DNA from: an uncultured Bacteroidia bacterium | GTDB lineage: Bacteria; Bacteroidota; Bacteroidia; JAIBAJ01 | Reading direction: 5' to 3' | NCBI GenBank assembly: GCA_965284645.1 | Contig: OZ260106.1 | Coordinates: 144,265-208,264, forward strand | DNA length: 64,000 nt | In this document: positions 1 through 64,000 of the stretch, piece after piece | Position numbering within the stretch: the first letter of the stretch is position 1 | Layout: each line of letters begins with the position of its first letter | Position numbers and translations under genes: made by a program | The notes under the pieces: generated by a model | Database searches by the model: none | What the model was told of the DNA's origin: nothing | Seen by the model: the letters and a program-made list of their open reading frames with translations, nothing else

Positions 1-2420
1 GGAGCAGTAACCGTTTGAGTATTTCCAGTAAAAGATCCGCCGTCCGACCATGAATAAGAAGTATAACCAGCACCGGCATCAAGCGTAGTTCCGCCTGTAC
101 AATACGTTAGTGTGCCTGAAATAACAGGTGTAATACCAGGAAGCAAGGTTACAGTTATGGTATCGATACCTATGCAACCTCCAGCAATATCAACTCTTGC
201 AGCATAAATTCCAGCAGCTGTTGCCGTATAGGTTTGGTTTGTTTCACCAGGAATAATGCTAATACCACCATTGATGGTTGCCCATACATAGGTTAAATAA
301 CCAGCACCAGCATCCAAAACAGTAGAGCCACCAGGACAAATAGCAGTTGTACCTGTAATTGTAATTGGAACAGTATCATTTTCAATCACCGCTACCAAGG
401 TTGAACCAACACAACCATTCGCATCCGTAACGGTTACAGCATAGGTTCCGGCACCAAGCGTAGCCGTTTGAGTAGTGCTATATGGAGGAACCGGAATTGG
501 CAAGGCGTCTGTCCAGCCATACGAAGTATAACCTGGGCCTGCATCTAAAACAGTTGTTTGACCAGGACAAACCGTTAGGTTTCCGGTTACGGTAACGTTT
601 ACCACTGTTTCAGTAACTGTAATTGAACCAGTACCAGAGCAACCAGTAGCGTCAATAACGTTAACAGTATAAGTACCGCCTGGTACTGAAACCGTTTGGT
701 TGGCATCTGTAAAGCCATTTGGACCTGTCCAAGCATAAGTTGTATAACCTGCACCAGCATCTAAAGCTGCGGTTGCACCTTGACAGATTGTGGTTGGACC
801 AGTAATATTCACTGTAACACTACCACTCACTACAGTAGCTGTTGTTGTGCCTTGACAACCGCTTGCATCAGTAACTGTTAAGGTGTAGGTACCAGCCACT
901 GTAACAGATACTGTTTGTGTATTGCCAGAGAAACCATTTGGTCCAGACCAAGCATAGGTTGTAAAACCTACTCCCCCATCTAATGTGGTAGAACTGCCAT
1001 TACAAACGTTTAAATTTCCTGTAATTGTAGGGGTTGGGGCAGCATTAGTTGTAACAGTTGCAGAGGCTGTTCCTGTGCATCCGCTGCTATTTGTTACTGC
1101 AACTGTGTATAAACCTGCATTGGATACAGTAACAGATTGAGTTGTTGCGGTAAATCCAGATGGTCCAGTCCAAGCATAGGATGAAAAACCAGCACCAGCT
1201 GAAAGCGTAGTGGTAGCACCAGAACAAATGGTAGTGGTACCTGTTACAGTAGTAGAAGCAGAAACAGGGGCAGTATAAGTTACTTGAGCATTACAAGCCG
1301 AAGATCCTGAGAATACCGCGTTCACAGTATGCGATGCACCATCTGCAGTTATGCCAGTAATCGTATAGTTATAAGGAGAGGTAAATGGGGCGTTTATAAC
1401 CGTTTGATTAACGCCATCTGAGAAAGTTAGTGTACCAGTTGAAGGAGGATCTGTAAAGGTAAGCGTACCCGTCACATTGTAGGTATTAGTTCCAGCAGTA
1501 CAAGATGCGGCGGAACCAGTAAATGCTGAAATGTTACACAAAGCATTACAAGTTGTGCTACCTGTGCTGCTTGGGTTTTGGCTAAAGGTAATATTTGTTG
1601 CCCCTCCATTGAAGTTAGTAATTAAAATTAGGTAATACTCGCCAGCTTGAGCATTTGGAATGGTTAAAGAAAAAGTTGAACTAATCGCATAATCACAAGC
1701 AATTGGAGCGAGGCCAGAAAGGCTGGCACATCCAGTGGAAGGATCCGAAAATGGCCCCCAAATAGCACCATCAACATCAATTCCACTTGAATTACTTTGG
1801 TCAATGGTAATACTGCCACTTGTACCAACTTGGAAATAATACCAAGCTGGATTAGGCCTAGTAGACAAACATCCATAGTTCGGCCCTGTTTCTGCAGTTC
1901 CACCTGATGTTCCTGCAGGAAAGGTAATAGCACTGCTTAAACAAGCTCCGCCCGCTCCAGCACAAGTAGTTGATGGCCCAGGAGGCACCACAATGGTTCC
2001 GCAACCAATGGTAGCAGAAAAACCAGCATTTTGCACCGACCCATCAGACGTAAATCTAAAAGTCAAACAACCAGAAGTAGATGTAACAGTCCCAGGTGAT
2101 GTTGTTCCAGTATATTGGCCAACCAAAGTTGAACCAGTTGTTGGACCATCGTATATATAAAGAAAATCGTAAGTATTCTCCAAATTAAATGCATTGAAAA
2201 TTGCATATAATGGAGTGGCACTTCCATCTCCGCAAATTGTAGTTGTGAAATCTTGATTGCTTCCATAGGCAGAACCTGACCCTCCACTATCAAAAAAGTT
2301 TGCAGAACAAGTATTGACAGTCCCTCCCTGACTAATTAAAACAGTTTGCTGAGCCCTAATAGGGTTGTATAAGAAAAATAATCCTGCTAAAACTAAGATG
2401 GCAGTATAAAATTTATTCAT
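1..2420 (-). CDS. Large secreted adhesin-like surface protein, N-terminal part only (gene runs off the left edge)
   Basis: Absent from the ORF track because no stop lies in the window. My translation from the ATG at 2420 gives MNKFYTAILVLAGLFFLYNPIRAQQTVLISQGGTVNTCSANFFDSGGSGSAYGSNQDFTTTICGDG... This is a signal peptide followed by a CUB-like Cys-framed motif (YDFLYIYDG...FRFTSDGSVQNAGF). Many Ig-like units of the type ICxGxxxxLxAGxGxxxYxWxGPxGF...YTVxVTDxxGC follow. The frame is still open at base 3 (..TGNTQTVTA). Confidence 0.8.
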   Translation of the reverse strand, partial: MNKFYTAILVLAGLFFLYNPIRAQQTVLISQGGTVNTCSANFFDSGGSGSAYGSNQDFTTTICGDGSATPLYAIFNAFNLENTYDFLYIYDGPTTGSTLVGQYTGTTSPGTVTSTSGCLTFRFTSDGSVQNAGFSATIGCGTIVVPPGPSTTCAGAGGACLSSAITFPAGTSGGTAETGPNYGCLSTRPNPAWYYFQVGTSGSITIDQSNSSGIDVDGAIWGPFSDPSTGCASLSGLAPIACDYAISSTFSLTIPNAQAGEYYLILITNFNGGATNITFSQNPSSTGSTTCNALCNISAFTGSAASCTAGTNTYNVTGTLTFTDPPSTGTLTFSDGVNQTVINAPFTSPYNYTITGITADGASHTVNAVFSGSSACNAQVTYTAPVSASTTVTGTTTICSGATTTLSAGAGFSSYAWTGPSGFTATTQSVTVSNAGLYTVAVTNSSGCTGTASATVTTNAAPTPTITGNLNVCNGSSTTLDGGVGFTTYAWSGPNGFSGNTQTVSVTVAGTYTLTVTDASGCQGTTTATVVSGSVTVNITGPTTICQGATAALDAGAGYTTYAWTGPNGFTDANQTVSVPGGTYTVNVIDATGCSGTGSITVTETVVNVTVTGNLTVCPGQTTVLDAGPGYTSYGWTDALPIPVPPYSTTQTATLGAGTYAVTVTDANGCVGSTLVAVIENDTVPITITGTTAICPGGSTVLDAGAGYLTYVWATINGGISIIPGETNQTYTATAAGIYAARVDIAGGCIGIDTITVTLLPGITPVISGTLTYCTGGTTLDAGAGYTSYSWSDGGSFTGNTQTVTA

Positions 2421-2440
2421 TTTTTTAGGTATGGGGATAA

Positions 2441-2803
2441 TTAATTCAATTCTACTATAGTTGGCCTTTGAGTTTCCGTATCGTATTTCATAATAAGATT
2501 TGGCAAACCAGGTGTCCATAATTTATTAGTTGGAGATGGCTTGCGCTGATACCTTTCTCTCAATTCATTAGCCGAATAAAGCTCAATAATAGTTCCATCA
2601 TACACTTCAATCTTCCGTCTTTGATCCAACAATCGGAAGCGCTCTAAATCAACCACTTGCATCATTTTTAAGGTATGATCCTTACTTTCTGAACTTGCTT
2701 CTTTAATAAACTCGAAATGAGTCTTTGGACTAGCATTTTGGGCTAAAACTGATTTCATCCCAACAATAACTAATAAGAATAGAACCGATACTAATTTTTT
2801 CAT
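2441..2803 (-). CDS. Small secreted hypothetical protein
   Basis: 120-aa ORF with a clear signal peptide, MKKLVSVLFLLVIVGMKSVLAQ. No recognisable domain. Confidence 0.6.
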   Translation of the reverse strand: MKKLVSVLFLLVIVGMKSVLAQNASPKTHFEFIKEASSESKDHTLKMMQVVDLERFRLLDQRRKIEVYDGTIIELYSANELRERYQRKPSPTNKLWTPGLPNLIMKYDTETQRPTIVELN

Positions 2804-2976
2804 TGAATCGTAAAAATTTTAATCCGCAAACATATTTAAAAAAATCCAAATACCAATAGCTAGGTAATTATTTAGGTTGCCAACAACTTATTTTGAATCT
2901 CCCACCTTGGCAACGGCTGATTTAACAGGTAACTCAGCCATTTCTTACCCCATAAATTCAAAAAGTTTTTAACAAA

Positions 2977-3001
2977 GTGGCAGAAAGTGGGAAAATGTGG
3001 G
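2977..3001 (+). promoter_or_regulatory. Putative MraZ operator: three direct GTGG(C/G) repeats at exact 10-bp spacing
   Basis: aaaGTGGCagaaaGTGGGaaaatGTGGGaa, with repeat starts at 2977, 2987 and 2997. It lies 37-61 nt upstream of the mraZ ATG. This matches the direct-repeat architecture known for MraZ autoregulatory sites. Confidence 0.6.
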
Positions 3002-3037
3002 AATTTCCTCCTTACTTTTACCAACTGAAATTTTTTC

Positions 3038-3520
3038 ATGGCCATTTTAACCGGAGAATTTGATTGCACAATGGACGCTAAAGGCAGACTGGCTCTACCT
3101 TCTGGCCTGTTGAAGCAATTGCCGGAAAATACCCGTGGAAAGTTTGTGGTAAACCGTAGCGTGTTTAAACGTTGCTTGGTTTTGTACCCAATTGATGCCT
3201 GGGAAAAAATTGTCTCTGACATCAATGGGCTAAACCGATTCAACAGAAAACACGACGATTTCATCAGACAATACAGCAATGGCGCCACTACCTTGGAAGT
3301 TGACGCGAGCAACAGGGTGCTTCTACCAAAACGCTTGGCGGCCTATGCTGGAATTGAAAAAGATGTAGTGCTAGCTGCCCATGTCGATAACAAAGTCGAA
3401 ATCTGGAGCGAAAAAGCCTACAACGAACTGATGAACAGTTATGACCCCGATGCTTTTGGAAACCTAGCCGAAGAAGTGCTGGGTGGAGGAAAGCCACAAG
3501 CTGAGGACAATGTATCATAA
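3038..3520 (+). CDS. mraZ: Transcriptional regulator MraZ
   Basis: 160 aa with two SpoVT/AbrB-like halves carrying DAKGRLALP and DASNRVLLP. First gene of the dcw cluster. Confidence 0.95.
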   Translation: MAILTGEFDCTMDAKGRLALPSGLLKQLPENTRGKFVVNRSVFKRCLVLYPIDAWEKIVSDINGLNRFNRKHDDFIRQYSNGATTLEVDASNRVLLPKRLAAYAGIEKDVVLAAHVDNKVEIWSEKAYNELMNSYDPDAFGNLAEEVLGGGKPQAEDNVS

Positions 3521-4409
3521 CCCCGTTCTTTTACAAGCGTGCTTGGATGGTTTAAACATCCAGCCCAACGGAACGTATGTGGATGTAACCTTTGGTGGAG
3601 GTGGACATTCGAATGCTATTCTAGAAAAACTAGGCCCAAATGGTCGATTGATAGCCTTTGACCAAGATGCAGATGCTTTAAAGAATGACTTGAATGATGC
3701 TCGGTTTCAATTGGTCCACAGCAACTTTCAATTTATTTCCAATCATTTGGAATACCTGAAAGCACTACCCATTGATGGATTGCTAGCCGACCTTGGTGTA
3801 TCATCCCATCAATTCGACCAAGCCGACAGAGGTTTCTCCATTCGAATGGATGGCCCTTTGGATATGCGAATGGACCAATCTTCCCAACATTCGGCATTTG
3901 AATTTATCAATAGAGCGGATAAAGAAGAACTCATCCAGACTTTTAGAGAATTCGGTGAGGTTTATAATGCTCCCAAAGTAGCAGGTATCATTATTTCTCA
4001 TAGGTCGAATAGCAAAATCCATTCAACCCTTGAATTAACAGGACTGCTCGAAGGATTGGTACACCCAAAAGAACGAAACAAGTTCTTGGCCCAGCTTTTC
4101 CAAGCCATTCGAATTAAGGTAAATGGGGAAATGGAGGTATTAAAAACCCTACTTGACCAATCTACCGCTGTACTAAAACCAAAAGGCAGATTGGTTGTCA
4201 TTTCCTACCACAGCCTAGAAGATCGAATGGTAAAAAACTTCATCAAAACTGGCAATACAGAAGGAAAGGAAGAAAAAGACCTCTACGGCAATAGCAAATC
4301 GGTCTTCTCCATCTTAACCAACAAGCCCATCGTTCCGGGAACTGACGAATTAGAAACAAACAATAGATCTAGAAGTGCAAAACTGCGAATAGCAGAAATG
4401 AAAGGATAA
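3510..4409 (+). CDS. rsmH: 16S rRNA (cytosine1402-N4)-methyltransferase RsmH
   Basis: MYHNPVLL start, SAM motif FGGGGHS, and DLGVSSHQFD. The ATG at 3510 is preferred over the ORF-track start at 3483, which would overlap mraZ by 38 nt. Confidence 0.93.
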   Translation: MYHNPVLLQACLDGLNIQPNGTYVDVTFGGGGHSNAILEKLGPNGRLIAFDQDADALKNDLNDARFQLVHSNFQFISNHLEYLKALPIDGLLADLGVSSHQFDQADRGFSIRMDGPLDMRMDQSSQHSAFEFINRADKEELIQTFREFGEVYNAPKVAGIIISHRSNSKIHSTLELTGLLEGLVHPKERNKFLAQLFQAIRIKVNGEMEVLKTLLDQSTAVLKPKGRLVVISYHSLEDRMVKNFIKTGNTEGKEEKDLYGNSKSVFSILTNKPIVPGTDELETNNRSRSAKLRIAEMKG

Positions 4410-4413
4410 ACAA

Positions 4414-4740
4414 ATGAGCAAAAGCAAATTTTCAAAAACCCTGCTCAGTATCATGGATGGCAGTTTTTTGACTACGGAAAATGTAGTCAGAAATCTTCCA
4501 TATATACTCTTTTTCATGGGGATTGGCATCATGTACATCGCCAATAGCTACTACGCCGAAAAAACCATCATTCAAATCAATAAAACCGGAAACGACTTAA
4601 AAGAACTCCGAAGCGAATACATCACCGGAAAAAGTGAATTGATGAAAAGAAGCAAACAAAGTGAAGTTGCCACCCTTGCTATACAAAGCAACCTGAAAGA
4701 AAGCGTGGAACCACCTAAAAAAATAGTAATTAATAAATAA
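4414..4740 (+). CDS. ftsL: FtsL-like cell division membrane protein
   Basis: 108 aa with a single TM (LPYILFFMGIGIMYIANSYY) followed by a coiled-coil. It sits at the canonical position between rsmH and ftsI. Confidence 0.7.
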   Translation: MSKSKFSKTLLSIMDGSFLTTENVVRNLPYILFFMGIGIMYIANSYYAEKTIIQINKTGNDLKELRSEYITGKSELMKRSKQSEVATLAIQSNLKESVEPPKKIVINK

Positions 4741-4742
4741 TA

Positions 4743-6884
4743 GTGGAAGCAAAGAACGACATCTTATGGAGGGTTTACCTCACAGGAGCAGGATTGTTCT
4801 TGTTCGGCTTTGCTATTATTGGCCGGGTTGCCCACCTACAATTCGCTCAAGGTGATTACTGGAAGGCCAAATCAAAAAAACTATCTACCCGCAAGGAAGT
4901 AATCATCGCGGAAAGAGGCAATATCTTTTCAGCAGATGGAAATCTATTGGCCACTTCTTATCCTATCTATGAATTGAGGTTTGATGCAGCTACCGGTTCG
5001 GTGGATAAAGAATACTTCGATGAAAAAATTGACAGCCTTGCACTCGGTTTGGCCAATGTGTTTGGTGAAAAAACTCAGAAACAATACAAACAGGAACTGC
5101 TGCGTGCCCGAAAAAGAAAAGACCATTATTTCTTACTAAAAAGAAATGTGACCTATGGCCAACTTAAAAAGGTAAAAGCATTACCCATTCTAAACCTTGG
5201 AAAAAACAAAGGAGGTTTAATCGCGCTTCAAAAAAGCCGAAGAGAAAAACCATATGGAATACTGGCATCCCGAACCGTTGGCTATTCATTAAAAGGTAAA
5301 AAGAATGTAGCTGTTGGTTTGGAAGGCTACTACGACAGTTTGTTGTGTGGGAAGAATGGGTCCAGATTGATGCGAAAAATCGCCAAGGGAGTTTGGAAAC
5401 CACTTCACTCTGAAAACGAAGTGGAACCTTTGGATGGCCATGATGTGGTTTCAACCATTGATGTAAATATCCAAGATGTGGCTGAAAATGCCCTGATGAA
5501 GCAAATGGTGCTGCATAAATGCGACTACGGTTGCGCCATTCTGATGGAAGTGGCTACTGGTGAAATCAAAGCGATTGCCAACCTAAAAGCAGATGAAAAA
5601 GAAGAAGGTGTTTACCGTGAGGCAGAAAATATCGCCGTAGGAAAAGCAACAGATCCTGGTTCTACCTTTAAACTGCTCTCGGCCATGGCTTTGCTGGAGG
5701 AAGGTGTAAAACCAACCGATTCCTTCAATACCTCAGGTGGCACTCTAACCTTTTGTAAGGATGTAACTATCCATGATAGCCACGAAGGTGGATATGGCAC
5801 TATCTCGCTCCAAAGGGCTTTTGAAGTGTCAAGCAATGTGGCCTTCTCGGGCATGATAACCAAGTATTTTGGCAAAGGAACTGCCCGCGGACCGCAAGCC
5901 TTTATCAAACATATCTACAACACCGGCATTCACCAAAAATTAGGAATCGATATCCCAGGGGAAGCCAATCCTTACATCAAAAACACAGAAGACAAATCCT
6001 GGAGCTGCCCAACCTTGCCTGAAATGAGCATTGGATATGAGGTATTGATTACACCACTCCAAACCCTAACGCTATACAATGCCATTGCCAACAACGGTGT
6101 GATGGTAAAACCTCATTTCGTGAAACGGATATTAAACAAAGGTGGAGTGGTGAAGGAAACAAAACCTGAAATTCTAAACCATCAAGTTTGCAGTCCTGCT
6201 ACAGTTAATGCCTTACGCAAAATGATGGAAGGGGTAGTTCAAAGTAAAGGCGGAACAGCCAGTAATTTAAAAGGACTTAGCTACACCATTGCCGGTAAAA
6301 CAGGTACAGCAGTGGTTGCCAATGATGACAAAGGATACAAAGGGGAAAACGGCAAAATTTATCGAGCCAGCTTCGTTGGGTATTTCCCGGCCGACAAGCC
6401 TTTGTATTCCTGCATTGTGCTTATAAACAATCCAAAAGGGGCAGCTTATTATGGTAACGTAATCGCTGGACCGGTTTTCAAAGAAATTGCAGATAAGGTA
6501 TACTCTACTTCCATTAAGCTTCACAAGGAATTGGAGAAGGATAGCCTGTTTGCTGAACAAGGATTACCTCCAATCAAAACTACTTACTCGTCCACTGCAA
6601 ATACCCTGACAAACAAAACAAATATTCCGGTTCGTAACCAAATGGAACCTAACCTTTTGGCCGAAACAAGCTCCACCCAAAAGGTATTGAATCTGAAGCC
6701 TCGCCCAGTAAAGGAAGCACAAATTCCAGATGTAAGCGGAATGGGTATTAAAGACGCTCTGTATATCCTAGAAAACCTAGGGCTACAGGTGGAAACAAAA
6801 GGATTTGGAAAGGTTAGTTCACAAAGTCTTCCTGCTGGCTCTAAACTGATAAAAGGACAAAAAATAACGCTGAATTTCTCATAA
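4743..6884 (+). CDS. ftsI: Penicillin-binding protein (FtsI/PBP3-type transpeptidase) with a C-terminal PASTA domain
   Basis: SxxK (GSTFK), SxN (SSN) and KTG (GKTGTA) motifs, plus a PASTA-like tail IPDVSGMGIKDALYILENLGLQV. GTG start at 4743. Confidence 0.9.
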   Translation: MEAKNDILWRVYLTGAGLFLFGFAIIGRVAHLQFAQGDYWKAKSKKLSTRKEVIIAERGNIFSADGNLLATSYPIYELRFDAATGSVDKEYFDEKIDSLALGLANVFGEKTQKQYKQELLRARKRKDHYFLLKRNVTYGQLKKVKALPILNLGKNKGGLIALQKSRREKPYGILASRTVGYSLKGKKNVAVGLEGYYDSLLCGKNGSRLMRKIAKGVWKPLHSENEVEPLDGHDVVSTIDVNIQDVAENALMKQMVLHKCDYGCAILMEVATGEIKAIANLKADEKEEGVYREAENIAVGKATDPGSTFKLLSAMALLEEGVKPTDSFNTSGGTLTFCKDVTIHDSHEGGYGTISLQRAFEVSSNVAFSGMITKYFGKGTARGPQAFIKHIYNTGIHQKLGIDIPGEANPYIKNTEDKSWSCPTLPEMSIGYEVLITPLQTLTLYNAIANNGVMVKPHFVKRILNKGGVVKETKPEILNHQVCSPATVNALRKMMEGVVQSKGGTASNLKGLSYTIAGKTGTAVVANDDKGYKGENGKIYRASFVGYFPADKPLYSCIVLINNPKGAAYYGNVIAGPVFKEIADKVYSTSIKLHKELEKDSLFAEQGLPPIKTTYSSTANTLTNKTNIPVRNQMEPNLLAETSSTQKVLNLKPRPVKEAQIPDVSGMGIKDALYILENLGLQVETKGFGKVSSQSLPAGSKLIKGQKITLNFS

Positions 6885-6886
6885 GC

Positions 6887-8347
6887 ATGAAACTGCTATC
6901 TGACATACTCTATAAAGCCGGACTGGTAGATGTGGTGGGAACAACACACCTAGCAGTTACTTCGATTTGCTTCGATAGCCGTGCTGTGGAAAAGTTCAGC
7001 CTTTTCATTGCAGTTAAGGGAACAACCAGTGATGGCCATCAATTTATTGCTGGGGCAGTAGAAAAAGGAGCCATTGCCATTGTTTGCGAAGAATTACCTG
7101 CCGAATTTAAAGAAGGGGTGACCTACGTAAAAGTGAAAAATAGCGCTCAGGCTTTAGGCATCATTGCTTCTAACTTTTACGATTGTCCTTCAGCCAAACT
7201 GAAATTGGTGGGTGTAACCGGAACAAACGGGAAAACAACTACCGTAACAGTCCTTTACAACCTGTTTACCCAATTGGGCTTTAAATGTGGCTTGATCTCT
7301 ACGGTCAAATATATGGTGGGGAAAACAGAAATGCACTCTACCCACACCACTCCCGATGCACTTAAACTCAATGAATTGATGCAACTGATGGTAGATGAAG
7401 GTTGCCAGTTCTGCTTCATGGAAGTGAGCTCCCATGCCGTGGTGCAATACCGCATTTCTGGATTGGAATTTACAGGTGGAATATTCTCTAACCTAACACA
7501 CGACCACCTCGATTACCATGGCACTTTCGAAAACTACCGAAATGCCAAACAAGAGTTCTTTAATGGGTTAGGTGAAAATGCCTTTGCATTGGTTAATAAA
7601 GACGACAAAAATGGTTTGTTCATGATGCAAAACACCAAGGCAAACCGCAAAACTTACGCCTTACAATCCATGGCCGACTTTCGCTGCAAAGTGATTGAAA
7701 ACCATATCAGCGGACTGGTTTTGAATATGGACAATACGGAAATCCACACCCGATTAGTGGGTGGTTTCAATGCCTACAACCTCACCGCCGCCTATGCTAC
7801 AGCCATGTTGCTCGGTATTGAAAAAATGCATGCTTTGACAGCACTCAGTCTGGTTGAACCACCACCCGGACGCTTTCAAACCATTAAATCTACTACCGGC
7901 ATTACAGCCATTGTGGATTATGCCCATACCCCTGATGCCTTAGAAAATGTATTAAGTACCATCAATGAATTGCGTCAAGGTGGTGAAACCCTAATTACAG
8001 TCGTGGGCTGCGGAGGCAATAGAGATGCCGGCAAAAGACCCATTATGGCCAAAATCGCCGCCAACCAAAGCGATAAAGTCATTCTTACCTCTGACAATCC
8101 CAGAAATGAGGATCCGGAAGAAATCCTAAACCAAATGAAAAAAGGTTTGGAAGGTGAGAATGTTCGCAAAGCGATCACGATTTCCAATCGGCACGAAGCA
8201 ATACGTACCGCCGTGATGATGGCCCAACCAAAAGATATTATTCTGGTTGCCGGAAAGGGACATGAAAATTACCAAGAAATCAAAGGTGTGAAACACCCCT
8301 TCGACGACTGGATCGAATTGCAAAACGAATTCAAAAACCTGAAATAA
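6887..8347 (+). CDS. murE: UDP-N-acetylmuramoyl-L-alanyl-D-glutamate--2,6-diaminopimelate ligase
   Basis: GVTGTNGKTT P-loop and the DNPR motif (TSDNPRNEDP) typical of meso-DAP-adding MurE. Confidence 0.95.
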   Translation: MKLLSDILYKAGLVDVVGTTHLAVTSICFDSRAVEKFSLFIAVKGTTSDGHQFIAGAVEKGAIAIVCEELPAEFKEGVTYVKVKNSAQALGIIASNFYDCPSAKLKLVGVTGTNGKTTTVTVLYNLFTQLGFKCGLISTVKYMVGKTEMHSTHTTPDALKLNELMQLMVDEGCQFCFMEVSSHAVVQYRISGLEFTGGIFSNLTHDHLDYHGTFENYRNAKQEFFNGLGENAFALVNKDDKNGLFMMQNTKANRKTYALQSMADFRCKVIENHISGLVLNMDNTEIHTRLVGGFNAYNLTAAYATAMLLGIEKMHALTALSLVEPPPGRFQTIKSTTGITAIVDYAHTPDALENVLSTINELRQGGETLITVVGCGGNRDAGKRPIMAKIAANQSDKVILTSDNPRNEDPEEILNQMKKGLEGENVRKAITISNRHEAIRTAVMMAQPKDIILVAGKGHENYQEIKGVKHPFDDWIELQNEFKNLK

Positions 8348-8362
8348 ACCCAATCTAACCCA

Positions 8363-9625
8363 ATGCTCTACTACTTATTCGACTTCTTGGACAAAGCGTA
8401 CGACCTCCCTGGGGCCGGTGTGTTCAAATACATCTCGTTCAGAGCGGCTTTGGCCTTGTTGAGTTCCTTGCTTATTACCATGATCTGGGGTAAAGACCTA
8501 ATCCGTTTTCTCCGTGTGAAACAAATCGGAGAAACAGTAAGGGATTTGGGATTGGAGGGTCAAATGCAAAAACAAGGCACCCCAACCATGGGCGGACTTA
8601 TCATCCTTACCTCTATCCTTATTCCTACCCTTTTGTTTGCCAAGCTCGGCAATGTTTATATCGTACTCATGCTAGCCTCAACAGTATGGTTAGGGCTAAT
8701 TGGCTTCATGGACGACTATATCAAAGTATTTAAAAAGGATAAAGAAGGTTTGCCCGGCCGTCTAAAAATCGTAGGTCAAGTTGGTATTGGATTAATCGTT
8801 GGCATTACCCTTTATTTCAACAAACATGTAGTAATCAAGGAAAAATTAGTCCACGGCTCGGAAACCATCACCGCACAAGAACTGGCAAAAAACCCAAATC
8901 AAACGGCCTTCTTCAAAGAATCTGTATATGCCAAAGAAAATTCCAAATCCTTAAAAACAACCATTCCCTTCTTTAAACATAACGAATTCGACTATGCCAC
9001 CCTTATTACTTGGATTAGCGAAGACCTTAGGGATTATGCTTGGTTAATTTTCATACCAATTGTGATTTTCATTGTAACTGCAGTTTCAAATGGAGCCAAC
9101 ATCACCGATGGCTTGGATGGACTGGCAACAGGCACCTCCGCTATTATAGGTGCCACCTTGGGCATTTTAGCCTATGTAAGCGGTAATACCGTATTCGCCG
9201 ACTACCTCAACATCATGTATATACCAAGCACAGGTGAACTTGTAGTGTTTATGTCGGCCTTTGTTGGAGCCTGTGTAGGATTTCTTTGGTACAATTCATT
9301 TCCAGCCTACGTGTTCATGGGCGATACCGGAAGTTTGGCCCTAGGTGGCATTATTGCCGTATTCGCCATTGCCATTCGCAAAGAACTATTGATTCCAGTA
9401 TTGTGCGGCATCTTCCTTGTTGAAAATCTCAGTGTAATGATGCAGGTAAGCTACTTCAAATACACCAAAAAGAAATATGGGGAAGGAAGGAGAATTTTCA
9501 AAATGTCGCCCTTGCACCACCATTACCAAAAAATGGGGTATCACGAAAGTAAAATCGTAACCCGCTTCTGGATTGTAGGCGTGATGTTGGCTGTATTAAC
9601 CATCGTAACCTTGAAATTAAGATAG
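8363..9625 (+). CDS. mraY: Phospho-N-acetylmuramoyl-pentapeptide transferase
   Basis: Polytopic membrane protein with the [11 protein letters not shown] and SPLHHHY motifs. Confidence 0.95.
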
Positions 9626-9626
9626 G

Positions 9627-10970
9627 ATGTCGGACAAAAAATTCATAGCGATTTTGGGTGCCGGCGAAAGCGGATGCGGGGCGGCCTTATTGGCCAAACA
9701 GCAAGGTTATGAGGTATTTGTTTCGGACAAAGGAGCCATAAAAGACAAATACAAAGCTTTCTTACAGGAACACCAGCTGCCTTTCGAAGAAAACCAACAT
9801 AGCGAAGAACGAATCCTGCAGGCCGATGAAATTATCAAATCGCCCGGCATACCTGAAAAGGCACCCTTAATCAAGAAGTTAAGGGAAAAAGGCACATTGA
9901 TAATCGACGAAATTGAATTTGCACTCCGCTACACCACGGCCAAAATCATAGGCATTACCGGAACAAACGGAAAAACTACCACCACCCTGCTTACCTACCA
10001 CATTTTGGAAAAGGCAGGCTTCAATGTGGGACTAGCTGGTAACGTAGGTAAAAGCCTGGCCTTGCAAGTTGCCACCGAAAAGAAGGAATTCTATGTGGTG
10101 GAACTGAGCAGCTTCCAATTGGATGGAATGATCAACAGTCGCATCCACATTGCCATTTTAACCAACATCACCCCCGACCACCTCGATCGGTACGAATACA
10201 AACTTGAGAATTATGTGCATTCCAAATTCAGGATTTTACAAAACCAAACCCAAGAAGATGCTTTCATCTACTGTGCCGACGACGAGATAACGGCCACAGC
10301 AATGAAATCCTTCGAAATCAAAGCACAGCTTTATCCCTTTACCATTAAAACCCAAGTGGAACAAGGCGCCTACCTCGAAAACAATCAAATCATCATAAAA
10401 ACCCCAAACTCAATTTTTACCATGTTTATAGAAGAATTAGCACTGCAAGGAAAACACAACACCTACAACTCAATGGCTGCCGGTATTGGCTCCAAATTGG
10501 TTGAAATCCGCAGCGAAAGTATCCGCCAAAGTATGAGCGATATGGAAAGCGTGGAGCACCGAATGGAACCCGTAGCCAAGGTTTTTGGTATTCAATTTAT
10601 TAACGACAGCAAGGCCACCAACGTCAACAGTACATGGTACGCTTTGGAAAGCATGCAAACCCCTACTGTTTGGATTGCAGGCGGACAAGACAAAGGAAAC
10701 GATTACAACGAACTTCGCGACCTCGTGAAAGCTAAAGTAAAAGCCATTGTTTGCCTTGGAAAAGACAATTCAAAAATCATCGAGGCCTTCAAAGACTTGG
10801 TGCCTAACATCGTTGAAACCGACAATGCTGACGATGCCGTGCGCTATTCCTACAAATTCGGCACGAAAGGCGATACTGTTTTATTATCACCTGCCTGTGC
10901 AAGTTTTGATTTGTTCGACAACTACGAAGACCGTGGAAAGCAGTTCAAAAGAGCTGTAAGAGCCTTGTAA
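9627..10970 (+). CDS. murD: UDP-N-acetylmuramoylalanine--D-glutamate ligase
   Basis: N-terminal ILGAGESG Rossmann motif and GITGTNGKTTT P-loop. Position directly after mraY. Confidence 0.95.
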   Translation: MSDKKFIAILGAGESGCGAALLAKQQGYEVFVSDKGAIKDKYKAFLQEHQLPFEENQHSEERILQADEIIKSPGIPEKAPLIKKLREKGTLIIDEIEFALRYTTAKIIGITGTNGKTTTTLLTYHILEKAGFNVGLAGNVGKSLALQVATEKKEFYVVELSSFQLDGMINSRIHIAILTNITPDHLDRYEYKLENYVHSKFRILQNQTQEDAFIYCADDEITATAMKSFEIKAQLYPFTIKTQVEQGAYLENNQIIIKTPNSIFTMFIEELALQGKHNTYNSMAAGIGSKLVEIRSESIRQSMSDMESVEHRMEPVAKVFGIQFINDSKATNVNSTWYALESMQTPTVWIAGGQDKGNDYNELRDLVKAKVKAIVCLGKDNSKIIEAFKDLVPNIVETDNADDAVRYSYKFGTKGDTVLLSPACASFDLFDNYEDRGKQFKRAVRAL

Positions 10971-10990
10971 TCAATCGTTTTAGTCTCATT

Positions 10991-11050
10991 AAAAATCCAA
11001 GCCAGACCTAGATCTATTGGGGTGGGTCGCGTCGGCTTGGATTTTTTTTT
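10991..11050 (+). terminator. Putative rho-independent terminator after murD
   Basis: aaaaatccaagcc...ggcttggat stem followed by a T9 run. The loop is long, so the structure is imperfect. Confidence 0.5.
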
Positions 11051-11059
11051 GGCCTTCAT

Positions 11060-11230
11060 TTTAGTTTTAGGGATTTTATTTTGATTTGGCGGGCCCCTTT
11101 TCGCCCAAAACCATTTACACCTTGATTTTACCATTCTGCTAGGCGAAAAGGTCACGCTATCGCCCATACTCCTCGGAAGGCTCCGTGCCTCCGCCTTCCT
11201 CCGGGGTATTTGGCTCTATCGTTGCCCGGA
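11060..11230 (+). repeat. Family-1 intergenic repeat, copy 1 (diverged)
   Basis: Box A is tttggcgggccccttttcgcccaaaacc (11086-11112). Core B is ggtcacgctatcgcc..ctcctcgg..ctccgtgcctccgc..ctctatcgttgcccgg (11150-11229). Confidence 0.7.
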
Positions 11231-11452
11231 GTGACGCTCATTAAATAAGCCTTGGTATAAGAATTAACCATTCTTCAAAAGACAATGCACGGTCAGTATC
11301 CCAGAAATGATTAATTTTTAGATACTCTTTCAAACGTGTCATTCTGTAAACCTAACCGGTGCTTGTACCGAAACAACTTGGGCATTTTTAGGCAAAGCAA
11401 AGCCAAGCAACCCTTTTGGAAGGGAGCTAATTGACCCAAAAAATAATTTAGC

Positions 11453-12076
11453 CTAATGCAGATCGGACGAAATCAGTCGGATAAATTCGCTTCTGGTTTT
11501 ATCCTCCATAAACTCACCTGTAAAAGCCGAGGTAGTGGTAACCGAATTTTGCTTTTGCACCCCGCGCATTTGCATACACAAGTGAGCACATTCGATTACT
11601 ACTGCCACTCCTTTGGGATGAAGTGTTTCTTGGATACAATCCCTGATTTCGTTGGTCAACCTTTCTTGCACTTGTAAGCGACGCGCAAAAGCATCCACTA
11701 CACGAGGAAGTTTACTGAGCCCAACGATTTGTCCATTTGGGATGTAGGCAATATGCGCTTTACCAAAGAAAGGTAGCATGTGGTGTTCGCAAAGCGAGTA
11801 CAATTCAATGTCTTTCACCAGCACCATTTGGCTGTAATCTTCCTTGAAAAGAGCCGATTTGATGATATCCCGCGGATCGATATCATAGCCGGAAGTTAGA
11901 AATTGCATGGCTTTTGCCGCACGTTCGGGCGTTTTCACCAAGCCTTCCCGGTCTGGATTTTCGCCAAGGTCTTTCAGAATAGATTGGTAATTGTCGGACA
12001 GGATTCTTGTTGTTTTCTCGTCATACCGGTCAATCTTTTCGTAGCCTTTGTTTTGTTTGTTTTGTCTGTATGTCAT
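11453..12076 (-). CDS. folE: GTP cyclohydrolase I FolE
   Basis: CEHHMLPF and [14 protein letters not shown] motifs, 207 aa. Confidence 0.95.
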
Positions 12077-12099
12077 AAAAATGGTAGCATGGTAAGGAG

Positions 12100-12519
12100 C
12101 TATTCGCCGCGGTATTCCACCGAGTTGTTTTCGGTTTCGAAAATACGGACAGCAAATAGTTTGGCATGGTGGGCCTGAATCAAAGGATCCAGAATTTTCC
12201 AGATTTCGATAGCCAAATTTTCGGTACTGGGTAAAATGCCCTTCATAAAAGGAACATCCACATTTAGGTTTTTGTGGTCTAGTTTCACAATGACCTCTTG
12301 CTGTATAAGAACAGCCAAATCTTTTAAATTGATAATAAAGCCTGTATCAGGATTGGGAGTACCTTTCACAGTAACCAAAAGTGTAAAATTATGTCCGTGC
12401 CAATTCGCATTGGCGCAGCGACCGAATACACGTTCGTTTTCATCTTCGCTCCAATCGGCACGGTGAAGGCGATGGGCAGCGTTAAAATGTTCCTTTCGGG
12501 TTAGATAAACTTCTGGCAT
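12100..12519 (-). CDS. queD: 6-carboxytetrahydropterin / 6-pyruvoyl-tetrahydropterin synthase family protein
   Basis: FNAAHRL and [11 protein letters not shown] zinc/catalytic motifs. The ATG at 12519 is preferred because the track start at 12528 is a TTG inside the promoter box. Confidence 0.85.
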
Positions 12520-12525
12520 AGCGGG

Positions 12526-12533
12526 CAAAGGTA
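12526..12533 (-). promoter_or_regulatory. Bacteroidota -7 promoter box TACCTTTG for queD-folE
   Basis: Exact TAnnTTTG match 6 nt upstream of the queD ATG. Confidence 0.4.
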
Positions 12534-12708
12534 GAATATTTGAGGTTCGCTCGAAGTTAAGAGATGTTATATGGTTTATCGCTTTTGCCTTCCGAATGCG
12601 TAATCTGGGTTGAAAATAAAAGGCTTGGGTTTGCTTCTTGCATTAAACATAGGAGAAAGGGGGAAGAATAGCGAAAGCCAAATTCTAGCACAAAGCTGGA
12701 ACGGAGGT

Positions 12709-12880
12709 CCGGGCAAGGATAGAGGCAGTCTAGCCCACAGGGATGCGTAGGCACGGAGCAGACCGAGGACTAGCGCCGAAAGCCTGGCCCCAGCCACCCC
12801 ATGCCAAAAGGTTTTATATCGATGCAACTGTATTGGGTGGCTGGGGGCCCGCCAAATCCCTTTCTTAAAAAACTAAGATT
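12709..12880 (-). repeat. Family-1 intergenic repeat, copy 2 (reverse orientation, subfamily beta)
   Basis: ccgggcaaggatagaggcagtctagcccacagggatgcgtaggcacggagcagaccgaggactagcgccgaaagcctggcccc, plus box A reverse complement gtattgggtggctgggggcccgccaaa (12830-12856). Confidence 0.8.
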
Positions 12881-12914
12881 AACAACATCCAGGTGAGACA
12901 GCAGGAACCTTGGT

Positions 12915-13766
12915 TTAGTTCCAATTTTCGGGCAAACCCAACTGCTTGCAGCTAAAGGCCCAGCATTGCTCCTTCAATCCAGGGGTTTGAGAAAATTTGC
13001 TTTGCCATTTGTGTTTGCATTTATCCCAATACTTTCCGTTTTCGCCTTCCACCTCGGGCGAACTGGCGAGGAAAATAGAAGTTGCGGCCCCTTGTTCGAT
13101 AGAAATGGCCACAAAATTTTTAATTAAGCCCCAAAAAAGTCGGGCATACCACGCCCCATTTTTGATTGCAATATCGGTTTTAACAACACCCGGGTGCAAG
13201 GCATTTACGGTGATATTGGTGCCCTTTAACCGCTCAGCTAATTCCATGGTAAACAACACATTACCCAATTTACTTTGCTCGTAGGCTTTGTACCCATTCC
13301 ATTTTTTAGATAAGGAAATATCGTCAAAATTCATTTTTCCATTGTAGTGGGAGTGAGAGGCTACATTCACGATTCGAGCTTTGGGTGCGGCTTTCAGCAA
13401 ATCCATCAATTCGTGCACCAACAACATATAGGTCAAGTGATTGGTTGCCCAGGTCATCTCGATTTTATCTTCCGAAAATTGCTGTTCGGTATAATATGCA
13501 CCAGCATTATTTACCAGCACATCCAGTTGGGAGCATTTACTTTTCACCTCTTGGGCTAGGTTTCTTACTTGGGTATGTGAACTCAAATTCGCAACAAAGC
13601 CAAGGTGATTGCCTTGCGGGAAGAGTGTTTTCAAGGAATCGATGGTTGAATTGACCTTGGTTTTATCGCGGCCCACCACGAAAATCGAATTTCCTTGTTT
13701 GGCCAAGGCCTTTGCCGTTTCGAACCCGATACCGGAAGTGGAACCTGTTATAAGAATGGTTTTCAT
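12915..13766 (-). CDS. SDR-family oxidoreductase
   Basis: TGSTSGIG cofactor motif and YEQSK (YxxxK) catalytic motif, 283 aa. Confidence 0.9.
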   Translation of the reverse strand: MKTILITGSTSGIGFETAKALAKQGNSIFVVGRDKTKVNSTIDSLKTLFPQGNHLGFVANLSSHTQVRNLAQEVKSKCSQLDVLVNNAGAYYTEQQFSEDKIEMTWATNHLTYMLLVHELMDLLKAAPKARIVNVASHSHYNGKMNFDDISLSKKWNGYKAYEQSKLGNVLFTMELAERLKGTNITVNALHPGVVKTDIAIKNGAWYARLFWGLIKNFVAISIEQGAATSIFLASSPEVEGENGKYWDKCKHKWQSKFSQTPGLKEQCWAFSCKQLGLPENWN

Positions 13767-13768
13767 GC

Positions 13769-14914
13769 TTAATTGAATAATTTAAAAGACAATTTTGGGT
13801 TGGCCTTGGAAGGCGGTAAGGAAGGCGATTGGGAATTTTTCAAATCCTTCAAAAACAGTTCCTTTTTGGTATCGGCAATGGTATTTAATTGGGCCGCATG
13901 TTGCAGTAAGGCCGGTTTAAGTTCATTTCTGGTGGCCAGAACGGTCCGCATTTTTTCGCCGATTAAATTGGGATTGTCGTTGTAGGACACCACCAAGGCC
14001 GCTTTCAAATCAGGTGCATCGTCGAGGATTGCATTGTTGTCGCTGCACAAACAAGGAATTCCGAGGGCCAAACATTCGGTAATCACTTGTCCCCAGCTTT
14101 CGCTAAACGACAAATACAGCGCCAAATCACATTGGGAAAGGGTTTCCAGAAATTCCTTATGGCTGCTGTGCTCGTGGTTTACGATACGGTGGTTCATTTC
14201 CCACATATCAAAATCATGGCCATGGCCCCACACATGCACTTCCGAATTTTCAAGCAACAAGGCAGCGGCCACTTGGTTATTGAGGTTTTTATTGAAATTA
14301 CTTACACCGGGAATGGCCACTTTAATGCGATCGGAACTCATTTTATTCCCTTGGGGCAAATCAGGTAAAACGCTTTTTAGGTTGAGGTTGTAACAGGTAG
14401 CTTTGGTAAGTTTCGACAAAGTTTCGGCCAATCCTTTTTTCACAAAGCCTAGTTTATCGATGGTTCCTTCGTTGGCCAAATGCACCAAACGGGAAAAAGC
14501 TTTTACGCGATGGGCATCTTCATGCAGTTCAGTTAGGGCACCATGAAAAATAGCGCCGGTAGTGCGACCCGAGATGTGTTTGTATTCGTGGAGAATATCC
14601 AAAAAATAAGTATGGGTTCCACTAGCGATTACTTGGTCAAAATTCAGCTCGGCCAGTACCATTATCAAGTCTAAGTTTTGCTGGTCGGTTAAAACGGAAT
14701 TGGAATAATAATGCGGTATTTCTAATACGGCTTCTCCAAATAATCCCTTGGTAGCATTGGTTACACCACGCCAATTCATACCAGTTGGCTTAGGAGAAAG
14801 CACCAAAACATTGGACAATTTCCTTATCTGGCTTACCTCCAACTTGAGCTGGGCCAACCAATCCTTCTGCTCTCGGCTTCGTTCAAGTCGTTTTTTTATT
14901 CTCTTAAGGGGCAT
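13769..14914 (-). CDS. Putative glycosyltransferase (GT-B/GT4-like C-terminal half)
   Basis: 381 aa. SESWGQVITECLALGIPCL resembles the E(x7)E region of GT4 enzymes. Overlaps the upstream GT2 gene by 11 nt. Confidence 0.55.
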   Translation of the reverse strand: MPLKRIKKRLERSREQKDWLAQLKLEVSQIRKLSNVLVLSPKPTGMNWRGVTNATKGLFGEAVLEIPHYYSNSVLTDQQNLDLIMVLAELNFDQVIASGTHTYFLDILHEYKHISGRTTGAIFHGALTELHEDAHRVKAFSRLVHLANEGTIDKLGFVKKGLAETLSKLTKATCYNLNLKSVLPDLPQGNKMSSDRIKVAIPGVSNFNKNLNNQVAAALLLENSEVHVWGHGHDFDMWEMNHRIVNHEHSSHKEFLETLSQCDLALYLSFSESWGQVITECLALGIPCLCSDNNAILDDAPDLKAALVVSYNDNPNLIGEKMRTVLATRNELKPALLQHAAQLNTIADTKKELFLKDLKNSQSPSLPPSKANPKLSFKLFN

Positions 14915-15926
14915 ATTTCAGGTAATTCTTTGCCGTAGACGGTGAACGGCTGTATTCAAATCCTATCTTCCAAAAATACGATTTTACCAATGACTTCATA
15001 AAATCTCTTTCCTCTTTTGCCTTTAACTCCTGCTCTGTGGCGGCCCGCCTCGATTTTGCTAAGCTAAAAAGCAATTCATCCAAGGCAAAATTGAACCAAA
15101 GCAACAAGATATAAATCAAAAAATAAGCATTTCCTTTCACCTTCTTCATACATAACCAACTTGAAATACTTACTTGAGCCACCCTGTTTTTGGAAGGGTT
15201 GGGACTTCCGCCATCGTAGTGCAAAACAGTGGTATCGGTATAAAAATAATGGCGCAACCCGTTTCTGCGCAGGCGTTCGCACCATTCAATATCTTCTCCG
15301 TACATAAAAAAATCTTCATCCAGCAACAAATCCATCTCTTTAAACAACTGGGCATTGAACAGCAAAAATGCACCGCCAATCCACTCCGATTCATGGCTTT
15401 TCCCATGCTGTTTAAGTCGAATGGCTTCGATATCGGGCGGTTTGATTCCCATTTTGGTTCGGAAAGCAATCACCAAAGCATTGGCATCCCAAAGTTTTTT
15501 GATAAAAGGGGTGCTGCTATTGGAATTGAATAGAACCTTTCCGGTATCGTCGACCATGGCGCAAGAGCTCACCCCAACCTGTCCTTTTCGCTCCAAAGCT
15601 TTATGGCATTGCAAAGAAACAGGAAGAGTGCCTTCAAAAAACTCCGTATCGGAATTCAAAATCAAGGCGTATTCGCCTGCTGCAGCGCGAATACCGATAT
15701 TATTGGCCCTTCCGAACCCGGCGTTGTAACCGGTTTGAATCCATTTCACCTCGGGGAATTCGGATTTCACCATTTGCTCGCTTTGATCTTTGGAATCATT
15801 GTCTACCACAATCACCTCCACAGCCACCGGAGCCGAATACCTAAAAATAGATTTCAAGCAATTCCTGAGCAGGTCGCAGGTATTATAATTTACAATAATA
15901 ATCGAAACGTCGGGCTGGTCCACCAA
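14904..15926 (-). CDS. Family 2 glycosyltransferase
   Basis: VSIIIVNYNT...VVDNDSKD...NAGFGRANN...LNSD motifs typical of GT2 (rhamnosyltransferase-like). Confidence 0.9.
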   Translation of the reverse strand: MVDQPDVSIIIVNYNTCDLLRNCLKSIFRYSAPVAVEVIVVDNDSKDQSEQMVKSEFPEVKWIQTGYNAGFGRANNIGIRAAAGEYALILNSDTEFFEGTLPVSLQCHKALERKGQVGVSSCAMVDDTGKVLFNSNSSTPFIKKLWDANALVIAFRTKMGIKPPDIEAIRLKQHGKSHESEWIGGAFLLFNAQLFKEMDLLLDEDFFMYGEDIEWCERLRRNGLRHYFYTDTTVLHYDGGSPNPSKNRVAQVSISSWLCMKKVKGNAYFLIYILLLWFNFALDELLFSLAKSRRAATEQELKAKEERDFMKSLVKSYFWKIGFEYSRSPSTAKNYLKYAP

Positions 15927-15927
15927 A

Positions 15928-16386
15928 TCAAGGATTTAAACGGGCAAAGGCAATAAAATCAATTATAGGCAAAGTATCGACCAAGGGTTTCATATCCGAC
16001 AGAATTTGTGCCCGGTGATGGCTTCCATGATTGGCTACATGGGTTAACACATCGGCCATTGTATTCGAAAACGCATCGCCTTTGATACTTTTATAGTGTA
16101 ATGGATTTAAAAAACTTTCTTCTGCATACGAACTTATAAATTCTTGCATGGCTTCTTGGTTAGCCAAGGCCAATTCCCTAAGCTCATCGAAGGAAAGAAT
16201 GTCGAAAACACCTCCGGAAAAGTGCTTTTCTGTAAACCGAGCCAGCCAAATAGCTTGTGCGGCCACCACATGGGAAATCAATTTCCGGGACTTCTCGGTT
16301 ACTTCAGGCGATTTGGTCAAAAAATCAAGAATAATGGTGTTGGCCCAATAATCGTATTGGTAGAGTCGGCTAAAGTAAGAGCGCAT
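15928..16386 (-). CDS. DinB-family protein
   Basis: YDYWAN...HVVAAQ...HVANHGSHHRAQI metal-binding His pattern of the DinB four-helix bundle. Confidence 0.85.
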   Translation of the reverse strand: MRSYFSRLYQYDYWANTIILDFLTKSPEVTEKSRKLISHVVAAQAIWLARFTEKHFSGGVFDILSFDELRELALANQEAMQEFISSYAEESFLNPLHYKSIKGDAFSNTMADVLTHVANHGSHHRAQILSDMKPLVDTLPIIDFIAFARLNP

Positions 16387-16573
16387 AAGTTTTTGTTTTG
16401 GAGTTGATGTTGTTTTTATTCAGCGACAAACGTAACAATATCCTCTTTCATTCGGCACCCAAAAGTAGAATTGTTGGGCCTAAAAAAAGCCTACGCATGC
16501 CACCCATTTTGCAAGTTAAAGGCTACGCTATATTTTTTTAACAAAGGAAACAAAAAACACAAACTTACCAAGC

Positions 16574-16581
16574 TATCTTTG
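16574..16581 (+). promoter_or_regulatory. -7 promoter box TATCTTTG for yidC
   Basis: Exact TAnnTTTG match 21 nt upstream of the yidC ATG. Confidence 0.4.
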
Positions 16582-16602
16582 CCGCCCGATTTTCGATAAC
16601 GC

Positions 16603-18465
16603 ATGGACAGAAATTCAATCATAGGTCTGGTTTTAATCATGGCCATTTTTATTGGCTTTAGCATTTACAATCAGCCTACTAAAGAAGAAATTGAGGCAGC
16701 AAAACGCAAACAGGATTCCATAGCCCAAGTGGAAAAACAAAAGGAAACCCTGGCCAAAAAAGCAACGCAAGCAGCCAAACCTCTCGAACAACTACCCAAA
16801 GACTCGGTTTTACCCGATTCGGTTTTGGTAAAACAATACGGTGCCTTCGGTTCCAACCTGATTGGTAAAGAAGAAATCTACACCTTGGAAAACGAGGTAA
16901 TGAAAATCAGCGTTTCATCCAAAGGCGGACGCGTAAAATCAGTAGAACTGAAAAAGCACAAGGATTACAACGACAAACCTTTGCAGTTGTTTAGTGGCGA
17001 CGATAACAAATTCGGACTGAGCTTTTTTGAAAACAACCGCGTAGTGCATACCGGCGATTTGTATTTCAAACCTTCGGGCAATACCATCAAAGTAAGCGGA
17101 AAGGATTCGTCCAATTTTGCCATTCGCCTCGAGGTAAGCCCCGAGAAATACCTTGAATATGTGTATACCTTGAAAGGTGACGAGTATTTGGTAGGTTTTA
17201 AGGTAAACTTTGTAGGACTTCAAGATGTAATTGAAGAACGCAGCAATACCTTGGATTTGGAATGGTTGGTGAATCAACCCCAATTGGAGAAAAGTCTAAA
17301 AAATGAACGTGCCGCCAGTACCGCTTATTGGCAGTTTGAAGACGAAGAAACCGACTATATCAGCGAAGGGAAATCCGAGAAAAAAACCATACCTAACAAA
17401 TTAAACTGGATTGCCTTTAAACAACAGTTTTTCAGCTCCGTTTTCTTAGCCCCAAAATCCATTGCTGGCCCTATCAATTTGGAGACCAAAATGGACGAGA
17501 ATTCGGCTTATGTTAAAACCATTTCGGCCACTTTCCCTGTTCCGTTTGGCCACAAACCTACCGAAACCTATGCCGGAGCCTTTTATTTTGGACCAAACCA
17601 CTACGAGACCCTTTCCAATTACAACGTGCAAAAACTGGTTCCGCTTGGCTGGGGCATTTTAGGATGGATCAACCGGGTGGTGATTTGGATTTTCTATGGC
17701 TTGGAAAAACTTGACCTTTCTTATGGCATTATCATCCTGTTATTAACCATCATCGTTAAAGTGGTGCTTTTCCCACTCAACTACAAATCTTACCTCAGCG
17801 GTGCCCGGATGCGTGTGTTGAAGCCAGAGATTGACGAATTGAACAAAAAATACGAAGGCAAAGACCCGATGGAAAAACAACAGGCTCAGATGGCCTTGTA
17901 TCGCAAAGCCGGCGTCAATCCCTTGGGAGGTTGTTTGCCTATGTTGTTGCAACTGCCTATTACCTTGGCTGTATTCCGCTTTTTCCCGGCAGCCATTGAA
18001 TTGCGCCACCAACCCTTTTTGTGGGCTACCGACCTTTCCAGCTACGACAGTATTTGGGATTTTGGTTATGTGCCAATCATTAACAGCATTTATGGCGAGC
18101 ACGTAAGCTTGTTTGCTATTCTAATGGCTATTACAACTGTTCTGTACTCCATGGTCAACATGCAAATGCAACCTTCGGGCGACGACATGATGGCCAAACA
18201 AATGAAAATTATGATGTATGTAATGCCGGTAATTTTCTTGGGAGTAATGAACAGTCAATCCAGCGGACTTTGCTATTACTACACTTTAGGGAACTTGCTA
18301 ACTTTCGGACAGCAATATGCCTTTAGGTTCCTTGTCGACGAAAAAGCCATTCGGGCAAAAATCGAAGACAACAAGAAAAAACCCGTTACGAAATCCAATT
18401 TTCAAAAACGCTTGGAAGATATGGCCAAACAACGCGGTTACAACCTTCCCAAAAACAATAAATAA
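16603..18465 (+). CDS. yidC: Membrane protein insertase YidC (long Bacteroidota form)
   Basis: N-terminal TM, large periplasmic domain, and a C-terminal 5-TM core with [12 protein letters not shown]. Confidence 0.95.
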
Positions 18466-18491
18466 TCATTTACAAAACAAATACTAAGCAC

Positions 18492-19283
18492 ATGCAAAAC
18501 CACGAAATCGACTATAAAATCATCGGTGAGGAAATGCAAGTTGTAGAAATCGAACTTGATCCTCAAGAAACGGCCATTGCGGAGGCGGGCAATTTTATGA
18601 TGATGGAAGATGGGGTCAATATGGAAACCATTTTCGGTGACGGCTCCCAACAAAATAGCGGTGGCCTTATGAACAAATTGTTCTCAGCCGGAAAACGTCT
18701 TTTGGTAGGCGAAAGTCTTTTCATGACAGCCTTTACCAATGCCGGACAGGGCAAAAAACGGGTTCACTTTGCTGCACCTTATCCGGGCAAAATCGTACCG
18801 ATGGACCTTTCCCAATTGGGTGGAAAAATCATTTGTCAGAAAGATGCCTTTTTATGCGCTGCCAAAGGAGTGAGCATTGGCATCGAGTTCCAAAAACGCT
18901 TGGGCACCGGACTTTTTGGTGGCGAAGGTTTTATCATGGAAAAGTTGGAAGGTGATGGTATGGCCTTCGTTCATGCGGGCGGACATATCATTGAAAAAGA
19001 GCTTCAACCGGGCGAATTGATCAAAATAGACACCGGTTGTATCGTAGCCTTTACCAAAAATGTAGATTACGATATTCAGTTTGTAAAAGGCATAAAAAAC
19101 ATGGTTTTTGGCGGTGAAGGCTTGTTTTTTGCAACCCTTCGCGGCCCCGGAAAAGTGTGGATCCAATCCTTGCCTGTAAGCCGTTTGGCCGGACGAATTT
19201 TGGAATATGGCACCCACCGTGGCAAAGAAGAAGGCAGTATCCTAGGTGGTTTGGGCAATTTGCTCGACGGCGACGGAATTTAG
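18492..19283 (+). CDS. TIGR00266/AIM24-family protein
   Basis: 263 aa. [21 protein letters not shown]...[21 protein letters not shown] pattern typical of the AIM24 (DUF124) family. Confidence 0.8.
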
Positions 19284-19300
19284 TCACAGCATACAATCTC

Positions 19301-19342
19301 AAAATAGCCCTGGATCGTTTTGGTCTGGGGCTATTTTTTTTG
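19301..19342 (+). terminator. Putative rho-independent terminator
   Basis: aaaatagccc...gggctat stem followed by a T8 run. Confidence 0.5.
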
Positions 19343-19356
19343 ACAATAATTATAGA

Positions 19357-19539
19357 ACAGATTCTAATTTTTAATTTATCATTTTTAATTTCTTCATGCG
19401 TGCCCCCGTCCGCCAAAACCGGCATCACCTTGAAATGAACCAGTTACCAAGGGCGTCCGGGTCAGGCTATCCACTGCAAGTCCTCGGTCTGCTCCGTGCC
19501 TACGCATCCCTGTGGGCTTTTCGTTGCTATCCTTGCCCG
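19357..19539 (+). repeat. Family-1 intergenic repeat, copy 3 (forward, subfamily alpha)
   Basis: AT-rich leader ttctaatttttaatttatcatttttaatttcttc. Box A is catgcgtgcccccgtccgccaaaacc. Core B is ccgggtcaggctatccactgcaagtcctcggtctgctccgtgcctacgcatccctgtgggcttttcgttgctatccttgcccg. Confidence 0.85.
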
Positions 19540-19708
19540 ATGCCCGCCGTATATAGCTTGGGTAGAAGTATGAGGCCGCAAACCTCGCCTTAACTTTTTC
19601 GCCAAACGTTTGAAAAAAGGGGTGTTATACCGATTATAAATCTGTAATAGTCCAATTATGCTTCGCCATAATTTGCCAAAACAGCTTTTATATCGGCATT
19701 TACCAATT
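19536..19708 (+). repeat. Family-2 mosaic repeat, copy a (modules X+Y)
   Basis: cccgatgcccgccgtatatagcttgggtagaagtatgaggccgcaaacctcgccttaactttttcgcc...ggggtgttatacc (module X) recurs at 28564. gattataaatctgtaatagtccaattatgcttcgcc...cagcttttatatcgg (module Y) recurs at 63219. Confidence 0.85.
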
Positions 19709-20293
19709 AGCAAATTGCACAAAAATCCAGGAATGAATCACAAAAAGTAGCGGTCGGAGACCAATTTCTTAACTGCCCCAGTTGCAAGGGAGGGCTAGAA
19801 CGGGGAAGACAGGGAAGACTTAGACATTGAGGAAGATGGTTCCAATGATGATGAAATACTGGAACAATTAACCCTCAAATAAAAATTTTAAAGAACGAGT
19901 ATGAAAATAAACTTCGTAACAGAAAGAGAAGAGAATTTTTATGATTTCACGACCATAAACGGCATACTGGGAGTGAATAAATCTTAACTTTACCTAGAGT
20001 TACACAATCTACCTGAGATGGACATTGTGAAGTATAAAAGCCAATGCATCTGCAAATAGAAAACCCTCTTTTTATTGATGGACCGAATACTCTTTGAGAG
20101 ATTGGATAAAATTAAAATGAAGAAGTATGAACTTTCAGAAATTAAGAACGATAACCGATAGGGTTTCTAAATAATCGACAAAACTTATGAATGAGAAAAA
20201 CCAAAAGAAGAAAGAGATTTTAAGGGGCAAAATACAGATTGATGAAGTATGGGTTAAACAAGAAAGATTGAAGAAATAAGTAGTTCTAAAAGT

Positions 20294-20330
20294 AAAAATC
20301 CCCACAATTATAGGTTGTGGGGATTTTTGT
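20294..20330 (-). terminator. Bidirectional rho-independent terminator downstream of the giant adhesin gene
   Basis: aaaaatccccacaa-ttatagg-ttgtggggattttt: a 9-bp GC-containing stem flanked by an A-run and a T-run, about 20 nt after the stop at 20349. Confidence 0.65.
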
Positions 20331-20348
20331 TAGAAGATATTTTAGAGA

Positions 20349-23300
20349 CTAATTCTTAATAAACATAGCTCTGCTTTGTATACCAGCTAAAGTTAGTGTT
20401 ATGCAATATGCGCCTGATGCTATAGTTGAGGTGTTTAAATCAAACTGTTTGCCCGACTTATTAACCTCAGCCATTATTAGTTTTCCATACATATCATAAA
20501 CCTCTATAGCTATATTATTAGCAGGCTTGTTAAGGCTAATGGTTATATTTTCGATAGCGGGGTTTGGGTACAGAAAAAAGTTATCTCGAACGCCTTGTTC
20601 AATTATGGCTGTTACGTTTTGGTTTACTATAGTTGAAATTGTATCAGAACAACCCGCATTGCTAACTATAGCTATTAGTTCGCAACTGGCTGTATCATCC
20701 CAAATAACATTAATAGAATTAGTTCCTTGTCCCGTAGTTATAGTGCCACAATTTGTAATCCATTGGTAGGCATCGGCATTAAAATCTAATGTAACAAAAT
20801 AGGCATAAGGTTGAAGTGTATCTACCACTGTTGGTCCGTATATTGAATCTAACGGTGTTAGTGCAGGTACAACGTTTATAGACGTACTGGCATTGGTTGT
20901 GCAGCCTTGTAAATTAGACACAGCAACATTGTAGTTAGTAGTTTGTGTAGGTGACACAGTTATTGAGCTATTGGTAGAGCCTGTGCTCCATAAATAGCTA
21001 TCACCACCAGTAGCAGTTAATACTACTGAGCTGCCACTACAAACTGTAGCAGAAGGGGTAATGGTTGCTACAGGAGTTGGATTTACTGTTACTGTAATGT
21101 TGGTAATAGCAGTGCAGCCGTTTCCATTGTTTGATGTTACCGTATATGTTGTGGTTTGGGTTGGCGATACAGTTATACTTGCTGAAGTTGCACCATTGCT
21201 CCAGCTGTAATTATTTCCACCACTAACAGTTAGCGTGGTGCTATTACCTGAACACAATGTATTAGTACCTGAAATACTTAAAACAGGCCCTGGTAAAACA
21301 GTTACTGTTACTGAGCTGTCAGAAGAACAACCACTGCCATTATCTACTGTTACATTATAGGTAGTAGTTTGGTTAGGCGATACAGTTATGGCATTTGCAG
21401 TGGCCCCTGTATTCCATGTGTAGGATACGCCTCCTGTGGCTGTTAACGTTGTAGTACTACCTTGACAAATAGAAGTAACACCAGCAATGTTTATTGAGGG
21501 TGAATTTGATACAGTTACCGTTTGACTAGCTGATGCAGAGCAGCCATTGCCATTAAAAACAGTTACCGTGTATGTAGTAGTTTGGTTAGGGGCTACGGTA
21601 ATAGAGCTTGATGTTGAACCGTTGCTCCATACATAGCTGTTGCCTCCACTAGCCGTTAGGGTTGTGTTAGCACCTAAACAAATGCTATTTACACCAGTAA
21701 TACTTGGGCTTGGCGATGGGCTAACTGTTACGGTTTGGCTAGTAGATGCACTACAACCATTTCCATTGGTTACTGTCACTGTGTAAGTGGTTGTTTGGTT
21801 TGGCGATACAGTTATAGAAGCTGTTGTAGCTCCAGTACTCCATACATAGCTTGTATCTCCGCTGGCAGTTAAGGTGGTGCTGGCACCTGAACAGATGCTA
21901 TTTGTACCAGAAATACTTGGGGTTGGGGCTGGATTAACTGTTACCGTTTGGTTGGTTGAAGCGGTACAACCGTTGCTGCCTGTGGCTGTTACGCTATAGG
22001 TGGTTGTTTGGGATGGAGAAACAGATATTGAAGCTGTTGTAGCCCCAGTACTCCATACATAGCTATTACCACCACTGGCGGTTAATGTTGTGCTGGCACC
22101 TGAACAGATGCTATTTGTACCAGAAATACTTGGGGTTGGTGCTGGATTTACCGTTACTGCTTGGCTAACAGAAGCTGTACAACCGTTGCCATTTGTTGCT
22201 GTTACGGTATAAGTAGTGGTTTGGGTGGGCGATACGGTTATAGAAGCTGTTGTAGCTCCAGTACTCCATACATAGCTTGTACCTCCACTGGCAGTTAATG
22301 TGGTGCTATTGCCTGCACAAATAGTGTTAACGCCAGAAATGCTAGGTGTCGGCAGTGGATTTACTGTTACTGTTCGGGTAGTGTTGCCTGTACAACCATT
22401 GATACCTGTTGCTGTTACGGTATAGGTAGTGGTTTGAGTGGGCGATACGGTTATAGAAGCTGTTGTAGCTCCAGTACTCCATACATAGCTTGTACCTCCG
22501 CTGGCAGTTAATGTGGTGCTGTTTCCTGAACAAATAGTATTAGTGCCTGTTATGCTTGGTGTGGGTGCTGGATTAACTGTTACTGTTATGGTAGCATTAG
22601 CCGTACAACCGTTGCTGCCTGTGGCTGTTACGCTATAGGTGGTTGTTTGAGTAGGGGATACCGTTATAGAAGCGGTAGTAGCCCCAGTACTCCATACATA
22701 GCTGTTGCCACCACTGGCGGTTAACGTGGTGCTGTCACCTGAACATATACTGTTAGTACCTGAAATACTTGGTGTTGGTGATGGGTTTACTGTTACTACC
22801 TGACTAACAGAAGCTGAACATCCATTGCTATTGGTAGCGGTTACGGTATAGGTAGTAGTTTGGGTAGGCGATACAGTAATAGAGCTTGATGTAGAACCAT
22901 TGCTCCATGCATAGCTGCTTCCGCCGCTGGCAGTTAAAGTAGTGCTATTGCCTGCGCAAATAGTGTTAACGCCCGAAATGCTAGGTGTTGGCAGTGGATT
23001 AACCGTTACTGTTCTAGTAGTGTTGCCTGTACAACCATTGATACCTGTTGCTGTTACGGTATAGGTAGTGGTTTGAGTGGGCGATACGGTTATAGAAGCT
23101 GTTGTAGCTCCAGTACTCCATACATAGCTTGTACCTCCGCTGGCAGTTAATGTGGTGCTGTTTCCTGAACAAATAGTATTAGTGCCTGTTATGCTTGGTG
23201 TGGGTGCTGGATTAACTGTTACTGTTATGGTAGCATTAGCCGTACAACCGTTGCTGCCTGTGGCTGTTACGCTATAGGTGGTTGTTTGAGTAGGGGATAC

Positions 23301-26300
23301 CGTTATAGAAGCGGTAGTAGCCCCAGTACTCCATACATAGCTGTTGCCACCACTGGCGGTTAGTGTTGTACTGGCACCTGAACAGATACTGTTAGTGCCT
23401 GAAATACTTGGTGTTGGTGCTGGGTTTACTGTTACTGCCTGACTAACAGAAGCTGAACAACCATTGCTATTGGTAGCAGTTACGGTATAGGTAGTAGTTT
23501 GGGTAGGCGATACAGTAATAGAGCTAGATGTAGAGCCATTGCTCCATACATAGCTGGTACCACCACTGGCAGTTAAGGTGGTGCTGGCACCTGCACAAAT
23601 AGCGTTAACACCCGAAATGCTAGGTGTTGGCAGTGGATTTACTGTTACTGTTCGGGTAGTGTTGCCTGTACAACCATTGCCATTTGTTGCTGTTACGGTA
23701 TAAGTAGTGGTTTGGGTGGGTGAAACGGTTATAGAAGCTGTTGTAGCTCCAGTACTCCATACATAGCTTGTACTTCCGCTGGCAGTTAAGGTGGTGCTGG
23801 CACCTGAACAGATGCTATTTGTACCAGAAATACTTGGGGTTGGGGCTGGATTAACTGTTACCGTTTGGTTGGTTGAAGCGGTACAACCGTTGCTACCTGT
23901 TGCTGTTACGGTATAGGTAGTTGTTTGGGTGGGCGATACGGTTATAGAAGCTGTAGTAGCTCCAGTACTCCATACATAGCTATTACCACCACTGGCGGTT
24001 AATGTTGTGCTGGCACCTGAACAGATGCTATTAGTACCCGAAATACTTGGAGTAGGTAGTGGGTTTACCGTAACGGTTACGTTATCAGTGCAGCTAACTC
24101 CATTTTCAGTAACTGTGAGTGTATAAGTAGTAGTTTGTGTGGGACTAACATTAATAGTAGGTGTAGTAGCCCCATTACTCCATAAATATTGGGTGTTTGA
24201 TAAAGTATAAAGTTGTAGTACTTCTGAGGATGTTAATGCTCTATTATACAATGTAACATCATCTAATTTACCTGCAAAGTTTGCTGCATTGTTTTGATTG
24301 TTGTCGCCCAAAGTAAAGCCTGTTACAAAGTTGTCTGGACCTCCCATTGTAGTTGCTCTGCGTTGCGAACCTGTGTACCAGTTTCCGTCTGATAAAATCG
24401 TTGTTAATTGAACTCCATTGATGTATACTTTAACATCAGTACCATCGTAGCTTACTAGTAAATAATTCCAAGTTCCTGGGGAGATAAATCCATTTGTTTT
24501 ATAATCAATAGCAACGTCCCCAATACTTCCCATAGTATTAGCATTATATCGACCAAAAGCTATATCTGTTGTTGTATCGTTGGGTTGCCCTATTCTAGCG
24601 TAAACTCTTTTAAATGGGCTTACGTTATTACCATCAAATGAAAAAAAGACATTAGATGAGAGACCAAAGCCACCTCCATTATTTCCAGAAGCATCCCGAT
24701 TAAACCATAGCCCAACAGAAAAAGGGTTATTACCATCAATTAATTGGCGAAGGGCATTGTTATTATTGGCTATACGGGCACTCCCGTTAAAGTAATATGA
24801 AGTATTTGCTGCACCAGTTCTGTCAGTAGATAAAGTGGCAGAAGTTACCGTTCCATTATTCCCATTACCACTGGCATCATTAGCATTGCCGCAAAAGGGG
24901 TAGTAAGCCACTAAGCCCGTTTGTAAATTACTTGGCAAATTGGTTGAGGCACAAGCTTGTATTCCGCTGCTGCTGCTTGTATCGGCACTTAAGGTAATAC
25001 TTTGCCCTGCACAAATGGTGGTATCGTTTTGTTGTATTTGGGCGGTGCATGCGCCATTATATAAATCTGTTATTTCTTGTTGGGTTAAGGCGCGATTCCA
25101 AAAGCCAACATCATCAATTTTACCAATAAATTGTTGGTTTAAAACACTTGATCCAATAAAAAAATTTATACCTGTTCCGGTATTTAAAATGGTGCTTAGA
25201 TTAAAAGAACTGAACACGGTACTTAATAGAACTCCATCGAGATATACCTTTATTGCAGAAATAGTATTTCCAAAAGAGGGGTCATAAACCAAAACAAGAT
25301 TTCGCCATGAACCAAGTGTGTTAGATGAATAAAATACTTGACTATTACTTATGTCCATTCCGGCTTTGTCAGCCCCTATTAATGGTATAAAGGTACGGCC
25401 AGGTGAATTTTGCCCATATCCACCTAAAACCCAATCAGCTGACGGTCCATTACTTTGACTCTGTAAAAACCATAGAGATATAGACCGAGCACTCGTACCG
25501 GTAGGTCCAACTAGAGGTGTTTGAATATTTTGTGGAGTACTTCCATTATTAGCAAAACTGTAAGCACTATTAGCGTTCCCAAACCTGTCAGCAGTCAGCG
25601 TTGCACCGTTTACTGTACCGTTGTTGCCGTTGCCGCTCTCATCGCTAGCGTTACCACAAAATGGCCAGTACCCCACTAAACCACTAGTTGGAACATACGA
25701 TGGTAAACAGGTGCTTGAAGGTAATGAAGAATTATACAAGTTTGTTACCTCTTGCTGTGTTAAAGCTCTATTCCAAATGCCGATATCATCAGCCTTTCCT
25801 TTAAACCATCTATACCAGTCTACAGGTGCTGTATTTGTAAACTCTTTCCCTATATATAAAGGTTCAGATGAATTTATTAATGTTAAAGTTGTATTTGTTG
25901 TTTGTTCCAAAACACCATTTCTGTATAATGAAATATTAGTAGGTGTTTTTACTGCAATAATATTAATCCATGTGTTTAACGGAAGGGGAGCGTTTGAAAC
26001 TACAAAGGTTTGAGATGTTCCATTATGATTTACATGAGAACAATTGTTACTAAGATCCTGGTATACACTATTAATTGAATACCCTGTTTGCCAACCGGCC
26101 CCTCTTGGCTTGCCTAATATAGTTCTTACAGCGTCTGTATTTCCACTTCCATTAGGAAATTGAGGAGTTGAATAGTCAGGAATTTGCACCCAAACAGAGA
26201 TTGTGTAAGTTGTTGTAAAATCAAGTGAATTATTATCAGGAATACTAATAAAATCATTTACACCATCAAAGCTATATGCTGCATTAGTGTTACCAAACCT

Positions 26301-26408
26301 ATCGGTAGTTAGGGTTGCACCGTTCACGGTTCCGTTATTGCCGTTGCCACTTAAATCATTGGCATTACCTGTAAAAGGCCACCAGCCAACAAGGCCATTG
26401 GTAGGCAC
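20349..26408 (-). CDS. Giant T9SS-secreted adhesin-like protein: 3 LamG (Laminin_G_3-like) modules, 15 Ig-like repeats and a Por/T9SS C-terminal sorting domain
   Basis: The module GLVGWWPFxGNANDxSGNGNNGTVNGATLTxDRFGN...WNRALTQQE occurs three times. There are 15 units of 71 aa (SISGTNSICSGASTTLTASGGNSYVWSTGATTASITVSPTQTTTYTVTA..GC....TVTVNPxPTP). The C-terminus FFLYPNPAIENITISL...IEVYDMYGKLI...GAYCITLTL is T9SS type-A CTD-like. The track start is a GTG with no signal peptide. A proper signal peptide (ATG at 26479) lies one frame away across a T9 tract (see findings). Confidence 0.9.
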   Translation of the reverse strand: MPTNGLVGWWPFTGNANDLSGNGNNGTVNGATLTTDRFGNTNAAYSFDGVNDFISIPDNNSLDFTTTYTISVWVQIPDYSTPQFPNGSGNTDAVRTILGKPRGAGWQTGYSINSVYQDLSNNCSHVNHNGTSQTFVVSNAPLPLNTWINIIAVKTPTNISLYRNGVLEQTTNTTLTLINSSEPLYIGKEFTNTAPVDWYRWFKGKADDIGIWNRALTQQEVTNLYNSSLPSSTCLPSYVPTSGLVGYWPFCGNASDESGNGNNGTVNGATLTADRFGNANSAYSFANNGSTPQNIQTPLVGPTGTSARSISLWFLQSQSNGPSADWVLGGYGQNSPGRTFIPLIGADKAGMDISNSQVFYSSNTLGSWRNLVLVYDPSFGNTISAIKVYLDGVLLSTVFSSFNLSTILNTGTGINFFIGSSVLNQQFIGKIDDVGFWNRALTQQEITDLYNGACTAQIQQNDTTICAGQSITLSADTSSSSGIQACASTNLPSNLQTGLVAYYPFCGNANDASGNGNNGTVTSATLSTDRTGAANTSYYFNGSARIANNNNALRQLIDGNNPFSVGLWFNRDASGNNGGGFGLSSNVFFSFDGNNVSPFKRVYARIGQPNDTTTDIAFGRYNANTMGSIGDVAIDYKTNGFISPGTWNYLLVSYDGTDVKVYINGVQLTTILSDGNWYTGSQRRATTMGGPDNFVTGFTLGDNNQNNAANFAGKLDDVTLYNRALTSSEVLQLYTLSNTQYLWSNGATTPTINVSPTQTTTYTLTVTENGVSCTDNVTVTVNPLPTPSISGTNSICSGASTTLTASGGNSYVWSTGATTASITVSPTQTTTYTVTATGSNGCTASTNQTVTVNPAPTPSISGTNSICSGASTTLTASGSTSYVWSTGATTASITVSPTQTTTYTVTATNGNGCTGNTTRTVTVNPLPTPSISGVNAICAGASTTLTASGGTSYVWSNGSTSSSITVSPTQTTTYTVTATNSNGCSASVSQAVTVNPAPTPSISGTNSICSGASTTLTASGGNSYVWSTGATTASITVSPTQTTTYSVTATGSNGCTANATITVTVNPAPTPSITGTNTICSGNSTTLTASGGTSYVWSTGATTASITVSPTQTTTYTVTATGINGCTGNTTRTVTVNPLPTPSISGVNTICAGNSTTLTASGGSSYAWSNGSTSSSITVSPTQTTTYTVTATNSNGCSASVSQVVTVNPSPTPSISGTNSICSGDSTTLTASGGNSYVWSTGATTASITVSPTQTTTYSVTATGSNGCTANATITVTVNPAPTPSITGTNTICSGNSTTLTASGGTSYVWSTGATTASITVSPTQTTTYTVTATGINGCTGNTTRTVTVNPLPTPSISGVNTICAGNSTTLTASGGTSYVWSTGATTASITVSPTQTTTYTVTATNGNGCTASVSQAVTVNPAPTPSISGTNSICSGASTTLTASGGNSYVWSTGATTASISVSPSQTTTYSVTATGSNGCTASTNQTVTVNPAPTPSISGTNSICSGASTTLTASGDTSYVWSTGATTASITVSPNQTTTYTVTVTNGNGCSASTSQTVTVSPSPSPSITGVNSICLGANTTLTASGGNSYVWSNGSTSSSITVAPNQTTTYTVTVFNGNGCSASASQTVTVSNSPSINIAGVTSICQGSTTTLTATGGVSYTWNTGATANAITVSPNQTTTYNVTVDNGSGCSSDSSVTVTVLPGPVLSISGTNTLCSGNSTTLTVSGGNNYSWSNGATSASITVSPTQTTTYTVTSNNGNGCTAITNITVTVNPTPVATITPSATVCSGSSVVLTATGGDSYLWSTGSTNSSITVSPTQTTNYNVAVSNLQGCTTNASTSINVVPALTPLDSIYGPTVVDTLQPYAYFVTLDFNADAYQWITNCGTITTGQGTNSINVIWDDTASCELIAIVSNAGCSDTISTIVNQNVTAIIEQGVRDNFFLYPNPAIENITISLNKPANNIAIEVYDMYGKLIMAEVNKSGKQFDLNTSTIASGAYCITLTLAGIQSRAMFIKN
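20853..24190 (-). repeat. Coding tandem array: 15 full units plus 1 partial unit of 213 bp, with a 639-bp higher-order duplication
   Basis: Unit period is 213 bp (71 aa). By eye, 22381-22723 is identical to 23020-23362 (offset 639 = 3 units). Confidence 0.9.
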
Positions 26409-26446
26409 ATAATTGGGTATTTGGGCATAGGTTAGTATAGAAACTG

Positions 26447-26455
26447 AAAAAAAAA
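26447..26455 (-). other. Homopolymer tract (A9 on plus strand, T9 in the coding sense) inside the adhesin signal-peptide region
   Basis: ATG AAA AAA GTT CTT ATT TCT TTC T9 CAG.. stops after 15 codons. Adding one T gives MKKVLISFFFFSVSILTYAQ/IPNYVPTNGLVGWW, in frame with the 2019-aa ORF. Confidence 0.85.
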
Positions 26456-26540
26456 GAAAGAAATAAGAACTTTTTTCATAAGGAAAAATATTTTTTGCAA
26501 ATAACCAAGTTATAAACCGTTACTTAATAATCCAAAAAAT

Positions 26541-26579
26541 CCAAATAGTTCAAAAAAGCCAGATAGTTCAAATGGTTCA
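26541..26579. promoter_or_regulatory. Direct repeats in the divergent adhesin / HTH-kinase promoter region
   Basis: ccaaATAGTTCAaa (26541-54), ccagATAGTTCAaa (26559-72) and ATGGTTCA (26572-79). Spacing is 18 and 9 bp. Confidence 0.3.
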
Positions 26580-26656
26580 CTTATTATATATTTACCTTAA
26601 AATGTTATGAAAACAAATTTTTAAATTACATTTTTGCAGTTTATATTCTTTCGCAA

Positions 26657-27217
26657 ATGTTAAGACCGGATATTAAACAGCTTGTAGAAAATAAATTTGG
26701 CAAAGAAATTAACTATCCTAAAGATTGTGCTGTATTGGCTGAGGTAATGAGGATAGATAATAATTTACCCATAAGCTCTAGTACACTAAAGAGAGTTTTT
26801 GGCTTTTACGGCGAAATCGAAAAACCCCGCCTACACACATTAGATATGTTGGCAAAATATTTAGGGTATAAAAACTGGGCAGAGTTAGATAATCATTTAC
26901 TTCATAACGATAGTGGATTTGATGAAATTGAGACCATAGAAATAGATAAATTAGAACTAAACAATAAACTGGTAATTGAATATTCCTCAATAAGAAAGAT
27001 ACGAATGCAGTATTTGGGGGAGTTTAGGTTTGAACTATTAGAGTCTACCAGCAGTAAACTTCGCAAAGGAGATATACTGCGCATTCATAACCTCGTTAAA
27101 GGCTATCCCTTAATTTGCCAAAGTGTAATTAGGGATAACACTGATTTAGGAAAATATATAGGCGGCAAAACATCAGGCATTACTTATCTTTGTGTTTTAG
27201 ACACTAAGAAACTGTAA
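26657..27217 (+). CDS. Hypothetical protein with an N-terminal HTH-like region and a C-terminal beta-rich domain
   Basis: 186 aa. ISSSTLKRVFGFYGEIEKPRLHTLDMLAKYLGYKNWAEL looks like an HTH segment. The stop is 1 nt before the kinase ATG. AT-rich. Confidence 0.6.
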   Translation: MLRPDIKQLVENKFGKEINYPKDCAVLAEVMRIDNNLPISSSTLKRVFGFYGEIEKPRLHTLDMLAKYLGYKNWAELDNHLLHNDSGFDEIETIEIDKLELNNKLVIEYSSIRKIRMQYLGEFRFELLESTSSKLRKGDILRIHNLVKGYPLICQSVIRDNTDLGKYIGGKTSGITYLCVLDTKKL

Positions 27218-27218
27218 T

Positions 27219-28397
27219 ATGTTATATCATGAATCATCGTTTATTATTAATGATGATGGAGGTGCAGATGACCAGATATTATTAAGTTCTGGCGGAACAT
27301 GCAATATTTACAGGCTGCGAATTGATAAGAAATTTTATATTCGGAAAGAACTAAAACCTAAGCATAGCCAAGACCCTGTTTACTTAATTGCCTTTGATAG
27401 GGAGTTTGAAATTGGCCAAGAGCTAAACCACCCTAATATTGTTAAGTATTTATATAAGCACCAAGGCTATATAATACAAGAGTATTTGGACGGAGAGACA
27501 TTAGCTGTTTTAGCTGAAAATATTGCATTCTATTCCATTAAGCAGCGGTATCTGCAAATTGAAAAGTACTTATACCAGCTATGCACAGCTGTTGAATACC
27601 TTCACAGTAAAGGTATAACCCACGGCGATATAAAGCCCCAAAACATTATTGTTACTCATGTCTCTAATGAGTTAAAACTCATTGATTTTGGACATGCCTA
27701 TACACTACAATACGAAGGTATAAAAGGAGGTACGCCGGGCTACTTAATGCAAGATAATGATTTAGGTTCTTTTGAAGAACGTAAAATTGCCGATTTGTAC
27801 GCAATCCAAAAAATAGTTAACGAGCTATTGACTATTGGTTTGCAATCCCATGAAACCAATGCTAAAGTAACGGCATACATTAAAAACACGGGAAAAAAAT
27901 TACCCAAAACGGCTCAAAACATTTATAGTAGCTATCTAGAACTAAAACGTAGAAAATCAATTTTATACATGCTGCCAATTCTCTTGTTTGTTATTATTGG
28001 CATACTGGTTTATTGGTTTGTAAGCCCACAAAAACAGGCAGCGGACATAAAGGCACCTGTTATTATGACAAAACTAAAAGTGCCTAATAAAACAAAAGCA
28101 CCAAATTTAGAAATTGAACATAATAGCGATGCTTATATGTGGGGTGGTAAGTTTTATAAACCACTAAATGATTCTATTAACAAAGTGAAATATAGCCTGA
28201 CAAACACTGAATTTTTCAGTATCAGAGCGTTTTTTATATTGAAGAATGACAATCAATGGCAAACTGTCTTAAATAAAGTCCCGATGGTTAGGCAAAAAGC
28301 CCTTCAAACCGATTATAACAAGGGATATGTAAATGCATATAAAAAATCAGAAGATATTTATATATTGCATAATAAAAAATACCCAATAGAAAAATGA
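27219..28397 (+). CDS. Membrane-anchored Hanks-type Ser/Thr protein kinase-like protein (non-RD)
   Basis: G-loop-like SSGGTCNIY, Lys in YIRKELK, catalytic loop THGDIKPQNIIV (HGD instead of HRD), LIDFGHA, GTPGY, a single TM ILYMLPILLFVIIGILVYWFV, and a C-terminal domain of about 115 aa of unknown type. Confidence 0.8.
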   Translation: MLYHESSFIINDDGGADDQILLSSGGTCNIYRLRIDKKFYIRKELKPKHSQDPVYLIAFDREFEIGQELNHPNIVKYLYKHQGYIIQEYLDGETLAVLAENIAFYSIKQRYLQIEKYLYQLCTAVEYLHSKGITHGDIKPQNIIVTHVSNELKLIDFGHAYTLQYEGIKGGTPGYLMQDNDLGSFEERKIADLYAIQKIVNELLTIGLQSHETNAKVTAYIKNTGKKLPKTAQNIYSSYLELKRRKSILYMLPILLFVIIGILVYWFVSPQKQAADIKAPVIMTKLKVPNKTKAPNLEIEHNSDAYMWGGKFYKPLNDSINKVKYSLTNTEFFSIRAFFILKNDNQWQTVLNKVPMVRQKALQTDYNKGYVNAYKKSEDIYILHNKKYPIEK

Positions 28398-28563
28398 ATT
28401 TCCCAAAGTTATATAATGGCAAGGTTGTGGGAAGAACCTCAACAGGTTAATCATTAAAAAATGTGTGCGGTATGTTCAGATTTAAATAGCTCTCAAACCC
28501 ATACTAAAATTATGACCCAAAAACGAAAAAGTTGAAGTATAAAAGGGAAATGTTCTTTCAACG

Positions 28564-28705
28564 CCCGATGCCCGCCGTATATAGCTTGGGTAGAAGTACG
28601 AGGCCGCAAACCTCGCCTTAACTTTTTCGCCAAGCGTTTGTAAAAAGGGGTGTTATACCAATCTAAATTTGTATATTGCCTTTAGACCATTTACAAATTA
28701 AATAA
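28564..28705 (+). repeat. Family-2 mosaic repeat, copy b (modules X+Z)
   Basis: Module X is nearly identical to 19536-19633 (about 97 nt with roughly 3 mismatches). Module Z (ctaaatttgtatattgcctttagaccatttacaaattaaa) matches 63291-63340. Confidence 0.85.
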
Positions 28706-28735
28706 AAATGGGTATGAGAGAATGAGCGATTGCTT

Positions 28736-29062
28736 TTATGCTAGTTTTATAAATTGTTTTTCAAGTTTTACATTAAAGTTTATTTCCGCTTTTAAGGCTT
28801 TAAACACTTTTATAATCGTTTCAATTGTTGCACTATTTGTGCTACTTTCTAATTTTGAAATTTGAGATTTTTGAACTCCAACAATTTTGCCCAATTCCTC
28901 CTGAGTTAAATTGCGTTCTTTCCTTGCCGCTTTAATCATTTTGCCCAAAACATCCATTCGTAGTTCGTATTCGTACTCGTCACGAACTTCTGTACCAACT
29001 TTACCAATATACTTGTCTTTCATTTCGGCAAGCGAGTATGTTTTCATTTCTTTGTTTGCCAT
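28736..29062 (-). CDS. higA: XRE-family HTH antitoxin (HigA-like)
   Basis: 108 aa. NLTQEELGKIVGVQKSQISKLES is an HTH_XRE motif. It lies immediately downstream of the toxin gene with a 1-nt gap. Confidence 0.8.
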   Translation of the reverse strand: MANKEMKTYSLAEMKDKYIGKVGTEVRDEYEYELRMDVLGKMIKAARKERNLTQEELGKIVGVQKSQISKLESSTNSATIETIIKVFKALKAEINFNVKLEKQFIKLA

Positions 29063-29063
29063 T

Positions 29064-29408
29064 TTATTTATGATTATGTTTACTATTAAAATACCTCTCT
29101 CTTATTTTAACTGCTCTGTCTATTTCTTTTTCTGGAACTTTGTCCACTTTCTTAATAAATCCGTGCGTTGCAATTACCAATGTTTCCTTTCCGTCAGTTT
29201 TATCCCAAAATGCTAGAAGTCTAATTTGTTGTCCTGCAAATAGCGTTCTAAACTCCCAAATGTCATTTTTAAGTTTTTTGAATAGTCTAGGGTCGTTGGT
29301 TTGTTCGGCTAAGTCAATATTATAAAATACTTTTCTAGCAGCCTTTAGGTCAAGTTCAGCAATGAATTTGTCAGCTTCTTCTAAAAATCGTGTTTCAAAA
29401 AACCGCAT
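29064..29408 (-). CDS. higB: RelE/ParE-superfamily toxin (HigB / Gp49-like)
   Basis: 114 aa. The toxin-first gene order, the size, and DIWEFRTLFAGQQIRLLAFW...VIATHGFIKK are typical of phage Gp49-like HigB toxins. Confidence 0.75.
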   Translation of the reverse strand: MRFFETRFLEEADKFIAELDLKAARKVFYNIDLAEQTNDPRLFKKLKNDIWEFRTLFAGQQIRLLAFWDKTDGKETLVIATHGFIKKVDKVPEKEIDRAVKIRERYFNSKHNHK

Positions 29409-29432
29409 TTAGTCGAATTTGTAAAATTTCAA

Positions 29433-29440
29433 CAAAGATA
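29433..29440 (-). promoter_or_regulatory. -7 promoter box TATCTTTG for higBA
   Basis: Exact TAnnTTTG match 24 nt upstream of the higB ATG. Confidence 0.35.
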
Positions 29441-29643
29441 CATAGGTTTCCAAATATTGAAACTTTTTTGGTCGTTTAATTTACAAAACAACCTTTTAAC
29501 TCAAATTCCGCATTAGAAATGCAAGTACAAAGGCAACTAAGTAAAGTAGTTCAGATTTAAAAACCCTCCTATTGATCAATTTGAGATTAAAAAACATAGC
29601 AAACAACCAGACATGAAATACCACACTTCAATACTTCAGCTAC

Positions 29644-29848
29644 AACCGGGCACGAAGAACCCCGGGCAACGATAGAAGCGTAAAGCCCACAGGGATGCGG
29701 AGGCACGGAGCAGACCGAGGACTTGCAGCGGATAGCGTGACCCGGACGCTGCTGGCACAAAACTAAGCTTTACAGGTAGAACTTAAGGCAGCGGAAGGGG
29801 GCCCGCATGAAGAAATTAAAAATGATAAATTAAGAATTAAAAATTGAA
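29644..29848 (-). repeat. Family-1 intergenic repeat, copy 4 (reverse, subfamily alpha)
   Basis: aaccgggcacgaagaaccccgggcaacgatagaagcgtaaagcccacagggatgcggaggcacggagcagaccgaggacttgcagcggatagcgtgacccgg, then gcggaagggggcccgcatgaagaaattaaaaatgataaattaagaattaaaaa. The ends match the reverse complement of copy 3. Confidence 0.85.
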
Positions 29849-29886
29849 TAGGCAATTGTTTGATTAAAGTGTAGGCACAATTTGGA

Positions 29887-31791
29887 CTATTTCACAATAA
29901 AAATCGGTATGGAAACGGCGTGTCGAACGGCATCTAGGGTTGTACCCAACAGAATATCTTTAAGCATGCGGTGGCCGTGAACTCCCATCACCAATAAATC
30001 GGCCTTAAACTCGCTGACCAACACCGGAATGCGCTCTTTGGGACTGCCATATCCGAGCACATAACTGGCTTTGTAACCGCTTACACTTAGTTCGGCGATA
30101 TACTCCTGAATATAGGATGTATCGGTTTGGGTTTCCTTGTCGTGGATATGGTCGCCATACATGCGGGCTCCAGCAGTTTCAACAATGTGGATAAGCCTGT
30201 ATTCGGCCGATTTGCCCCCTTGCCGCACAGCCTCCTTAATGGCTAATACATCCTTATCGGAAAAGTCGATGGTGATGGCAATGCGACCATACTGCTCGGG
30301 ATGGGTTAAATCAATCTGTTTTAACGCACCATGGGGCGAACCATAAGACTTGGGCTTATACGATTTGAGCAGGGGTTTGACAGCAATGTAAACCAACAAG
30401 CCAAAGGCCAATACTGCGGCTGGAACGGCAGTAAGGTAAATCAAGGCCGGGGAAGTGGAATCGGCTATCCAGGTCTCGATTTGATCCACGACCAATCGCA
30501 TATTCAATCCAACTATAACCAAAGCGATAATCCAAGCCACTACCGCCAAGGGTTTTGAAATAGCGAATTTGCCCATTTTGAGCTTGCTCGATGTGAAATG
30601 GATGAGGGGAACAATGGCAAAACCAAGCTGCAAACTAAGCAAAACCTGACTGAAAACCAGCAATTTACCTACCGAACCTTCACCAACCAACACAATGGTA
30701 GCTACGGCAGGCACTATGGCTACCAGTCGGGTAATCAATCGCCTTAGCCAAGGTTGCATGCGTAAGTTCAGGTAACCTTCCATGACAATTTGACCCGATA
30801 AAGTTCCGGTAAGGGTGGAACTTTGTCCGGCGCAAAGCAAGGCGGTGGCAAAAAGTATAGGCGCCCATTTGGTGCCCAACAAAGGTTGGAGCAATTGGTG
30901 CGCATCTTCGATATCGCCAATGGTTGTCATTCCTGCTTTGTAAAACGTGGAAGCAGCCAAAACAAGAATGGCTGAATTGACAAAAAAGGCTAGGTTGAGA
31001 GCAATGGCCGAATCGATGAAATTGAATTTGATGGCTTCCCAAATGCCTTGGTCGGAACGGCGGAACTTACGGGTTTGCACCAAGGCCGAATGCAGGTATA
31101 GATTATGGGGCATAACCGTGGCACCGATGATTCCAATGGCTAGGTAAAGAGCTGTTTCATTGGGGATGGAAGGGATTAGACCTTTGGCCATTTCGACCGG
31201 ATCGGGTTGGGCAAAAAACATTTCCACCAAAAAAGACAATCCGATGATGGCCACCAATCCGATGATAAAAGCTTCCATCTTACGCATGCCAAAGCGTTGC
31301 AGAAAAAGCAGCAGGAAGGTATCGAAGAGGGTAATCAAAACCCCATACAGCAAAGGAACCCCGAAAAGCAGTTTAAGTCCGATGGCCATACCAATTACCT
31401 CGGCTAGGTCGGTGGCTGCGATAGCAATTTCGGCCAAAAGCCATAGAAAAAAGTTTACCACTTTGGGATAGCTCATGCGGGAAGCTTGGGCCAAATCGAG
31501 TCCTGAAACAATGCCTAAACGAGCTGCCAAACTTTGGAGCACCAAGGCCATGAGGTTGCTCATGAGTAGCACCCAAAGCAAGGTGTAACCGAAAGCGCTA
31601 CCGCCGGCTATATCGGTGGCCCAATTGCCCGGATCCATGTAGCCTACGCTGACGAGGTAGGCCGGACCGAGGAATGAAAGCAAGCGTTTCCAAACCGACT
31701 TGGATTGGGTGGTATCGACACTGGCATTTACATCTTCCAAAGAAGGCGTAAGCCCGGTATTGGCTTGGTGTGTACTCATTTTTTCTTGCAT
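29887..31791 (-). CDS. mntH: Nramp-family divalent metal (Mn2+/Fe2+) transporter fused to a C-terminal universal stress protein (UspA) domain
   Basis: GYMDPGNWATD and MPHNLYLHS Nramp motifs over about 11 TMs. The last 150 aa or so (RIAITIDFSDKD...LLVMGVHGHRMLKDILLGTTLDAVRHAVSIPIFIV) are Usp-like. An alternative ATG at 31779 forms an ATGA overlap with the mntR stop. Confidence 0.9.
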   Translation of the reverse strand: MQEKMSTHQANTGLTPSLEDVNASVDTTQSKSVWKRLLSFLGPAYLVSVGYMDPGNWATDIAGGSAFGYTLLWVLLMSNLMALVLQSLAARLGIVSGLDLAQASRMSYPKVVNFFLWLLAEIAIAATDLAEVIGMAIGLKLLFGVPLLYGVLITLFDTFLLLFLQRFGMRKMEAFIIGLVAIIGLSFLVEMFFAQPDPVEMAKGLIPSIPNETALYLAIGIIGATVMPHNLYLHSALVQTRKFRRSDQGIWEAIKFNFIDSAIALNLAFFVNSAILVLAASTFYKAGMTTIGDIEDAHQLLQPLLGTKWAPILFATALLCAGQSSTLTGTLSGQIVMEGYLNLRMQPWLRRLITRLVAIVPAVATIVLVGEGSVGKLLVFSQVLLSLQLGFAIVPLIHFTSSKLKMGKFAISKPLAVVAWIIALVIVGLNMRLVVDQIETWIADSTSPALIYLTAVPAAVLAFGLLVYIAVKPLLKSYKPKSYGSPHGALKQIDLTHPEQYGRIAITIDFSDKDVLAIKEAVRQGGKSAEYRLIHIVETAGARMYGDHIHDKETQTDTSYIQEYIAELSVSGYKASYVLGYGSPKERIPVLVSEFKADLLVMGVHGHRMLKDILLGTTLDAVRHAVSIPIFIVK

Positions 31792-32438
31792 AAAAGGTTA
31801 GTGGCTACCCTAAAACTCAGGGTAACCGGTGTTTTTTGTTGGCCAACTTTCACCAAGCAGCTTTTGTCGTATGCTTCAATGGATAGCAAGGTGAGGGATT
31901 GACCTAATTTGAGTCCGAGTTTATCGACATAAGCCAAAAAACTGGGACTGTGGTCAGATATTCCTGCAAAAAGAATGGTATGGCCCAGGTTGGCTTCCGA
32001 CAAAGGAAAAGGGTTGAATTCCGGCATTTTTCCGGATTGGTCGGGTATTGGGTCGCCATGGGGATCGAATTGAGGAAACTGCAGGAACTGGTCGAGTTTT
32101 TCGGTAAGAAAATCCGATTGCACATGCTCCAATTGTTCGGCTATATCGTGTACTTCGTGCCAGCCCATTCCCAATTTATCGACCAAGAATACTTCCCACA
32201 AGCGGTGTTTGCGAACCACTTTCAAGGCGGCCGAACGACCGGAATCGGTCATACTTACCCCACGGTACTTTTCGTAGGAAATGAGCTTTTTAGCCGAAAG
32301 CCTTTTGATCATATCTGTGACGGTTGGGGCTTTGTGGCCAAGAAGTTCGGCCAAGGCATTGGTACTCACCGCTCCTTGTTCGATTGATGTAGCTTTGAGG
32401 ATGGCTTTGAGGTAATTCTCTTCAGAAAGGGTATTCAA
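31776..32438 (-). CDS. mntR: DtxR/MntR-family metal-dependent transcriptional regulator with a FeoA-like C-terminal domain
   Basis: ENYLKAI...STNALAELLGHKAPTVTDMIKRLSAKKLI winged HTH, a metal-binding dimerisation region, and an SH3-like tail. TTG start. Confidence 0.85.
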   Translation of the reverse strand: MNTLSEENYLKAILKATSIEQGAVSTNALAELLGHKAPTVTDMIKRLSAKKLISYEKYRGVSMTDSGRSAALKVVRKHRLWEVFLVDKLGMGWHEVHDIAEQLEHVQSDFLTEKLDQFLQFPQFDPHGDPIPDQSGKMPEFNPFPLSEANLGHTILFAGISDHSPSFLAYVDKLGLKLGQSLTLLSIEAYDKSCLVKVGQQKTPVTLSFRVATNLLCKKK

Positions 32439-32455
32439 AACAAATTATTAGACTG

Positions 32456-32463
32456 CAAAAATA
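32456..32463 (-). promoter_or_regulatory. -7 promoter box TATTTTTG for mntR-mntH
   Basis: Exact TAnnTTTG match 17 nt upstream of the TTG start. Confidence 0.35.
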
Positions 32464-32469
32464 TATTTT

Positions 32470-32483
32470 TTAGGCCAACCTAA
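32470..32483. promoter_or_regulatory. Putative DtxR/MntR-type operator palindrome TTAGGccaaCCTAA
   Basis: Inverted TTAGG/CCTAA arms flanked by T-runs and A-runs, directly upstream of the -7 box. The arms resemble DtxR/IdeR box arms (TTAGG...CCTAA). Confidence 0.4.
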
Positions 32484-32738
32484 ATTTTAAATTTTCTACT
32501 TATTTTTATAGAAAAGGAAGAAAGTCCAATTTTTGTTAAATCCCCAACCAGCAAAACCGAACTAATTCGCTGTAAAACAGACAATTAAAACCATCATTCT
32601 TGTGGCATCCCCTGGATAATTTTTCAAATAACTTATTTATAAGAGCGAACACCTGTTTGGAGTATCCTTGTTTCGTCCTACTTTTACGCAATAAAACAAA
32701 CGGCGGTCCGGTTATGGGCTACCTAATACCAACGAACA

Positions 32739-33467
32739 ATGGCTGAAGCAATAATCCAATTGAGGGAAATAACCCGTAAATATGAAGTGGGATCAGAGAC
32801 CGTGCATGCCTTACGGGGAGTGAATTTGGATATTTATAAGAACGAGTATGTGGCCTTGATGGGACCATCGGGATCGGGCAAATCCACTTTGATGAATATG
32901 CTGGGCTGTTTAGACACCCCTACATCGGGCACTTATATTTTGAACAGCACCGATGTAAGCGTTATGACCGACAACCAATTAGCCGAAATTCGGAACAAAG
33001 AAATTGGCTTTGTATTTCAAACTTTCAACCTTCTCCCCCGCTCTACTGCTTTGGAAAATGTGGCTTTGCCCTTGGTTTACAAAGGCGTAAAAAAAGCTGA
33101 ACGTATGGTAAGGGCTACCGAAGTGCTCACCCAGGTAAACTTGGCCAATCGGATGGACCACCGACCCAACGAACTTTCTGGGGGACAGCGTCAACGGGTT
33201 GCCATTGCCAGAGCTTTGGTAAACCGGCCTTCCATTATATTGGCCGATGAGCCAACCGGGAATCTTGACTCTAAAACATCAGTTGAAATCATGGGATTGT
33301 TTGAAGAAATCCATTCCCAAGGCAACACTATCATATTAGTAACTCACGAAGAAGATATTGCCCGTCATGCGCACCGAATTGTTAGGCTTAGGGATGGATT
33401 GATTGAAAGTGATGAGCAAAATCCCAATCCCGTAACCGTTCGAGCGGCTGCAGCACCCCACGCATGA
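32739..33467 (+). CDS. ABC transporter ATP-binding protein (MacB/LolD-like)
   Basis: Walker [10 protein letters not shown], signature LSGGQRQR, Walker B ILADEPT. Confidence 0.93.
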
Positions 33468-34618
33468 ATATCTACACCCAACGCCTTCGATGGAAGCAGC
33501 TGATTGTTGTTTCGGCCGTATTGATTGGCTTGGGTTCGCTTTGGTACACTTCCCAATTGGTAGATAAACTTGCCAATGAAGAAAGAAAAAAGGTGCAGTT
33601 GTGGGCCAAAGCCACAGAAACATTGGCCTCTGCGGCCGATCCGAATATGGATTTGAGTTTTATTTTCGATGTAATCAAGGATAACCAAACCATTCCGGTA
33701 ATCCTTACCACCGAAACAGATAGCATTATTACTTCCCGCAACCTTGATTCTACTAAGATAGAAGACCAATCTTACCTGAAGGTCAAACTGGCGGAAATGA
33801 AAAAAAATGCTGCGCCAATCGAGGTAAAGTTGATTACAGGAAAGAATCTGATTTATTACTCCCATTCCAACTTATTGAAACAACTTCAGATTTTTCCATT
33901 TGTTCAATTGGGAGTTATTGGTTTGTTCATCTTTGTTTCGTATTTAGCCTTTAGTTCGAGTCGAAGAGCCGAGCAAGACCAAGTGTGGGTAGGTATGAGC
34001 AAGGAAACGGCACACCAATTAGGCACACCTTTATCCAGCTTAATGGCTTGGGTAGACTATATGAAAATGAAGGAATTGGACGAGGAGATGATAGCCGAAT
34101 TAGAAAAAGACGTAAACCGTTTGAATATTATCACCGAGCGTTTTTCCAAAATTGGTTCATCGCCCGAATTGACTGTTCAAAATGTGTACACAGTAGTAGA
34201 AGAAAGTGCCGATTATATGCGGGCCCGATCGCCGAGAAAGGTGAATATTCATTTCAGCGAAAACACCCAAAAGGAAATCCTTGTGCCATTGAATGCCCCA
34301 TTGTTTGCCTGGGTGGTAGAAAACCTATTCAGGAATGCAGTAGATGCTATGGAAGGAGCAGGACAAATCATAATTAGCATTATGGATCAAGGGAAGCATG
34401 TGGTTATTGATGTCGAAGATACAGGAAAGGGAATTCCACGTTCCAAGCTTAAAACCGTATTTCAGCCGGGATTTACCACTAAAAAGCGAGGCTGGGGTTT
34501 AGGCTTATCTTTATCGAAACGCATCATAGAAATTTACCATGGTGGCAAAATTTTCGTGAAGGAATCGGTGCCCAATAAGGGAACGACCTTTCGGATTGTG
34601 TTGAATAAAGAGGTTTAG
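33464..34618 (+). CDS. Sensor histidine kinase
   Basis: Two TMs, H-box [14 protein letters not shown]-box FRNAVDA, and G-boxes DTGKGI and [12 protein letters not shown] overlap with the ABC gene. Confidence 0.9.
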
Positions 34619-34649
34619 GGGATTAGGAATTTCGCCTCCAAAAAAACCT

Positions 34650-35675
34650 CTAATCCTTCAAGCAACGCACCGTTCCGCCGGTCCTTTTATCTTCATAGCT
34701 GCGCACCACCGAGGAATTTTCGCTGTAAACATTCCGGCCATACCCATTTAAACCATCGGCTGCCGTGGAACTCCATAAAAAATTCTGCTCACCAAAACCC
34801 AAGAAATGGCCATTGCTTTGTCGGATCCCCGCAGGTAAGGCTGAGAAATTGATTTCGTCTGTTGCTCCGGTATTGGGGTAAACCCAGCTTGTTGTTCCTT
34901 CTTGTTTTAGTTTCCCTCCAGCGGTTCCACTTTGCACACCCATGGCGGTAGATGTTGACAAGGAATCAACATAATGAACCAAAATCGACCAATCCGCATC
35001 ACTTGGCACATGCCATCCTGTAGGACAAACATGGCGAGCATCTGCAACCGTATACCAATTGTATAGTTTGCCATAAGGATTATCGAAAGTGGCCGAATTT
35101 GAAACCGAAACCCAGGCTGGGCTGGCAATCGAAAACCATTGCACACTATCTTGTATTTGGGTTATAGGATCCCCGTTCGAAAACTTGGTAGTTCGCAGGT
35201 TTTCTCCCATCCATTCTTGTCCATTCCCCAAAACTAAGCTGGAGTAAGTATTACCATCTGAATCATTGAGTCCATTACCGGCTGAAGAAACCAGTCCGTC
35301 TAAGGTTGTAAAACTTTCCTGGTTGCCATAACTGATTCCTGAACCGTTTACCGCATAGGCCCGCACATAATAAACAGTCTTGGGAAGCAATCCGGAAATA
35401 GTTCCAGAGAAATTGCTCATCCCGCTGCCCATTGCAACAAAGTCATTTTCTTTGGTGGGATTCGGATTCAAAGACCAGCATATTCCCTTTTCCGAAATGG
35501 TGCTACCTGGACTTGATGTGATTTTACCCCCGCAAACGGCTGATTTACTAGTAATATAACTTACCGCATTCGTGCTTACCTCTGCCACGGATAAGCGGTC
35601 GCCATCGGTGCAGGCAGGCAACATCAATACAAAAAGAAAAACAGGCAAAAGGAGGAAAATGGAAGGACTTTTCAT
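34650..35675 (-). CDS. Lipoprotein with a FISUMP (Fibrobacter succinogenes major paralogous, TIGR02145-like) domain
   Basis: Lipobox MKSPSIFLLLPVFLFVLMLPAC (ATG at 35675, not 35762). DGNTYSSLVLGNGQEWMGENL, CPTGWHVPSDADW, FSALPAG, FWSS and a VRCLKD end. Confidence 0.8.
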   Translation of the reverse strand: MKSPSIFLLLPVFLFVLMLPACTDGDRLSVAEVSTNAVSYITSKSAVCGGKITSSPGSTISEKGICWSLNPNPTKENDFVAMGSGMSNFSGTISGLLPKTVYYVRAYAVNGSGISYGNQESFTTLDGLVSSAGNGLNDSDGNTYSSLVLGNGQEWMGENLRTTKFSNGDPITQIQDSVQWFSIASPAWVSVSNSATFDNPYGKLYNWYTVADARHVCPTGWHVPSDADWSILVHYVDSLSTSTAMGVQSGTAGGKLKQEGTTSWVYPNTGATDEINFSALPAGIRQSNGHFLGFGEQNFLWSSTAADGLNGYGRNVYSENSSVVRSYEDKRTGGTVRCLKD

Positions 35676-35779
35676 ATGCAGTAAGTGAGGTAGTAAAGAT
35701 AAAGGATATAAAAATGTCAGCAAACAATCATTGAGACTAAGGATTTCTTCCAAATTTCCCAAGCCTCAGGTTTCCAAAA

Positions 35780-36439
35780 TCACTTTCGAAACAAAGCACT
35801 TCCAACTCTTACCATGGTACTACCCTTTTGAATAGCCAACAAATAATCCCCGCTCATACCCATACTTAATTCCTTAAAGCTGGCTTCCTTCTCAAAATAG
35901 CCCTTTTTCAAAGTTTGGAAAAACCGGGATAAGGTTTCAAACTCCTTGGCTACTTGCTCTTGGTTTTCAGTATTGGAAGCCATTCCCATAATCCCAACCA
36001 CTTTTACATATTCCATGGATTTGTATTCATTAGATTCCAATAAATGCTTGGCTTCGTCCCAATCTAGTCCAAACTTGGTTTCCTCCGCTGCTACGTGAAA
36101 TTGTAGCAAACAGGGAATAATCCGGTTGTTTTTTCGCCCTTCTTTATCGATGGTCTGCAACAGTTTCAGACTATCCACTGAATGAATTAACTGAACAAAC
36201 GGAGCAATGTATTTTACCTTATTGCTTTGCAAATGTCCGATTAGATGCCATTGAATATCCTTTGGCAACACTTCATACTTTTCCACCAAGTCTTGCACCC
36301 TGTTTTCCCCAAATACTCGGTACCCGGCCTGGTATAATTCCTGAAGCTCTTCCAAGGGTCGATTTTTGGTAACAGCTATCAAAGTTGCCTTGTCCTCGAT
36401 AACACTTAAAATATGTTTTAAATTATCCGCTATGGCCAT
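35780..36439 (-). CDS. yggS: YggS-family pyridoxal-phosphate-binding protein
   Basis: 219 aa. LIAVTKNRP (PLP lysine) and HLIGHLQSNK motifs. Confidence 0.9.
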   Translation of the reverse strand: MAIADNLKHILSVIEDKATLIAVTKNRPLEELQELYQAGYRVFGENRVQDLVEKYEVLPKDIQWHLIGHLQSNKVKYIAPFVQLIHSVDSLKLLQTIDKEGRKNNRIIPCLLQFHVAAEETKFGLDWDEAKHLLESNEYKSMEYVKVVGIMGMASNTENQEQVAKEFETLSRFFQTLKKGYFEKEASFKELSMGMSGDYLLAIQKGSTMVRVGSALFRK

Positions 36440-36819
36440 TATTCGGTCTTTTCTTTAGTGAATAACAAGTGTAAATAGTAGTAGGAAATTATCGAAATCC
36501 CGATTATAAAGAAAACCAAGGCATAATTCCGCAATCCATCATTAAAGAAAAACTCTCCAATCATCCAAATAGAATTGGCACAAATCCAGCAAACCACCGC
36601 TAGATTGTGGAACTTTTCGGATCGCTCCTGCCACTGTTTGTAGGTAATAAAAATGGCAAATAGCACGGTCGGAACCACCATTATCACACCAAGGGTTTCG
36701 GAAAGCATACACCAACATAAACCCTTGATTAGCCAAAGAAAGACGTGTGCATTTTCAAATTTTCGAAGGGGAAAGGTGTTTTCCATTGGCCTGCCTGCTT
36801 GGTTTAAATTCTTATCCAT
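36439..36819 (-). CDS. Small integral membrane protein, unknown function
   Basis: 3-4 predicted TMs. Tightly packed in the operon (TAATG overlap with yggS). An alternative start exists at 36786. Confidence 0.55.
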   Translation of the reverse strand: MDKNLNQAGRPMENTFPLRKFENAHVFLWLIKGLCWCMLSETLGVIMVVPTVLFAIFITYKQWQERSEKFHNLAVVCWICANSIWMIGEFFFNDGLRNYALVFFIIGISIISYYYLHLLFTKEKTE

Positions 36820-37612
36820 TATTCATGAAACGGGCAATAGCCTTGCTCAAATCATGGTGGATCTTCCCATTGCTTGCATTAATTTCCTTACCATACAAAT
36901 AATCGGCACCTCCTTTAAAATCGCTGATTTCTCCACCGGCTTCCTGAATAAGGATAATACCGGCGGCCACATCCCAAGGAGCCAGTCCATATTCGTAAAA
37001 GGCATCAAACCTGCCACAGGCTACATAAGCCATATCGGTTGCAGCTGAGCCCAAACGACGGATTCCACGGGTATTGTTGAGCAAATATTTCATCAAATCC
37101 ATGTAGGCATCCAAACGACCATAATTTTTATACGGAAATCCGGTGGCTAAGAAACTTTCATCCATTTTGGCCATGTCCGACACGCGAATGGGTTTACCGT
37201 TCAACCAAGCACCCAAGCCCTTTCCGGCATAAAAACACTCGGCCAAATTGATTTCATAAATAATTCCTAACACAGGCACATCCTTATCCACCAAGGCTAA
37301 GCTAATAGCAAAGCAGGGCAAACCATGAATAAAGTTGGTTGTCCCGTCCAAGGGATCAATGATCCAATTGTAACGCTCGCCTTTCCAGCTTTCGGTATTT
37401 TCCTCGGCGATAAAACCGGCTTCGGGCAATAGCTTTCTTAGCCCATCCACTAGTTTCTGCTCCGAGGTTTTATCTACATAACTTACATAGTCATGCAAAC
37501 CCTTTGTTTCCGTTTTGGACCTGTCGAAAACAGCTGATTCCTGACGGATGTAGGCACCAACTTCCAGCACCAATTGGCGCGAAGCTTCTAATAATTCCTT
37601 TAAATTTTCCAT
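36812..37612 (-). CDS. Inositol monophosphatase family protein (SuhB-like)
   Basis: WIIDPLDGTTNF and GSAATDMAYVACGRFD motifs. Confidence 0.9.
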   Translation of the reverse strand: MENLKELLEASRQLVLEVGAYIRQESAVFDRSKTETKGLHDYVSYVDKTSEQKLVDGLRKLLPEAGFIAEENTESWKGERYNWIIDPLDGTTNFIHGLPCFAISLALVDKDVPVLGIIYEINLAECFYAGKGLGAWLNGKPIRVSDMAKMDESFLATGFPYKNYGRLDAYMDLMKYLLNNTRGIRRLGSAATDMAYVACGRFDAFYEYGLAPWDVAAGIILIQEAGGEISDFKGGADYLYGKEINASNGKIHHDLSKAIARFMNNG

Positions 37613-39334
37613 TTAGTTCTTAATCCAAAATTCGCCCTTCCATTCGGCTTTGTTTTTACAAAAATCCCATACTTCCAACTTGGCAGCATACTTGCCCGGT
37701 GCCAATTTTTCCCCTTTGATATTCTTAACCTTACCAAACAATCGGGCAGTCTTGGCATCAAATTCAGCTAAAACCCATTGTCCGTTTACCTCCAACCTGA
37801 AATGGGAGATGCCACTAAAATCATCACCAATTTTGAAAAGGAATTCGCTTTCTTGGGTCATTCCGCCTTTGGTATAGAGTGTAATGGGAGTAATCCTAGG
37901 TTTTATGGTATCGGCCATCACACAGAAACTGCCGAAATGCTTCACTTTTTGGGTAATTTCATCGCCTCGCAAGGTCCCCCCTTCTGCCGACCATTTACCT
38001 CCTCGGTCGCGGTAAGCCATGGTAACTTTTTCACGCAAATGATTTGGCAAATTGCCCGGAATCCGGATGGCCACACTTATAGGCTGATAAACCGGAATTT
38101 CGCTGTTCCCCAATACATATTCCGGAGTAAAACTTCCGGGCGGTTTAGGCAAACGATCCACCGTAAAATCCAAGGTATCCAACAAGGAATTATCCGGGAA
38201 GAGAATGTGCAAATCATTGTCCTTGTAAAATCCAGGTGCCGCACAAGGAATGGGCTTTCCGCCAATCAAGCGGTCGGTTGGCGTCAAACTATTGAATATA
38301 ACTTTGAACTTCACTTCCCTAAAATTCCCTTCAATATCACCAACAATAACAGAAACATGATGCAACTTTCCATCATTTTTCCATAAAAAGCCCGGCCCTT
38401 TGTCTATCCCTGAAAAATCAACACAGCCGCGGGCAAACAGCTTCTGAATGACAGACTTCCCTTTCATTTTCCCTTCATAATCGATCAAACCATTGATTTG
38501 TCTGGTTTCTTTGAATTCAAACCGATCCAGCTTCTGATGAAACACCAACTGACTATCCATAAACAAAGCTAAGGAATACACCCCATTGGCATTAGCCGAA
38601 CCACTGGCTCTATCGGTGGCTGATACCCCAACGCCTATTTTTCCGGTTACCTGAATGGGTTCAGCAATCGTTAATCCGGTTTTTGCCGAAACATAAAACG
38701 TTTTATTGCCCAATATTCCATTTACCTTTCCACCTGGATCCAACGGAAACAAGGTAATGGAGGAAACATCCGGAGGCACCTGGTCTTTTATTCTGAAACC
38801 TTCCTCCTGCGGGTTAATTATGGCTTCTGTAGCAGCATCCCTGATTTCGAAATGCAGGTGTGGACCGGCACTGCTGCCTGTATTGCCTGAAAATGCCACC
38901 AAATCACCCTTTTTCACTTTCAAACTATCCGCTGCCGGATAATACTCAATATCAAACCGTTCGATTTCGCATTGCTTTTTGAACACATATTCGGCTATGG
39001 CTCCATTAAATTCTTTCAAATGGGCATAAACACTCACTTTCCCATTCGGATGGGTTAAATAAAGGGCCTTCCCGTAACCTGCGCCCCCCACTCTCACCCG
39101 ACTTACATATCCATCTTGAACCGCATAAATTGGCAGTCCTTCCTGAGAATTGGTCCGAATATCCAATCCTGCATGGTAATGGTTGTTGCGAACCTCACCA
39201 AAATTGCCGGATAGGAGGATGGGAATATCAACCGGAAGCCGATAGTCGCCCTGTGCAAACCCGAAAAGAGGCCCAAATAAGCATACTAAGCCCAACCAAA
39301 CGCTACCAAAACATATCCAGCCTTTGTTACCCAT
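37613..39334 (-). CDS. M23-family metallopeptidase with a large C-terminal extension
   Basis: HYHAGLDIR and GNTGSSAGPHLHFEIR motifs, with a signal/TM segment at the N-terminus. Confidence 0.9.
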   Translation of the reverse strand: MGNKGWICFGSVWLGLVCLFGPLFGFAQGDYRLPVDIPILLSGNFGEVRNNHYHAGLDIRTNSQEGLPIYAVQDGYVSRVRVGGAGYGKALYLTHPNGKVSVYAHLKEFNGAIAEYVFKKQCEIERFDIEYYPAADSLKVKKGDLVAFSGNTGSSAGPHLHFEIRDAATEAIINPQEEGFRIKDQVPPDVSSITLFPLDPGGKVNGILGNKTFYVSAKTGLTIAEPIQVTGKIGVGVSATDRASGSANANGVYSLALFMDSQLVFHQKLDRFEFKETRQINGLIDYEGKMKGKSVIQKLFARGCVDFSGIDKGPGFLWKNDGKLHHVSVIVGDIEGNFREVKFKVIFNSLTPTDRLIGGKPIPCAAPGFYKDNDLHILFPDNSLLDTLDFTVDRLPKPPGSFTPEYVLGNSEIPVYQPISVAIRIPGNLPNHLREKVTMAYRDRGGKWSAEGGTLRGDEITQKVKHFGSFCVMADTIKPRITPITLYTKGGMTQESEFLFKIGDDFSGISHFRLEVNGQWVLAEFDAKTARLFGKVKNIKGEKLAPGKYAAKLEVWDFCKNKAEWKGEFWIKN

Positions 39335-39337
39335 GCT

Positions 39338-40333
39338 TTATTTCTCCCTATACACTACGTCCATCAAGGTTTGTCCTACCGCCTTCAAAGACGATTTGTC
39401 CATATTCTCAGGCGTATCATTTAAGGTATGCCAATATTTGTAGAAATTGGACGGAGTAGATTTATCATGTTCAATGATGTCGATTGTTGGAATTCCTGCC
39501 AATCCGTTAATGTAATAATGATCGTCTACAATAGGCTGTGTCACCTCATTCGAAAAGCGACTGTAATAACCCAATCGGCCAGCAGTATTCCACACTTTGT
39601 CTACCACAGAGGAAGCATTTTGTACCGATCCGCCTTCCTTGGTGTAAACGGCATTTGGCCCCCCAATCATATCCAACAAAATGCCATACCGTGGACGATA
39701 GCCCGGTACATGGAGGTTCTTAGCCCAATATTGGGAACCCAAACAATAACTATTGGCCTTTTCGGTTTGCCCCATGCCATCCGGTTGTCCATAATCTTCG
39801 GCATCAAACAAAATAATATCCACACCTATTCTGGGCGGATTTTCTTTAAACAAACGGGCCATTTCCAACAATACGGCCACCCCACTACCCCCATCATTAG
39901 CTCCAGGAATCGCTTTGTTTTTGGTGTTCGGGTCCTGGTCCGAAAATGGACGTGTATCCCAATGGGCACAAAGCATTACGCGTTGCGGATTTTCAGCGTT
40001 AAAACTGGCTATGATGTTTCGCGCCTTCAACTGTTTATCATCAAACGATAAAACCGTTGCTTTTTGCTGGATAACGGTATCGGCCAATTTCTTCAATTGT
40101 TCAACCAACCAATCACCACATTTTTGATGACCAGCCGAATTGGGAACTCGAGGCCCAAATTCAACCTGCTTTTTTACAAGGTCAAAGGCCTTATTTTCAT
40201 CAAACGCAGGAATGGCAATTTGCTCCAACTGCTCCTTTGGCTCCTCAATTGGAGGCGTTTTTGGGTCTTTATCGGTACCACAGGAAGCCGCCACGAGCAA
40301 CATTCCTACCACTGCCCATTTCATTTGTTTCAT
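39338..40333 (-). CDS. M28-family peptidase / glutaminyl-peptide cyclotransferase-like lipoprotein
   Basis: Lipobox LLVAASC, plus CAHWDTRPF, GANDGGSGVAVLLE, FDAEDYG and WHTLNDT metal-ligand motifs as in bacterial type-II glutaminyl cyclases. Confidence 0.8.
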   Translation of the reverse strand: MKQMKWAVVGMLLVAASCGTDKDPKTPPIEEPKEQLEQIAIPAFDENKAFDLVKKQVEFGPRVPNSAGHQKCGDWLVEQLKKLADTVIQQKATVLSFDDKQLKARNIIASFNAENPQRVMLCAHWDTRPFSDQDPNTKNKAIPGANDGGSGVAVLLEMARLFKENPPRIGVDIILFDAEDYGQPDGMGQTEKANSYCLGSQYWAKNLHVPGYRPRYGILLDMIGGPNAVYTKEGGSVQNASSVVDKVWNTAGRLGYYSRFSNEVTQPIVDDHYYINGLAGIPTIDIIEHDKSTPSNFYKYWHTLNDTPENMDKSSLKAVGQTLMDVVYREK

Positions 40334-40337
40334 ACAA

Positions 40338-40345
40338 CAAAAATA
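40338..40345 (-). promoter_or_regulatory. -7 promoter box TATTTTTG, 4 nt from the ATG
   Basis: TATTTTTGttgtATG on the minus strand. Confidence 0.4.
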
Positions 40346-40475
40346 AGCTTCCGGTCTTGATATTTCCTCACAATTTCCAACAGTTTTCCAAGTACCAATG
40401 TTGAGTGTTTTTAACCTTTGGTGCCAACTATTGTAAATTTTTCACATCTTTGTAATCCAACTTCATCCTTCAATC

Positions 40476-40765
40476 ATGAAAAATCTACTTTTCGCCCTTT
40501 TATCTCTTGTTACGGTTGTCCTTTTTCTTGCAAACCTTGTTACGACTGCGAGCGCAAATGCGGTACCTGCACCAAAGGTTTTTTGGTGGTAGCCGGTTGC
40601 GATGGAGATTCTACGCTAGATGGATTTTCAGTGGATAGTTGGAAAGCCTATTTTGAAAGCCAAGGATATACCTGCGTTTACAACAATCCTCCGTCGGTTG
40701 AAGTTTGCGGAAACGACGATAAAAACACCTATTCCGATAAAGGCTACACCTGCACTTCCAAATAA
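40476..40765 (+). CDS. Small cysteine-rich lipoprotein, reading frame interrupted at a T5 tract (frameshift, sequencing error or pseudogene)
   Basis: The ATG at 40476 encodes MKNLLFALLSLVTVVLF.., which stops at 40592. Shifting -1 at ttttt (40522-26) gives ..VVLFSCKPCYDCERKCGTCTKG... through to the stop at 40765. That reconstructs a lipobox (LFSC) and a 78-aa mature peptide with 10 Cys. Confidence 0.5.
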
Positions 40766-40788
40766 AAAAGGATTTTAGCTTGTGTATT

Positions 40789-40970
40789 CCTAATTTCTAA
40801 TTCTCTAATTCCTAATTTCTAATTCTTTTGGCGTGTCCCATTCGCCCAATACCCTTTTCCCGTTGAAATTAGATTTGTGCAAGGCGAATGGTCGGGCTAT
40901 CCACTGCAAGTCCTCGGTCTGCTCCGTGCCTCCGCATCCCTGTGGGCTTTTCGTTTCTATCCCTACCCGG
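40789..40970 (+). repeat. Family-1 intergenic repeat, copy 5 (forward, subfamily alpha)
   Basis: Leader cctaatttctaattctctaattcctaatttctaattc. Box A is ttttggcgtgtcccattcgcccaataccc. Core B is ggtcgggctatccactgcaagtcctcggtctgctccgtgcctccgcatccctgtgggcttttcgtttctatccctacccgg. Confidence 0.85.
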
Positions 40971-41100
40971 AGAGAGTCGTGCTTGCTTCCATTGTACCTG
41001 ATGAACAAACAGTAGCAAAGGAAAACAGCCGTCCAAAAGGCCTAAACCAAGCTACATCCGGCAAAAAAGAATACGAATTTTATACTTTCATAACCTTTAC

Positions 41101-42657
41101 CTAAAAAGGCACATCCGAATCCGTAATATCATCCATCCTTGAGCCACGGGTAATGGTTTGCGATGGTGGCGGTGTGTCGAATTCGCTATTGGGAGCCATA
41201 GCAGCACCAAAGCTTCCACCTTCGCCATAGTTATCGTTCAAACTATCCAAATCAGCGAACTTACCAAGTCTATCAATAAACTTCAAGTTAATTTCCGTGG
41301 TTTTTCCATGACGGTTTTTGGCAACTATAATCTGGGCAATACCAGCCGTAGAACGATGATCCCCATCCTCGGTCAATCCGTAATATTCAGGACGGTAAAT
41401 AAACATTACCATATCCGCATCTTGCTCAATCGCACCCGACTCCCGCAAATCGCTCAACATCGGCTTTTTATCTCCACCTCGTTGCTCCACCGAACGACTC
41501 AACTGACTCAAGGCAATAACGGGAATGCTTAATTCTTTGGCCAATGATTTCAACGAGCGGGAAATGGTCGAAATTTCCTGCTCACGGGTTCCTTTGGCAT
41601 CCGAACCACCAGCAGTCATCAATTGCAAGTAGTCGATAATTACACATTGAATATTATGCTGTTGGGCCAGCCTTCTGCATTTCGCCCTTAACTCAAACAC
41701 CGACAACTGGGCCGTATCATCAATAAATAGAGGAGCATCGGCCAATCGGGCAATCCGGTTATGCAGGATTTCCCATTCGAAAGGCTCTAAATTTCCTTTC
41801 TTTAATTTTTCATTCGAAAGTCCTGTTTCGCTCGAAATCAAACGGGCAACAAGCTGAATACTAGACATCTCCAGGGAAAACACAGCAACAGGGCGTTTAA
41901 ATTCCACCGCCATATTGCGAGCCATACTTAAAACGAAAGCCGTTTTACCCATACCTGGACGGGCGGCCAAGATCAACAAATCCGATTTCTGCCAGCCATT
42001 GGTCAGGCGGTCCATCTCGGTAAAACCGGAAGGAACACCTGTCAAACCTCCATCGGCCTGTGAAGCAGCTACTTCAATTTGCTTAACGGCCAAATGCACC
42101 AAAGTCGACATTCGGTCGTAACTTTTGATGATGTTACCATCCGCAATTTTGAAAAAGTTGGTTTCAGCTTTATCAAGCAAATCAAACACGTCGGTGGTAT
42201 CTTCGTAAGCTTCTTGAATGGTTTCAGAGCTAATGCGAATCAACTCACGGGCAATGTGCTTCTGCAGAATAATTTTGGCATGGTACTCCGTATTAGCAGA
42301 AGAGGAAACCCTGTTGGAGAGCTGGGAAATATAATAAGGTCCACCAACAAAATCCAAGGCTGCATTGGAACGCAATTTTTGGGTAACCGTAAGAATATCC
42401 ACCGGTTGACTTTCCGAAAAAAGCTGCTGAATGGCCTCATAAATCTTTTTGTGTGCTTCTTTGTAAAAACACTCCGGTTTCAACAAGTCGATTACAGATG
42501 TAAGTGCATCCTTTTCCAACATCAAAGCACCCAAAACCGCTTCTTCCAATTCCACGGCCTGAGGTGGCAATTTACCATTTTCCAACCCTGCAAAAGCTAG
42601 ATCTGCCTTGGCTTTTCTCTTAAAATCGCGGTTTACCCTTTCTCCGGTTCCTTCCAT
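41101..42657 (-). CDS. dnaB: Replicative DNA helicase DnaB
   Basis: PPQAVELEEAVLGALML N-terminal domain, Walker A ARPGMGKTAF, and IIDYLQLM. Confidence 0.95.
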   Translation of the reverse strand: MEGTGERVNRDFKRKAKADLAFAGLENGKLPPQAVELEEAVLGALMLEKDALTSVIDLLKPECFYKEAHKKIYEAIQQLFSESQPVDILTVTQKLRSNAALDFVGGPYYISQLSNRVSSSANTEYHAKIILQKHIARELIRISSETIQEAYEDTTDVFDLLDKAETNFFKIADGNIIKSYDRMSTLVHLAVKQIEVAASQADGGLTGVPSGFTEMDRLTNGWQKSDLLILAARPGMGKTAFVLSMARNMAVEFKRPVAVFSLEMSSIQLVARLISSETGLSNEKLKKGNLEPFEWEILHNRIARLADAPLFIDDTAQLSVFELRAKCRRLAQQHNIQCVIIDYLQLMTAGGSDAKGTREQEISTISRSLKSLAKELSIPVIALSQLSRSVEQRGGDKKPMLSDLRESGAIEQDADMVMFIYRPEYYGLTEDGDHRSTAGIAQIIVAKNRHGKTTEINLKFIDRLGKFADLDSLNDNYGEGGSFGAAMAPNSEFDTPPPSQTITRGSRMDDITDSDVPF

Positions 42658-42795
42658 GGTGTAAAAGTAACTATAGCCCCTATGTTCTTGCTTACTTTCT
42701 TTTCAAAGTTGTTGATTTTGCCAAAAGTCTTACTGCCATTAATCAATTGTTAAGGTTTCATTATCAAGGCTTGACAAGCTTGGTAATATTTTCAA

Positions 42796-42848
42796 TTCAC
42801 AGGTTGTTAACCATAGTTCACAGGTTATCAACAGGTTTTGACAAGGTT
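42796..42848. promoter_or_regulatory. Phased direct repeats upstream of dnaB
   Basis: ttCACAGGTT at 42796 and 42817, aACAGGTT at 42831, and ACAAGGTT at 42841. The GGTT cores are spaced 21, 11 and 11 bp apart. Confidence 0.3.
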
Positions 42849-42871
42849 ATAAGCAATTTGGAAGACTAGCT

Positions 42872-43492
42872 TTATTCGGCCTGCTTTTTCCATTTGATGG
42901 TGCAACCGATAGCTTTGGTAAACGAAGGATCAGGTTCTCTTCCATCACCTAGCACCTGAATAGCTTTCTCAACATACTTCGCAGTTACAGCCTTTTCATC
43001 ATCGGCATTGTCGTCAATTGCCCCAATATACTGAACGGTAAAGGCACCATTCTTGTTCTCTAGCAAAAAAACATGGGGTGTTTTGGTTGCACCAAACGCC
43101 TTAGCTACCGCTTGGGTTTCGTCGAATAAATAAGGAAAAGTATACCTTTTTTCTTTGGCTAACTTTTGCATATTTTCAAAACTATCATCGGGTTCAACCT
43201 TAGGATCGTTGGAACTTATTGCAACTACCGGCCAACCTTGCTTTTTAAAGTTTTTATCCAATTCCAAAATCCGGCCTTCGTACTTTTTGGAGTAAGGACA
43301 ATGGTTGCAGGTAAATACTAAAATAACGCCTTTGGATTTACCATAATCCTCCAAGGAAACCATTTTCCCATCCACATTTTTCAATTTAAAACTTCCTGCT
43401 TTATCACCCACCTGATACCCTTTTTCAGGACCGGTAAATGAACAAAATCCGATAAACATTGCGGCCACGGCCAATTTGATTGCTTTTTTCAT
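42872..43492 (-). CDS. Thioredoxin-fold (redoxin/AhpC-TSA-like) secreted protein
   Basis: Signal peptide and FTCNHCPYS (CxxC), 206 aa. Confidence 0.8.
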   Translation of the reverse strand: MKKAIKLAVAAMFIGFCSFTGPEKGYQVGDKAGSFKLKNVDGKMVSLEDYGKSKGVILVFTCNHCPYSKKYEGRILELDKNFKKQGWPVVAISSNDPKVEPDDSFENMQKLAKEKRYTFPYLFDETQAVAKAFGATKTPHVFLLENKNGAFTVQYIGAIDDNADDEKAVTAKYVEKAIQVLGDGREPDPSFTKAIGCTIKWKKQAE

Positions 43493-43496
43493 TGTT

Positions 43497-43982
43497 TTAT
43501 TTGTTGTTTAAATGATAATTTATTGTTGTCATTAATTCTGATTTTCCCAATTCGCCTTCCTTATAAAAAAGGCGTTTGCCTTGCTTATAGATTAAGGTAA
43601 AAGGAATGCTTCCACTCCATTCCTTTTCTATGGCATCAATCCACACATTAGGATTGCCGGCCTGCAGAAGATAGCTCGGAAAGGGCAAACCTTTACTAAG
43701 GGCAAATTGTTCAGTCTTTTCAAGTTCTTTGAGGCTATTCAAACTGATAAAAACAAAGTTCAATTTCTCATTCCCCAGCTCTTTTTTCGCTTCTAAAAAG
43801 TCGGGCAATTCTTTCACACAAGGACTACACCAAGTGGCCCAAAAATTAACCACATACAGGGTGTCGCTTGGTTTTAATACCAAATCGTGGTAGGCCTTTA
43901 AATCCAAAACCTCCAATTTTTGAGCAAGAACCTCCAAGGAGCAGAACAACCAAAAACTTAAACAAATGAAGCATTTTGCCAT
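43497..43982 (-). CDS. TlpA-family thiol:disulfide oxidoreductase
   Basis: Signal peptide and FWATWCSPCVKELP (WCxxC). Confidence 0.85.
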   Translation of the reverse strand: MAKCFICLSFWLFCSLEVLAQKLEVLDLKAYHDLVLKPSDTLYVVNFWATWCSPCVKELPDFLEAKKELGNEKLNFVFISLNSLKELEKTEQFALSKGLPFPSYLLQAGNPNVWIDAIEKEWSGSIPFTLIYKQGKRLFYKEGELGKSELMTTINYHLNNK

Positions 43983-43986
43983 TACC

Positions 43987-43994
43987 CAAAATTA
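43987..43994 (-). promoter_or_regulatory. -7 promoter box TAATTTTG, 4 nt from the ATG
   Basis: TAATTTTGggtaATG on the minus strand. Confidence 0.4.
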
Positions 43995-44100
43995 CACATC
44001 AATTTCCACAATAAAGCCCTCGCTTGTTAGTTTTTATGAAAGCCTTAACCAAATTTAACCATGAACTTTTCTCCAATCTTCGCTATCTTCGCCCATTCCT

Positions 44101-47100
44101 ATGAGCTCTGAACTGTCGGCATACAACCAGCTAATCGAAAAACTGGATGAGTTTATTCGCAAATACTATAAAAACCAGTTATTGCGTGGGCTTATCTATT
44201 GCCTAACCTTGTTTCTTGGGTTTTATTTGTTGGTAAGTGTAGCCGAATATTTTGGCAACTTTTCCACCACCATCCGAACAACCCTGTTTTACAGCTTCTT
44301 AGCCATCAATGCCTTGGTGGTCGTTCGATTTATCGTTATTCCATTGCTCAAACTCTACAAATTAGGAAAAACCCTCAGCTATGAACAAGCTGCCGAAATT
44401 GTAGGAAAGCACTTTTCAAATGTAAACGATAAGCTGTTAAATGTACTTCAGCTAAACCAACAACGCCAATCTGCTCCAAATCCACAATACTTACAATTAC
44501 TAGAAGCCAGTATTTCGCAAAAAACATTGGAGCTTCGGCCTGTACCTTTCGTAGCGGCAATTGATTTAAGCGAAAACAAGAAATTCCTTGCCTATTTAGG
44601 ACCTGTTTTAGGCTTGTTTCTGGCCATCTATTTTATTTGGCCTTCCATCCTCACGGAAAGTACAGATAGATTGGTGCACCACGATGTTTATTTCGAACCC
44701 AAGGCACCTTTCAATTTCCAGGTTTCCAATAGCAGTCTGCAATGCGTAAGGCATGAAGATTTCACTTTGGATATTAAAATTGACGGAAGTGCCATTCCGA
44801 ATGAGGCCTACATGGAGGTAGGGGAAGCTCGGTATAAACTTGAGAAAGAAAACCTAACCACTTTCCACCATACTTTTCGCAGTGTGCAGAAAAACACCAA
44901 GTTTCGATTGTTTGCCGATGGCTTTTATTCCAAAGAAATGGAAATAGTGGCCTTACCCAATCCCATTCTCTTGGATTTTGAAATCAAATTGGATTACCCG
45001 GCCTATACCGGAAAAATGGATGAAGTGGTGGCCAATTCGGGCGATATCACGGTTCCTTTTGGCACAAAGGCTTATTGGACTTTCCGAACCAAGGATACCC
45101 GTAGCATCAAGCTTAGTTTCAACGATACCACTTATGCTATTGCTCCAACCCAGGAAGGAAGCTTTCATTGGAACGGCAATCTTCGCCAAAACAAAACGTA
45201 CAGCATTACAGCCTACAACGAGTACTTTAAAAGCAAGGACAGTGTAAAATACTATATAGCTGTTGTTCCCGATCTTTTTCCAACCCTTGCGATGGAAGAA
45301 CAAAAAGACAGCACTTCGGCTAAACGCTTGTTTTTTACCGGACAAGTTGGGGATGATTACGGATTTAAGAAACTCCTCTTCAATTATTCCTTGTTAGGCA
45401 AGAAAGACAGCAGTGGCAAACCCATTGAAACCATGAAATCGGTGAATGTACCCATTAGTACTTCGGCCAAACAAGATGAGTTTTTCCATGTATGGGATTT
45501 ACATGGTATTGATGTTCAACCCGGCGACCAATTGGAATACTATTTCGAGGTATTCGACAATGACGGAGTAAACGGAAGCAAAAGCACCCGAAGTGAAAAA
45601 AGAATTTTCAAAATCCCTTCCCTAAACGAACTAGCGGAAAGAAGTGAGAAAAAGGGAGACGAAATCAAACAAGACCTGCAATCCAGCATCAACTTGGCCA
45701 AACAAATACAAAAGCAAATGGCTGATTTGAATAAGAAAATGATGGAGAAGAAAAGCCTCAGTTGGGAAGATCGGAAGCAAATGCGAGAACTGATGGAAAT
45801 GCAAAAAGAACTGGAACAAAAGGTAGAAGAGGTGAAAAAGGAAAATGCTTCCAAAAACCAAGAACAAAGCGAATTTAGAGAAATGGATCCGGAACTGTTG
45901 GAAAAACAGCAAGAAATTCAAAAGCTGTTTGACCAAGTGATGACTGAAGAAATGAAGAAGATGATGGAAGAAATGCAAAAGTTGATGGATCAGATGGACA
46001 AAGAAAAGGCAAAGGACATGTTGGACAAAATGAAATTGACCAATGAAGACATTTCAAAGGAGTTGGACAGAACTTTAGAACTTTTCAAAAAGCTGGAATT
46101 GGAGCAGAAAATGAACCAAGCCATTGAAAAAATGGATGATTTGGCCAAACGACAAGAAGAACTATCCAAACAAAGCGAAAACAAGGAAAGCAATGAAAAG
46201 GAGTTGAAGGAAGAGCAGGACAAACTGAACAAAGAGTTTGAAGCGATGAAAAAGGAAATGGACGAACTGAAAAAAGAAAGTGAGGAATTAGGAGAGAAGA
46301 TGCCTTTGGAACAATTGGAACAAGACCAGAAGGAAGTTGAAGAAGAAATGAAAAAGAGTTCGGAAGAATTGGGTGATATGAAGAAAAAGCAAGCAGCCAA
46401 ATCGCAAAAGAAAGCCAGTGAAGGAATGCAAAGCATGTCGAAAAAGATGAAAAGCATGATGGATTCGATGGCACAAGAAGCAGCGGAGGAGGATTTGAAA
46501 GCGTTGCGAGAAATTTTGGAAAACCTTTTAAAACTATCGTTCGACCAAGAAAGCTTAATTGGATTAACTAAGAATACCAGCATCAACGATCCCAACTACA
46601 CCAAAATAGCCCGTCAGCAACAAAAGCTTCGCGACGATAGCCAAGTAATACAGGATTCATTATTTGCTTTGAGCAAAAGGATAACCCAAATCCAAAGTAC
46701 GGTTAACAAAGAGATCAATGCCATTAACGACAATATGGGTAAATCCATAACCAGTTTGGCTGATAGAAATGTAGGTCAGGCTCAAACCAGGCAGCAATAT
46801 GCTATGACCAGCATCAACAATTTGGCCTTGCTTCTTTCTGAAATAGAACAACAAATGGCTCAAAGCCAAAGCCAATCTTCGGGAAATGGAAGTTGCAAAA
46901 AACCAGGTAAAGGTCAGCCCAAACCTTCGGCTGCCAATATGCGGGCTATGCAAGAACAGCTCAGCAAGCAATTGCAGAAAATGAAGGAAGGCATGGAAAA
47001 AGGCGGCAAAAAACCTGGCGATCAAAAAGGAATGGGACAAGGTGGAATGAGCAAGGAATTAGCAAAGATGGCGGCACAACAAGAAGCCATTCGCCAAATG

Positions 47101-47481
47101 ATGGGCGATATGATGAAAAAGCAGGCCGGCAAGGATGGTAAAATGGACAAAGGACAACAAGGCAACTTAGGACGAATGGCCGAATTGATGGAGCAGAACG
47201 AAACCGATATGGTAAACCGCAACATCACCAACGAAACCTTGAAGCGCCAGCAGGAAATATTGACCAGACTTTTGGAGGCCGAAAAATCAGAGCGGGAACG
47301 CGGCGAAGAAGAGAAGCGAGAGTCGAAAGAAGCAAAAAATCAGGAATATAGTAACCCTGCACTTTTTTTCGAGTATAAGCACAAAAAACAACAGGAAGAC
47401 GAGTTGCTTAGGACAATTCCTTTGGGTATGCAGCCGTTTTACAAAGAAAAAGTGAATACTTATTTTAATTCAATTGAATAA
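44101..47481 (+). CDS. Large membrane-anchored protein with a long Lys/Glu/Met/Gln-rich coiled-coil region (DUF4175-like, recalled from memory)
   Basis: 1126 aa with N-terminal TMs (LLRGLIYCLTLFLGFYLLVSVAEYF...). Residues from about 500 to 1080 are low-complexity coiled coil (MKKMMEEMQKLMDQMDKEKAKDMLDKMK...). Confidence 0.75.
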   Translation: MSSELSAYNQLIEKLDEFIRKYYKNQLLRGLIYCLTLFLGFYLLVSVAEYFGNFSTTIRTTLFYSFLAINALVVVRFIVIPLLKLYKLGKTLSYEQAAEIVGKHFSNVNDKLLNVLQLNQQRQSAPNPQYLQLLEASISQKTLELRPVPFVAAIDLSENKKFLAYLGPVLGLFLAIYFIWPSILTESTDRLVHHDVYFEPKAPFNFQVSNSSLQCVRHEDFTLDIKIDGSAIPNEAYMEVGEARYKLEKENLTTFHHTFRSVQKNTKFRLFADGFYSKEMEIVALPNPILLDFEIKLDYPAYTGKMDEVVANSGDITVPFGTKAYWTFRTKDTRSIKLSFNDTTYAIAPTQEGSFHWNGNLRQNKTYSITAYNEYFKSKDSVKYYIAVVPDLFPTLAMEEQKDSTSAKRLFFTGQVGDDYGFKKLLFNYSLLGKKDSSGKPIETMKSVNVPISTSAKQDEFFHVWDLHGIDVQPGDQLEYYFEVFDNDGVNGSKSTRSEKRIFKIPSLNELAERSEKKGDEIKQDLQSSINLAKQIQKQMADLNKKMMEKKSLSWEDRKQMRELMEMQKELEQKVEEVKKENASKNQEQSEFREMDPELLEKQQEIQKLFDQVMTEEMKKMMEEMQKLMDQMDKEKAKDMLDKMKLTNEDISKELDRTLELFKKLELEQKMNQAIEKMDDLAKRQEELSKQSENKESNEKELKEEQDKLNKEFEAMKKEMDELKKESEELGEKMPLEQLEQDQKEVEEEMKKSSEELGDMKKKQAAKSQKKASEGMQSMSKKMKSMMDSMAQEAAEEDLKALREILENLLKLSFDQESLIGLTKNTSINDPNYTKIARQQQKLRDDSQVIQDSLFALSKRITQIQSTVNKEINAINDNMGKSITSLADRNVGQAQTRQQYAMTSINNLALLLSEIEQQMAQSQSQSSGNGSCKKPGKGQPKPSAANMRAMQEQLSKQLQKMKEGMEKGGKKPGDQKGMGQGGMSKELAKMAAQQEAIRQMMGDMMKKQAGKDGKMDKGQQGNLGRMAELMEQNETDMVNRNITNETLKRQQEILTRLLEAEKSERERGEEEKRESKEAKNQEYSNPALFFEYKHKKQQEDELLRTIPLGMQPFYKEKVNTYFNSIE

Positions 47482-47503
47482 TTTCTCAACGTTTGCAATA
47501 CCG

Positions 47504-47908
47504 ATGGCAAGTCAACATTTGAATTTCACCTCCAAAAGCGAAAATATCTCTCTCGTTGAAAAAATGATAGATGACGTTTGTGCAGAATACAAGGTGAATG
47601 AGGATCATTATGGAAACATTTTAGTGGCCGTTACGGAGGCTGTTAACAATGCTCTCTATCACGGGAATAAATTAAACCCTGATAAAATGGTAGATATTTC
47701 CTTTGAGCCGAAAGATGAATCAACCTTAGTTTTTACCATTAAAGACCAAGGGGATGGTTATGACTTTGCTGCTCTACCCGACCCTACCAATCCCGAAAAT
47801 CTGGAAAAAATTAGTGGACGCGGTGTATTTTTAATGAAAAGCTTAAGCGACAACATCGAATTTAACGACGATGGACGCAGCGTAGAAATGCAGTTTAAAC
47901 TAAACTAA
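47504..47908 (+). CDS. HATPase_c-type ATP-binding protein (RsbW/SpoIIAB-like anti-sigma-factor kinase fold)
   Basis: VTEAVNNALYHGN N-box, DQGDGYD, and GRGVFLMKSL. The ATG at 47504 is preferred over the TTG at 47474. Confidence 0.8.
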   Translation: MASQHLNFTSKSENISLVEKMIDDVCAEYKVNEDHYGNILVAVTEAVNNALYHGNKLNPDKMVDISFEPKDESTLVFTIKDQGDGYDFAALPDPTNPENLEKISGRGVFLMKSLSDNIEFNDDGRSVEMQFKLN

Positions 47909-47926
47909 ACCATACTTATTTTTCCC

Positions 47927-47965
47927 AAAAAGGCCGATTCTTTGCAGAGTTGGCCTTTTTTTTTG
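47927..47965 (+). terminator. Putative rho-independent terminator
   Basis: aaaaaggcc...ggcct stem followed by a T9 run. Confidence 0.5.
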
Positions 47966-48024
47966 AAACATAGGCTACTGCGTTATGGGAATTGCGTTTC
48001 AGACCAAAAGTAAAGTGGTTTGGT

Positions 48025-48172
48025 CCGGGCAAGGATAGAGGCAGTCTAGCCCACAGGGATGCGGAGGCACGGAGCAGACCGAGGACTAGCGCCGAAAGCC
48101 TGACCCGAACGCCCCAGTACACTGTAAAATTTAAAGTACAAAGGGTTTTGGGCGGAAGGGGGCCCGCCAAAT
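48025..48172 (-). repeat. Family-1 intergenic repeat, copy 6 (reverse, subfamily beta)
   Basis: ccgggcaaggatagaggcagtctagcccacagggatgcggaggcacggagcagaccgaggactagcgccgaaagcctgacccg, then ggttttgggcggaagggggcccgccaaa. Confidence 0.85.
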
Positions 48173-48191
48173 AAGCCTTATAATCTGAAAA

Positions 48192-48512
48192 TTAGGCTTG
48201 GGCAGTTGGTCCACCGAAATTCATTGGAAAAGGAGGATTATTGCCTTCGGTTGCTTTAATAGTTCCGTGCACTGACTCGTATTTGGCCAAATTATCTTTA
48301 AGGGCAGCCAACAAGCGTTTGGCATGTTGAGGGGTTAACAAAATTCTTGATTTCACTTTTGCTTTCGGAACACCCGGCATCATTTTAATGAAATCCAAAA
48401 TAAACTCAGCATGGGAATGTGTGATAATAGCTAAATTGGAATAAATACCCTCCGCAACTTCTTCGGAAAGTTCTATATTTAATTGATTGTTTTGGTTTTG
48501 ATCTTCTGACAT
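48192..48512 (-). CDS. DUF3467-like small protein
   Basis: LNIELSEEVAEGIYSNLAIITHSHAEFILDFI..KVKSRILLTPQHAKRLL. The ATG at 48512 is preferred over 48575. Confidence 0.7.
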   Translation of the reverse strand: MSEDQNQNNQLNIELSEEVAEGIYSNLAIITHSHAEFILDFIKMMPGVPKAKVKSRILLTPQHAKRLLAALKDNLAKYESVHGTIKATEGNNPPFPMNFGGPTAQA

Positions 48513-48616
48513 GGGAAGGGAAGGTTTAGAATTATAGCGGGGCAAAGTAACACCAGAAATTGGAATTTTGTCCATTTCGGTGCGGTTAGTACGGTTGTCT
48601 TCTGATTTGTTATGAA

Positions 48617-49762
48617 TTACACTTTTTGCAGGGCTTGATCCAAATCGGCCATGAGGTCTTCAACATCTTCAATTCCGACACTCAAGCGGATCAAGGAATC
48701 GAAAACGCCTGATTTTTCGCGTTCCTCCTTAGGAATACTGGCATGCGTCATACTGGCTGGATGTCCGATGAGCGATTCAACGCCACCTAAGGATTCGGCC
48801 AAGGCAAACAACTGGGTACCTGAAAGCACTTTCAAGGCATCTTCGAAGCGGTCGCCTTTAAGGACGAAGGAAATCATGCCGCCGAAACCGCGCATCTGTT
48901 CTTTGGCGATGGTATAACTTGGGTGATTGGGCAAACCGGGGTAATTTACCAATCCGACTTTAGGATGTGTGTTAAGGAAATTGGCTATTTTACCTGCATT
49001 TTCGCAATGACGCTGCATTCGAACATGCAAAGTTTTGATGCCTCGAAGAACCAAAAAACAATCTTGAGGACCGGGTACCGCGCCACAACTGTTTTGTAAG
49101 AAGCGCAATTGATCGGCTAGTTCAGGATTGTTGGTGCCGAGGAAACCCATCACCGTATCGCTGTGTCCACCCAAATATTTGGTTACCGAATGCATTACAA
49201 TATCAGCACCCAAATCGATCGGATTTTGGAGATAAGGTGAAGCAAAGGTATTGTCCACAGCCAAGAGAATATTATTGGCTTTAGCAATGGCATTGACATA
49301 CTTGATATCAATAACTTTCAAGGTAGGATTGGTAGGAGTTTCAACCCAAATCAGTTTGGTTTGTGGACTGATGGCCTTTTCCAAAGCACCTTTTTCGTGT
49401 AGGGGAACAAACTTAAATTTAAGACCATACTTTTCGAAAACCTTGGTAAAAATGCGGTAAGTTCCGCCATAGAGATCGTTGGTACTGATGATTTCGTCGC
49501 CTGGTTTAAAAAGTTTCACCACAGCATCGGTTGCAGCGAGTCCGCTTCCAAAGCAAAGGCCAAACTGGGCATTTTCTAAGCTAGCCAAAGCGGTTTGCAA
49601 GGCATCGCGGGTAGGGTTTTGGGTGCGAGCATATTCGTAGCCTTTATGTTTGCCTGGAGCCTCTTGCACATAGGTTGAGGTTTGGTAAATGGGCGTCATA
49701 ATAGCCCCTGTTGAAGGGTCGGGCTGTACCCCGGCATGAATGGCTTTTGTTGCAAATTTCAT
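48617..49762 (-). CDS. Cys/Met-metabolism PLP-dependent enzyme (cystathionine gamma-synthase / beta- or gamma-lyase family)
   Basis: 381 aa. HSVTKYLGGHSD is the PLP-lysine motif, and there is a GGVESLI...HASIP C-terminal motif. Confidence 0.9.
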   Translation of the reverse strand: MKFATKAIHAGVQPDPSTGAIMTPIYQTSTYVQEAPGKHKGYEYARTQNPTRDALQTALASLENAQFGLCFGSGLAATDAVVKLFKPGDEIISTNDLYGGTYRIFTKVFEKYGLKFKFVPLHEKGALEKAISPQTKLIWVETPTNPTLKVIDIKYVNAIAKANNILLAVDNTFASPYLQNPIDLGADIVMHSVTKYLGGHSDTVMGFLGTNNPELADQLRFLQNSCGAVPGPQDCFLVLRGIKTLHVRMQRHCENAGKIANFLNTHPKVGLVNYPGLPNHPSYTIAKEQMRGFGGMISFVLKGDRFEDALKVLSGTQLFALAESLGGVESLIGHPASMTHASIPKEEREKSGVFDSLIRLSVGIEDVEDLMADLDQALQKV

Positions 49763-49766
49763 GGGG

Positions 49767-49774
49767 CAAATGTA
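49767..49774 (-). promoter_or_regulatory. -7 promoter box TACATTTG, 4 nt from the ATG
   Basis: TACATTTGccccATG on the minus strand. Confidence 0.4.
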
Positions 49775-49884
49775 AGCGGGAATGGTATGAAATGGAAACG
49801 GAGAAAAGCTAATCTACCAACCTTTCATTAACAAATCTTGTTTAAAAGCTCGTTAAAATTACATCCAGCAGGCCGTAATGCTTG

Positions 49885-49892
49885 TATATTTG
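49885..49892 (+). promoter_or_regulatory. -7 promoter box TATATTTG
   Basis: Exact TAnnTTTG match 19 nt upstream of the ATG at 49912. Confidence 0.4.
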
Positions 49893-49911
49893 CACATAAT
49901 TTAAACGAAAA

Positions 49912-50628
49912 ATGGACGAAAAATTCTTCCAATTGTACAATGTGCCCAACCAAGGCACCCTGGCTAAATCCTTTTTGGCCAATGTTTTCATGTGGATGTC
50001 GGGCGCTTTAGCTACATCTGCCTTATTTGCTTGGATTTTTGCCAGCAATGCTTCACTAATGTCTTTGTTGGTAAATGAAACAGGCTTTACCATTTTAGGC
50101 TATGTAGTAACTTTTGCTCCATTGGGATTGGTTTTGGCCTTATCCTTTGGCTGGCAGCGCTTTTCATTGCCGGTGATTATGGGAATTTTCATTGCTTATT
50201 CCATGTTGACCGGTATTTCCTTGAGTTTTATTTTCCTCATTTACACCTTGGGTAGCATAGCCTCGGTATTTCTTATCGCTTCGGCTATGTTTGCTTTAAT
50301 GGCCGTATTGGGTTACACCACCAAAACCGACCTAACTGCCTTTGGAAGTCTAATGATGATGGGACTTGTAGGAATAATGATTGCGGTAGTTGTAAACTGG
50401 TTTTTGAAAAGCGACACTATGTCTTATATTATTTCCTGTGTATCGGTGCTTGTATTTACCGGACTAACAGCCTATGATGTACAAAAACTCAAATACATTG
50501 GCATGACAGCTGGATCGGATGGAATGACCATGCGCAAGGTAGCTATTATGGGAGCTTTGGAACTTTATTTGGATTTTCTAAATTTATTCTTGGCTTTGCT
50601 TCGCTTATTTGGAAACAGAAGAGACTAA
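49912..50628 (+). CDS. Bax inhibitor-1/YccA-family membrane protein
   Basis: 238 aa with 7 TMs and a conserved C-terminal LYLDFLNLFLALLRLFG. Confidence 0.9.
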   Translation: MDEKFFQLYNVPNQGTLAKSFLANVFMWMSGALATSALFAWIFASNASLMSLLVNETGFTILGYVVTFAPLGLVLALSFGWQRFSLPVIMGIFIAYSMLTGISLSFIFLIYTLGSIASVFLIASAMFALMAVLGYTTKTDLTAFGSLMMMGLVGIMIAVVVNWFLKSDTMSYIISCVSVLVFTGLTAYDVQKLKYIGMTAGSDGMTMRKVAIMGALELYLDFLNLFLALLRLFGNRRD

Positions 50629-50656
50629 GAATCTATTCAAAAAATATGTTCAACTT

Positions 50657-50691
50657 TGCCCTATGCCTTTTTCGCATGGGGCATTTTTTTT
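50657..50691 (+). terminator. Rho-independent terminator
   Basis: tgccctatgc-ctttttc-gcatggggca stem-loop followed by a T8 run. Confidence 0.65.
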
Positions 50692-50703
50692 AAAACAGTT
50701 TTC

Positions 50704-52887
50704 ATGAAAATAAAATTCAGCTTCATTCTCCTTTGCATTTCAAGCTCTGTATGGGCTCAAATAAAGTATCCTGAAACCAAAAAGACCGATCAAATTGACG
50801 ATTACTTCGGCAAAAAAATAGAAGATCCTTACCGTTGGCTAGAGGATGACAACTCAGAAGAAACCAAGCAATGGGTGCAACGTGAAAATGCTTTAACCCA
50901 ATCGTATCTTTCCCAAATCCCATTTAGAGAATCCATCAAGAAAAGGATTACAGCGCTGTATAATTTCCCCAGAGTTTCGGCACCATACCGAGCAGGAAAT
51001 TATTATTTTTATACTAAGAACAATGGCTTACAAAACCAAGCTCTTTACTACTACAGAAAGGGTTTGAAAGGCGAAGAAATGGTGTTGATTGACCCAGCAC
51101 AATTCTCCAAAGATGGAACAGCCTCTGTTTCTATTGCAGGTTTCAATAAAAAAAGAGATAAAGTGGCCATTACTGTTAGCCAAAGTGGAAGCGATTGGCA
51201 AACCATGTATGTAATGGATATTGCCACCCGAAAACTATTGCCAGACTCCATTCATTGGATAAAATTTTCAGGCGCGGCTTGGGCTGGAGAAGGTTTCTTT
51301 TACAGCCGCTACGATGAACCTAAAAAAGGACAAGAGCTATCTGGCGAAAACCAAAGGCAAAAAATTTATTACCATAAACTTGGCACCACCCAAGACAAAG
51401 ACAGATTAACCTATGAAGATGCAGAACACCCTCGCCGATTCCTAGGTGCCCAAGTTACGGATGATGAGCGGTTTTTAATTCTCAATGTATCTGAAGGAAC
51501 CAGTGGAGCTGAAATTTTGGCTCAAGATTTAAAAGTTCCCAAAGGATTTATGGATGATAGGTCCAAAACCCCGATACAAATTTGTAAAGGTTTTGACTTC
51601 GAGTTTAACATTATCGATAATATCGACAATTCCTTTATTGTCCACACCAATTTCGAAGCACCAAATTATCGCTTGGTTTTAATCAATTTTGACCATCCCA
51701 GCGAAAAAGAATGGAAAGAATTAATCCCTGAAGGTAAAAACCTGCTTCGGTCGGTTTCCTCATGCGGTGAAAAATTGTTTTGTACCTACCTTAAAGATGC
51801 CACTTCCCAAGTATTTCAATATACCAAAGAAGGACAGTTGGAAATGGAGATAAAACTTCCAGAATTAGGAACTGTAAGTGGATTCAGCGGTGAAAAGAAT
51901 GATTCGATTACCTTTTATTCCTTGTCTAACTTCACCAACCCTTCAACTGTTTATAAATACAACCTAGCAAGTGGAAATTCAGAAGTATGGGAGAAAGCGA
52001 ATTTGCCATTTGACCCATCAGATTTTGTTACAAAGCAGGTATTTTATAAATCTAAAGATGGAACTTCTATTCCAATGTTTATAGTGCATAAAAAAGGGTT
52101 AGAAATGGCAGGCAAAAGCCCTACCCTTCTTTATGGTTATGGTGGTTTTAATATTCCACTTACCCCAAGTTTCAGTCCTAGCCGAATCCTCTTGCTTGAA
52201 AATGGAGGTATTTTTGCGATGGCTAATCTGCGCGGAGGAAATGAATATGGGGAAAAATGGCACCAAGCAGGAATGCTGGATAAGAAACAAAATGTATTCG
52301 ACGATTTTATTGCAGCAGCCGAATTCCTTACCAAAAATGGATATACCAATTCCGAAAACCTGGGAATTATTGGCCGTAGCAACGGAGGTTTGCTGGTGGG
52401 TGCCTGTATGACCCAACGACCCGATTTATTTAAGGTTTGTTTTCCATCGGTTGGGGTATTGGATATGCTGCGATACCATAAATTTACCATTGGTTGGGGT
52501 TGGGCAGTGGAATATGGTAGCAGCGAAGATCCCAACCAATTTGAATACCTGTATAAATATTCCCCGCTTCACAATGTAAAAAACACAAAATACCCTTCGA
52601 CTTTAATCATTACTGCAGACCACGACGACCGAGTTGTTCCGGCTCATTCCTTTAAATTTGCTGCCACTTTGCAAGCCAACCAGGAAGGCGAAAAACCAGT
52701 ACTTATTCGAATTGATACCAAGGCCGGACATGGCGCTGGCAGAGCCCTTTCCAAAACCATTGATGAAGACGCCGATATTTATTCCTTCTTTTTCCATGAA
52801 ATTGGTTTGAAACTGGACAATAATAAACTAATTGAACCATCTTCAAAAAAGGATGAATTAAAAACCAAACTGGACGGCTTTAGGTAA
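50704..52887 (+). CDS. Prolyl oligopeptidase (S9A) family serine peptidase
   Basis: Signal peptide MKIKFSFILLCISSSVWAQ, DPYRWLED, GRSNGGLL (catalytic Ser), DHDDRV, and GHGAG. The track start at 50656 lies inside the upstream terminator. Confidence 0.93.
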   Translation: MKIKFSFILLCISSSVWAQIKYPETKKTDQIDDYFGKKIEDPYRWLEDDNSEETKQWVQRENALTQSYLSQIPFRESIKKRITALYNFPRVSAPYRAGNYYFYTKNNGLQNQALYYYRKGLKGEEMVLIDPAQFSKDGTASVSIAGFNKKRDKVAITVSQSGSDWQTMYVMDIATRKLLPDSIHWIKFSGAAWAGEGFFYSRYDEPKKGQELSGENQRQKIYYHKLGTTQDKDRLTYEDAEHPRRFLGAQVTDDERFLILNVSEGTSGAEILAQDLKVPKGFMDDRSKTPIQICKGFDFEFNIIDNIDNSFIVHTNFEAPNYRLVLINFDHPSEKEWKELIPEGKNLLRSVSSCGEKLFCTYLKDATSQVFQYTKEGQLEMEIKLPELGTVSGFSGEKNDSITFYSLSNFTNPSTVYKYNLASGNSEVWEKANLPFDPSDFVTKQVFYKSKDGTSIPMFIVHKKGLEMAGKSPTLLYGYGGFNIPLTPSFSPSRILLLENGGIFAMANLRGGNEYGEKWHQAGMLDKKQNVFDDFIAAAEFLTKNGYTNSENLGIIGRSNGGLLVGACMTQRPDLFKVCFPSVGVLDMLRYHKFTIGWGWAVEYGSSEDPNQFEYLYKYSPLHNVKNTKYPSTLIITADHDDRVVPAHSFKFAATLQANQEGEKPVLIRIDTKAGHGAGRALSKTIDEDADIYSFFFHEIGLKLDNNKLIEPSSKKDELKTKLDGFR

Positions 52888-52892
52888 TAAGC

Positions 52893-53774
52893 ATGAAAGC
52901 TTCTATCCCATTCTTGGCCCTATTTACCCTGATGGCTAGCGCAAATCTCCTTCAGGGGCAAAGCCTCGTATCTAGATCGAGATGGACCGCCCAGTCTATT
53001 CAAATCGATGGCAAAACCACGGAATGGGAGAAACCATTGGGGGCCTACGATTATAAAACCAGGGTTATGTTTGCCTTGCAAAACGATAGCAGTAATTTAT
53101 ACCTCTGCATCATTGTTCCGGACGAGACCAACCAGGTAAAGATTAGCAGGGGTGGACTTCAAGTGAGTTTTGGCGGAAAATCAAAAAAAGACAAAATCAA
53201 AAAGAATATCATTTATCCTCTCGGAAGCGGTGGTCCAATGAACCAAGGCGAAAGTCCTACCTTTATCGATGGAAAGCCCAATATGAAATTGTTCCAAACC
53301 GTATTTCAACTAAACAATACCATGAAACGGATTGAAGGGTTTACAGGAAGAAATGGCTTGGTAGGCTTAAAAGATTCCACCGGAATTCAGGTGGCCATTG
53401 GATGGGATAGCCTGAATACCATGGAATACGAACTGGCGGTTCCATTAAAAGAACTTTTTGAATCAGGTTCCATGCCTGAAAACTGGGCCAAAGAGCTGCA
53501 AATGGAAGTGACTGTTTTTGGATTAAGTAAAACAGGCATCAAGGATAAAGATATGGAGGAGTTCATGAATACCCCCAACCCAATGAGCGGCAACCGCAAC
53601 CAAAGTGTAGCCGACATGAATAACCAAAGCATGACCAATCCAATGGGACAAACCGGTAATGGAATGCCTATCAATATGGCACCTACAACCGGAAACTTTA
53701 GCCGATCTTCTGAAAAAGGCCCCTTGTACGAAAAGGCTAGCTTTAAATGGAAGTTTGTTCTTTCCGGAAAATAG
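52893..53774 (+). CDS. Secreted hypothetical protein with a Met/Asn/Pro-rich C-terminal region
   Basis: Signal peptide [23 protein letters not shown], 293 aa, 5-nt gap after the peptidase gene. Confidence 0.6.
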
Positions 53775-53838
53775 ACTTCCTAATCCATTCTCTTTTGCGA
53801 GGGTAGTAACTTTGGATTCGTCACACCCAACTTTCCCT

Positions 53839-53846
53839 TATCTTTG
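53839..53846 (+). promoter_or_regulatory. -7 promoter box TATCTTTG for rocD
   Basis: Exact TAnnTTTG match 16 nt upstream of the ATG at 53863. Confidence 0.4.
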
Positions 53847-53862
53847 CACAAATTGGAATCGT

Positions 53863-55095
53863 ATGTCTAAAGTAATGGAAATGAGCCTATCGCAAGCGTT
53901 AATCGAACTTGAAGAAAAGTATGGAGCCCATAATTACCATCCATTGCCCGTGGTATTGGACCGGGGAGAAGGCGTTTTCTTATGGGATGTAGAAGGTAAA
54001 AGATACTATGACTTCCTTTCTGCCTATAGTGCAGTAAACCAAGGACATTGCCATCCAAAAATTATCAACTCACTGGTAACCCAAGCCCAAAAGCTTACCC
54101 TTACCTCCCGTGCCTTTCACAACAATTTATTAGGCGAATATTCACGCTACATCACTCAACTTTTTGGTTATGACAAGGTATTGCCAATGAATACCGGTGC
54201 CGAAGGTGTTGAAACAGCAATTAAACTCGCACGTAAATGGGCGTATGAAGTAAAAGGAGTAGCCGAAAACGAAGCTGTCATCATCTTTTGCGAAAACAAC
54301 TTCCATGGCCGCACCACTACCATTGTTTCGGCAAGTACCGACCCCGATAGCAAAACCAATTTCGGCCCTTATGCAGCAGGTATTCAGGTTATTCCTTACA
54401 ACGATACCCAAGCCTTGGCCCAGGCCTTGCAAAACCCGAATGTAGCCGCTTTTATCGTGGAACCTATCCAAGGTGAAGCAGGAATAGTTGTTCCTGACCC
54501 AGGCTACCTTAAAACCTGTTTCGACCTCTGCAAAGCTGCCCATGTGTTGTTTGTTGCCGATGAAATCCAAACTGGACTCTGTCGTACCGGAAAAATGCTG
54601 GCTTGCGACCATGAAAATGTCCATGCCGATATGCTGATCCTTGGGAAAGCCCTTTCAGGAGGAACTTTACCCGTTAGTGCTGTTTTGGCCAACGACGAAA
54701 TCATGCTAACTATCCGTCCGGGCCAACATGGCAGTACCTATGGTGGAAATCCCTTGGCTTGTGCTGTAGCTATGACTTCCCTTCAAGTGCTTTTAGACGA
54801 AGAAATGGCCGACAACTCAGCTCGTCTTGGAGAATTGTTTAGAACAGAAATACGAAAATCAAAATCCGACCTGCTTCAACTGGTGCGTGGTAAAGGTCTC
54901 TTCAATGCTGTAATCATCAACGAAAAACCTGGAAAAGGGGCTTGGGAAGTTTGTTTACGTATGGCCGAAAAAGGTCTACTTGCCAAACCAACCCATGGCA
55001 ATATTATCCGTTTTGCCCCACCTCTATGCATTACCGAAGAACAACTATTGGAATGCACAAGTATAATTCGTTCAGCGTTGGAAGAATTGGCTTAA
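53863..55095 (+). CDS. rocD: Ornithine aminotransferase
   Basis: [37 protein letters not shown], and LGKALSGG (PLP Lys). The ATG at 53863 is used because the track start at 53659 overlaps the previous gene. Confidence 0.9.
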
Positions 55096-55104
55096 TCCCC
55101 GTTT

Positions 55105-57933
55105 CTACCTCGAACAAAACTTCTTGAACCCACAATACTGGCAGGTTTTAGTCTGTTCCGTTTGTTCAAACCCTTGGTTGCTATCGTATAAATTATCCAG
55201 CAGAGTGGCAAGTATGGATTCGAAAGCCTTGATAGAACCTTGGTCCAAAATTCCGGATTTCTCTCCATAGGAATTGTTAAGCTTTAATCCCATCAACCAT
55301 TCCTCTAGGTCGCGAGTGGAAATGAAGGCAGGATAAATGTCTTCGATTGGCACCCCATCCGATTTGTGCAACATCCAGGCATAACTGATCAACTGAAAAG
55401 CTTTGTCTTTATCGGGATTGACCAATAATTCATTCCAATCCTTTACCGTAACATTTTTTGATTCAATCTTGCCTGTTTTAAAATCCAAGACTTGGTATTG
55501 CTTTCCCTTCAAATCGATGCGATCGGTTTTCCCACTCAGCTTCACCTTTTCACCATTAGACCGTTCGAACCACACTTCCATGGTCTTTTCCAATGCCAAC
55601 ACAATGGTATCACTTCCCATTTCGGCTTGAAGCTTCTTTAAATATTTCTGAATATACACACTGGCAATTTCCAAGTCAATACTGTATCGGCCAGCATCTT
55701 TGACCTCGATATGGGTAAACTCTTCAAATTTTTTCTCCAAAATTGGCGGATATTTCTCTTCCAATCCTTGAATTAATGCCGGCGTTAAGGTAATGCCTAC
55801 CAAAGGTATGAACAAGGCTTCCAACACAGCATGGATGATGGTGCCGAACACATCTGAGCCCAGCATATCTTCGTCTCTACCTTCGCCTTCAATTCGGGCT
55901 ATGTAGTTGAGGTAAAACTGAAGGCTGCAATTTTTGAAACTATTCAGTGCAGAAGGAGAAAAACCTCTTTCCTGTCCCCTGCTTTTCAAAAAGGCAAGGT
56001 GCTCTTCCGTTTTCTTGATGCGAATTTCAGGTTCTTTGCCAGCACTGGGCAATACAAAAGGATTGCGGTAAACCAATTTCAACTGCTTATTGACCTTGGC
56101 CCACTCTTTTTCCACTTGTAACAAAAAGCGGCTAGCCTCGGCTTGTTCTTCATCTGCATCGTAAATCAGCCACACCTTTTCAGCTCGTTGCATAAGCCGG
56201 TAAAAATGATAGGCAAACACCGCATCACGTTCATGTTGTACGGGCAAACCAAAATGAAAACGGGTTTCGTGGGTAATAAATGTGGCCGTATTTTCAGCCG
56301 ACGGTATTTTACCTTCATTAAACCCTAAAAGGAAAACATGCTTAAAATCCAGGTTGCGGGTTTCGAGCATTCCCATCACCTGCAACCCTTTGAGCGGCTC
56401 TCCTACCAAAGGAATACTTTCTTTTCCGGCCAACATCACAATCACTTTCTCCAAGGATTTTAAGCCATTTTCTTGAACAGGCAACAGCGCTGCAAAATCG
56501 CTTAGCCTGGCCAAAACCTGTTTGGAGAAATACAATTCCTGGGATAACAGATTTTCACCAGCCTGCAAGGTTTCATCCTCCTCCAACACCTGACCCATTT
56601 GTTGCAAAATCACATCAAAAATGGATTGTATAACCTCGCTTGCTGCTTTTGGACTAAGGTTAGGATTAACAAATCCACTGAGTTTGGCTTCTGCTTCAGG
56701 TGGTAAGCCCGACAAAAGCTCTTGGGAAGTAAATCCATGCTTGATTCGCTTTTCCTTCAACAACTTTTGAATAGCCTTTACCAACTCCTGTCCCAGCCAC
56801 GATTCAGTATAGGGGTGCAAAGTTGCATCCAGCAAGGGGCGGTTGGGAATGCGTTTATGCAGCATGTTGTGCTCCATCAATTGCAGGAGCAACAGCAAAA
56901 ACGAGTAGGCTTTGGTGGATTTATAAGGTAAGCCAAGTGTAGCATTAAAATTCCCTAGGTGGGTTGGAATAGCCGAAAGCACCGGGTAAATAAGCTCTTC
57001 ATCTCCCAGCACTACAGCCGTTTCGATACTGATGTTCTCCTTTTGCGACAGTTCGTCCAGCAACAATTGCATGGTACGGGCTTGTGCTGTATGCATCGGA
57101 ACTCCTGCAACGGTAATGGTTCGAGGTAGCTCCGCCAGGTAATTCCCCTCCAAGGGTTTTACAGCCTTTTTTACCAAGGACGATTGGGATAGTTTTCGGA
57201 AATTGAATCCTGCTTCTTGAATAGGATCGCGGGTGTAATAAGTATCCAAATCCCAAATAATCTCCGCTTTTCCGCAATCGATAAGGTACGAAAACACCTG
57301 TTCTTCGCAGGTATTCAAGGCATTAAATCCAGCTAAAATTACCTTTTTGTAGGCCAATGTTTCGGCAATGGCGGCTTTATTTTTGGCAACTTCTTTAAAA
57401 AGCAAACCTTGGTACCCCACTTTTTCATCCAATAAGGTTTGGGTATACGTTTGGTACCAAAGGGGCAATTTAGACCAAAATTCAAGGTATTTCAGTTGTA
57501 TTTCCGTAGGCTCCGAATCGCCCAAATTCCATTGTTTAATTTTCTCAACATCATACAAATAGGTCAGAATTTGCTTGGCATCCACCTGAAACAGATCTAT
57601 TTCATTGAAATCCTTCACCAGGGTTGGGCCCCAAGTCAAGAATTTCTCAAATGAATCGGCCTGACTGGTTTCGCAGGTTTGGTACACCGCATATAGTTTA
57701 AACAAAGCCCGGAGGTTATCCAACAGTTCCATGCCCGAAAGCTTTACCATAAACTCTTCGGTAGAAAAGGTTTGAGGTGCCCAAATAGGCTTGGAGGAAA
57801 GCGATGCCAGCTTTCGTTTTAGAAAATTTCCGGCTCTACGGTTGGGAAAAACTACTGCCAATTCATGTATCGACCCCTCGTAATTGGCCAATAAATGCTG
57901 GGCTACCCGCTCTACAAATGAATCCATATTCAA
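55105..57933 (-). CDS. PD-(D/E)XK nuclease superfamily protein (AddB-like helicase-nuclease subunit)
   Basis: 942 aa. The C-terminal nuclease region has a Cys cluster (CSLQFY ... CQYCGFKKFC) typical of AddB/RecB-family iron-sulfur nuclease domains. Confidence 0.75.
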   Translation of the reverse strand: MNMDSFVERVAQHLLANYEGSIHELAVVFPNRRAGNFLKRKLASLSSKPIWAPQTFSTEEFMVKLSGMELLDNLRALFKLYAVYQTCETSQADSFEKFLTWGPTLVKDFNEIDLFQVDAKQILTYLYDVEKIKQWNLGDSEPTEIQLKYLEFWSKLPLWYQTYTQTLLDEKVGYQGLLFKEVAKNKAAIAETLAYKKVILAGFNALNTCEEQVFSYLIDCGKAEIIWDLDTYYTRDPIQEAGFNFRKLSQSSLVKKAVKPLEGNYLAELPRTITVAGVPMHTAQARTMQLLLDELSQKENISIETAVVLGDEELIYPVLSAIPTHLGNFNATLGLPYKSTKAYSFLLLLLQLMEHNMLHKRIPNRPLLDATLHPYTESWLGQELVKAIQKLLKEKRIKHGFTSQELLSGLPPEAEAKLSGFVNPNLSPKAASEVIQSIFDVILQQMGQVLEEDETLQAGENLLSQELYFSKQVLARLSDFAALLPVQENGLKSLEKVIVMLAGKESIPLVGEPLKGLQVMGMLETRNLDFKHVFLLGFNEGKIPSAENTATFITHETRFHFGLPVQHERDAVFAYHFYRLMQRAEKVWLIYDADEEQAEASRFLLQVEKEWAKVNKQLKLVYRNPFVLPSAGKEPEIRIKKTEEHLAFLKSRGQERGFSPSALNSFKNCSLQFYLNYIARIEGEGRDEDMLGSDVFGTIIHAVLEALFIPLVGITLTPALIQGLEEKYPPILEKKFEEFTHIEVKDAGRYSIDLEIASVYIQKYLKKLQAEMGSDTIVLALEKTMEVWFERSNGEKVKLSGKTDRIDLKGKQYQVLDFKTGKIESKNVTVKDWNELLVNPDKDKAFQLISYAWMLHKSDGVPIEDIYPAFISTRDLEEWLMGLKLNNSYGEKSGILDQGSIKAFESILATLLDNLYDSNQGFEQTEQTKTCQYCGFKKFCSR

Positions 57934-58259
57934 TCCTTCAATTTGGGGTTATTTTTATGACGGTCAGCATCCCGCTTAGTCTTTTTTTCAAGGTTTTTCT
58001 CAAATGCTGCATGCAAATCCACTCCGGTTTGGTTAGCCAAGCAAATCAAAACAAACAGCACATCCGCCATTTCGTCGCCAAGTTTATCCGCTTCTTCCCC
58101 ACTTTTAAACGACTGTTCACCGTATTTCCGGGCCATAATCCGCGCCAGTTCACCCACTTCTTCCATCAGCAGGGCCGTATTGGTTAGTTCATTAAAATAC
58201 CGCACACCTGTGGTTTTAATCCAGGCATCAACGGTTGCTTGTGCTTCTTGTATGGTCAT
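57930..58259 (-). CDS. MazG-like nucleotide pyrophosphohydrolase
   Basis: MTIQEAQATVDAWIK...LMEEVGELARI...LGDEMADVLFVLICLAN (EExxE/D motifs). The ATG at 58259 is used because the track start at 58496 runs into repeat copy 7. ATGA overlap with the AddB-like gene. Confidence 0.85.
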   Translation of the reverse strand: MTIQEAQATVDAWIKTTGVRYFNELTNTALLMEEVGELARIMARKYGEQSFKSGEEADKLGDEMADVLFVLICLANQTGVDLHAAFEKNLEKKTKRDADRHKNNPKLKD

Positions 58260-58367
58260 GGCTGCAAAATGGCAAAAAATGCGAAAAGCCAAGGTAGAAA
58301 GTTTAGGCCTTGGAAAAATCAATACATCAAAAAGGATTTTGGATAAAGTTGGACAATAAAAATACAG

Positions 58368-58530
58368 GTTTGGCGGGTCCCCTTGCGCCCAAAACCAGGT
58401 GGCCATTACATAGGCATAGGTGCCCGGCGCAAGGGTCGCGCTTTCGCTAGTACTCCTCGGTCTGCTCCGTTCCTCCGCAGCCCTGTGGGGTACCACGCTC
58501 TATCGCTACCCGGGGTTCTTCGTGCCCGGT
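58368..58530 (+). repeat. Family-1 intergenic repeat, copy 7 (forward, diverged)
   Basis: gtttggcgggtccccttgcgcccaaaacc, then ggtcgcgctttcgctagtactcctcggtctgctccgttcctccgcagccctgtggggtaccacgctctatcgctacccggggttcttcgtgcccggtt. Confidence 0.8.
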
Positions 58531-58936
58531 TTTTGGTGAAGTACAGGCAGTGGTTTTTAAATTTAAATTCATTTCATTTTGAAATTCAAAAAAATTAAAA
58601 CACCCATTTCCTTCAGCTTTAGTTATTAGAAAATAAAAATTGGATATGGTTTTTTTTCTAATCTATACAAAGGTCTTCCGTATTAAAATTTTGGCATTTT
58701 TCAATTTCTTTTGGAAAGTTAAAATATTTCATTTGTGATAAAGAATGGCATGCCAAAAAGCTAACTTTTCCAATTTTTAAAAAAACTTACAATTACCAAA
58801 AATTCCACAACACATTATTTGCCAATATTTTAGACATAAAAATACTTACCTTAAAATACCTATTTTTAAAAATATTTGAGAAATTAAAATTTTTCATTTT
58901 TGGACAATTCCAATTTAAAAAAATCAAATAGTAACT

Positions 58937-61051
58937 ATGAGAATTTTCACTCTATTATCATTTATATTAAGTATTCCTTTTTATATAAAAGCTCAAAATA
59001 ATGGGTTTTACGATAAATGTAATAAATTGCCTATTAGTCAAGGCATATGGAATAATTTAACAAGTTCAAGTGATGCAGTTTACGTTGTTGGAGATAATGG
59101 ACGTTGCTTTATATCATACCTAGACGGTGGAATTTTGGATATATCAACAGGAGTAAGTCAAAATTTACATGGCGTGCAGTTTCTCTCACCATTAATTGGT
59201 TTTGCTTGGGGAAATCAGGGTACTTTAATTAAAACTACAAATGGAGGATTAGATTGGAATTTAATAACAATTCCGGTTCAAGACAGTATAGCTCATACTC
59301 AATTTATTGATCAATCTAATGGTTACTTTTTGGCAAACGGAAGTTTATTTAAAACAACAAATGGCGGTTTAAGTTGGACTCAACTAAATTTACCACAAGA
59401 TTTAGTTACTAATAGTTTTCATTTTCTCAACCTAAATGAGGGATTAATTACAGCCAACAACACGGTTGGACCCAATTTTGCTGGTAAAATATTTAAAACT
59501 ATTAACGGCGGAGTAACTTGGATTGAAAAGGCAAGTGGCCCTTTATTGGGTAATTTATCAAATATTTATTCAAAGCTAAAATTCGTAAACGATCATGTTG
59601 GATATGCCCCAGGAGGAGGTTTTTCAATAAGCAAAACAATCGACCGGGGTGAAACCTGGTCTGTACCAGATTTTACAGGTTCAGGAACGCCAATTCTATA
59701 TTCCGATATTTATTATACACTAAGCGCAAGAAATAATCCTGATACAATCATTTATTTTTACAACCTTGGAGGCGCTGGAACACCAAGAGCATCATATGGC
59801 CTATACGGTCCAAATCCATGGGGTATTTATGATGCGGGAGAAGCTATTGGAATAAAAAACATTAGTCTGTTATCTCACAATGGAATTGAAAGACTTTATG
59901 TCTTAAGCGAAACCTCATTGTATGCGTATTTTTTAAATGGGCCAATACCAATAGCTAAAAAGCTTAGTTTTACAAATGTTGTGATTCCCAATGCTACAAA
60001 TCCTCATAATCTTATTGAGCCAGGTAGAAAGGTTAGATTTAAAGTCTTAGTAAAAAACCTTGCTGACACTATCTATTTTGGAAATAACAATTTACTTACT
60101 TTAAGTGGAAAACTTAGATGCAATAGCCCTTATTTAACAATAGTGGATAGCTTATGCACATTCAATAATGTACTTGAAGGAGACTCTGCTTGGTCAGCGG
60201 ATGAATTTGAATTTGAAATTGATTCAAACATTCCTAATGGTCACATTGTAAATTTTGATATTGAAATAGATGATGAGATTTTACTGGGTGGGCCATGGAA
60301 TAATTGTTTGAGTTTTCCATATGTTAAAAACCCCTTTATCATTAACAATACAGTTATTGATGATGATAATATTCCTGACAGTCAAGGCAACAACAACAAT
60401 ATTGCCGAGCCAGGCGAAACTATCGAGATTTTACCATTGGCAGATAATTCCACTCAACATAAATTATCAAATATTACTGGCACCTTATTTTCCTATTTCC
60501 CTGAAATAAAAATCTGGAACGACACAATGGGTTCTACTACAACAGTGTATAATAAATACCCATATGGCCAATTTTTACCCTTAAGTTTAAACCAAATGCC
60601 GAACGAAGATTTTGTTTTTGAAAACAATTTCTTGGATACCTATAATTTGGAGTTCTCTATGTTATTTCAAGGAAATATTAGCGTTTTCTCAACAGGTATA
60701 GGGCAAATAAAAACGTTTGAGAGTTTAGATTATTTATGGGGGACAGGATTTGTTATGAATGCAGGCTATCCAAATCCACCATTAGCCTTAGGCCCAAATA
60801 CAATGACTAGCTCCATTGTATTTGGACCTAATCCTTTTAATTATGAATGTACCTTTAAAATTGGAGACTATAAAAATTATGCTACTTGTAAATTAACTAT
60901 ATACAATATTTTAGGGGAAGTTATTCAAGTATTAAAATTTGAAAATGATTCAATATCATTTAAAAGAGGAAATTTAAAAAATGGTATTTACTTGTTTAGT
61001 ATTGAAGATGGCAATTTAAACCTAACAAGAGGAAAAATAATCATTGAGTAG
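58937..61051 (+). CDS. Secreted BNR/Ycf48-like beta-propeller protein with a T9SS C-terminal sorting domain
   Basis: Signal peptide ..FYIKAQ. Repeated KTTNGGLDW, KTTNGGLSW, KTINGGVTW and KTIDRGETW BNR-like motifs. The C-terminus is FGPNPFNYECTFKI...LTIYNILGEVIQVL...GIYLFSIEDG. Confidence 0.85.
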   Translation: MRIFTLLSFILSIPFYIKAQNNGFYDKCNKLPISQGIWNNLTSSSDAVYVVGDNGRCFISYLDGGILDISTGVSQNLHGVQFLSPLIGFAWGNQGTLIKTTNGGLDWNLITIPVQDSIAHTQFIDQSNGYFLANGSLFKTTNGGLSWTQLNLPQDLVTNSFHFLNLNEGLITANNTVGPNFAGKIFKTINGGVTWIEKASGPLLGNLSNIYSKLKFVNDHVGYAPGGGFSISKTIDRGETWSVPDFTGSGTPILYSDIYYTLSARNNPDTIIYFYNLGGAGTPRASYGLYGPNPWGIYDAGEAIGIKNISLLSHNGIERLYVLSETSLYAYFLNGPIPIAKKLSFTNVVIPNATNPHNLIEPGRKVRFKVLVKNLADTIYFGNNNLLTLSGKLRCNSPYLTIVDSLCTFNNVLEGDSAWSADEFEFEIDSNIPNGHIVNFDIEIDDEILLGGPWNNCLSFPYVKNPFIINNTVIDDDNIPDSQGNNNNIAEPGETIEILPLADNSTQHKLSNITGTLFSYFPEIKIWNDTMGSTTTVYNKYPYGQFLPLSLNQMPNEDFVFENNFLDTYNLEFSMLFQGNISVFSTGIGQIKTFESLDYLWGTGFVMNAGYPNPPLALGPNTMTSSIVFGPNPFNYECTFKIGDYKNYATCKLTIYNILGEVIQVLKFENDSISFKRGNLKNGIYLFSIEDGNLNLTRGKIIIE

Positions 61052-61101
61052 AGCAAAAACAATTTTCGAAAATCTAATTTCAATTAAACAATAAATAATT
61101 C

Positions 61102-61632
61102 ATGAAAAAATTTAGCATTTTACTTCTCGTAGTTGTATATTTCAGTTCCTGCAAAAAATTTCAAAAAGGTGTTAATGAAGTGGCAGGTGATAGTGGCACC
61201 CAATACGTCTGCATAGTTGAAGAGCCTAGGCCTGGACAAACAGACGGAGTTCTATTCCACTATGCATCATCTACCTTCTACTATTGGCCTGATAAAAGTT
61301 GCAGCGACTTGGGTTATACAAAAAAATCGGGAGATGATCAATACCAAAACCCAAACGGCATGGATCTTCCGGGAGAAAATGGATATTGGGCGGATGGAGG
61401 TATAAATGGAGGTGGTGGCGGAAATGGAGGTGGTGGCAATCCATCTTTCTGCGCCAGTGGTTATAATGAACCAACATCAGATGGTCAACTAAGTGCATTC
61501 TGCGAGTCAGCGTTTTATTATCGATGCAATGGCTATTCATTAAGCTCCCAAGAGGTAAGCTATTCATGTGAACAGTATTCCAACCTGCAAAGCCTCGGAG
61601 GAAACTTTCCAGATTGTCAATACTGTCAATAA
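61102..61632 (+). CDS. Cys- and Gly-rich lipoprotein, unknown function
   Basis: Lipobox LLLVVVYFSSC, a poly-Gly segment GGINGGGGGNGGGGN, 8 further Cys, and an ending of DCQYCQ. Confidence 0.65.
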   Translation: MKKFSILLLVVVYFSSCKKFQKGVNEVAGDSGTQYVCIVEEPRPGQTDGVLFHYASSTFYYWPDKSCSDLGYTKKSGDDQYQNPNGMDLPGENGYWADGGINGGGGGNGGGGNPSFCASGYNEPTSDGQLSAFCESAFYYRCNGYSLSSQEVSYSCEQYSNLQSLGGNFPDCQYCQ

Positions 61633-61650
61633 ATTAAACAAAAACGAACT

Positions 61651-62334
61651 TTGAATCCAAAAGTAAAAATTTCTTTCTACGTCTTATTAATAGCCAGTTT
61701 GGTATTAAATATTTTTCTTTTAAAGATAACATATGTCTCTAGAGTTCACCCTAACAAACAAAAAATAAATAATCAGAATTACAATAAAAACATATTTATC
61801 CCAAAAAGAGATTATTTAAACATGCGGTCTATTGGAAAAGAAAATGCCCCAATAAAGCTTGTTATGTTTACTGATTATGAATGTTATTACTGTCATCAAT
61901 TCTTCCAAGAAACATTCTCATTAATTAATAAAAATTTTATTGAAAAAGGTGTAGTTCAGTTTTATATTAAAAACTTCCCATCAAAATCACATTATGAAGG
62001 ATTTAAAATGGCCCTTTTATTAAGCTCTATTAAGAATGACAGTGCATTTTGGAAATACCATTTAGAAATAATGCAATCCAATACACCACTGGATGGTTCT
62101 TGTATCAATAAAATAGCAAAATCAGAAAATATAAACAATATTGATTTGAACAAAATATTTCGTGACAGCCTTTTATTGAACAAACTGAATAAGGAAATCT
62201 CCTTTGCAAATAACAATGGAGTTTATGGGATACCAGCATTTTCTATCAATGGCAAGCTATTTATTGGAAATAGAAATGCTAATGATTTTATCACTTTAAT
62301 TGAAAAGACCTTGATTGAGAAAGAGGAAAATTGA
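61651..62334 (+). CDS. Membrane-anchored DsbA-like thioredoxin-fold protein (CYYC active site)
   Basis: N-terminal TM ISFYVLLIASLVLNIFLL. FTDYECYYCHQF is a CxxC motif, and a GIPAFSINGKLF cis-Pro-loop-like motif is present. TTG start. Confidence 0.7.
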   Translation: MNPKVKISFYVLLIASLVLNIFLLKITYVSRVHPNKQKINNQNYNKNIFIPKRDYLNMRSIGKENAPIKLVMFTDYECYYCHQFFQETFSLINKNFIEKGVVQFYIKNFPSKSHYEGFKMALLLSSIKNDSAFWKYHLEIMQSNTPLDGSCINKIAKSENINNIDLNKIFRDSLLLNKLNKEISFANNNGVYGIPAFSINGKLFIGNRNANDFITLIEKTLIEKEEN

Positions 62335-62455
62335 CTTAAATAAATATTTTCTACAAAAAAATTGAATTAACCTGTTAAATCCAACCATTAATTGAGTCTT
62401 CGTATCTTATCTTTAAAAAAAATATATCAATAACTAAAAATAATAATTTTGTTCC

Positions 62456-63124
62456 ATGAAAAATCTCCAAATTACTTTAATTCTTATTATATTTTTTAGT
62501 TCTCTTGAGGTTTTTGCAAGAGACAAAAAAGTACGATTTAGCACTTCAGAACCCGATGCGAAAATTTGGGTAGAAGGTAAAATGCTTGGGACTGGCCAAG
62601 TAGATGTTACAGTTCCTGCCTATGCCTGTATTACTATAAGTGTTGAGAAAACAGGTTTTTTAAAAGGAATTATAGAAATTTGTAACAAGCCGGGCTTTAC
62701 TCCCCCTCCAAAAATTTACCAATATAAAATGGAAAAAGATGATGCCTATGAATCATCTGAAGCTACCGATGTAGCTAACGTTGATATTGAATTAAAAGTG
62801 AAGAAAAATCAGGATGAGGCTTGGCGATTGCTTACCCAAATCATTACTTCATATGTGGATGCCATTGAAATTACAGACAAAGAAACTGGTTATTTAAGGA
62901 CAGCTTGGGTAGTTAAAACATTTAAGCAAGCTACTATTCGCACTAGGCTCATTGTAAAATTAGGAAATGCATCCCCTTTAAGTTATAAAGTAAAACTTGT
63001 AAGTGAAATTTCTGAAGTGCCTAATGCTAGTGTAAAAAACGACGAACAATTCAAAGAATGGGACCGGGTTTTAAGGAAATATAAACCTATATTCAGTGAA
63101 TTAGAGTCGCGTATTGCCAATTAA
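62456..63124 (+). CDS. Secreted hypothetical protein with an N-terminal PEGA-like beta-sandwich
   Basis: Signal peptide, then STSEPDAKIWVEGKMLGTGQVDVTVP, which resembles a PEGA motif. Confidence 0.55.
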   Translation: MKNLQITLILIIFFSSLEVFARDKKVRFSTSEPDAKIWVEGKMLGTGQVDVTVPAYACITISVEKTGFLKGIIEICNKPGFTPPPKIYQYKMEKDDAYESSEATDVANVDIELKVKKNQDEAWRLLTQIITSYVDAIEITDKETGYLRTAWVVKTFKQATIRTRLIVKLGNASPLSYKVKLVSEISEVPNASVKNDEQFKEWDRVLRKYKPIFSELESRIAN

Positions 63125-63143
63125 GCTGCGCTCTTATTATCCG

Positions 63144-63197
63144 AAAGCCTGCAAATTTCAATAACCTCAGTTGTTGGAATTTGCAGGCTTTTTTTAT
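63144..63197 (+). terminator. Strong rho-independent terminator ending the four-gene operon
   Basis: aaagcctgcaaatt...aatttgcaggcttt: a 12-bp perfect stem followed by a T7 run. Confidence 0.75.
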
Positions 63198-63218
63198 TTG
63201 AACTATTTGATTTATTTC

Positions 63219-63340
63219 CGATTATAAATCTGTAATAGTCCAATTATGCTTCGCAATTATTTGCCTAAACAGCTTTTATATCGGAATTTACCGATCTAAA
63301 TTTATAACCTGCCATTGGACCATTTATAAATTAAAATTGG
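63219..63340 (+). repeat. Family-2 mosaic repeat, copy c (modules Y+Z)
   Basis: ccgattataaatctgtaatagtccaattatgcttcgc..cagcttttatatcgg matches 19631-19708. ctaaatttataacctgccattggaccatttataaattaaa matches 28655-28705. Confidence 0.85.
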
Positions 63341-63417
63341 TATAATTGGTGCAATTAGAAATTACCCTAAATTCGAATTAACCCAGATTACGCATTAAAA
63401 ATGGATAAACGATTAAC

Positions 63418-63459
63418 CAGTTGTAAATCAATTGGTATGGCCAAATTGATTTACAACTG
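63418..63459. repeat. Perfect 16-bp inverted repeat (hairpin or palindromic site)
   Basis: cagttgtaaatcaatt-ggtatggcca-aattgatttacaactg. Confidence 0.7.
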
Positions 63460-63657
63460 CTATCCCGAAATTTCTTCGAGAGGGGTAAACCCAACTAAAT
63501 CAAGCAGTTCGGATTAGTAAATCCCCCACATTGATTAATTTGGGATTAATCAACTGATTTAAAAGTCATTAACCGCCCTTTTGATTATTCTGGAAGAAAC
63601 AACGCTATTCCCTTTACTTTGCCTTTCCCAAAATCAAAAGCAAAAACAGTTCGTAGT

Positions 63658-64000
63658 TTATTGCAATGATTTTGCTATTTCTACAAAGGTCATGTAACCG
63701 GGATGTACTTTCCCATTCAACACGAAGGAGGGTGTTCCACTGATATTCAAGGCTTCGGCCGCTTTAAAATCGCCATTCACCTGTTGCAAAGTAAAAGGAG
63801 CATTGATACGCAACCGAATTTCTTCCTCTGTTAATCCGGCTTCAAAGGCAATTTTCATAGCCTGAAGGGAATCCGCAACATCTTCCTCTCGACTGGTAAA
63901 GGCATGATGAACTGGTAAGAACTTTCCCGTTTGTCGGCCTACCTCAACTAACTTGGCCAACAAAAACCCCATTTTATCCTCAGGCCTTGCCATACTTTTT
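63658..64000 (-). CDS. DsbA/FrnE-like thioredoxin-fold protein, C-terminal part (gene continues past the right edge)
   Basis: NISGTPSFVLNGKVHPGY is a cis-Pro-loop motif. No CxxC lies in the visible part, and the frame is open upstream of the track ATG to base 64000. Confidence 0.65.
   Translation of the reverse strand, partial: KSMARPEDKMGFLLAKLVEVGRQTGKFLPVHHAFTSREEDVADSLQAMKIAFEAGLTEEEIRLRINAPFTLQQVNGDFKAAEALNISGTPSFVLNGKVHPGYMTFVEIAKSLQ

Follow-up and report, generated by a model that had tools for sequence, protein, structure and literature searches.

The gene under study lies on the minus strand of the window, the term used here for the whole stretch of 64,000 nucleotides that was analysed. 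It contains an ORF of 2019 aa (20349..26408), the first in-frame start of which is a GTG at 26408. This frame remains open over 26519-20349, and a different in-frame start was rejected for the long ORF because ATG, GTG and TTG are all absent between 26519 and 26408. An earlier note on this DNA had stated that the ORF has no in-frame ATG, which is correct for its 5′ end but not beyond it.

The product is a giant adhesin in which Pfam recognises three Laminin_G_3 matches, many Ig_7/PKD repeats and a C-terminal Por_Secre_tail. The three LamG (Laminin_G_3) modules form the N-terminal part (24170..26419, minus strand, matched in three stretches with E 7e-36; boundaries approximate), and in translation each starts with the motif P.YVPTNGLVG[WY][WY]PF. 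A tandem array of approximately 15 Ig-like (Ig_7/PKD) units of 213 nt is located at 20871..24178 of the same strand. The array contains, at 22378-23362, a 346-nt exact direct repeat. Its lag of 639 equals the length of three Ig units of 213 nt, and identity over 600 nt amounts to 96.5%, which suggests that three units were duplicated very recently. The number of Ig repeats varies, since the orthologue on contig L251 is shorter by about 230 aa. The sorting domain that characterises type IX secretion system (T9SS) cargo (Por_Secre_tail, PF18962; type A CTD) is found at the extreme C-terminus of the protein (20388..20573, minus strand). It corresponds to residues 1970-2031 of the 2043 aa of the repaired protein, with an E of 3.9e-11 and 43.5 bits against a cut-off of 27.

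Downstream of the adhesin 3′ end, approximately 1 kb (19284-20348) between it and an AIM24-family gene is without a convincing ORF and consists partly of intergenic repeats. These repeats belong to a family whose copies measure ~75-180 nt, are 75-98% identical, occur in both orientations and share the core GGCTATCCACTGCAAGTCCTCGGTCTGCTCCGTGCC..CGCATCCCTGTGGGCTTTTCG. Copies are present at 11084-11232, 12706-12790, 19365-19704, 28563-28673, 29632-29839, 40890-40969, 48022-48172, 58433-58543 and 63218-63292. The family has no Rfam match, and may be a MITE/REP-like element or a small RNA; Rfam and tRNA scans of the whole window were likewise empty. Upstream of the adhesin is a divergent gene for a 186-aa protein (26657-27217), and no Bacteroidetes TAnnTTTG promoter motif was found in the 178-nt intergenic region between the two. 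A second large secreted protein is encoded at 3-2522 (minus strand, running past the left edge of the window). This protein has a CUB-like domain, and its signal (MNKFYTAILVLAGLFFLYNPIRAQQ) is intact, with no long homopolymer in the signal peptide.

The signal peptide of the adhesin is encoded in a different frame from its body. On the minus strand (reverse complement of 26300-26660), an ATG at 26479-26477, preceded by the bases ...cctt, opens the reading ATG AAA AAA GTT CTT ATT TCT TTC TTTTTTTTT CAG TTT CTA TAC TAA, with the stop codon at 26434-26432. This stranded ORF of 15 codons (26432..26479) is translated as MKKVLISFFFFQFLY and then stops; it represents the n- and h-regions of the Sec signal peptide of the adhesin. 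The GTG at 26408 lies 71 nt downstream of this ATG. The long frame reads ...YEKSSYFFLFFSVSILTYAQIPNYVPTNGLVGWW..., or in another excerpt ...FFSVSILTYAQIPNYVPTNGLVGWW.... The T9 homopolymer responsible for the break (26447..26455 on the minus strand; A9 on the plus strand) is situated within the hydrophobic core of the signal peptide. The run, whether T9 or T10, occupies codons 9-12 and is the longest coding run in the window.

A tract of either T10 or T7 joins the two frames to yield MKKVLISFFFFSVSILTYAQIPNY..., giving a repaired protein of 2043 aa. T7 was rejected as the intact state because a conspecific genome has T10. The product initiated at the GTG has no hydrophobic core: its best 11-residue Kyte-Doolittle mean is 0.38, and that of the repaired N-terminus 2.35. 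Beyond the break, the 6-kb ORF is free of further lesions and collinear with an intact ortholog. The N-terminal Sec signal expected of T9SS cargo is therefore out of frame as sequenced, and precedes the body only with T10. The gene truly starts at the ATG of 26479 with its signal peptide, and is made whole by one additional T. The account of this junction in the earlier note (an ATG 71 nt upstream in another frame, a T9 run, a short peptide ending in a stop, and a GTG-initiated product lacking a Sec signal) was reproduced in full on the reverse complement. The note had also proposed a signal peptide with an AQ cleavage site, of which the signal peptide stands and the site is the less likely one. 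Cleavage probably occurs between TYA and QIPNY (between 26424 and 26423) rather than between AQ and I, because the conserved Gln fits the Bacteroidetes Q-rule on signal-peptidase cleavage (PMC5837995).

Relatives of the first LamG module were collected from genome and metagenome collections as a set of 160 loci, with 158 N-terminal copies. In 154 of these 158, an in-frame Met and a hydrophobic signal run into the junction A-Q-[V/I]-P-x-Y-V-P-T-N-G-L-V-G-W-W, a layout shared by the closest database proteins. In the DNA encoding these 154 signal peptides, homopolymers reach a length of 8 at most. One family member, from a long-read (‘tig’) wastewater MAG (L050:2938-3010), has its signal peptide (MKNLFLSVMTCLCLVET, ending in a stop) out of frame with the LamG body; this break is probably a homopolymer or short-run assembly error.

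Direct searches with the window proteins and the tract DNA returned no orthologue of the adhesin. Exact-match look-ups with three proteins of the window gave no hit. A scan of genome contigs with the adhesin N-terminus gave only paralogue-level relatives (<=52% identity), and the protein scan of metagenomes gave matches at <=54% identity. The exact DNA patterns across the adhesin tract had no match in metagenome or genome contigs, and the nearest genome in a YidC scan (75% identity) lacked synteny. The closest protein matches, P0004 (83% over LamG1) and P0002, were rejected as orthologues and regarded as paralogues because of their non-syntenic contexts. The route to conspecific and sister-lineage contigs was the cluster of the divergent 186-aa neighbour, which has a 99%-identical relative.

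One of these contigs is L249, a MEGAHIT contig from a short-read metagenome (ENA ERZ27272060) of the same species. It aligns with window positions 26293-28165 at 98.6% nucleotide identity over 1874 aligned bases, and the only gap is at the T tract. L249 has T10, with flanks identical for 24 nt upstream and ~110 nt downstream. Its gene translates to MKKVLISFFFFSVSILTYAQIPNYVPTNGLVGWWPF..., of which the first 11 residues match the stranded ORF of the window. This is exactly the MKKVLISFFFFSVSILTYAQIPNY... fusion that had been predicted for a T10 allele from the window sequence. A second conspecific contig (JGI/NCBI 3300059473), known from its gene call only, has an 88-codon call beginning at the equivalent ATG, 178 nt from the neighbour, and on that basis must be in frame as well. 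The metagenomes with conspecific contigs also include JGI 3300035703. The earlier note had proposed that the tract be compared in sister strains; the sequences of the species differ in its length (T10 vs T9, which may be an artefact), and the long tract is absent from the sister lineage.

Two contigs represent that sister lineage (~83-85% nucleotide identity), and carry an intact, collinear orthologue of 1814 aa with 68% amino acid identity over ~1650 residues. Its signal, MKKV[IL]IAFFFVTVSILTYAQ, is encoded by TTC TTT TTT GTT ACx and contains T6 only. In the species of the window, the FFFF-S core is encoded by TTC TTT TTT TTT TCA, giving T10. Relative to the sister lineage, T10 arises from two substitutions, GTT>TTT and ACA>TCA, both of which extend the run. 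This makes the T10 run specific to the species of the window, and the window holds the version shorter by one base.

The conspecific adhesins are not alike throughout. The window and L249 are near-identical in promoter, signal peptide and the initial ~62 codons, and homology then ends (at ~26293 in the window; L249:1-185). Past codon ~62 the LamG cassette of L249 is P0002-like, whereas the first LamG of the window resembles P0004 (83% identity). Such a pattern suggests that cassettes have been exchanged among paralogues, and the mosaic body is suggestive of diversifying selection between strains.

The adhesin is one of only two broken genes among the ~50 of the window, as judged from a coding-potential map and Pfam checks. 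Other overlapping ORF pairs (MraZ/RsmH, FolE/PTPS, and the unassigned 293-aa ORF at 52893-53774 beside an aminotransferase gene) were rejected as frameshifts, being separate intact genes. The second broken gene encodes a 96-aa lipoprotein (40476..40765, plus strand) with a VVLFSC lipobox, and is interrupted at a T5 run (40522-40526). Translation from the ATG at 40476 gives MKNLLFALLSLVTVVLF..., after which the frame departs from the conserved body. The run is T6 in related contigs and in the conspecific contig L252 (98.9% over 11,179 nt), and the disruption that the earlier note had mentioned at this position is real. The repaired protein is cysteine-rich (MKNLLFALLSLVTVVLF followed by SCKPCYDC...), with full-length 96-aa relatives at about 50-99% identity. 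A third difference is a T9 run at 47956..47964 (plus strand), which is intergenic and is T10 in the conspecific contig L254. Contig L254 is 98.97% identical to the window over 11,231 nt and differs from it by two indels only, the other being at 50692. At that site, which adjoins an A8/T8 run (50684-50691), T4 in the window corresponds to T3 in L254.

Run lengths were compared over 24.3 kb of conspecific alignment (L249, L252 and L254; 98.6-99.0% identity). None of 133 5-mers was discordant, nor any of the seven 7-mers or two 8-mers; one of 34 6-mers and both of the two 10-mers were. The window has the shorter sequence at every discordant run in this comparison. In the window as a whole, A/T runs of at least 9 number 3, vs 16.8 +/- 5.6 in dinucleotide-preserving shuffles, an approximately five-fold depletion, as would be expected if slippery runs were selected against in this genome. 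The adhesin T9 is the only one of the three in coding sequence. The third is at 11042-11050, and the exact DNA pattern for it had no match in genome contigs. Two of the three 9-nt homopolymers adjoin copies of the intergenic repeat.

The explanation that best accommodates these observations is a homopolymer under-call, which we consider rather probable. According to this explanation, the gene would be an ordinary one for a Sec- and T9SS-exported giant surface protein, with a signal peptide, 3 LamG modules, ~15 Ig-like repeats and a T9SS CTD. The assembly would have under-called T10 by one base to T9, and the gene in the organism would be intact and normally expressed. All three discordances would share one cause, a systematic one-base under-calling that is strongest at the longest runs. 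The window proteins map to a single closed NCBI contig of 4,430,998 nt, which is probably a long-read assembly. Long reads are suggested by the single 4.43-Mb contig and by the fact that the assembly spans the 346-nt exact tandem repeat. The in-frame T10 of L249 with the tract as the sole indel, the in-frame second conspecific, the otherwise undamaged 6-kb ORF past the break, the same kind of signal/body break in the long-read MAG, and the intact 96-aa lipoprotein of relatives all argue for an under-call. The discordant 10-mer at 47956-64 is not a gene switch, because it is intergenic, and the T6 of the lipoprotein gene is too short for a contingency tract. The earlier note had allowed a homopolymer miscall as a non-negligible alternative to a phase switch, and with the other short runs and the closed contig taken into account it has become the leading explanation.

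We infer a technical rather than a biological origin for the missing base, and several observations weigh against this. Of the runs of 6-8 nt, 42 of 43 agree between the window and its conspecifics, fewer errors than a crude consensus of long reads would contain, and only 2 of the ~50 genes are broken. The two 10-vs-9 differences could be real polymorphisms between strains ~1% apart, since A/T runs of this length are hypervariable in nature. The inlA tract, for example, has a reported mutation rate elevated ~1000-fold (PMC2831843). Because mutation is far more frequent in long A/T runs than at single sites, differences in 10-mers would be expected at this distance between strains. The shared direction of the two 10-vs-9 differences could arise from contraction bias. 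The adhesin is also a strain-variable surface protein, and genes of this class often have real OFF alleles. Whatever the cause of the T9, the T10 run is an intrinsic slippage hot spot, and real ON/OFF variants must arise at some frequency.

The first alternative is that T9 is a genuine state of a hypermutable tract. Slippage would toggle the adhesin between an exported form (T10, ON) and a signal-less cytoplasmic or truncated form (T9, OFF), and the sequenced clone or consensus would be OFF. We regard this as possible but unlikely. The run is hypermutable, lies inside an ORF, and toggles the frame when its length changes, with T9 leading to a stop after 15 codons and T10 exactly restoring the signal peptide. 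Conspecific genomes differ in the tract with identical flanks, the other 6 kb of the gene is intact, and a tract at the very start of a gene for a giant surface protein is in the classic position for a switch, with precedents in inlA (A7/A6), swrA and C. coli flhA (PMC2831843). The run is the only one of at least 9 in coding sequence of a window depleted of such runs, was born in this species through the two extending substitutions, and precedes a body that is mosaic between strains. However, the long tract is not kept in orthologues or paralogues (T6 in the sister, a maximum of 8 among 154 homologue signal peptides), a poly-T of 9-10 ranks among the shortest of the known switch tracts, and both of the other conspecific samples are ON. 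In addition, 69% of Phe codons are TTT, and an FFFFS core would produce a long T run about one-third of the time without selection. A gene-specific switch also leaves the one-base shortfall at the intergenic 10-mer and at the lipoprotein T6 unexplained. The proposal in the earlier note of a phase switch caught in the OFF state is therefore retained for the frame break and the reconstruction of the intact gene, and an evolved switch has become the less likely reading.

Should T9 prove real, an extended version may be put forward, which we regard as unlikely. On that reading, the T10/T9 run would have arisen recently as a contingency switch for a giant adhesin secreted by the T9SS of a free-living freshwater Bacteroidota. 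ON/OFF switching together with LamG cassette mosaicism would vary the surface, for instance against phages or grazers, and the OFF state would be leaky through transcriptional slippage.

A genuine T9 might be a plain and recent one-way loss-of-function frameshift without any regulatory role, arising for example during laboratory passage, under phage or grazer selection, or in a mismatch-repair-deficient background, with the lipoprotein T6>T5 as a second lesion. Homopolymers are natural indel hot spots, two independent -1 homopolymer frameshifts are present in secreted-protein genes within 64 kb, and the intact downstream ORF implies that the lesion would be recent. The loss of a small lipoprotein conserved across many lineages would nevertheless be unexpected, and a mutator should also have altered other 6-8 nt runs, of which only 1 of 43 differs. 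At the sequence level a lesion of this kind looks the same as an assembly error, and we consider it improbable.

It is highly improbable that a genuine T9 is expressed by recoding, through addition of one U by RNA polymerase or a -1 ribosomal slip on U UUU UUU to give the same fusion as T10: a slippery run does lie where the two ORFs meet, in the frame relation required (one added nucleotide being equivalent to a -1 slip), and tRNA-Phe re-pairs perfectly in the -1 frame on TTT TTT TTT, yet the split arrangement is not conserved (L249, L251 and L253 are all in frame, and the sister has T6), no stimulatory RNA structure was found downstream (minimum free energy not better than shuffles, z = 0.68; the sole helix pairs A6 with the U-run), and slippage could do no more than render an OFF allele leaky, and is not a designed mode of expression. 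Runs of 9 A/T are the threshold for efficient transcriptional slippage in many bacteria and are selected against in coding regions (PMC1088944); the T9 is of this length, and such runs are depleted in the window. The closest parallel is mxiE of Shigella flexneri, described with other 9A/9T slippage genes (PMC1088944), in which a T run likewise lies between two overlapping ORFs and one non-templated nucleotide fuses them. The split is a conserved functional state in mxiE, whereas the close relatives of the adhesin are simply in frame.

Three further known systems can be compared with the locus. The indel errors of long-read (ONT/PacBio) assemblies resemble it in that single-base deletions are confined to A/T runs, the longest runs are affected (2/2 ten-mers), the source is a closed 4.43-Mb contig, and false frameshift pseudogenes appear in intact conserved genes. 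The differences are a low error density here (1/43 discordant among 6-8 nt runs), and a platform that is inferred, natural polymorphism being possible. L. monocytogenes inlA (A7/A6), B. subtilis swrA (poly(A)) and C. coli flhA (poly(T)) (PMC2831843) share with it a poly-A/T run no more than ~30 nt into a surface or motility gene, truncation after about 8-15 residues by a one-base change, and coexistence of in- and out-of-frame alleles among close strains. In contrast to these, the adhesin tract is species-specific and known from sequence alone, and belongs to a T9SS LamG/Ig cargo of an uncultured-type freshwater Bacteroidota. The LamG T9SS cargo of Flavobacteriia and other Bacteroidota (‘LamG-like jellyroll fold domain-containing protein’) has thousands of homologues with the same signal peptide...AQ[VI]P.YVPTNGLVGWWPF layout, LamG modules and Por_Secre_tail. 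The copy in the window differs in being unusually long (2043 aa, three LamG, ~15 Ig-like repeats) and in lacking an in-frame signal as sequenced.

If the T9 is an under-call, the gene should be annotated as an intact T9SS adhesin of 2043 aa starting at 26479. The deposited genome would then probably contain many similar homopolymer frameshifts recorded as false pseudogenes, the 96-aa lipoprotein included. Every reading of the locus is either an artefact or a further case of the known 5′ homopolymer frameshifts in surface-protein genes. Phase variation in Bacteroidota has been described chiefly for invertible promoters. A real T9 would belong to the well-known kind represented by the 5′ tracts of inlA, swrA and flhA, and would not be a new mechanism; it would constitute a rare documented instance of a T9SS surface protein varied ON/OFF by a homopolymer in an environmental member of the Bacteroidota.

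Follow-up and report, generated by a model that had tools for sequence, protein, structure and literature searches.

A two-gene cassette of Bacteroidota that resembles a dedicated signalling switch of a new type beside secreted- and surface-protein genes

Regulators of the OmpR/PhoB type are each paired with one sensor kinase and bind head-to-tail repeats that replace or overlap the -35 element, in operons that are autoregulated. Cooperative binding to contiguous units of 7-11 bp is a property of the Omega repressor and ParR-type proteins, which are ribbon-helix-helix dimers of plasmid partition and maintenance, and the operators of HipB are inverted repeats. In Mycobacterium tuberculosis, the virS gene is placed divergently from the mymA operon. 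[quoted passage not shown] Bacterial Hanks-type kinases are mostly viewed as multi-substrate enzymes (PMC4601284, a review of Gram-positive pathogens from 2015). There are few pairs of a kinase and a dedicated regulator, and those named here, PknH-EmbR and PknK-VirS, are both mycobacterial. PknK phosphorylates VirS, which thereby gains a higher affinity for the promoter of mymA, with effects of the latter on cell-wall ultrastructure, and the substrate motif of PknH is reported to resemble the autophosphorylation site of the kinase itself (PMC4601284).

Here we describe a conserved, previously undescribed two-gene operon of Bacteroidota, comprised of genes for a membrane-spanning Ser/Thr kinase and a small protein of unknown fold. 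The whole 64-kb stretch of DNA under study is referred to as the window. An earlier note on this DNA knew of no described system with this architecture; consistent with this, literature searches found no paper describing such an architecture, and nothing relevant came up in those on DUF6175 and on the control of T9SS cargo by kinases.

The gene pair and its receptor kinase

The two ORFs are present as the earlier note had described them: the first (26657..27217, plus strand) codes for a protein of 186 aa, hereinafter the partner, and the second (27219..28397, plus strand) for a single-pass receptor Ser/Thr kinase of 392 aa with a non-RD (HGD) catalytic loop. The junction, which it had given as a single nucleotide, reads ...CTG TAA t ATG..., with the TAA at 27215-27217 and the ATG at 27219, and the AT-richness that it had noticed is reflected in GC contents of 0.337 (partner) and 0.335 (kinase) vs 0.414 for the window. 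The note had further taken the genes as a unit, a view to be abandoned if they were not conserved neighbors, if the catalytic residues varied or if both proteins belonged to housekeeping families. The gene-neighborhood survey it had suggested, which covered relatives from Bacteroidota genomes and metagenomes, found the two genes to be immediate neighbors in the same orientation in 27 of the 34 informative partner clusters; the catalytic residues are invariant (see below), and neither protein matches a characterized housekeeping family in Pfam, NCBIfam and PADLOC scans. These outcomes are explained by the two genes being a conserved functional pair.

The spacing between the two genes runs from -35 up to +105 nt, many of the pairs being 1 nt apart or overlapping by 4 nt, and the adjacency persists in relatives with only ~39% (partner) and ~37% (kinase) identity to the proteins of the window. 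The carriers include gut Bacteroidales and Dysgonomonas. The cassette is patchily distributed, is often found near integrases and other toxin-antitoxin pairs, and also occurs as decayed copies (e.g., locus L018). No phosphatase gene accompanies the pair. In several lineages the partner is found without the kinase, still beside the same sorts of secreted-protein operon.

The kinase catalytic domain (27291..27851, plus strand; residues 25-211) is recovered by the Pkinase profile (PF00069) with E=8.6e-25 and 88 bits against a curated cut-off of 31.7. All the motifs that the earlier note had listed are present, namely SSGGTCNIY, K43 in YIRK, H135-G-D137-IKPQN142, D156FG and GGT172PGY without an APE, and K43, E62, H135, D137, K139, N142, D156-F-G158 and D192 are invariant among 25 homologs. 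Judged by profile and catalytic residues, the protein is thus assigned to the Hanks-type (eukaryote-like) Ser/Thr protein kinase family. The canonical GxGxxG loop is missing, with SSGGTC in the window kinase and a family consensus of xGGTxxxY; HGD is found in place of HRD, the middle residue being G, L or M across the family and R in one gut clade only; and the APE motif of the window kinase is degenerate (YLMQDN). By comparison with the family, the absence of GxGxxG, the RD arginine and APE is a set of traits of a non-RD subgroup, within which the Hanks-type assignment stands.

The catalytic domain is followed, as the earlier note had noticed, by one transmembrane (TM) helix and an extracytoplasmic domain without a recognized motif. 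The helix (ILYMLPILLFVIIGILVYWFV; 27960..28022, plus strand; residues 248-268) is preceded by KRRKS, and in each of the family's complete kinases a single TM segment follows the kinase domain (residues 233-271). The ectodomain (28122..28379, plus strand; residues 302-387) was modelled by AF2 as a ~90-aa bundle of four helices with pLDDT >90, for which the Foldseek comparison suggested in the earlier note yielded no significant match in the PDB, only generic helical bundles. Ectodomains of the family are weakly conserved, with one invariant Trp, and vary in architecture, with the helical bundle of the window kinase being replaced by a Kelch propeller in locus L010. The kinases therefore have a single-pass receptor topology, with the catalytic domain in the cytoplasm and the sensor domain outside.

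The partner, its S-x-F motif and the 9-nt repeat array

At 3,774 representative clusters, the family to which the partner belongs is a large one. The AF2 model of the window protein (pLDDT 86) shows five helices (residues 4-84), followed by a disordered linker (84-87) and, at 104-181, a β domain of eight strands, which bears out the β-rich C-terminal domain recorded in the earlier note. Its description of the N-terminus as HTH-like, however, found no confirmation in comparisons of profiles and folds. Scans of Pfam and NCBIfam gave no match, either at E<=1 with the protein of the window or, with 51 members, at E<=0.1, and PADLOC gave none for the partner; a profile search against the PDB gave no true match, only spurious connexin alignments; hhalign of the partner profile against five Xre-type HTH_3 proteins from the loci returned a probability of 1.6%; and Foldseek, again as suggested in the note, gave best matches of E=0.067 (PDB) and 0.006 (BFVD), none significant, with the best match to a repressor at E=0.34. 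The N-terminal domain (residues 1-84) is the most conserved region of the protein, and is marked by a short polar/basic third helix with near-invariant S40, T43, K45 and R46 (codons 40-47, SSSTLKRV; 26774..26797, plus strand), which is a candidate DNA-recognition helix, and by a P57-R58-x-Y-T-x-D motif. It also occurs fused to a long helical-repeat domain, an arrangement typically seen in HTH regulators.

The linker between the two domains contains an S86-G87-F88 motif (26912..26920, plus strand), a candidate phospho-acceptor or docking site, which falls in the one linker that the AF2 model predicts with low confidence (pLDDT <50 at residues 84-87). S86-x-F88 is found in 28/29 kinase-linked partners (Ser in 29/29, Phe in 28/29) as against 0/10 kinase-less ones (Fisher p=1.7e-8, phylogeny ignored), and among seven of the latter, six have Glu or Asp at the position of Ser86, with the change to an acidic residue having occurred in at least 2-3 separate lineages. 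In a prospective test, the absence of S-x-F from three other members led to the prediction that they have no kinase, which was correct for all three. Across the aligned family members, then, the motif correlates with the presence of the kinase. The kinase of the window has the same motif at its N-terminus (S6-S7-F8; 27234..27242, plus strand), and S-x-F is found within the first ~14 residues in 34/34 partner-linked kinases vs 70/525 other ORFs from the same loci (Fisher p=9e-28).

Upstream of the partner gene are six tandem 9-nt units (26530..26583, plus strand), namely ATCCAAAAA ATCCAAATA GTTCAAAAA AGCCAGATA GTTCAAATG GTTCACTTA, which constitute a candidate operator located 73 nt from the partner ATG and 50 nt from the ATG of the divergent adhesin gene (26479, minus strand). 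In most related loci the partner gene is preceded by a homologous array of 3-8 tandem 9-nt repeats with a GTTCA or GTCCA core. The pattern RTYCAN4RTYCAN4RTYCA, with <=1 mismatch allowed, matches the 64-kb window solely at 26530-26583 (four overlapping matches vs 0.49 expected); as the scan gave just this one array, it defines no regulon. Of the 45 arrays in 1.2 Mb of loci, ~36 sit directly upstream of a partner gene. A scripted search for the Bacteroidetes -7 motif TAnnTTTG placed the -7 box 30-32 nt after the start of the last unit in 27 of the 30 upstream regions having both. The window clade has the array ~22 nt farther from the partner promoter than other clades and no perfect -7 box, and a σ70 promoter scan was uninformative (9 sites vs 13 expected).

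Arrays are also found upstream of the fusion proteins that share only the N-terminal domain with the partner (L054, L055) and of kinase-less partners (L013, L016, L059, L061), and the array therefore tracks the N-terminal domain. It is, in sum, a specific element with a fixed promoter geometry that co-occurs with this domain. A conserved cis element with a fixed place in the promoter of the very gene with which it co-occurs is the mark of a sequence-specific DNA-binding autoregulator, and by this mark the partner is a putative one, which most likely binds the 9-bp array at its own promoter. The case for DNA binding is thus founded on the conservation of the array rather than on similarity to HTH domains; the 9-bp unit spacing, which differs from the helical repeat of DNA, counts against the operator interpretation.

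In one clade, the core shifts from GTTCA to [AG]TCCA, and there the partner has Asn in place of Ser at residue 42, within the putative recognition helix; with a single clade involved, this link is suggestive only. Both this correlation and that of S-x-F with the kinase draw on few independent lineages.

Genomic surroundings of the cassette

The gene divergent from the partner (20349..26479, minus strand) codes for a giant protein of 2019 aa with three Laminin_G_3 domains, an Ig_7 domain, fifteen 213-nt repeats and a Por_Secre_tail domain (PF18962, E=3.8e-11, residues 1946-2007), which establishes it as the T9SS cargo adhesin that the earlier note had recognized. The codons for its signal peptide (26409-26479), however, are in a different reading frame from the rest of the gene. 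Across the loci, the gene upstream of the partner is divergent in most cases and usually has a signal peptide or lipobox; examples include proteins with a T9SS C-terminal domain (CTD), collagen, Fib_succ_major, β/γ-crystallin, DUF5122 and WG_beta_rep proteins, and DUF6175 operons. This heterogeneity of the divergent neighbors counts against the mechanism proposed below. A regulator specific to T9SS was considered and rejected, as a CTD protein is found in the upstream or divergent operon in only about a quarter of the loci (~7 clusters and the window).

The earlier note had offered a dedicated adhesin regulator as one interpretation. The mostly divergent and secreted upstream gene agrees with that idea, but the T9SS link extends to the above quarter of the loci, and the constant placement of the array is with respect to the partner promoter, its distance to the divergent gene varying from 70 to 870 nt. 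Given this placement, the conserved function of the array may be autoregulation only; regulation of the divergent adhesin by the pair is plausible from the gene arrangement.

The adhesin, partner and kinase genes are syntenic in two related metagenome contigs (82-87% nucleotide identity), and the accessory island of the earlier note is only partly borne out; that label fits the region downstream of 28558, where homology to one of these relatives (L002) stops and the window has a repeat and a HigBA pair of its own. Just before this point is an 18-codon remnant of a third gene (28394..28450, plus strand), which in the closest relatives codes for a 100-aa product and has an ATGA overlap with the stop codon of the kinase gene. 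A copy of a dispersed intergenic repeat (28563..28662, plus strand) sits where synteny breaks off, between the cassette and HigBA (28736..29408, minus strand). The latter is a neighbor outside the cassette, absent in both syntenic relatives (L001 and L002), and was correctly named in the earlier note: its toxin gene comes first (Gp49/HigB-like, 29064-29408; PF05973, E=6.6e-15), followed after a 1-nt gap by an HTH_3 antitoxin gene (28736-29062; PF01381, E=8.3e-14). The note's description of the block as bounded by repeats is literally true, with inverted arms at 19362-19539 and 29663-29842 besides the direct copy; however, the repeat is dispersed, with at least eight copies in the 64-kb window, and the bracketing hence carries little weight. 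A repeat-bounded island was rejected on the same ground. Rfam had no matches over the whole window, and the repeat is thus no known RNA.

Proposed mechanism, rival readings and known systems

We propose, with a probability of about 0.5, that the receptor kinase phosphorylates a cognate, autoregulating DNA-binding partner, in an autoregulated and Bacteroidota-specific operon that probably also controls the divergent secreted-protein operon, here that of the T9SS adhesin. The single-pass kinase, with its cytoplasmic catalytic domain and small helical sensor domain outside, would have the partner as its dedicated cytoplasmic target. The N-terminal domain of the partner would bind the head-to-tail 9-bp array through its GTTCA/GTCCA core, with one unit per monomer, the array being one that abuts or overlaps the -33 region in the promoter of this same operon. 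Upon receipt of a signal, the kinase would phosphorylate Ser86, the predicted acceptor in the flexible linker, within the S-x-F motif common to the kinase N-terminus. This would alter the occupancy of the array by the partner and, in turn, raise or lower transcription of the operon, and probably also that of the divergent secreted- or surface-protein genes, with the adhesin as the predicted output in the window.

Several observations could be accommodated by a toxin-antitoxin system in the style of HipBA, where the partner would be an autorepressing antitoxin with a kinase-neutralizing C-terminal domain and the kinase a growth-arresting toxin: the gene for the putative DNA-binding protein comes first, the genes are spaced by 1 nt or overlap by 4 nt, operator repeats overlap the promoter, and the cassette is AT-rich, patchy, often close to integrases and toxin-antitoxin pairs, and at times decayed. 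The kinase, however, has the Hanks fold and not that of HipA, with neither HipA_N nor HipA_C among the Pfam matches, and the partner lacks an HTH_3 domain. Moreover, the kinase reads as a receptor rather than a cytoplasmic toxin, because it is always membrane-anchored and has a sizeable, variable extracytoplasmic domain. The partners that have outlasted the kinase in several lineages, beside the same secreted-protein operons and with a potentially phosphomimetic residue in place of Ser86, fit a regulator outliving its kinase and not an orphan antitoxin. We accordingly consider a HipBA-like function improbable. An acquired anti-phage or stress kinase system similar to PD-T4-6 or Stk2, with the partner as its sensor or regulator, appears less probable still. 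Such a defense-island module had been an alternative of the earlier note, and the PD-T4-6, MAD6 and MkoA profiles of PADLOC do match the kinase (E down to 2.4e-24), as do, weakly and far below their cut-offs, the NCBIfam models for BREX PglW (42 vs 990 bits) and MADS6; some loci are also near HigBA, GIY-YIG, AAA, WYL, integrase or HepT/MNT genes. Yet none of these matches extends beyond the generic kinase core (residues 21-213, which in the case of PD-T4-6 align to positions 16-213 of a 311-position profile, with the TM helix and ectodomain falling outside), no defense model matches the partner, and the recurrent conserved neighbor is a secreted-protein operon rather than defense genes. The receptor topology speaks against an intracellular phage sensor, and together with the variable sensor ectodomains it points to signaling rather than defense.

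A different kind of alternative concerns the partner alone, which might be a cytoplasmic adaptor, substrate or regulatory subunit of the kinase, e.g., a ligand-binding β-barrel, with the array being bound by another factor or serving as an element of promoter architecture. The failure of every profile and fold method to detect an HTH or other DNA-binding fold is compatible with this, as are weak fold matches of the C-terminal domain to Sm-like and MoaF-like barrels. We nonetheless regard it as unlikely: across divergent loci, including those with barrel-less fusions or without a kinase, the array retains a fixed distance from the gene for the N-terminal domain, and it is this domain, with its polar/basic helix, P57-R58-x-Y-T-x-D motif and regulator-like fusions, that is the most conserved part of the protein.

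The proposed phosphorylation of a DNA-binding partner may be extended, tentatively and with less confidence than we place in the mechanism itself, to a widespread Bacteroidota-specific form of Ser/Thr phospho-signaling that would be two-component-like in joining one kinase to one regulator. Receptor kinases with interchangeable ectodomains would phosphorylate the linker Ser of S-x-F in regulators of a new fold, which would polymerize head-to-tail on 9-bp iterons at their own promoters and switch neighboring secreted- or surface-protein operons, including those of T9SS adhesins, with Asp or Glu as a phosphomimetic where the kinase was lost. If true, this would furnish Bacteroidota with a modular, genetically linked receptor-kinase/transcription-factor system that comes with three experimental handles, namely a predicted operator, a predicted phosphosite and a natural phosphomimetic control. 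It would also give a function to a large unannotated family without a Pfam model, point to a DNA-binding fold that is new, and offer a clue to what turns on individual T9SS adhesins and other operons for surface proteins.

Among the known systems, the likeness to HipBA is in the gene for an HTH-like protein coming first, closely coupled to that for a Ser/Thr kinase, and in operators at the promoter; HipA, unlike the window kinase with its Pkinase domain, TM helix and ectodomain, is cytoplasmic and of another fold. The resemblance to OmpR/PhoB-type systems is by analogy only, in the one-to-one pairing and the head-to-tail repeats near the promoter; here the array lies 30-32 nt before the -7 box, receiver domain and histidine kinase are replaced by Ser/Thr chemistry, and the period is 9 bp, in 3-8 units, as against 10-11 bp. 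For that many abutting 9-bp units the nearest precedent is the Omega/ParR type, from which the partner differs in its all-helical N-terminal domain. PknK-VirS-mymA shares with our proposal a Hanks-type kinase acting on a transcription factor; PknK, however, is soluble with a STAND domain, VirS is of the AraC family, and the two are not translationally coupled. With PknH-EmbR, the pair as proposed here shares a single-pass receptor Ser/Thr kinase with a neighboring dedicated transcription factor, a combination of DNA-binding and β-rich C-terminal domains, an envelope-gene output, and a substrate motif that resembles the kinase's own site (PMC4601284), for which S-x-F would be the counterpart here. 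EmbR has OmpR-type winged-helix, BTA and FHA domains, none of which the partner matches; the Bacteroidota pair is set apart from it by phylum, by its ectodomain, by an operator of tandem 9-bp arrays, and by a partner of just 186 aa with a candidate acceptor Ser in the S-x-F of its linker.

The partner family and its receptor-type kinase

The 392-aa kinase ORF (27219-28397, + strand) displays every motif that had been quoted from the sequence, and its catalytic domain is recovered by PF00069 (E=8.6e-25, residues 25-211). As the earlier note had described, this core is followed by one TM helix and an unrecognized extracytoplasmic domain: a KRRKS cluster precedes a single hydrophobic helix (residues 248-268), and the last ~90 residues are modeled as a helical bundle (pLDDT >90) for which a PDB counterpart was not found. 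Its relatives comprise four close ones (74-99% identity) and a shell of 360-540 aa proteins at 30-38% identity. The catalytic residues (K43, E62, H135, D137, K139, N142, DFG, and D192) do not vary among 25 aligned kinases. Between H and D stands G, L or M, and R in one gut clade only, which makes the family largely non-RD; the window kinase belongs to the Hanks superfamily as a non-RD type. All complete family kinases have exactly one predicted TM segment, placed directly after the catalytic domain, and their ectodomains differ, an organization that, at the sequence level, is the receptor-kinase pattern. In one partner-linked version of 710 aa (L010:5179-7311, from one of the related Bacteroidota loci, here numbered with L) the extracytoplasmic part is a Kelch β-propeller rather than a small helical bundle.

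The partner (26657-27217, + strand, 186 aa) ends, as had been observed, one nucleotide before the kinase start (CTG TAA t ATG). Its AlphaFold model (pLDDT 86) comprises five helices (residues 4-84, the N-domain), a linker modeled as disordered (84-87), and a β domain of eight strands (104-181, the barrel). Neither domain has a significant match in PDB or BFVD, and the protein has none in Pfam, NCBIfam or PADLOC; it is a member of no described family. A single-sequence search with it recovered only three relatives; a profile of the partner homologs gathered beside the kinase relatives recovered 182 clusters from a 90%-identity collection and 3,774 representative clusters at E<=1e-3 (277 of these below 1e-30) from a library of 1.84 billion proteins. 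Nearly all members are 180-200 aa long, labeled 'hypothetical protein', and lack Pfam domains, and the named sources are all Bacteroidota (Bacteroidales, Flavobacteriia, Crocinitomicaceae, and Dysgonomonas sp. 511). The N-domain is a mobile module, since in L054:7004-8284 (also L055-L057) partner residues 1-84 are fused to a ~340-aa helical domain in a 426-aa protein; this latter domain has no Pfam match, and there is no kinase nearby.

A partner homolog adjoins the kinase in every kinase context inspected, including one whose 182-aa partner is only 39% identical to that of the window (E=6e-50). We surveyed 57 loci from genomes and metagenomes, which collapse to 36 partner clusters at 90% identity, 34 of them with enough flanking sequence. 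The two genes are conserved as neighbors: a kinase is directly adjacent on the same strand in 27 of these 34 (downstream in 26, upstream in 1), with gaps of -35 to +105 nt, a 1-nt gap or 4-nt overlap being frequent. Judged by gene order, partner and kinase are a conserved unit. A decayed cassette was also seen (L018:6039-7452), with a truncated partner N-terminus, a PIN-like gene inserted between the two, and an 80-aa N-terminal kinase fragment retaining NSGF.

A tandem repeat array as candidate operator

When the 150 nt preceding the partner start codon were aligned by eye for 43 non-identical loci, tandem 9-nt units with a GTTCA core emerged, always on the partner's strand. The window array (26530-26583, + strand) reads ATCCAAAAA ATCCAAATA GTTCAAAAA AGCCAGATA GTTCAAATG GTTCACTTA and is the sole match in 64 kb to three phased RTYCA cores with at most one mismatch (four overlapping hits versus 0.49 expected). 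Across the loci, arrays have 3-8 units, and of the 45 with at least three, ~36 immediately precede the partner gene. Spacing to a Bacteroidetes-type -7 box (TAnnTTTG) is nearly constant: in 27 of 30 regions with both features, the box lies 30-32 nt beyond the start of the last unit. This puts the end of the array over the -33 region, a binding site of class-II activators, PhoB among them, and also one at which repressors block the promoter.

Arrays go with the N-domain and not with the kinase or the barrel, because they also precede kinase-less partners (L013, L016, L059, and L061) and the 426-aa fusions that keep only the N-domain (L054/L055), the L054 gene still having the GTTCA repeats. This conserved array is good indirect evidence for the N-domain being a sequence-specific DNA-binding domain. 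The earlier description of the partner N-terminus as HTH-like found no backing, as no HTH family or fold was matched for the window partner or its family by Pfam/NCBIfam, PDB profile, hhalign, or Foldseek searches. One clade, of gut Bacteroidales/Dysgonomonas, has [AG]TCCA as its core and carries Asn in place of Ser at residue 42, within a short conserved helix (S40-x-x-T43-x-K45-R46); the coincidence is only suggestive because it is seen in that single clade. In the clade of the window the array sits ~22 nt further from the partner promoter, leaving just 50 nt to the adhesin ATG, and could here serve the divergent promoter. At L022/L023:3359-7549, a kinase-less partner with Asp at 86 has an inverted repeat (ACACATCTATATGTGT) in place of the array, and is divergent from genes for a 986-aa Reg_prop protein and a GerE-type response regulator.

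An S-x-F motif shared by partner and kinase

Setting partners that adjoin a kinase against those that do not brought out an S-x-F motif in the linker (D-S-G-F-D in the window partner; S86, F88), which in the model is the sole low-confidence stretch between the two domains. Kinase-linked partners have Ser at 86 in 29/29 and Phe at 88 in 28/29, whereas in seven kinase-less partners position 86 is S, E, D, E, E, E, and D, and the Phe is gone in all. A rough NJ tree scatters the kinase-less forms over at least 2-3 distinct positions. For three further members without the motif (P0196 LPEKEI, P0229 KSNNLL, and P0154 SSEQNI) the absence of a kinase was predicted beforehand from sequence alone, and their loci lack it in 3/3, giving a total of 28/29 kinase-linked versus 0/10 kinase-less (Fisher p=1.7e-8, uncorrected for phylogeny). 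S-x-F also occurs within the first ~14 residues of 34/34 non-identical partner-linked kinases (H-E-S6-S-F8 in the window) versus 70/525 other ORFs of the same loci (p=9e-28). We infer Ser86 to be the phospho-acceptor or, failing that, S-x-F to be the docking motif; Asp or Glu at this position would be a fixed phosphomimetic in lineages that lost the kinase. A motif common to kinase tail and substrate has a precedent, because the substrate recognition motif of PknH is reported to resemble its autophosphorylation site (PMC4601284).

Genomic setting, alternatives, and known systems

In most loci the partner has a divergently oriented gene upstream of it, and the first genes of the divergent operon usually start with a signal peptide or lipobox. 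Their products include T9SS-CTD proteins (the window, L001-L003, L009, L010, L016, L017, and L031) and collagen-repeat, Fib_succ_major, β/γ-crystallin, DUF5122 propeller, WG_beta_rep, and MORN-like proteins; DUF6175 operons are divergent from kinase-linked (L020) and kinase-less (L059) partners alike. In gut Bacteroidales and Dysgonomonas (L020, L040-L046, and L059/L060) the operon is a conserved lipoprotein/signal-peptide gene set including the DUF6175 protein, a family of which no mention was found in the searched literature. The giant T9SS adhesin from which the pair had been said to diverge is indeed a 2019-aa T9SS cargo protein (20349-26479, - strand), and its proposed regulation by the pair may be one case of this wider secreted-protein pattern; the distance to the divergent gene, however, varies from 70 to 870 nt, against a fixed layout of the promoter that serves the partner itself. 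The adhesin signal-peptide codons (26409-26479, - strand, ATG at 26479; MKKVLISFFFF...) are out of frame with the body, owing to a 1-nt deletion that gives an A9 run at 26447-26455 (CTG-AAAAAAAAAG versus CTGTAACAAAAAAG in L001/L002). The gene may be a pseudogene through frameshift, the run may be a tract for phase variation by slipped-strand mispairing, or the sequencing may have erred in the homopolymer. The gene contains ~15 tandem copies (20871-24178) of a 213-nt (71-aa) Ig-like repeat with 60-88% mutual identity.

Two metagenome contigs show synteny with the window over adhesin, partner, and kinase (82-87% nucleotide identity); in them a third gene (L001:9176-9478, L002:4591-4893) overlaps the kinase stop codon (ATGA) and codes for a 100-aa protein of three ~30-aa repeats (GKVEVR..GSL.R.IGNGDA) with no Pfam family. 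Comparison with these contigs identifies an 18-codon remnant of it in the window (28394-28450, + strand). Homology stops at 28558, exactly at the start of a dispersed-repeat copy (28563-28673), and the HigBA pair reported as adjacent follows (Gp49/HigB toxin and HTH_3 antitoxin). Repeats do flank the block, but they are copies of one dispersed element present at least eight times in the window. It is GC-rich, intergenic, and ~270 nt long, without a match in Rfam, and occurs in both orientations (19362-19634, 28563-28673, 29663-29842, 40795-40969, 48026-48167, 12710-12790, 11150-11228, 58454-58489, and 63218-63288), giving rise to spurious ORFs (e.g., 29587-29760). The AT-richness remarked on for both genes holds (GC 0.34 versus 0.41 for the window). 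Further on, a 634-aa ORF (29887-31791, - strand) resembles, on a reading of the sequence, a transporter of the Nramp/MntH type that is extended at its C-terminus by a universal-stress-protein-like part, and the adjoining 31776-32438 looks like a DtxR/MntR-like gene.

That the pair is an anti-phage or stress module, as the suggestion of a defense-island-like cassette had it, appears very unlikely: the PADLOC matches of the kinase are limited to the generic kinase core, the partner matches no defense model, and the contexts of the pair are mostly secreted-protein operons rather than defense islands. A HipBA-like toxin-antitoxin module would share the gene order, gene coupling, and promoter-overlapping operators, but the kinase fold disagrees, the membrane anchor is obligatory with variable ectodomains, and the partner survives without the kinase, making this improbable too. 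We give a small though appreciable chance to the partner being an adaptor that does not bind DNA, since no DNA-binding fold was recognized in it.

The searched literature held nothing on the partner-kinase pair, in keeping with the view that no system of this architecture had been described. The pairing of a Ser/Thr kinase with a transcription factor is already known as a general kind; novelty lies here in the regulator family, in the kind of candidate operator, and in a phosphosite hypothesis that is clear and testable. In function, the nearest known counterparts are the mycobacterial pairs PknH-EmbR and PknK-VirS (PMC4601284), with the OmpR/PhoB-type two-component systems also close by analogy.

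Follow-up and report, generated by a model that had tools for sequence, protein, structure and literature searches.

The window, a stretch of 64,000 nucleotides, carries seven copies of a structured intergenic repeat set among ordinary housekeeping genes. By Pfam, the genes beside the copies are murD, folE, a PTPS gene, a short-chain dehydrogenase gene, an AIM24-family gene, an Nramp gene, dnaB, and a DUF3467 gene. The closest relatives of the DnaB protein are found in Bacteroidia. A covariance model, R1, built on 50 copies with a structure derived by hand, re-found all seven repeats at full length (117–143 bits, E 1e-24 to 1e-30), at the places and on the strands of the original prediction. 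All seven lie between ORFs, as had been proposed, and one is directly 3′ of murD. The ORFs that run through the copies had been judged spurious and are indeed unnecessary to explain them.

Each copy contains the predicted box A, variable spacer, and core B, and a reading of the sequence gives the same block order at all seven loci. A leader with TAATTTC-type words, also part of the predicted architecture, is present in three of the seven copies; the general feature is instead a T-rich 5′ flank. A 22-base core occurs six times in the window, five times exactly and once with two mismatches, against an expectation of zero in shuffles. The seventh copy, at 11060, is divergent. The switch from AAG:CTT (alpha type) to TAG:CTA (beta type) is real and corresponds to pair 96:245 of alignment A2, which is U:A in 75 copies and A:U in 30. 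The proposed division into two subfamilies is too narrow, since more than two exist and copy 7 has a third arm type.

The copies and their associated features are, in order:

11086–11229, plus strand: copy 1, divergent; R1 135.7 bits; 116 bases past the murD stop, in the convergent spacer ahead of folE
12709–12855, minus strand: copy 2, beta type; R1 128.9 bits; between the PTPS gene and the short-chain dehydrogenase gene; P1 stem CCCCAGCCACCC/GGGTGGCTGGGG, duplex −29.7 kcal/mol
~19357–19394, plus strand: T-rich leader of copy 3, with TAATTT words
19395–19540, plus strand: copy 3, alpha type; R1 123.8 bits; 3′ of the AIM24-family gene
19456–19541, minus strand: Flavo-1 match of copy 3, 32.3 bits
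29600–29661 (approximate), minus strand: module B of copy 4, an optional 3′ module; GGTTCTTCGTGCCCGGTT...
29661–29746, plus strand: Flavo-1 match of copy 4, 32.0 bits
29662–29809, minus strand: copy 4, alpha type; R1 117.2 bits; 3′ of the Nramp gene
~29810–29848: leader of copy 4
40789–40827, plus strand: T-rich leader of copy 5, with TAATTTC/TAATTC words
40828–40970, plus strand: copy 5, alpha type, the locus given in the original prediction; R1 139.2 bits; flanked by a 115-aa ORF and the dnaB 3′ end
40886–40976, minus strand: Flavo-1 match of copy 5, 33.6 bits
48025–48170, minus strand: copy 6, beta type; R1 141.0 bits; in a convergent spacer, adjoining the DUF3467 gene
58370–58513, plus strand: copy 7, third arm type GTACTCC/GGGGTAC; R1 142.6 bits
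~58514–58560: module B of copy 7

Between copies 3 and 4 there is an ORF of 2019 aa (20349–26408, minus strand).

Fold and kinship to Flavo-1

Each copy folds as a three-way junction composed of a terminal helix (P0), a second helix (P1), and a long irregular hairpin. P0 is 5 bp long and pairs CGGGY of box A with RCCCG at the 3′ end. P1, of 7–12 bp, pairs the remainder of box A (CCC..CGCC) with GGCG..GGG directly 5′ of core B. It closes the 35–55-nt "spacer" as a loop and is hypervariable. Box A, predicted as one block, is present as such and actually consists of two half-helices serving P0 and P1. The long hairpin corresponds to core B and contains two 3×3 internal loops and a paired tip. The minimum-energy fold of copy 7 is a three-way junction on either strand.

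The fold is supported by covariation. Among 107 model-aligned copies, 92.5% of the cells are paired, compared with 77.1% in shuffles, and 23 of the 30 pairs have changed on both sides (462 cells), a level reached by none of 500 shuffles. The conserved stem with compensatory change that had been suspected is therefore borne out. Slid registers likewise fall far below the observed pairing, and the seed alignment agrees. Mutual information between alignment columns reveals Watson–Crick switches at many pairs, one of which links box A to the far 3′ end. P0 pair 9:262, for example, is C:G in 65 copies and U:A in 33. P1 comes in several versions that are each perfectly complementary, including CCCTTTTCGC/GCGAAAAGG, CCCTACCGCC/GGCGGTAGGG, and the CCCCAGCCACCC/GGGTGGCTGGGG stem of copy 2. 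A P1 arm forms a more stable duplex with its own partner (−17.2 kcal/mol) than with the arms of other copies (−13.1 kcal/mol). RNAalifold recovers the fold only partly from raw MAFFT alignments; P0 and P1 are derived from mutual information and arm-swapping.

Two features of the predicted core B look different in this larger set. The complementary CCGGG/CCCGG ends thought to close it show no covariation, being paired in 67.2% of cells against 66.8% in shuffles. Its "invariant centre" is mostly base-paired; some copies, as well as the sister species, have different hairpins in its place. In about a dozen copies, the tip is replaced by a 13-bp stem of copy-specific sequence with a loop of ~55 nt.

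The repeat had been assigned to no known class, and Rfam at its gathering threshold (42 bits for RF01705) indeed gives no match in the window. Below that threshold, however, Rfam cmscan identifies core B as the Flavo-1 hairpin (RF01705) on the opposite strand. At permissive thresholds, three window copies match with 32.0–33.6 bits, and the other four have no match at E ≤0.05. The alignments span model positions 1–76, with all outer stems paired; the tips of the copies vary in length. Scores of 33.7–36.9 bits are obtained for copies of the sister species and of another family. Seven loci elsewhere in the source genome exceed the cut-off (44.7–57.2 bits); they constitute a subfamily of their own, with a short P1 and the P0/P1/hairpin plan of the window copies. 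Conversely, a search with R1 turns up single copies in further families of the class; there, P1 is a mini-hairpin of 3–7 bp and P0 is GCGUG/CACGC. The bases flanking the 2010 Flavo-1 seed alignment also match those of the element. The sub-threshold matches, the short-P1 loci, the common plan, and the seed flanks together indicate a divergent, enlarged form of Flavo-1. The Rfam model covers just one arm of a larger fold.

Distribution in the genome and in sister species

The source genome (G000) is a single contig of 4.43 Mb with 40% G+C. An nhmmer search with a profile of the seven window copies yields 508 copies, 457 of them nearly full length; a 27-kb duplication inflates the count slightly, by a few copies. 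The seven predicted copies, all real, are thus just a sample of the family. With a unit of ~145 bases, the family makes up ~1.7% of the genome. The matches are split between 258 on the plus and 250 on the minus strand, and their density is even along the whole genome at ~45–55 copies per 400 kb. No replication-strand or replichore bias is seen, plus and minus counts being equal in every 400-kb bin. Large near-identical blocks of 27 kb lie near the contig ends (G000:C1:59110-86459 and 4403650-4430998; also 1-31456) and may be real duplications or assembly overlap.

Spacer types and orientations were counted with crude ORF calls (ORFs of at least 100 or 150 aa, overlaps resolved by length). Convergent spacers account for 15% of all spacers and for 34–35% of copies. 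The copies are indifferent to the direction of the flanking genes: every spacer type contains both orientations, and unpaired copies in co-directional spacers are found 84 times with the gene direction and 67 times against it. A riboswitch or cis-regulatory leader was rejected because the neighbours are unrelated housekeeping genes and both orientation and spacer type vary.

Adjacent copies are arranged tail-to-tail ('+ −') in 80 pairs and head-to-head ('− +') in two. The '+ −' pairs are present in all spacer types, and their members are as similar to each other as random copies are (0.68 versus 0.69). Neither gene direction nor inverted duplication can therefore explain the pairs. A composite transposon was also rejected for the '+ −' pairs of the window, as the enclosed genes are ordinary housekeeping genes and the pair members belong to unrelated subfamilies. 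The median identity of a copy to its nearest relative in the genome is 85.5%, indicating that the copies are old. Near-identical copies are absent, so nothing points to current mobility.

The 5′ flank is T-rich, with 88–94% T at positions −3 and −2 and 50–65% back to about −18, and includes TAATTTC-type runs in some copies. The 3′ flank has no T bias and may carry one of several modules. Module B (GGTTCTTCGTGCCCGG...) follows ~72 copies genome-wide, including window copies 4 and 7, and is composed of a small GC hairpin and then T5 on the element strand. A second module (CAYCTCCGCATAGCAT...) follows ~46 copies, and purine-rich simple repeats are a further type. Different tail-to-tail pairs have linker modules in common.

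Several larger units include or adjoin the element. A composite unit of ~550 bp (G000:C1:266925-267458) recurs at ~20–30 similar loci. It consists of one element subfamily with module B, short repeats, and then a second subfamily in inverted orientation; the short repeats, of purine-rich AGTAGTGAGAAA type and CCCATAACTCATATC type, form an imperfect palindrome. Other repeat families adjoin the element in the window at ~29480–29640 and at many other loci, such as G000:C1:395110-395290. One is a ~190-bp unit with inverted ends, TTTAACCCAGATTACGCATTAGAAAT ... ATTTCTAATGC.GAAT.TGGGTT, and another contains AACCCAAATTAATCAATAGGAGGATTTA.

Two other species of the genus, G001 and G002, were compared. 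G002 has at least 150 copies and G001, which is 99% complete, has none. In a class sample of 151 genomes, at least one match is present in 46, all of short-armed forms; counts per genome are lower bounds, as up to 21 candidates were scored in each, and are usually at least 1–13 and in one genome at least 20. The exact 22-base core has no match outside the source genome among 185,579 species genomes, so the apical sequence is specific to this genome. The tail-to-tail bias is also observed in G002.

The copies are often at the same gene borders in G000 and G002. When the flanks of 30 G002 element clusters were mapped onto G000, 31 of the 48 mapped gene borders (65%) also carried a copy there, compared with 14% of random gene ends. 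The orientation is the same at 23 of these 31 borders, and copies are retained even at borders where the flanks of one G002 pair have separate locations in G000. G002 has copies in the same orientation 3′ of murD, 3′ of the AIM24 orthologue, and on the 3′ side of dnaB. The window block at 12.9–19.3 kb, with the short-chain dehydrogenase gene at one end and the AIM24 gene at the other, has the opposite direction in G002 (window 11060–19540 versus G002:C31:23266-33349). Copies bound this block in both genomes, and a copy is still found downstream of both murD and the AIM24 gene despite the inversion. In G002, folE and the PTPS gene are 50 kb away.

Positional orthologues allow the descent of single copies to be followed. 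Eleven of 22 rank among the ~10% most similar copies, indicating that many were truly inherited in place. Between orthologues, 104 base pairs have changed on both sides and are still paired, against a single wobble step. Exchange affects tips and P1 blocks as whole units, and the apical sequence is uniform in G000 and different in G002. The block swaps, the double changes, and the uniform apical sequence point to copy-to-copy conversion or replacement and not to stepwise mutation. The surrounding spacer is unalignable between the two species in the one case inspected, that of dnaB.

Origin and role of the copies

The element is best read as a lineage-amplified, enlarged variant of a Flavo-1-type structured intergenic repeat of the class Bacteroidia, behaving as a dispersed DNA repeat and not as a small-RNA gene. 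It is probably an old repeat of REP/BIME-like character that is kept and homogenised by copy-to-copy exchange and is tolerated or used at gene ends, an interpretation we hold with some but not strong confidence. Amplification would have taken place in the common ancestor of the source species and G002. Spread may have relied on an enzyme that reads the folded single strand and places it beside T-rich DNA without target duplication. Conversion between copies would then have kept them alike, and the copies may have served as substrates for rearrangement. Where a copy is transcribed, from either strand, its fold may incidentally stabilise or punctuate RNA ends.

Several observations stand against this interpretation. 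No mobilising enzyme was found among the Y1, TnpB, and reverse transcriptase candidates; near-identical copies, target-site duplications, and true terminal inverted repeats beyond the 5-bp P0 are all absent; and one invariant U:G pair is strand-specific. In addition, the long retention of the fold favours a function, and retention at conserved gene borders could equally be due to host-level selection at each locus.

Such selection is central to an alternative that is on balance unlikely but deserves serious weight, namely that the copies are functional RNA elements selected per locus, either cis-acting 3′-end or intercistronic structures or a small-RNA family, and that the fold is one of RNA. 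The fold is kept at gene borders common to two species even though the dnaB spacer around it can no longer be aligned, copies are enriched at convergent gene ends, and the hairpin and T5 of module B accompany ~72 of them. The strand clues, however, are inconsistent. The U:G pair is invariant on the plus strand as originally read and is C.A on the Rfam strand, and it is the Rfam strand that has the purine-rich 3×3 internal loops typical of structured RNA; the two clues thus contradict each other on which strand would be the RNA. Folding energies hardly beat those of shuffles on either strand (z +0.3 to −2.5). G:U intermediates are almost absent: outside the invariant pair, wobble amounts to 12 G:T against 6 A:C, which are equally rare. 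The scarcity of wobble intermediates, along with the indifference to gene orientation (84 versus 67), favours a structure that is read on DNA or on either strand. G001, moreover, lives without any copy. The variable P1 loops were considered as guides and rejected, since their matches elsewhere in the genome do not exceed chance (21 of 440 versus 9 of 440 shuffled).

Published work on Flavo-1 also bears on both sides. The motif was rated as likely RNA, neither cis-regulatory nor a switch, with 239 representatives (Weinberg et al. 2010, PMC2864571). The Flavo-1 matches of Flavobacterium psychrophilum, by contrast, do not follow transcripts, lying in sense, in antisense, or outside transcribed regions (PMC9723704).

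A broader proposal, which we put forward as speculation that would rather surprise us if it held throughout, is that Flavo-1-type elements are the Bacteroidia counterpart of REP/BIME. The junction would be selected at each border as a punctuation mark working on either strand, protecting or delimiting transcript ends as RNA and binding a host factor as extruded DNA. It would have been spread by a junction-recognising enzyme, and templated conversion, not point mutation, would keep renewing the hypervariable P1 and tip hairpins.

A further alternative holds that the copies are strict REPs moved by a genome-encoded REP-associated Y1 tyrosine transposase (RAYT), and a search for such a partner had been suggested. 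The genome contains three Y1_Tnp genes, and the tail-to-tail doublets resemble REPINs or BIMEs. None of the three genes, however, is flanked by the element, the nearest copy being 1.8–4.3 kb away. The best of them is flanked by small CAACCCCGNAGGGGTTG-type hairpins, a repeat different from the element, and adjoins a tandem array of 62-bp units with CCCCGAAGGGG hairpins. A related Y1 gene in G014 is flanked by similar small hairpins, indicating that this enzyme has its own repeats. Across genomes, a Y1 gene is present in 43 of 45 genomes with the element versus 71 of 105 without it (relatedness not controlled). Of 19 non-genus genomes with Y1 surroundings retrieved, three have a Flavo-1-type copy less than 2 kb from a Y1 gene, though matches in these genomes number from at least one to at least about 12. 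The association is a weak lead. It is countered by G001, with seven Y1 matches and no element, by G009, with the element and no Y1 match, and by the absence of replication-strand bias. A 200-aa Y1-like protein was also rejected as partner, as it is present in G001, was not found in G002, and shows no association with the element across 150 genomes. Mobilisation by a resident RAYT is therefore quite improbable.

The hairpin array lies ~10 kb before the window (G000:C1:133086-134054), directly upstream of a 159-aa Y1 gene (IS200-like, RAYT-type), and contains ~16 units of 61–62 bp, each with a CCCCGAAGGGG hairpin. Array and gene look like a genuine REP–RAYT pair distinct from the element. In another genome (G013:C1:735000-739500), four sub-threshold Acido-Lenti-1 (RF01687) matches of 26.5–31.5 bits lie beside a Y1 transposase gene, and Acido-Lenti-1 may be another REP-like repeat filed as RNA.

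Other enzymes fare no better. A non-autonomous element of IS200/IS605 type was rejected, as the TnpB domain has no match in the genome and replication-strand bias is absent. The only reverse transcriptase in the genome (345 aa, G000:C1:3776635-3780204) sits between a PRTase-CE-domain gene and a REase-ARP/PD-(D/E)XK nuclease gene. With these neighbours, the cluster looks like a defence-type system, a retron or related, unconnected with the element, and the enzyme was rejected as a partner.

Scarcely credible is a classical MITE origin, in which the copies would descend by deletion from a cut-and-paste insertion sequence and move via terminal inverted repeats with target duplication: they are small, high-copy, and intergenic with an AT-rich flank on one side, and true MITE families coexist in the genome, but the longest word common to the 5′ and 3′ flanks of 298 simple copies is distributed as in permuted pairs, terminal complementarity is limited to the 5-bp P0, which covaries rather than being conserved, covariation of internal stems is not expected of transposase-binding ends, and a self-comparison of the genome (multi-copy ORFs only partly annotated) reveals no repeat of 600 bp or more with element ends around a transposase.

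Implications and comparison with known repeats

Since 2010, Rfam has carried Flavo-1 as a "likely small RNA", and a genome with ~1.7% of an enlarged form provides unusually rich comparative material. On this material, the catalogued hairpin is just one arm of a three-way junction, and the element behaves as a dispersed repeat independent of orientation. Its copies stay at gene borders across species while trading sequence, and they bound rearranged blocks. For annotation, the copies account for spurious ORFs, would be missed at the Rfam cut-off, and mark likely breakpoints of genome rearrangement. What is new here is the enlarged, highly amplified form; the Flavo-1 motif itself was already known.

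Correia/NEMIS, RUP/BOX, and ERIC are non-coding repeats of ~100–200 bp with predicted folds, which lie in transcribed spacers and can affect neighbouring transcripts. They have terminal inverted repeats and usually target duplications. The element is likewise short and non-coding with a predicted fold, but lacks both terminal inverted repeats beyond P0 and target duplications, which were looked for.

REP/BIME sequences of Proteobacteria are high-copy intergenic palindromic units that are enriched between convergent genes and form inverted doublets with linker modules. They cause no target duplication and are found at rearrangement breakpoints. The element resembles them in copy number, intergenic position, palindromic character, and enrichment between convergent genes. 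The excess of '+ −' over '− +' pairs (80 versus two) and the small set of linker modules are also REP/BIME- and REPIN-like, as are the absence of target duplication and the presence at rearrangement breakpoints. Its unit, however, is a 145-nt three-way junction instead of a hairpin of roughly 35 nt, and members of its doublets, unlike those of REPINs, are no more alike than random copies. In a further difference from REP/REPIN, the element was not found in association with a RAYT, and the RAYT-like gene of the genome has its own small hairpin repeats.

The comparison with Flavo-1 is the closest. Both have the long hairpin with the stem and internal-loop pattern GGGAUAGAAxCGxAAAxCC ... UUGxAGxGGAxAGCCCGA (Rfam strand), and both are intergenic in Bacteroidota and occur in multiple copies. 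The element is larger (145 versus 76 nt), adding the terminal helix and a second arm with a 35–55-nt loop, and its apical stem has its own genome-specific sequence. It is also far more numerous, with ~500 copies in this genome against matches ranging from at least one to at least 20 in the other genomes sampled.
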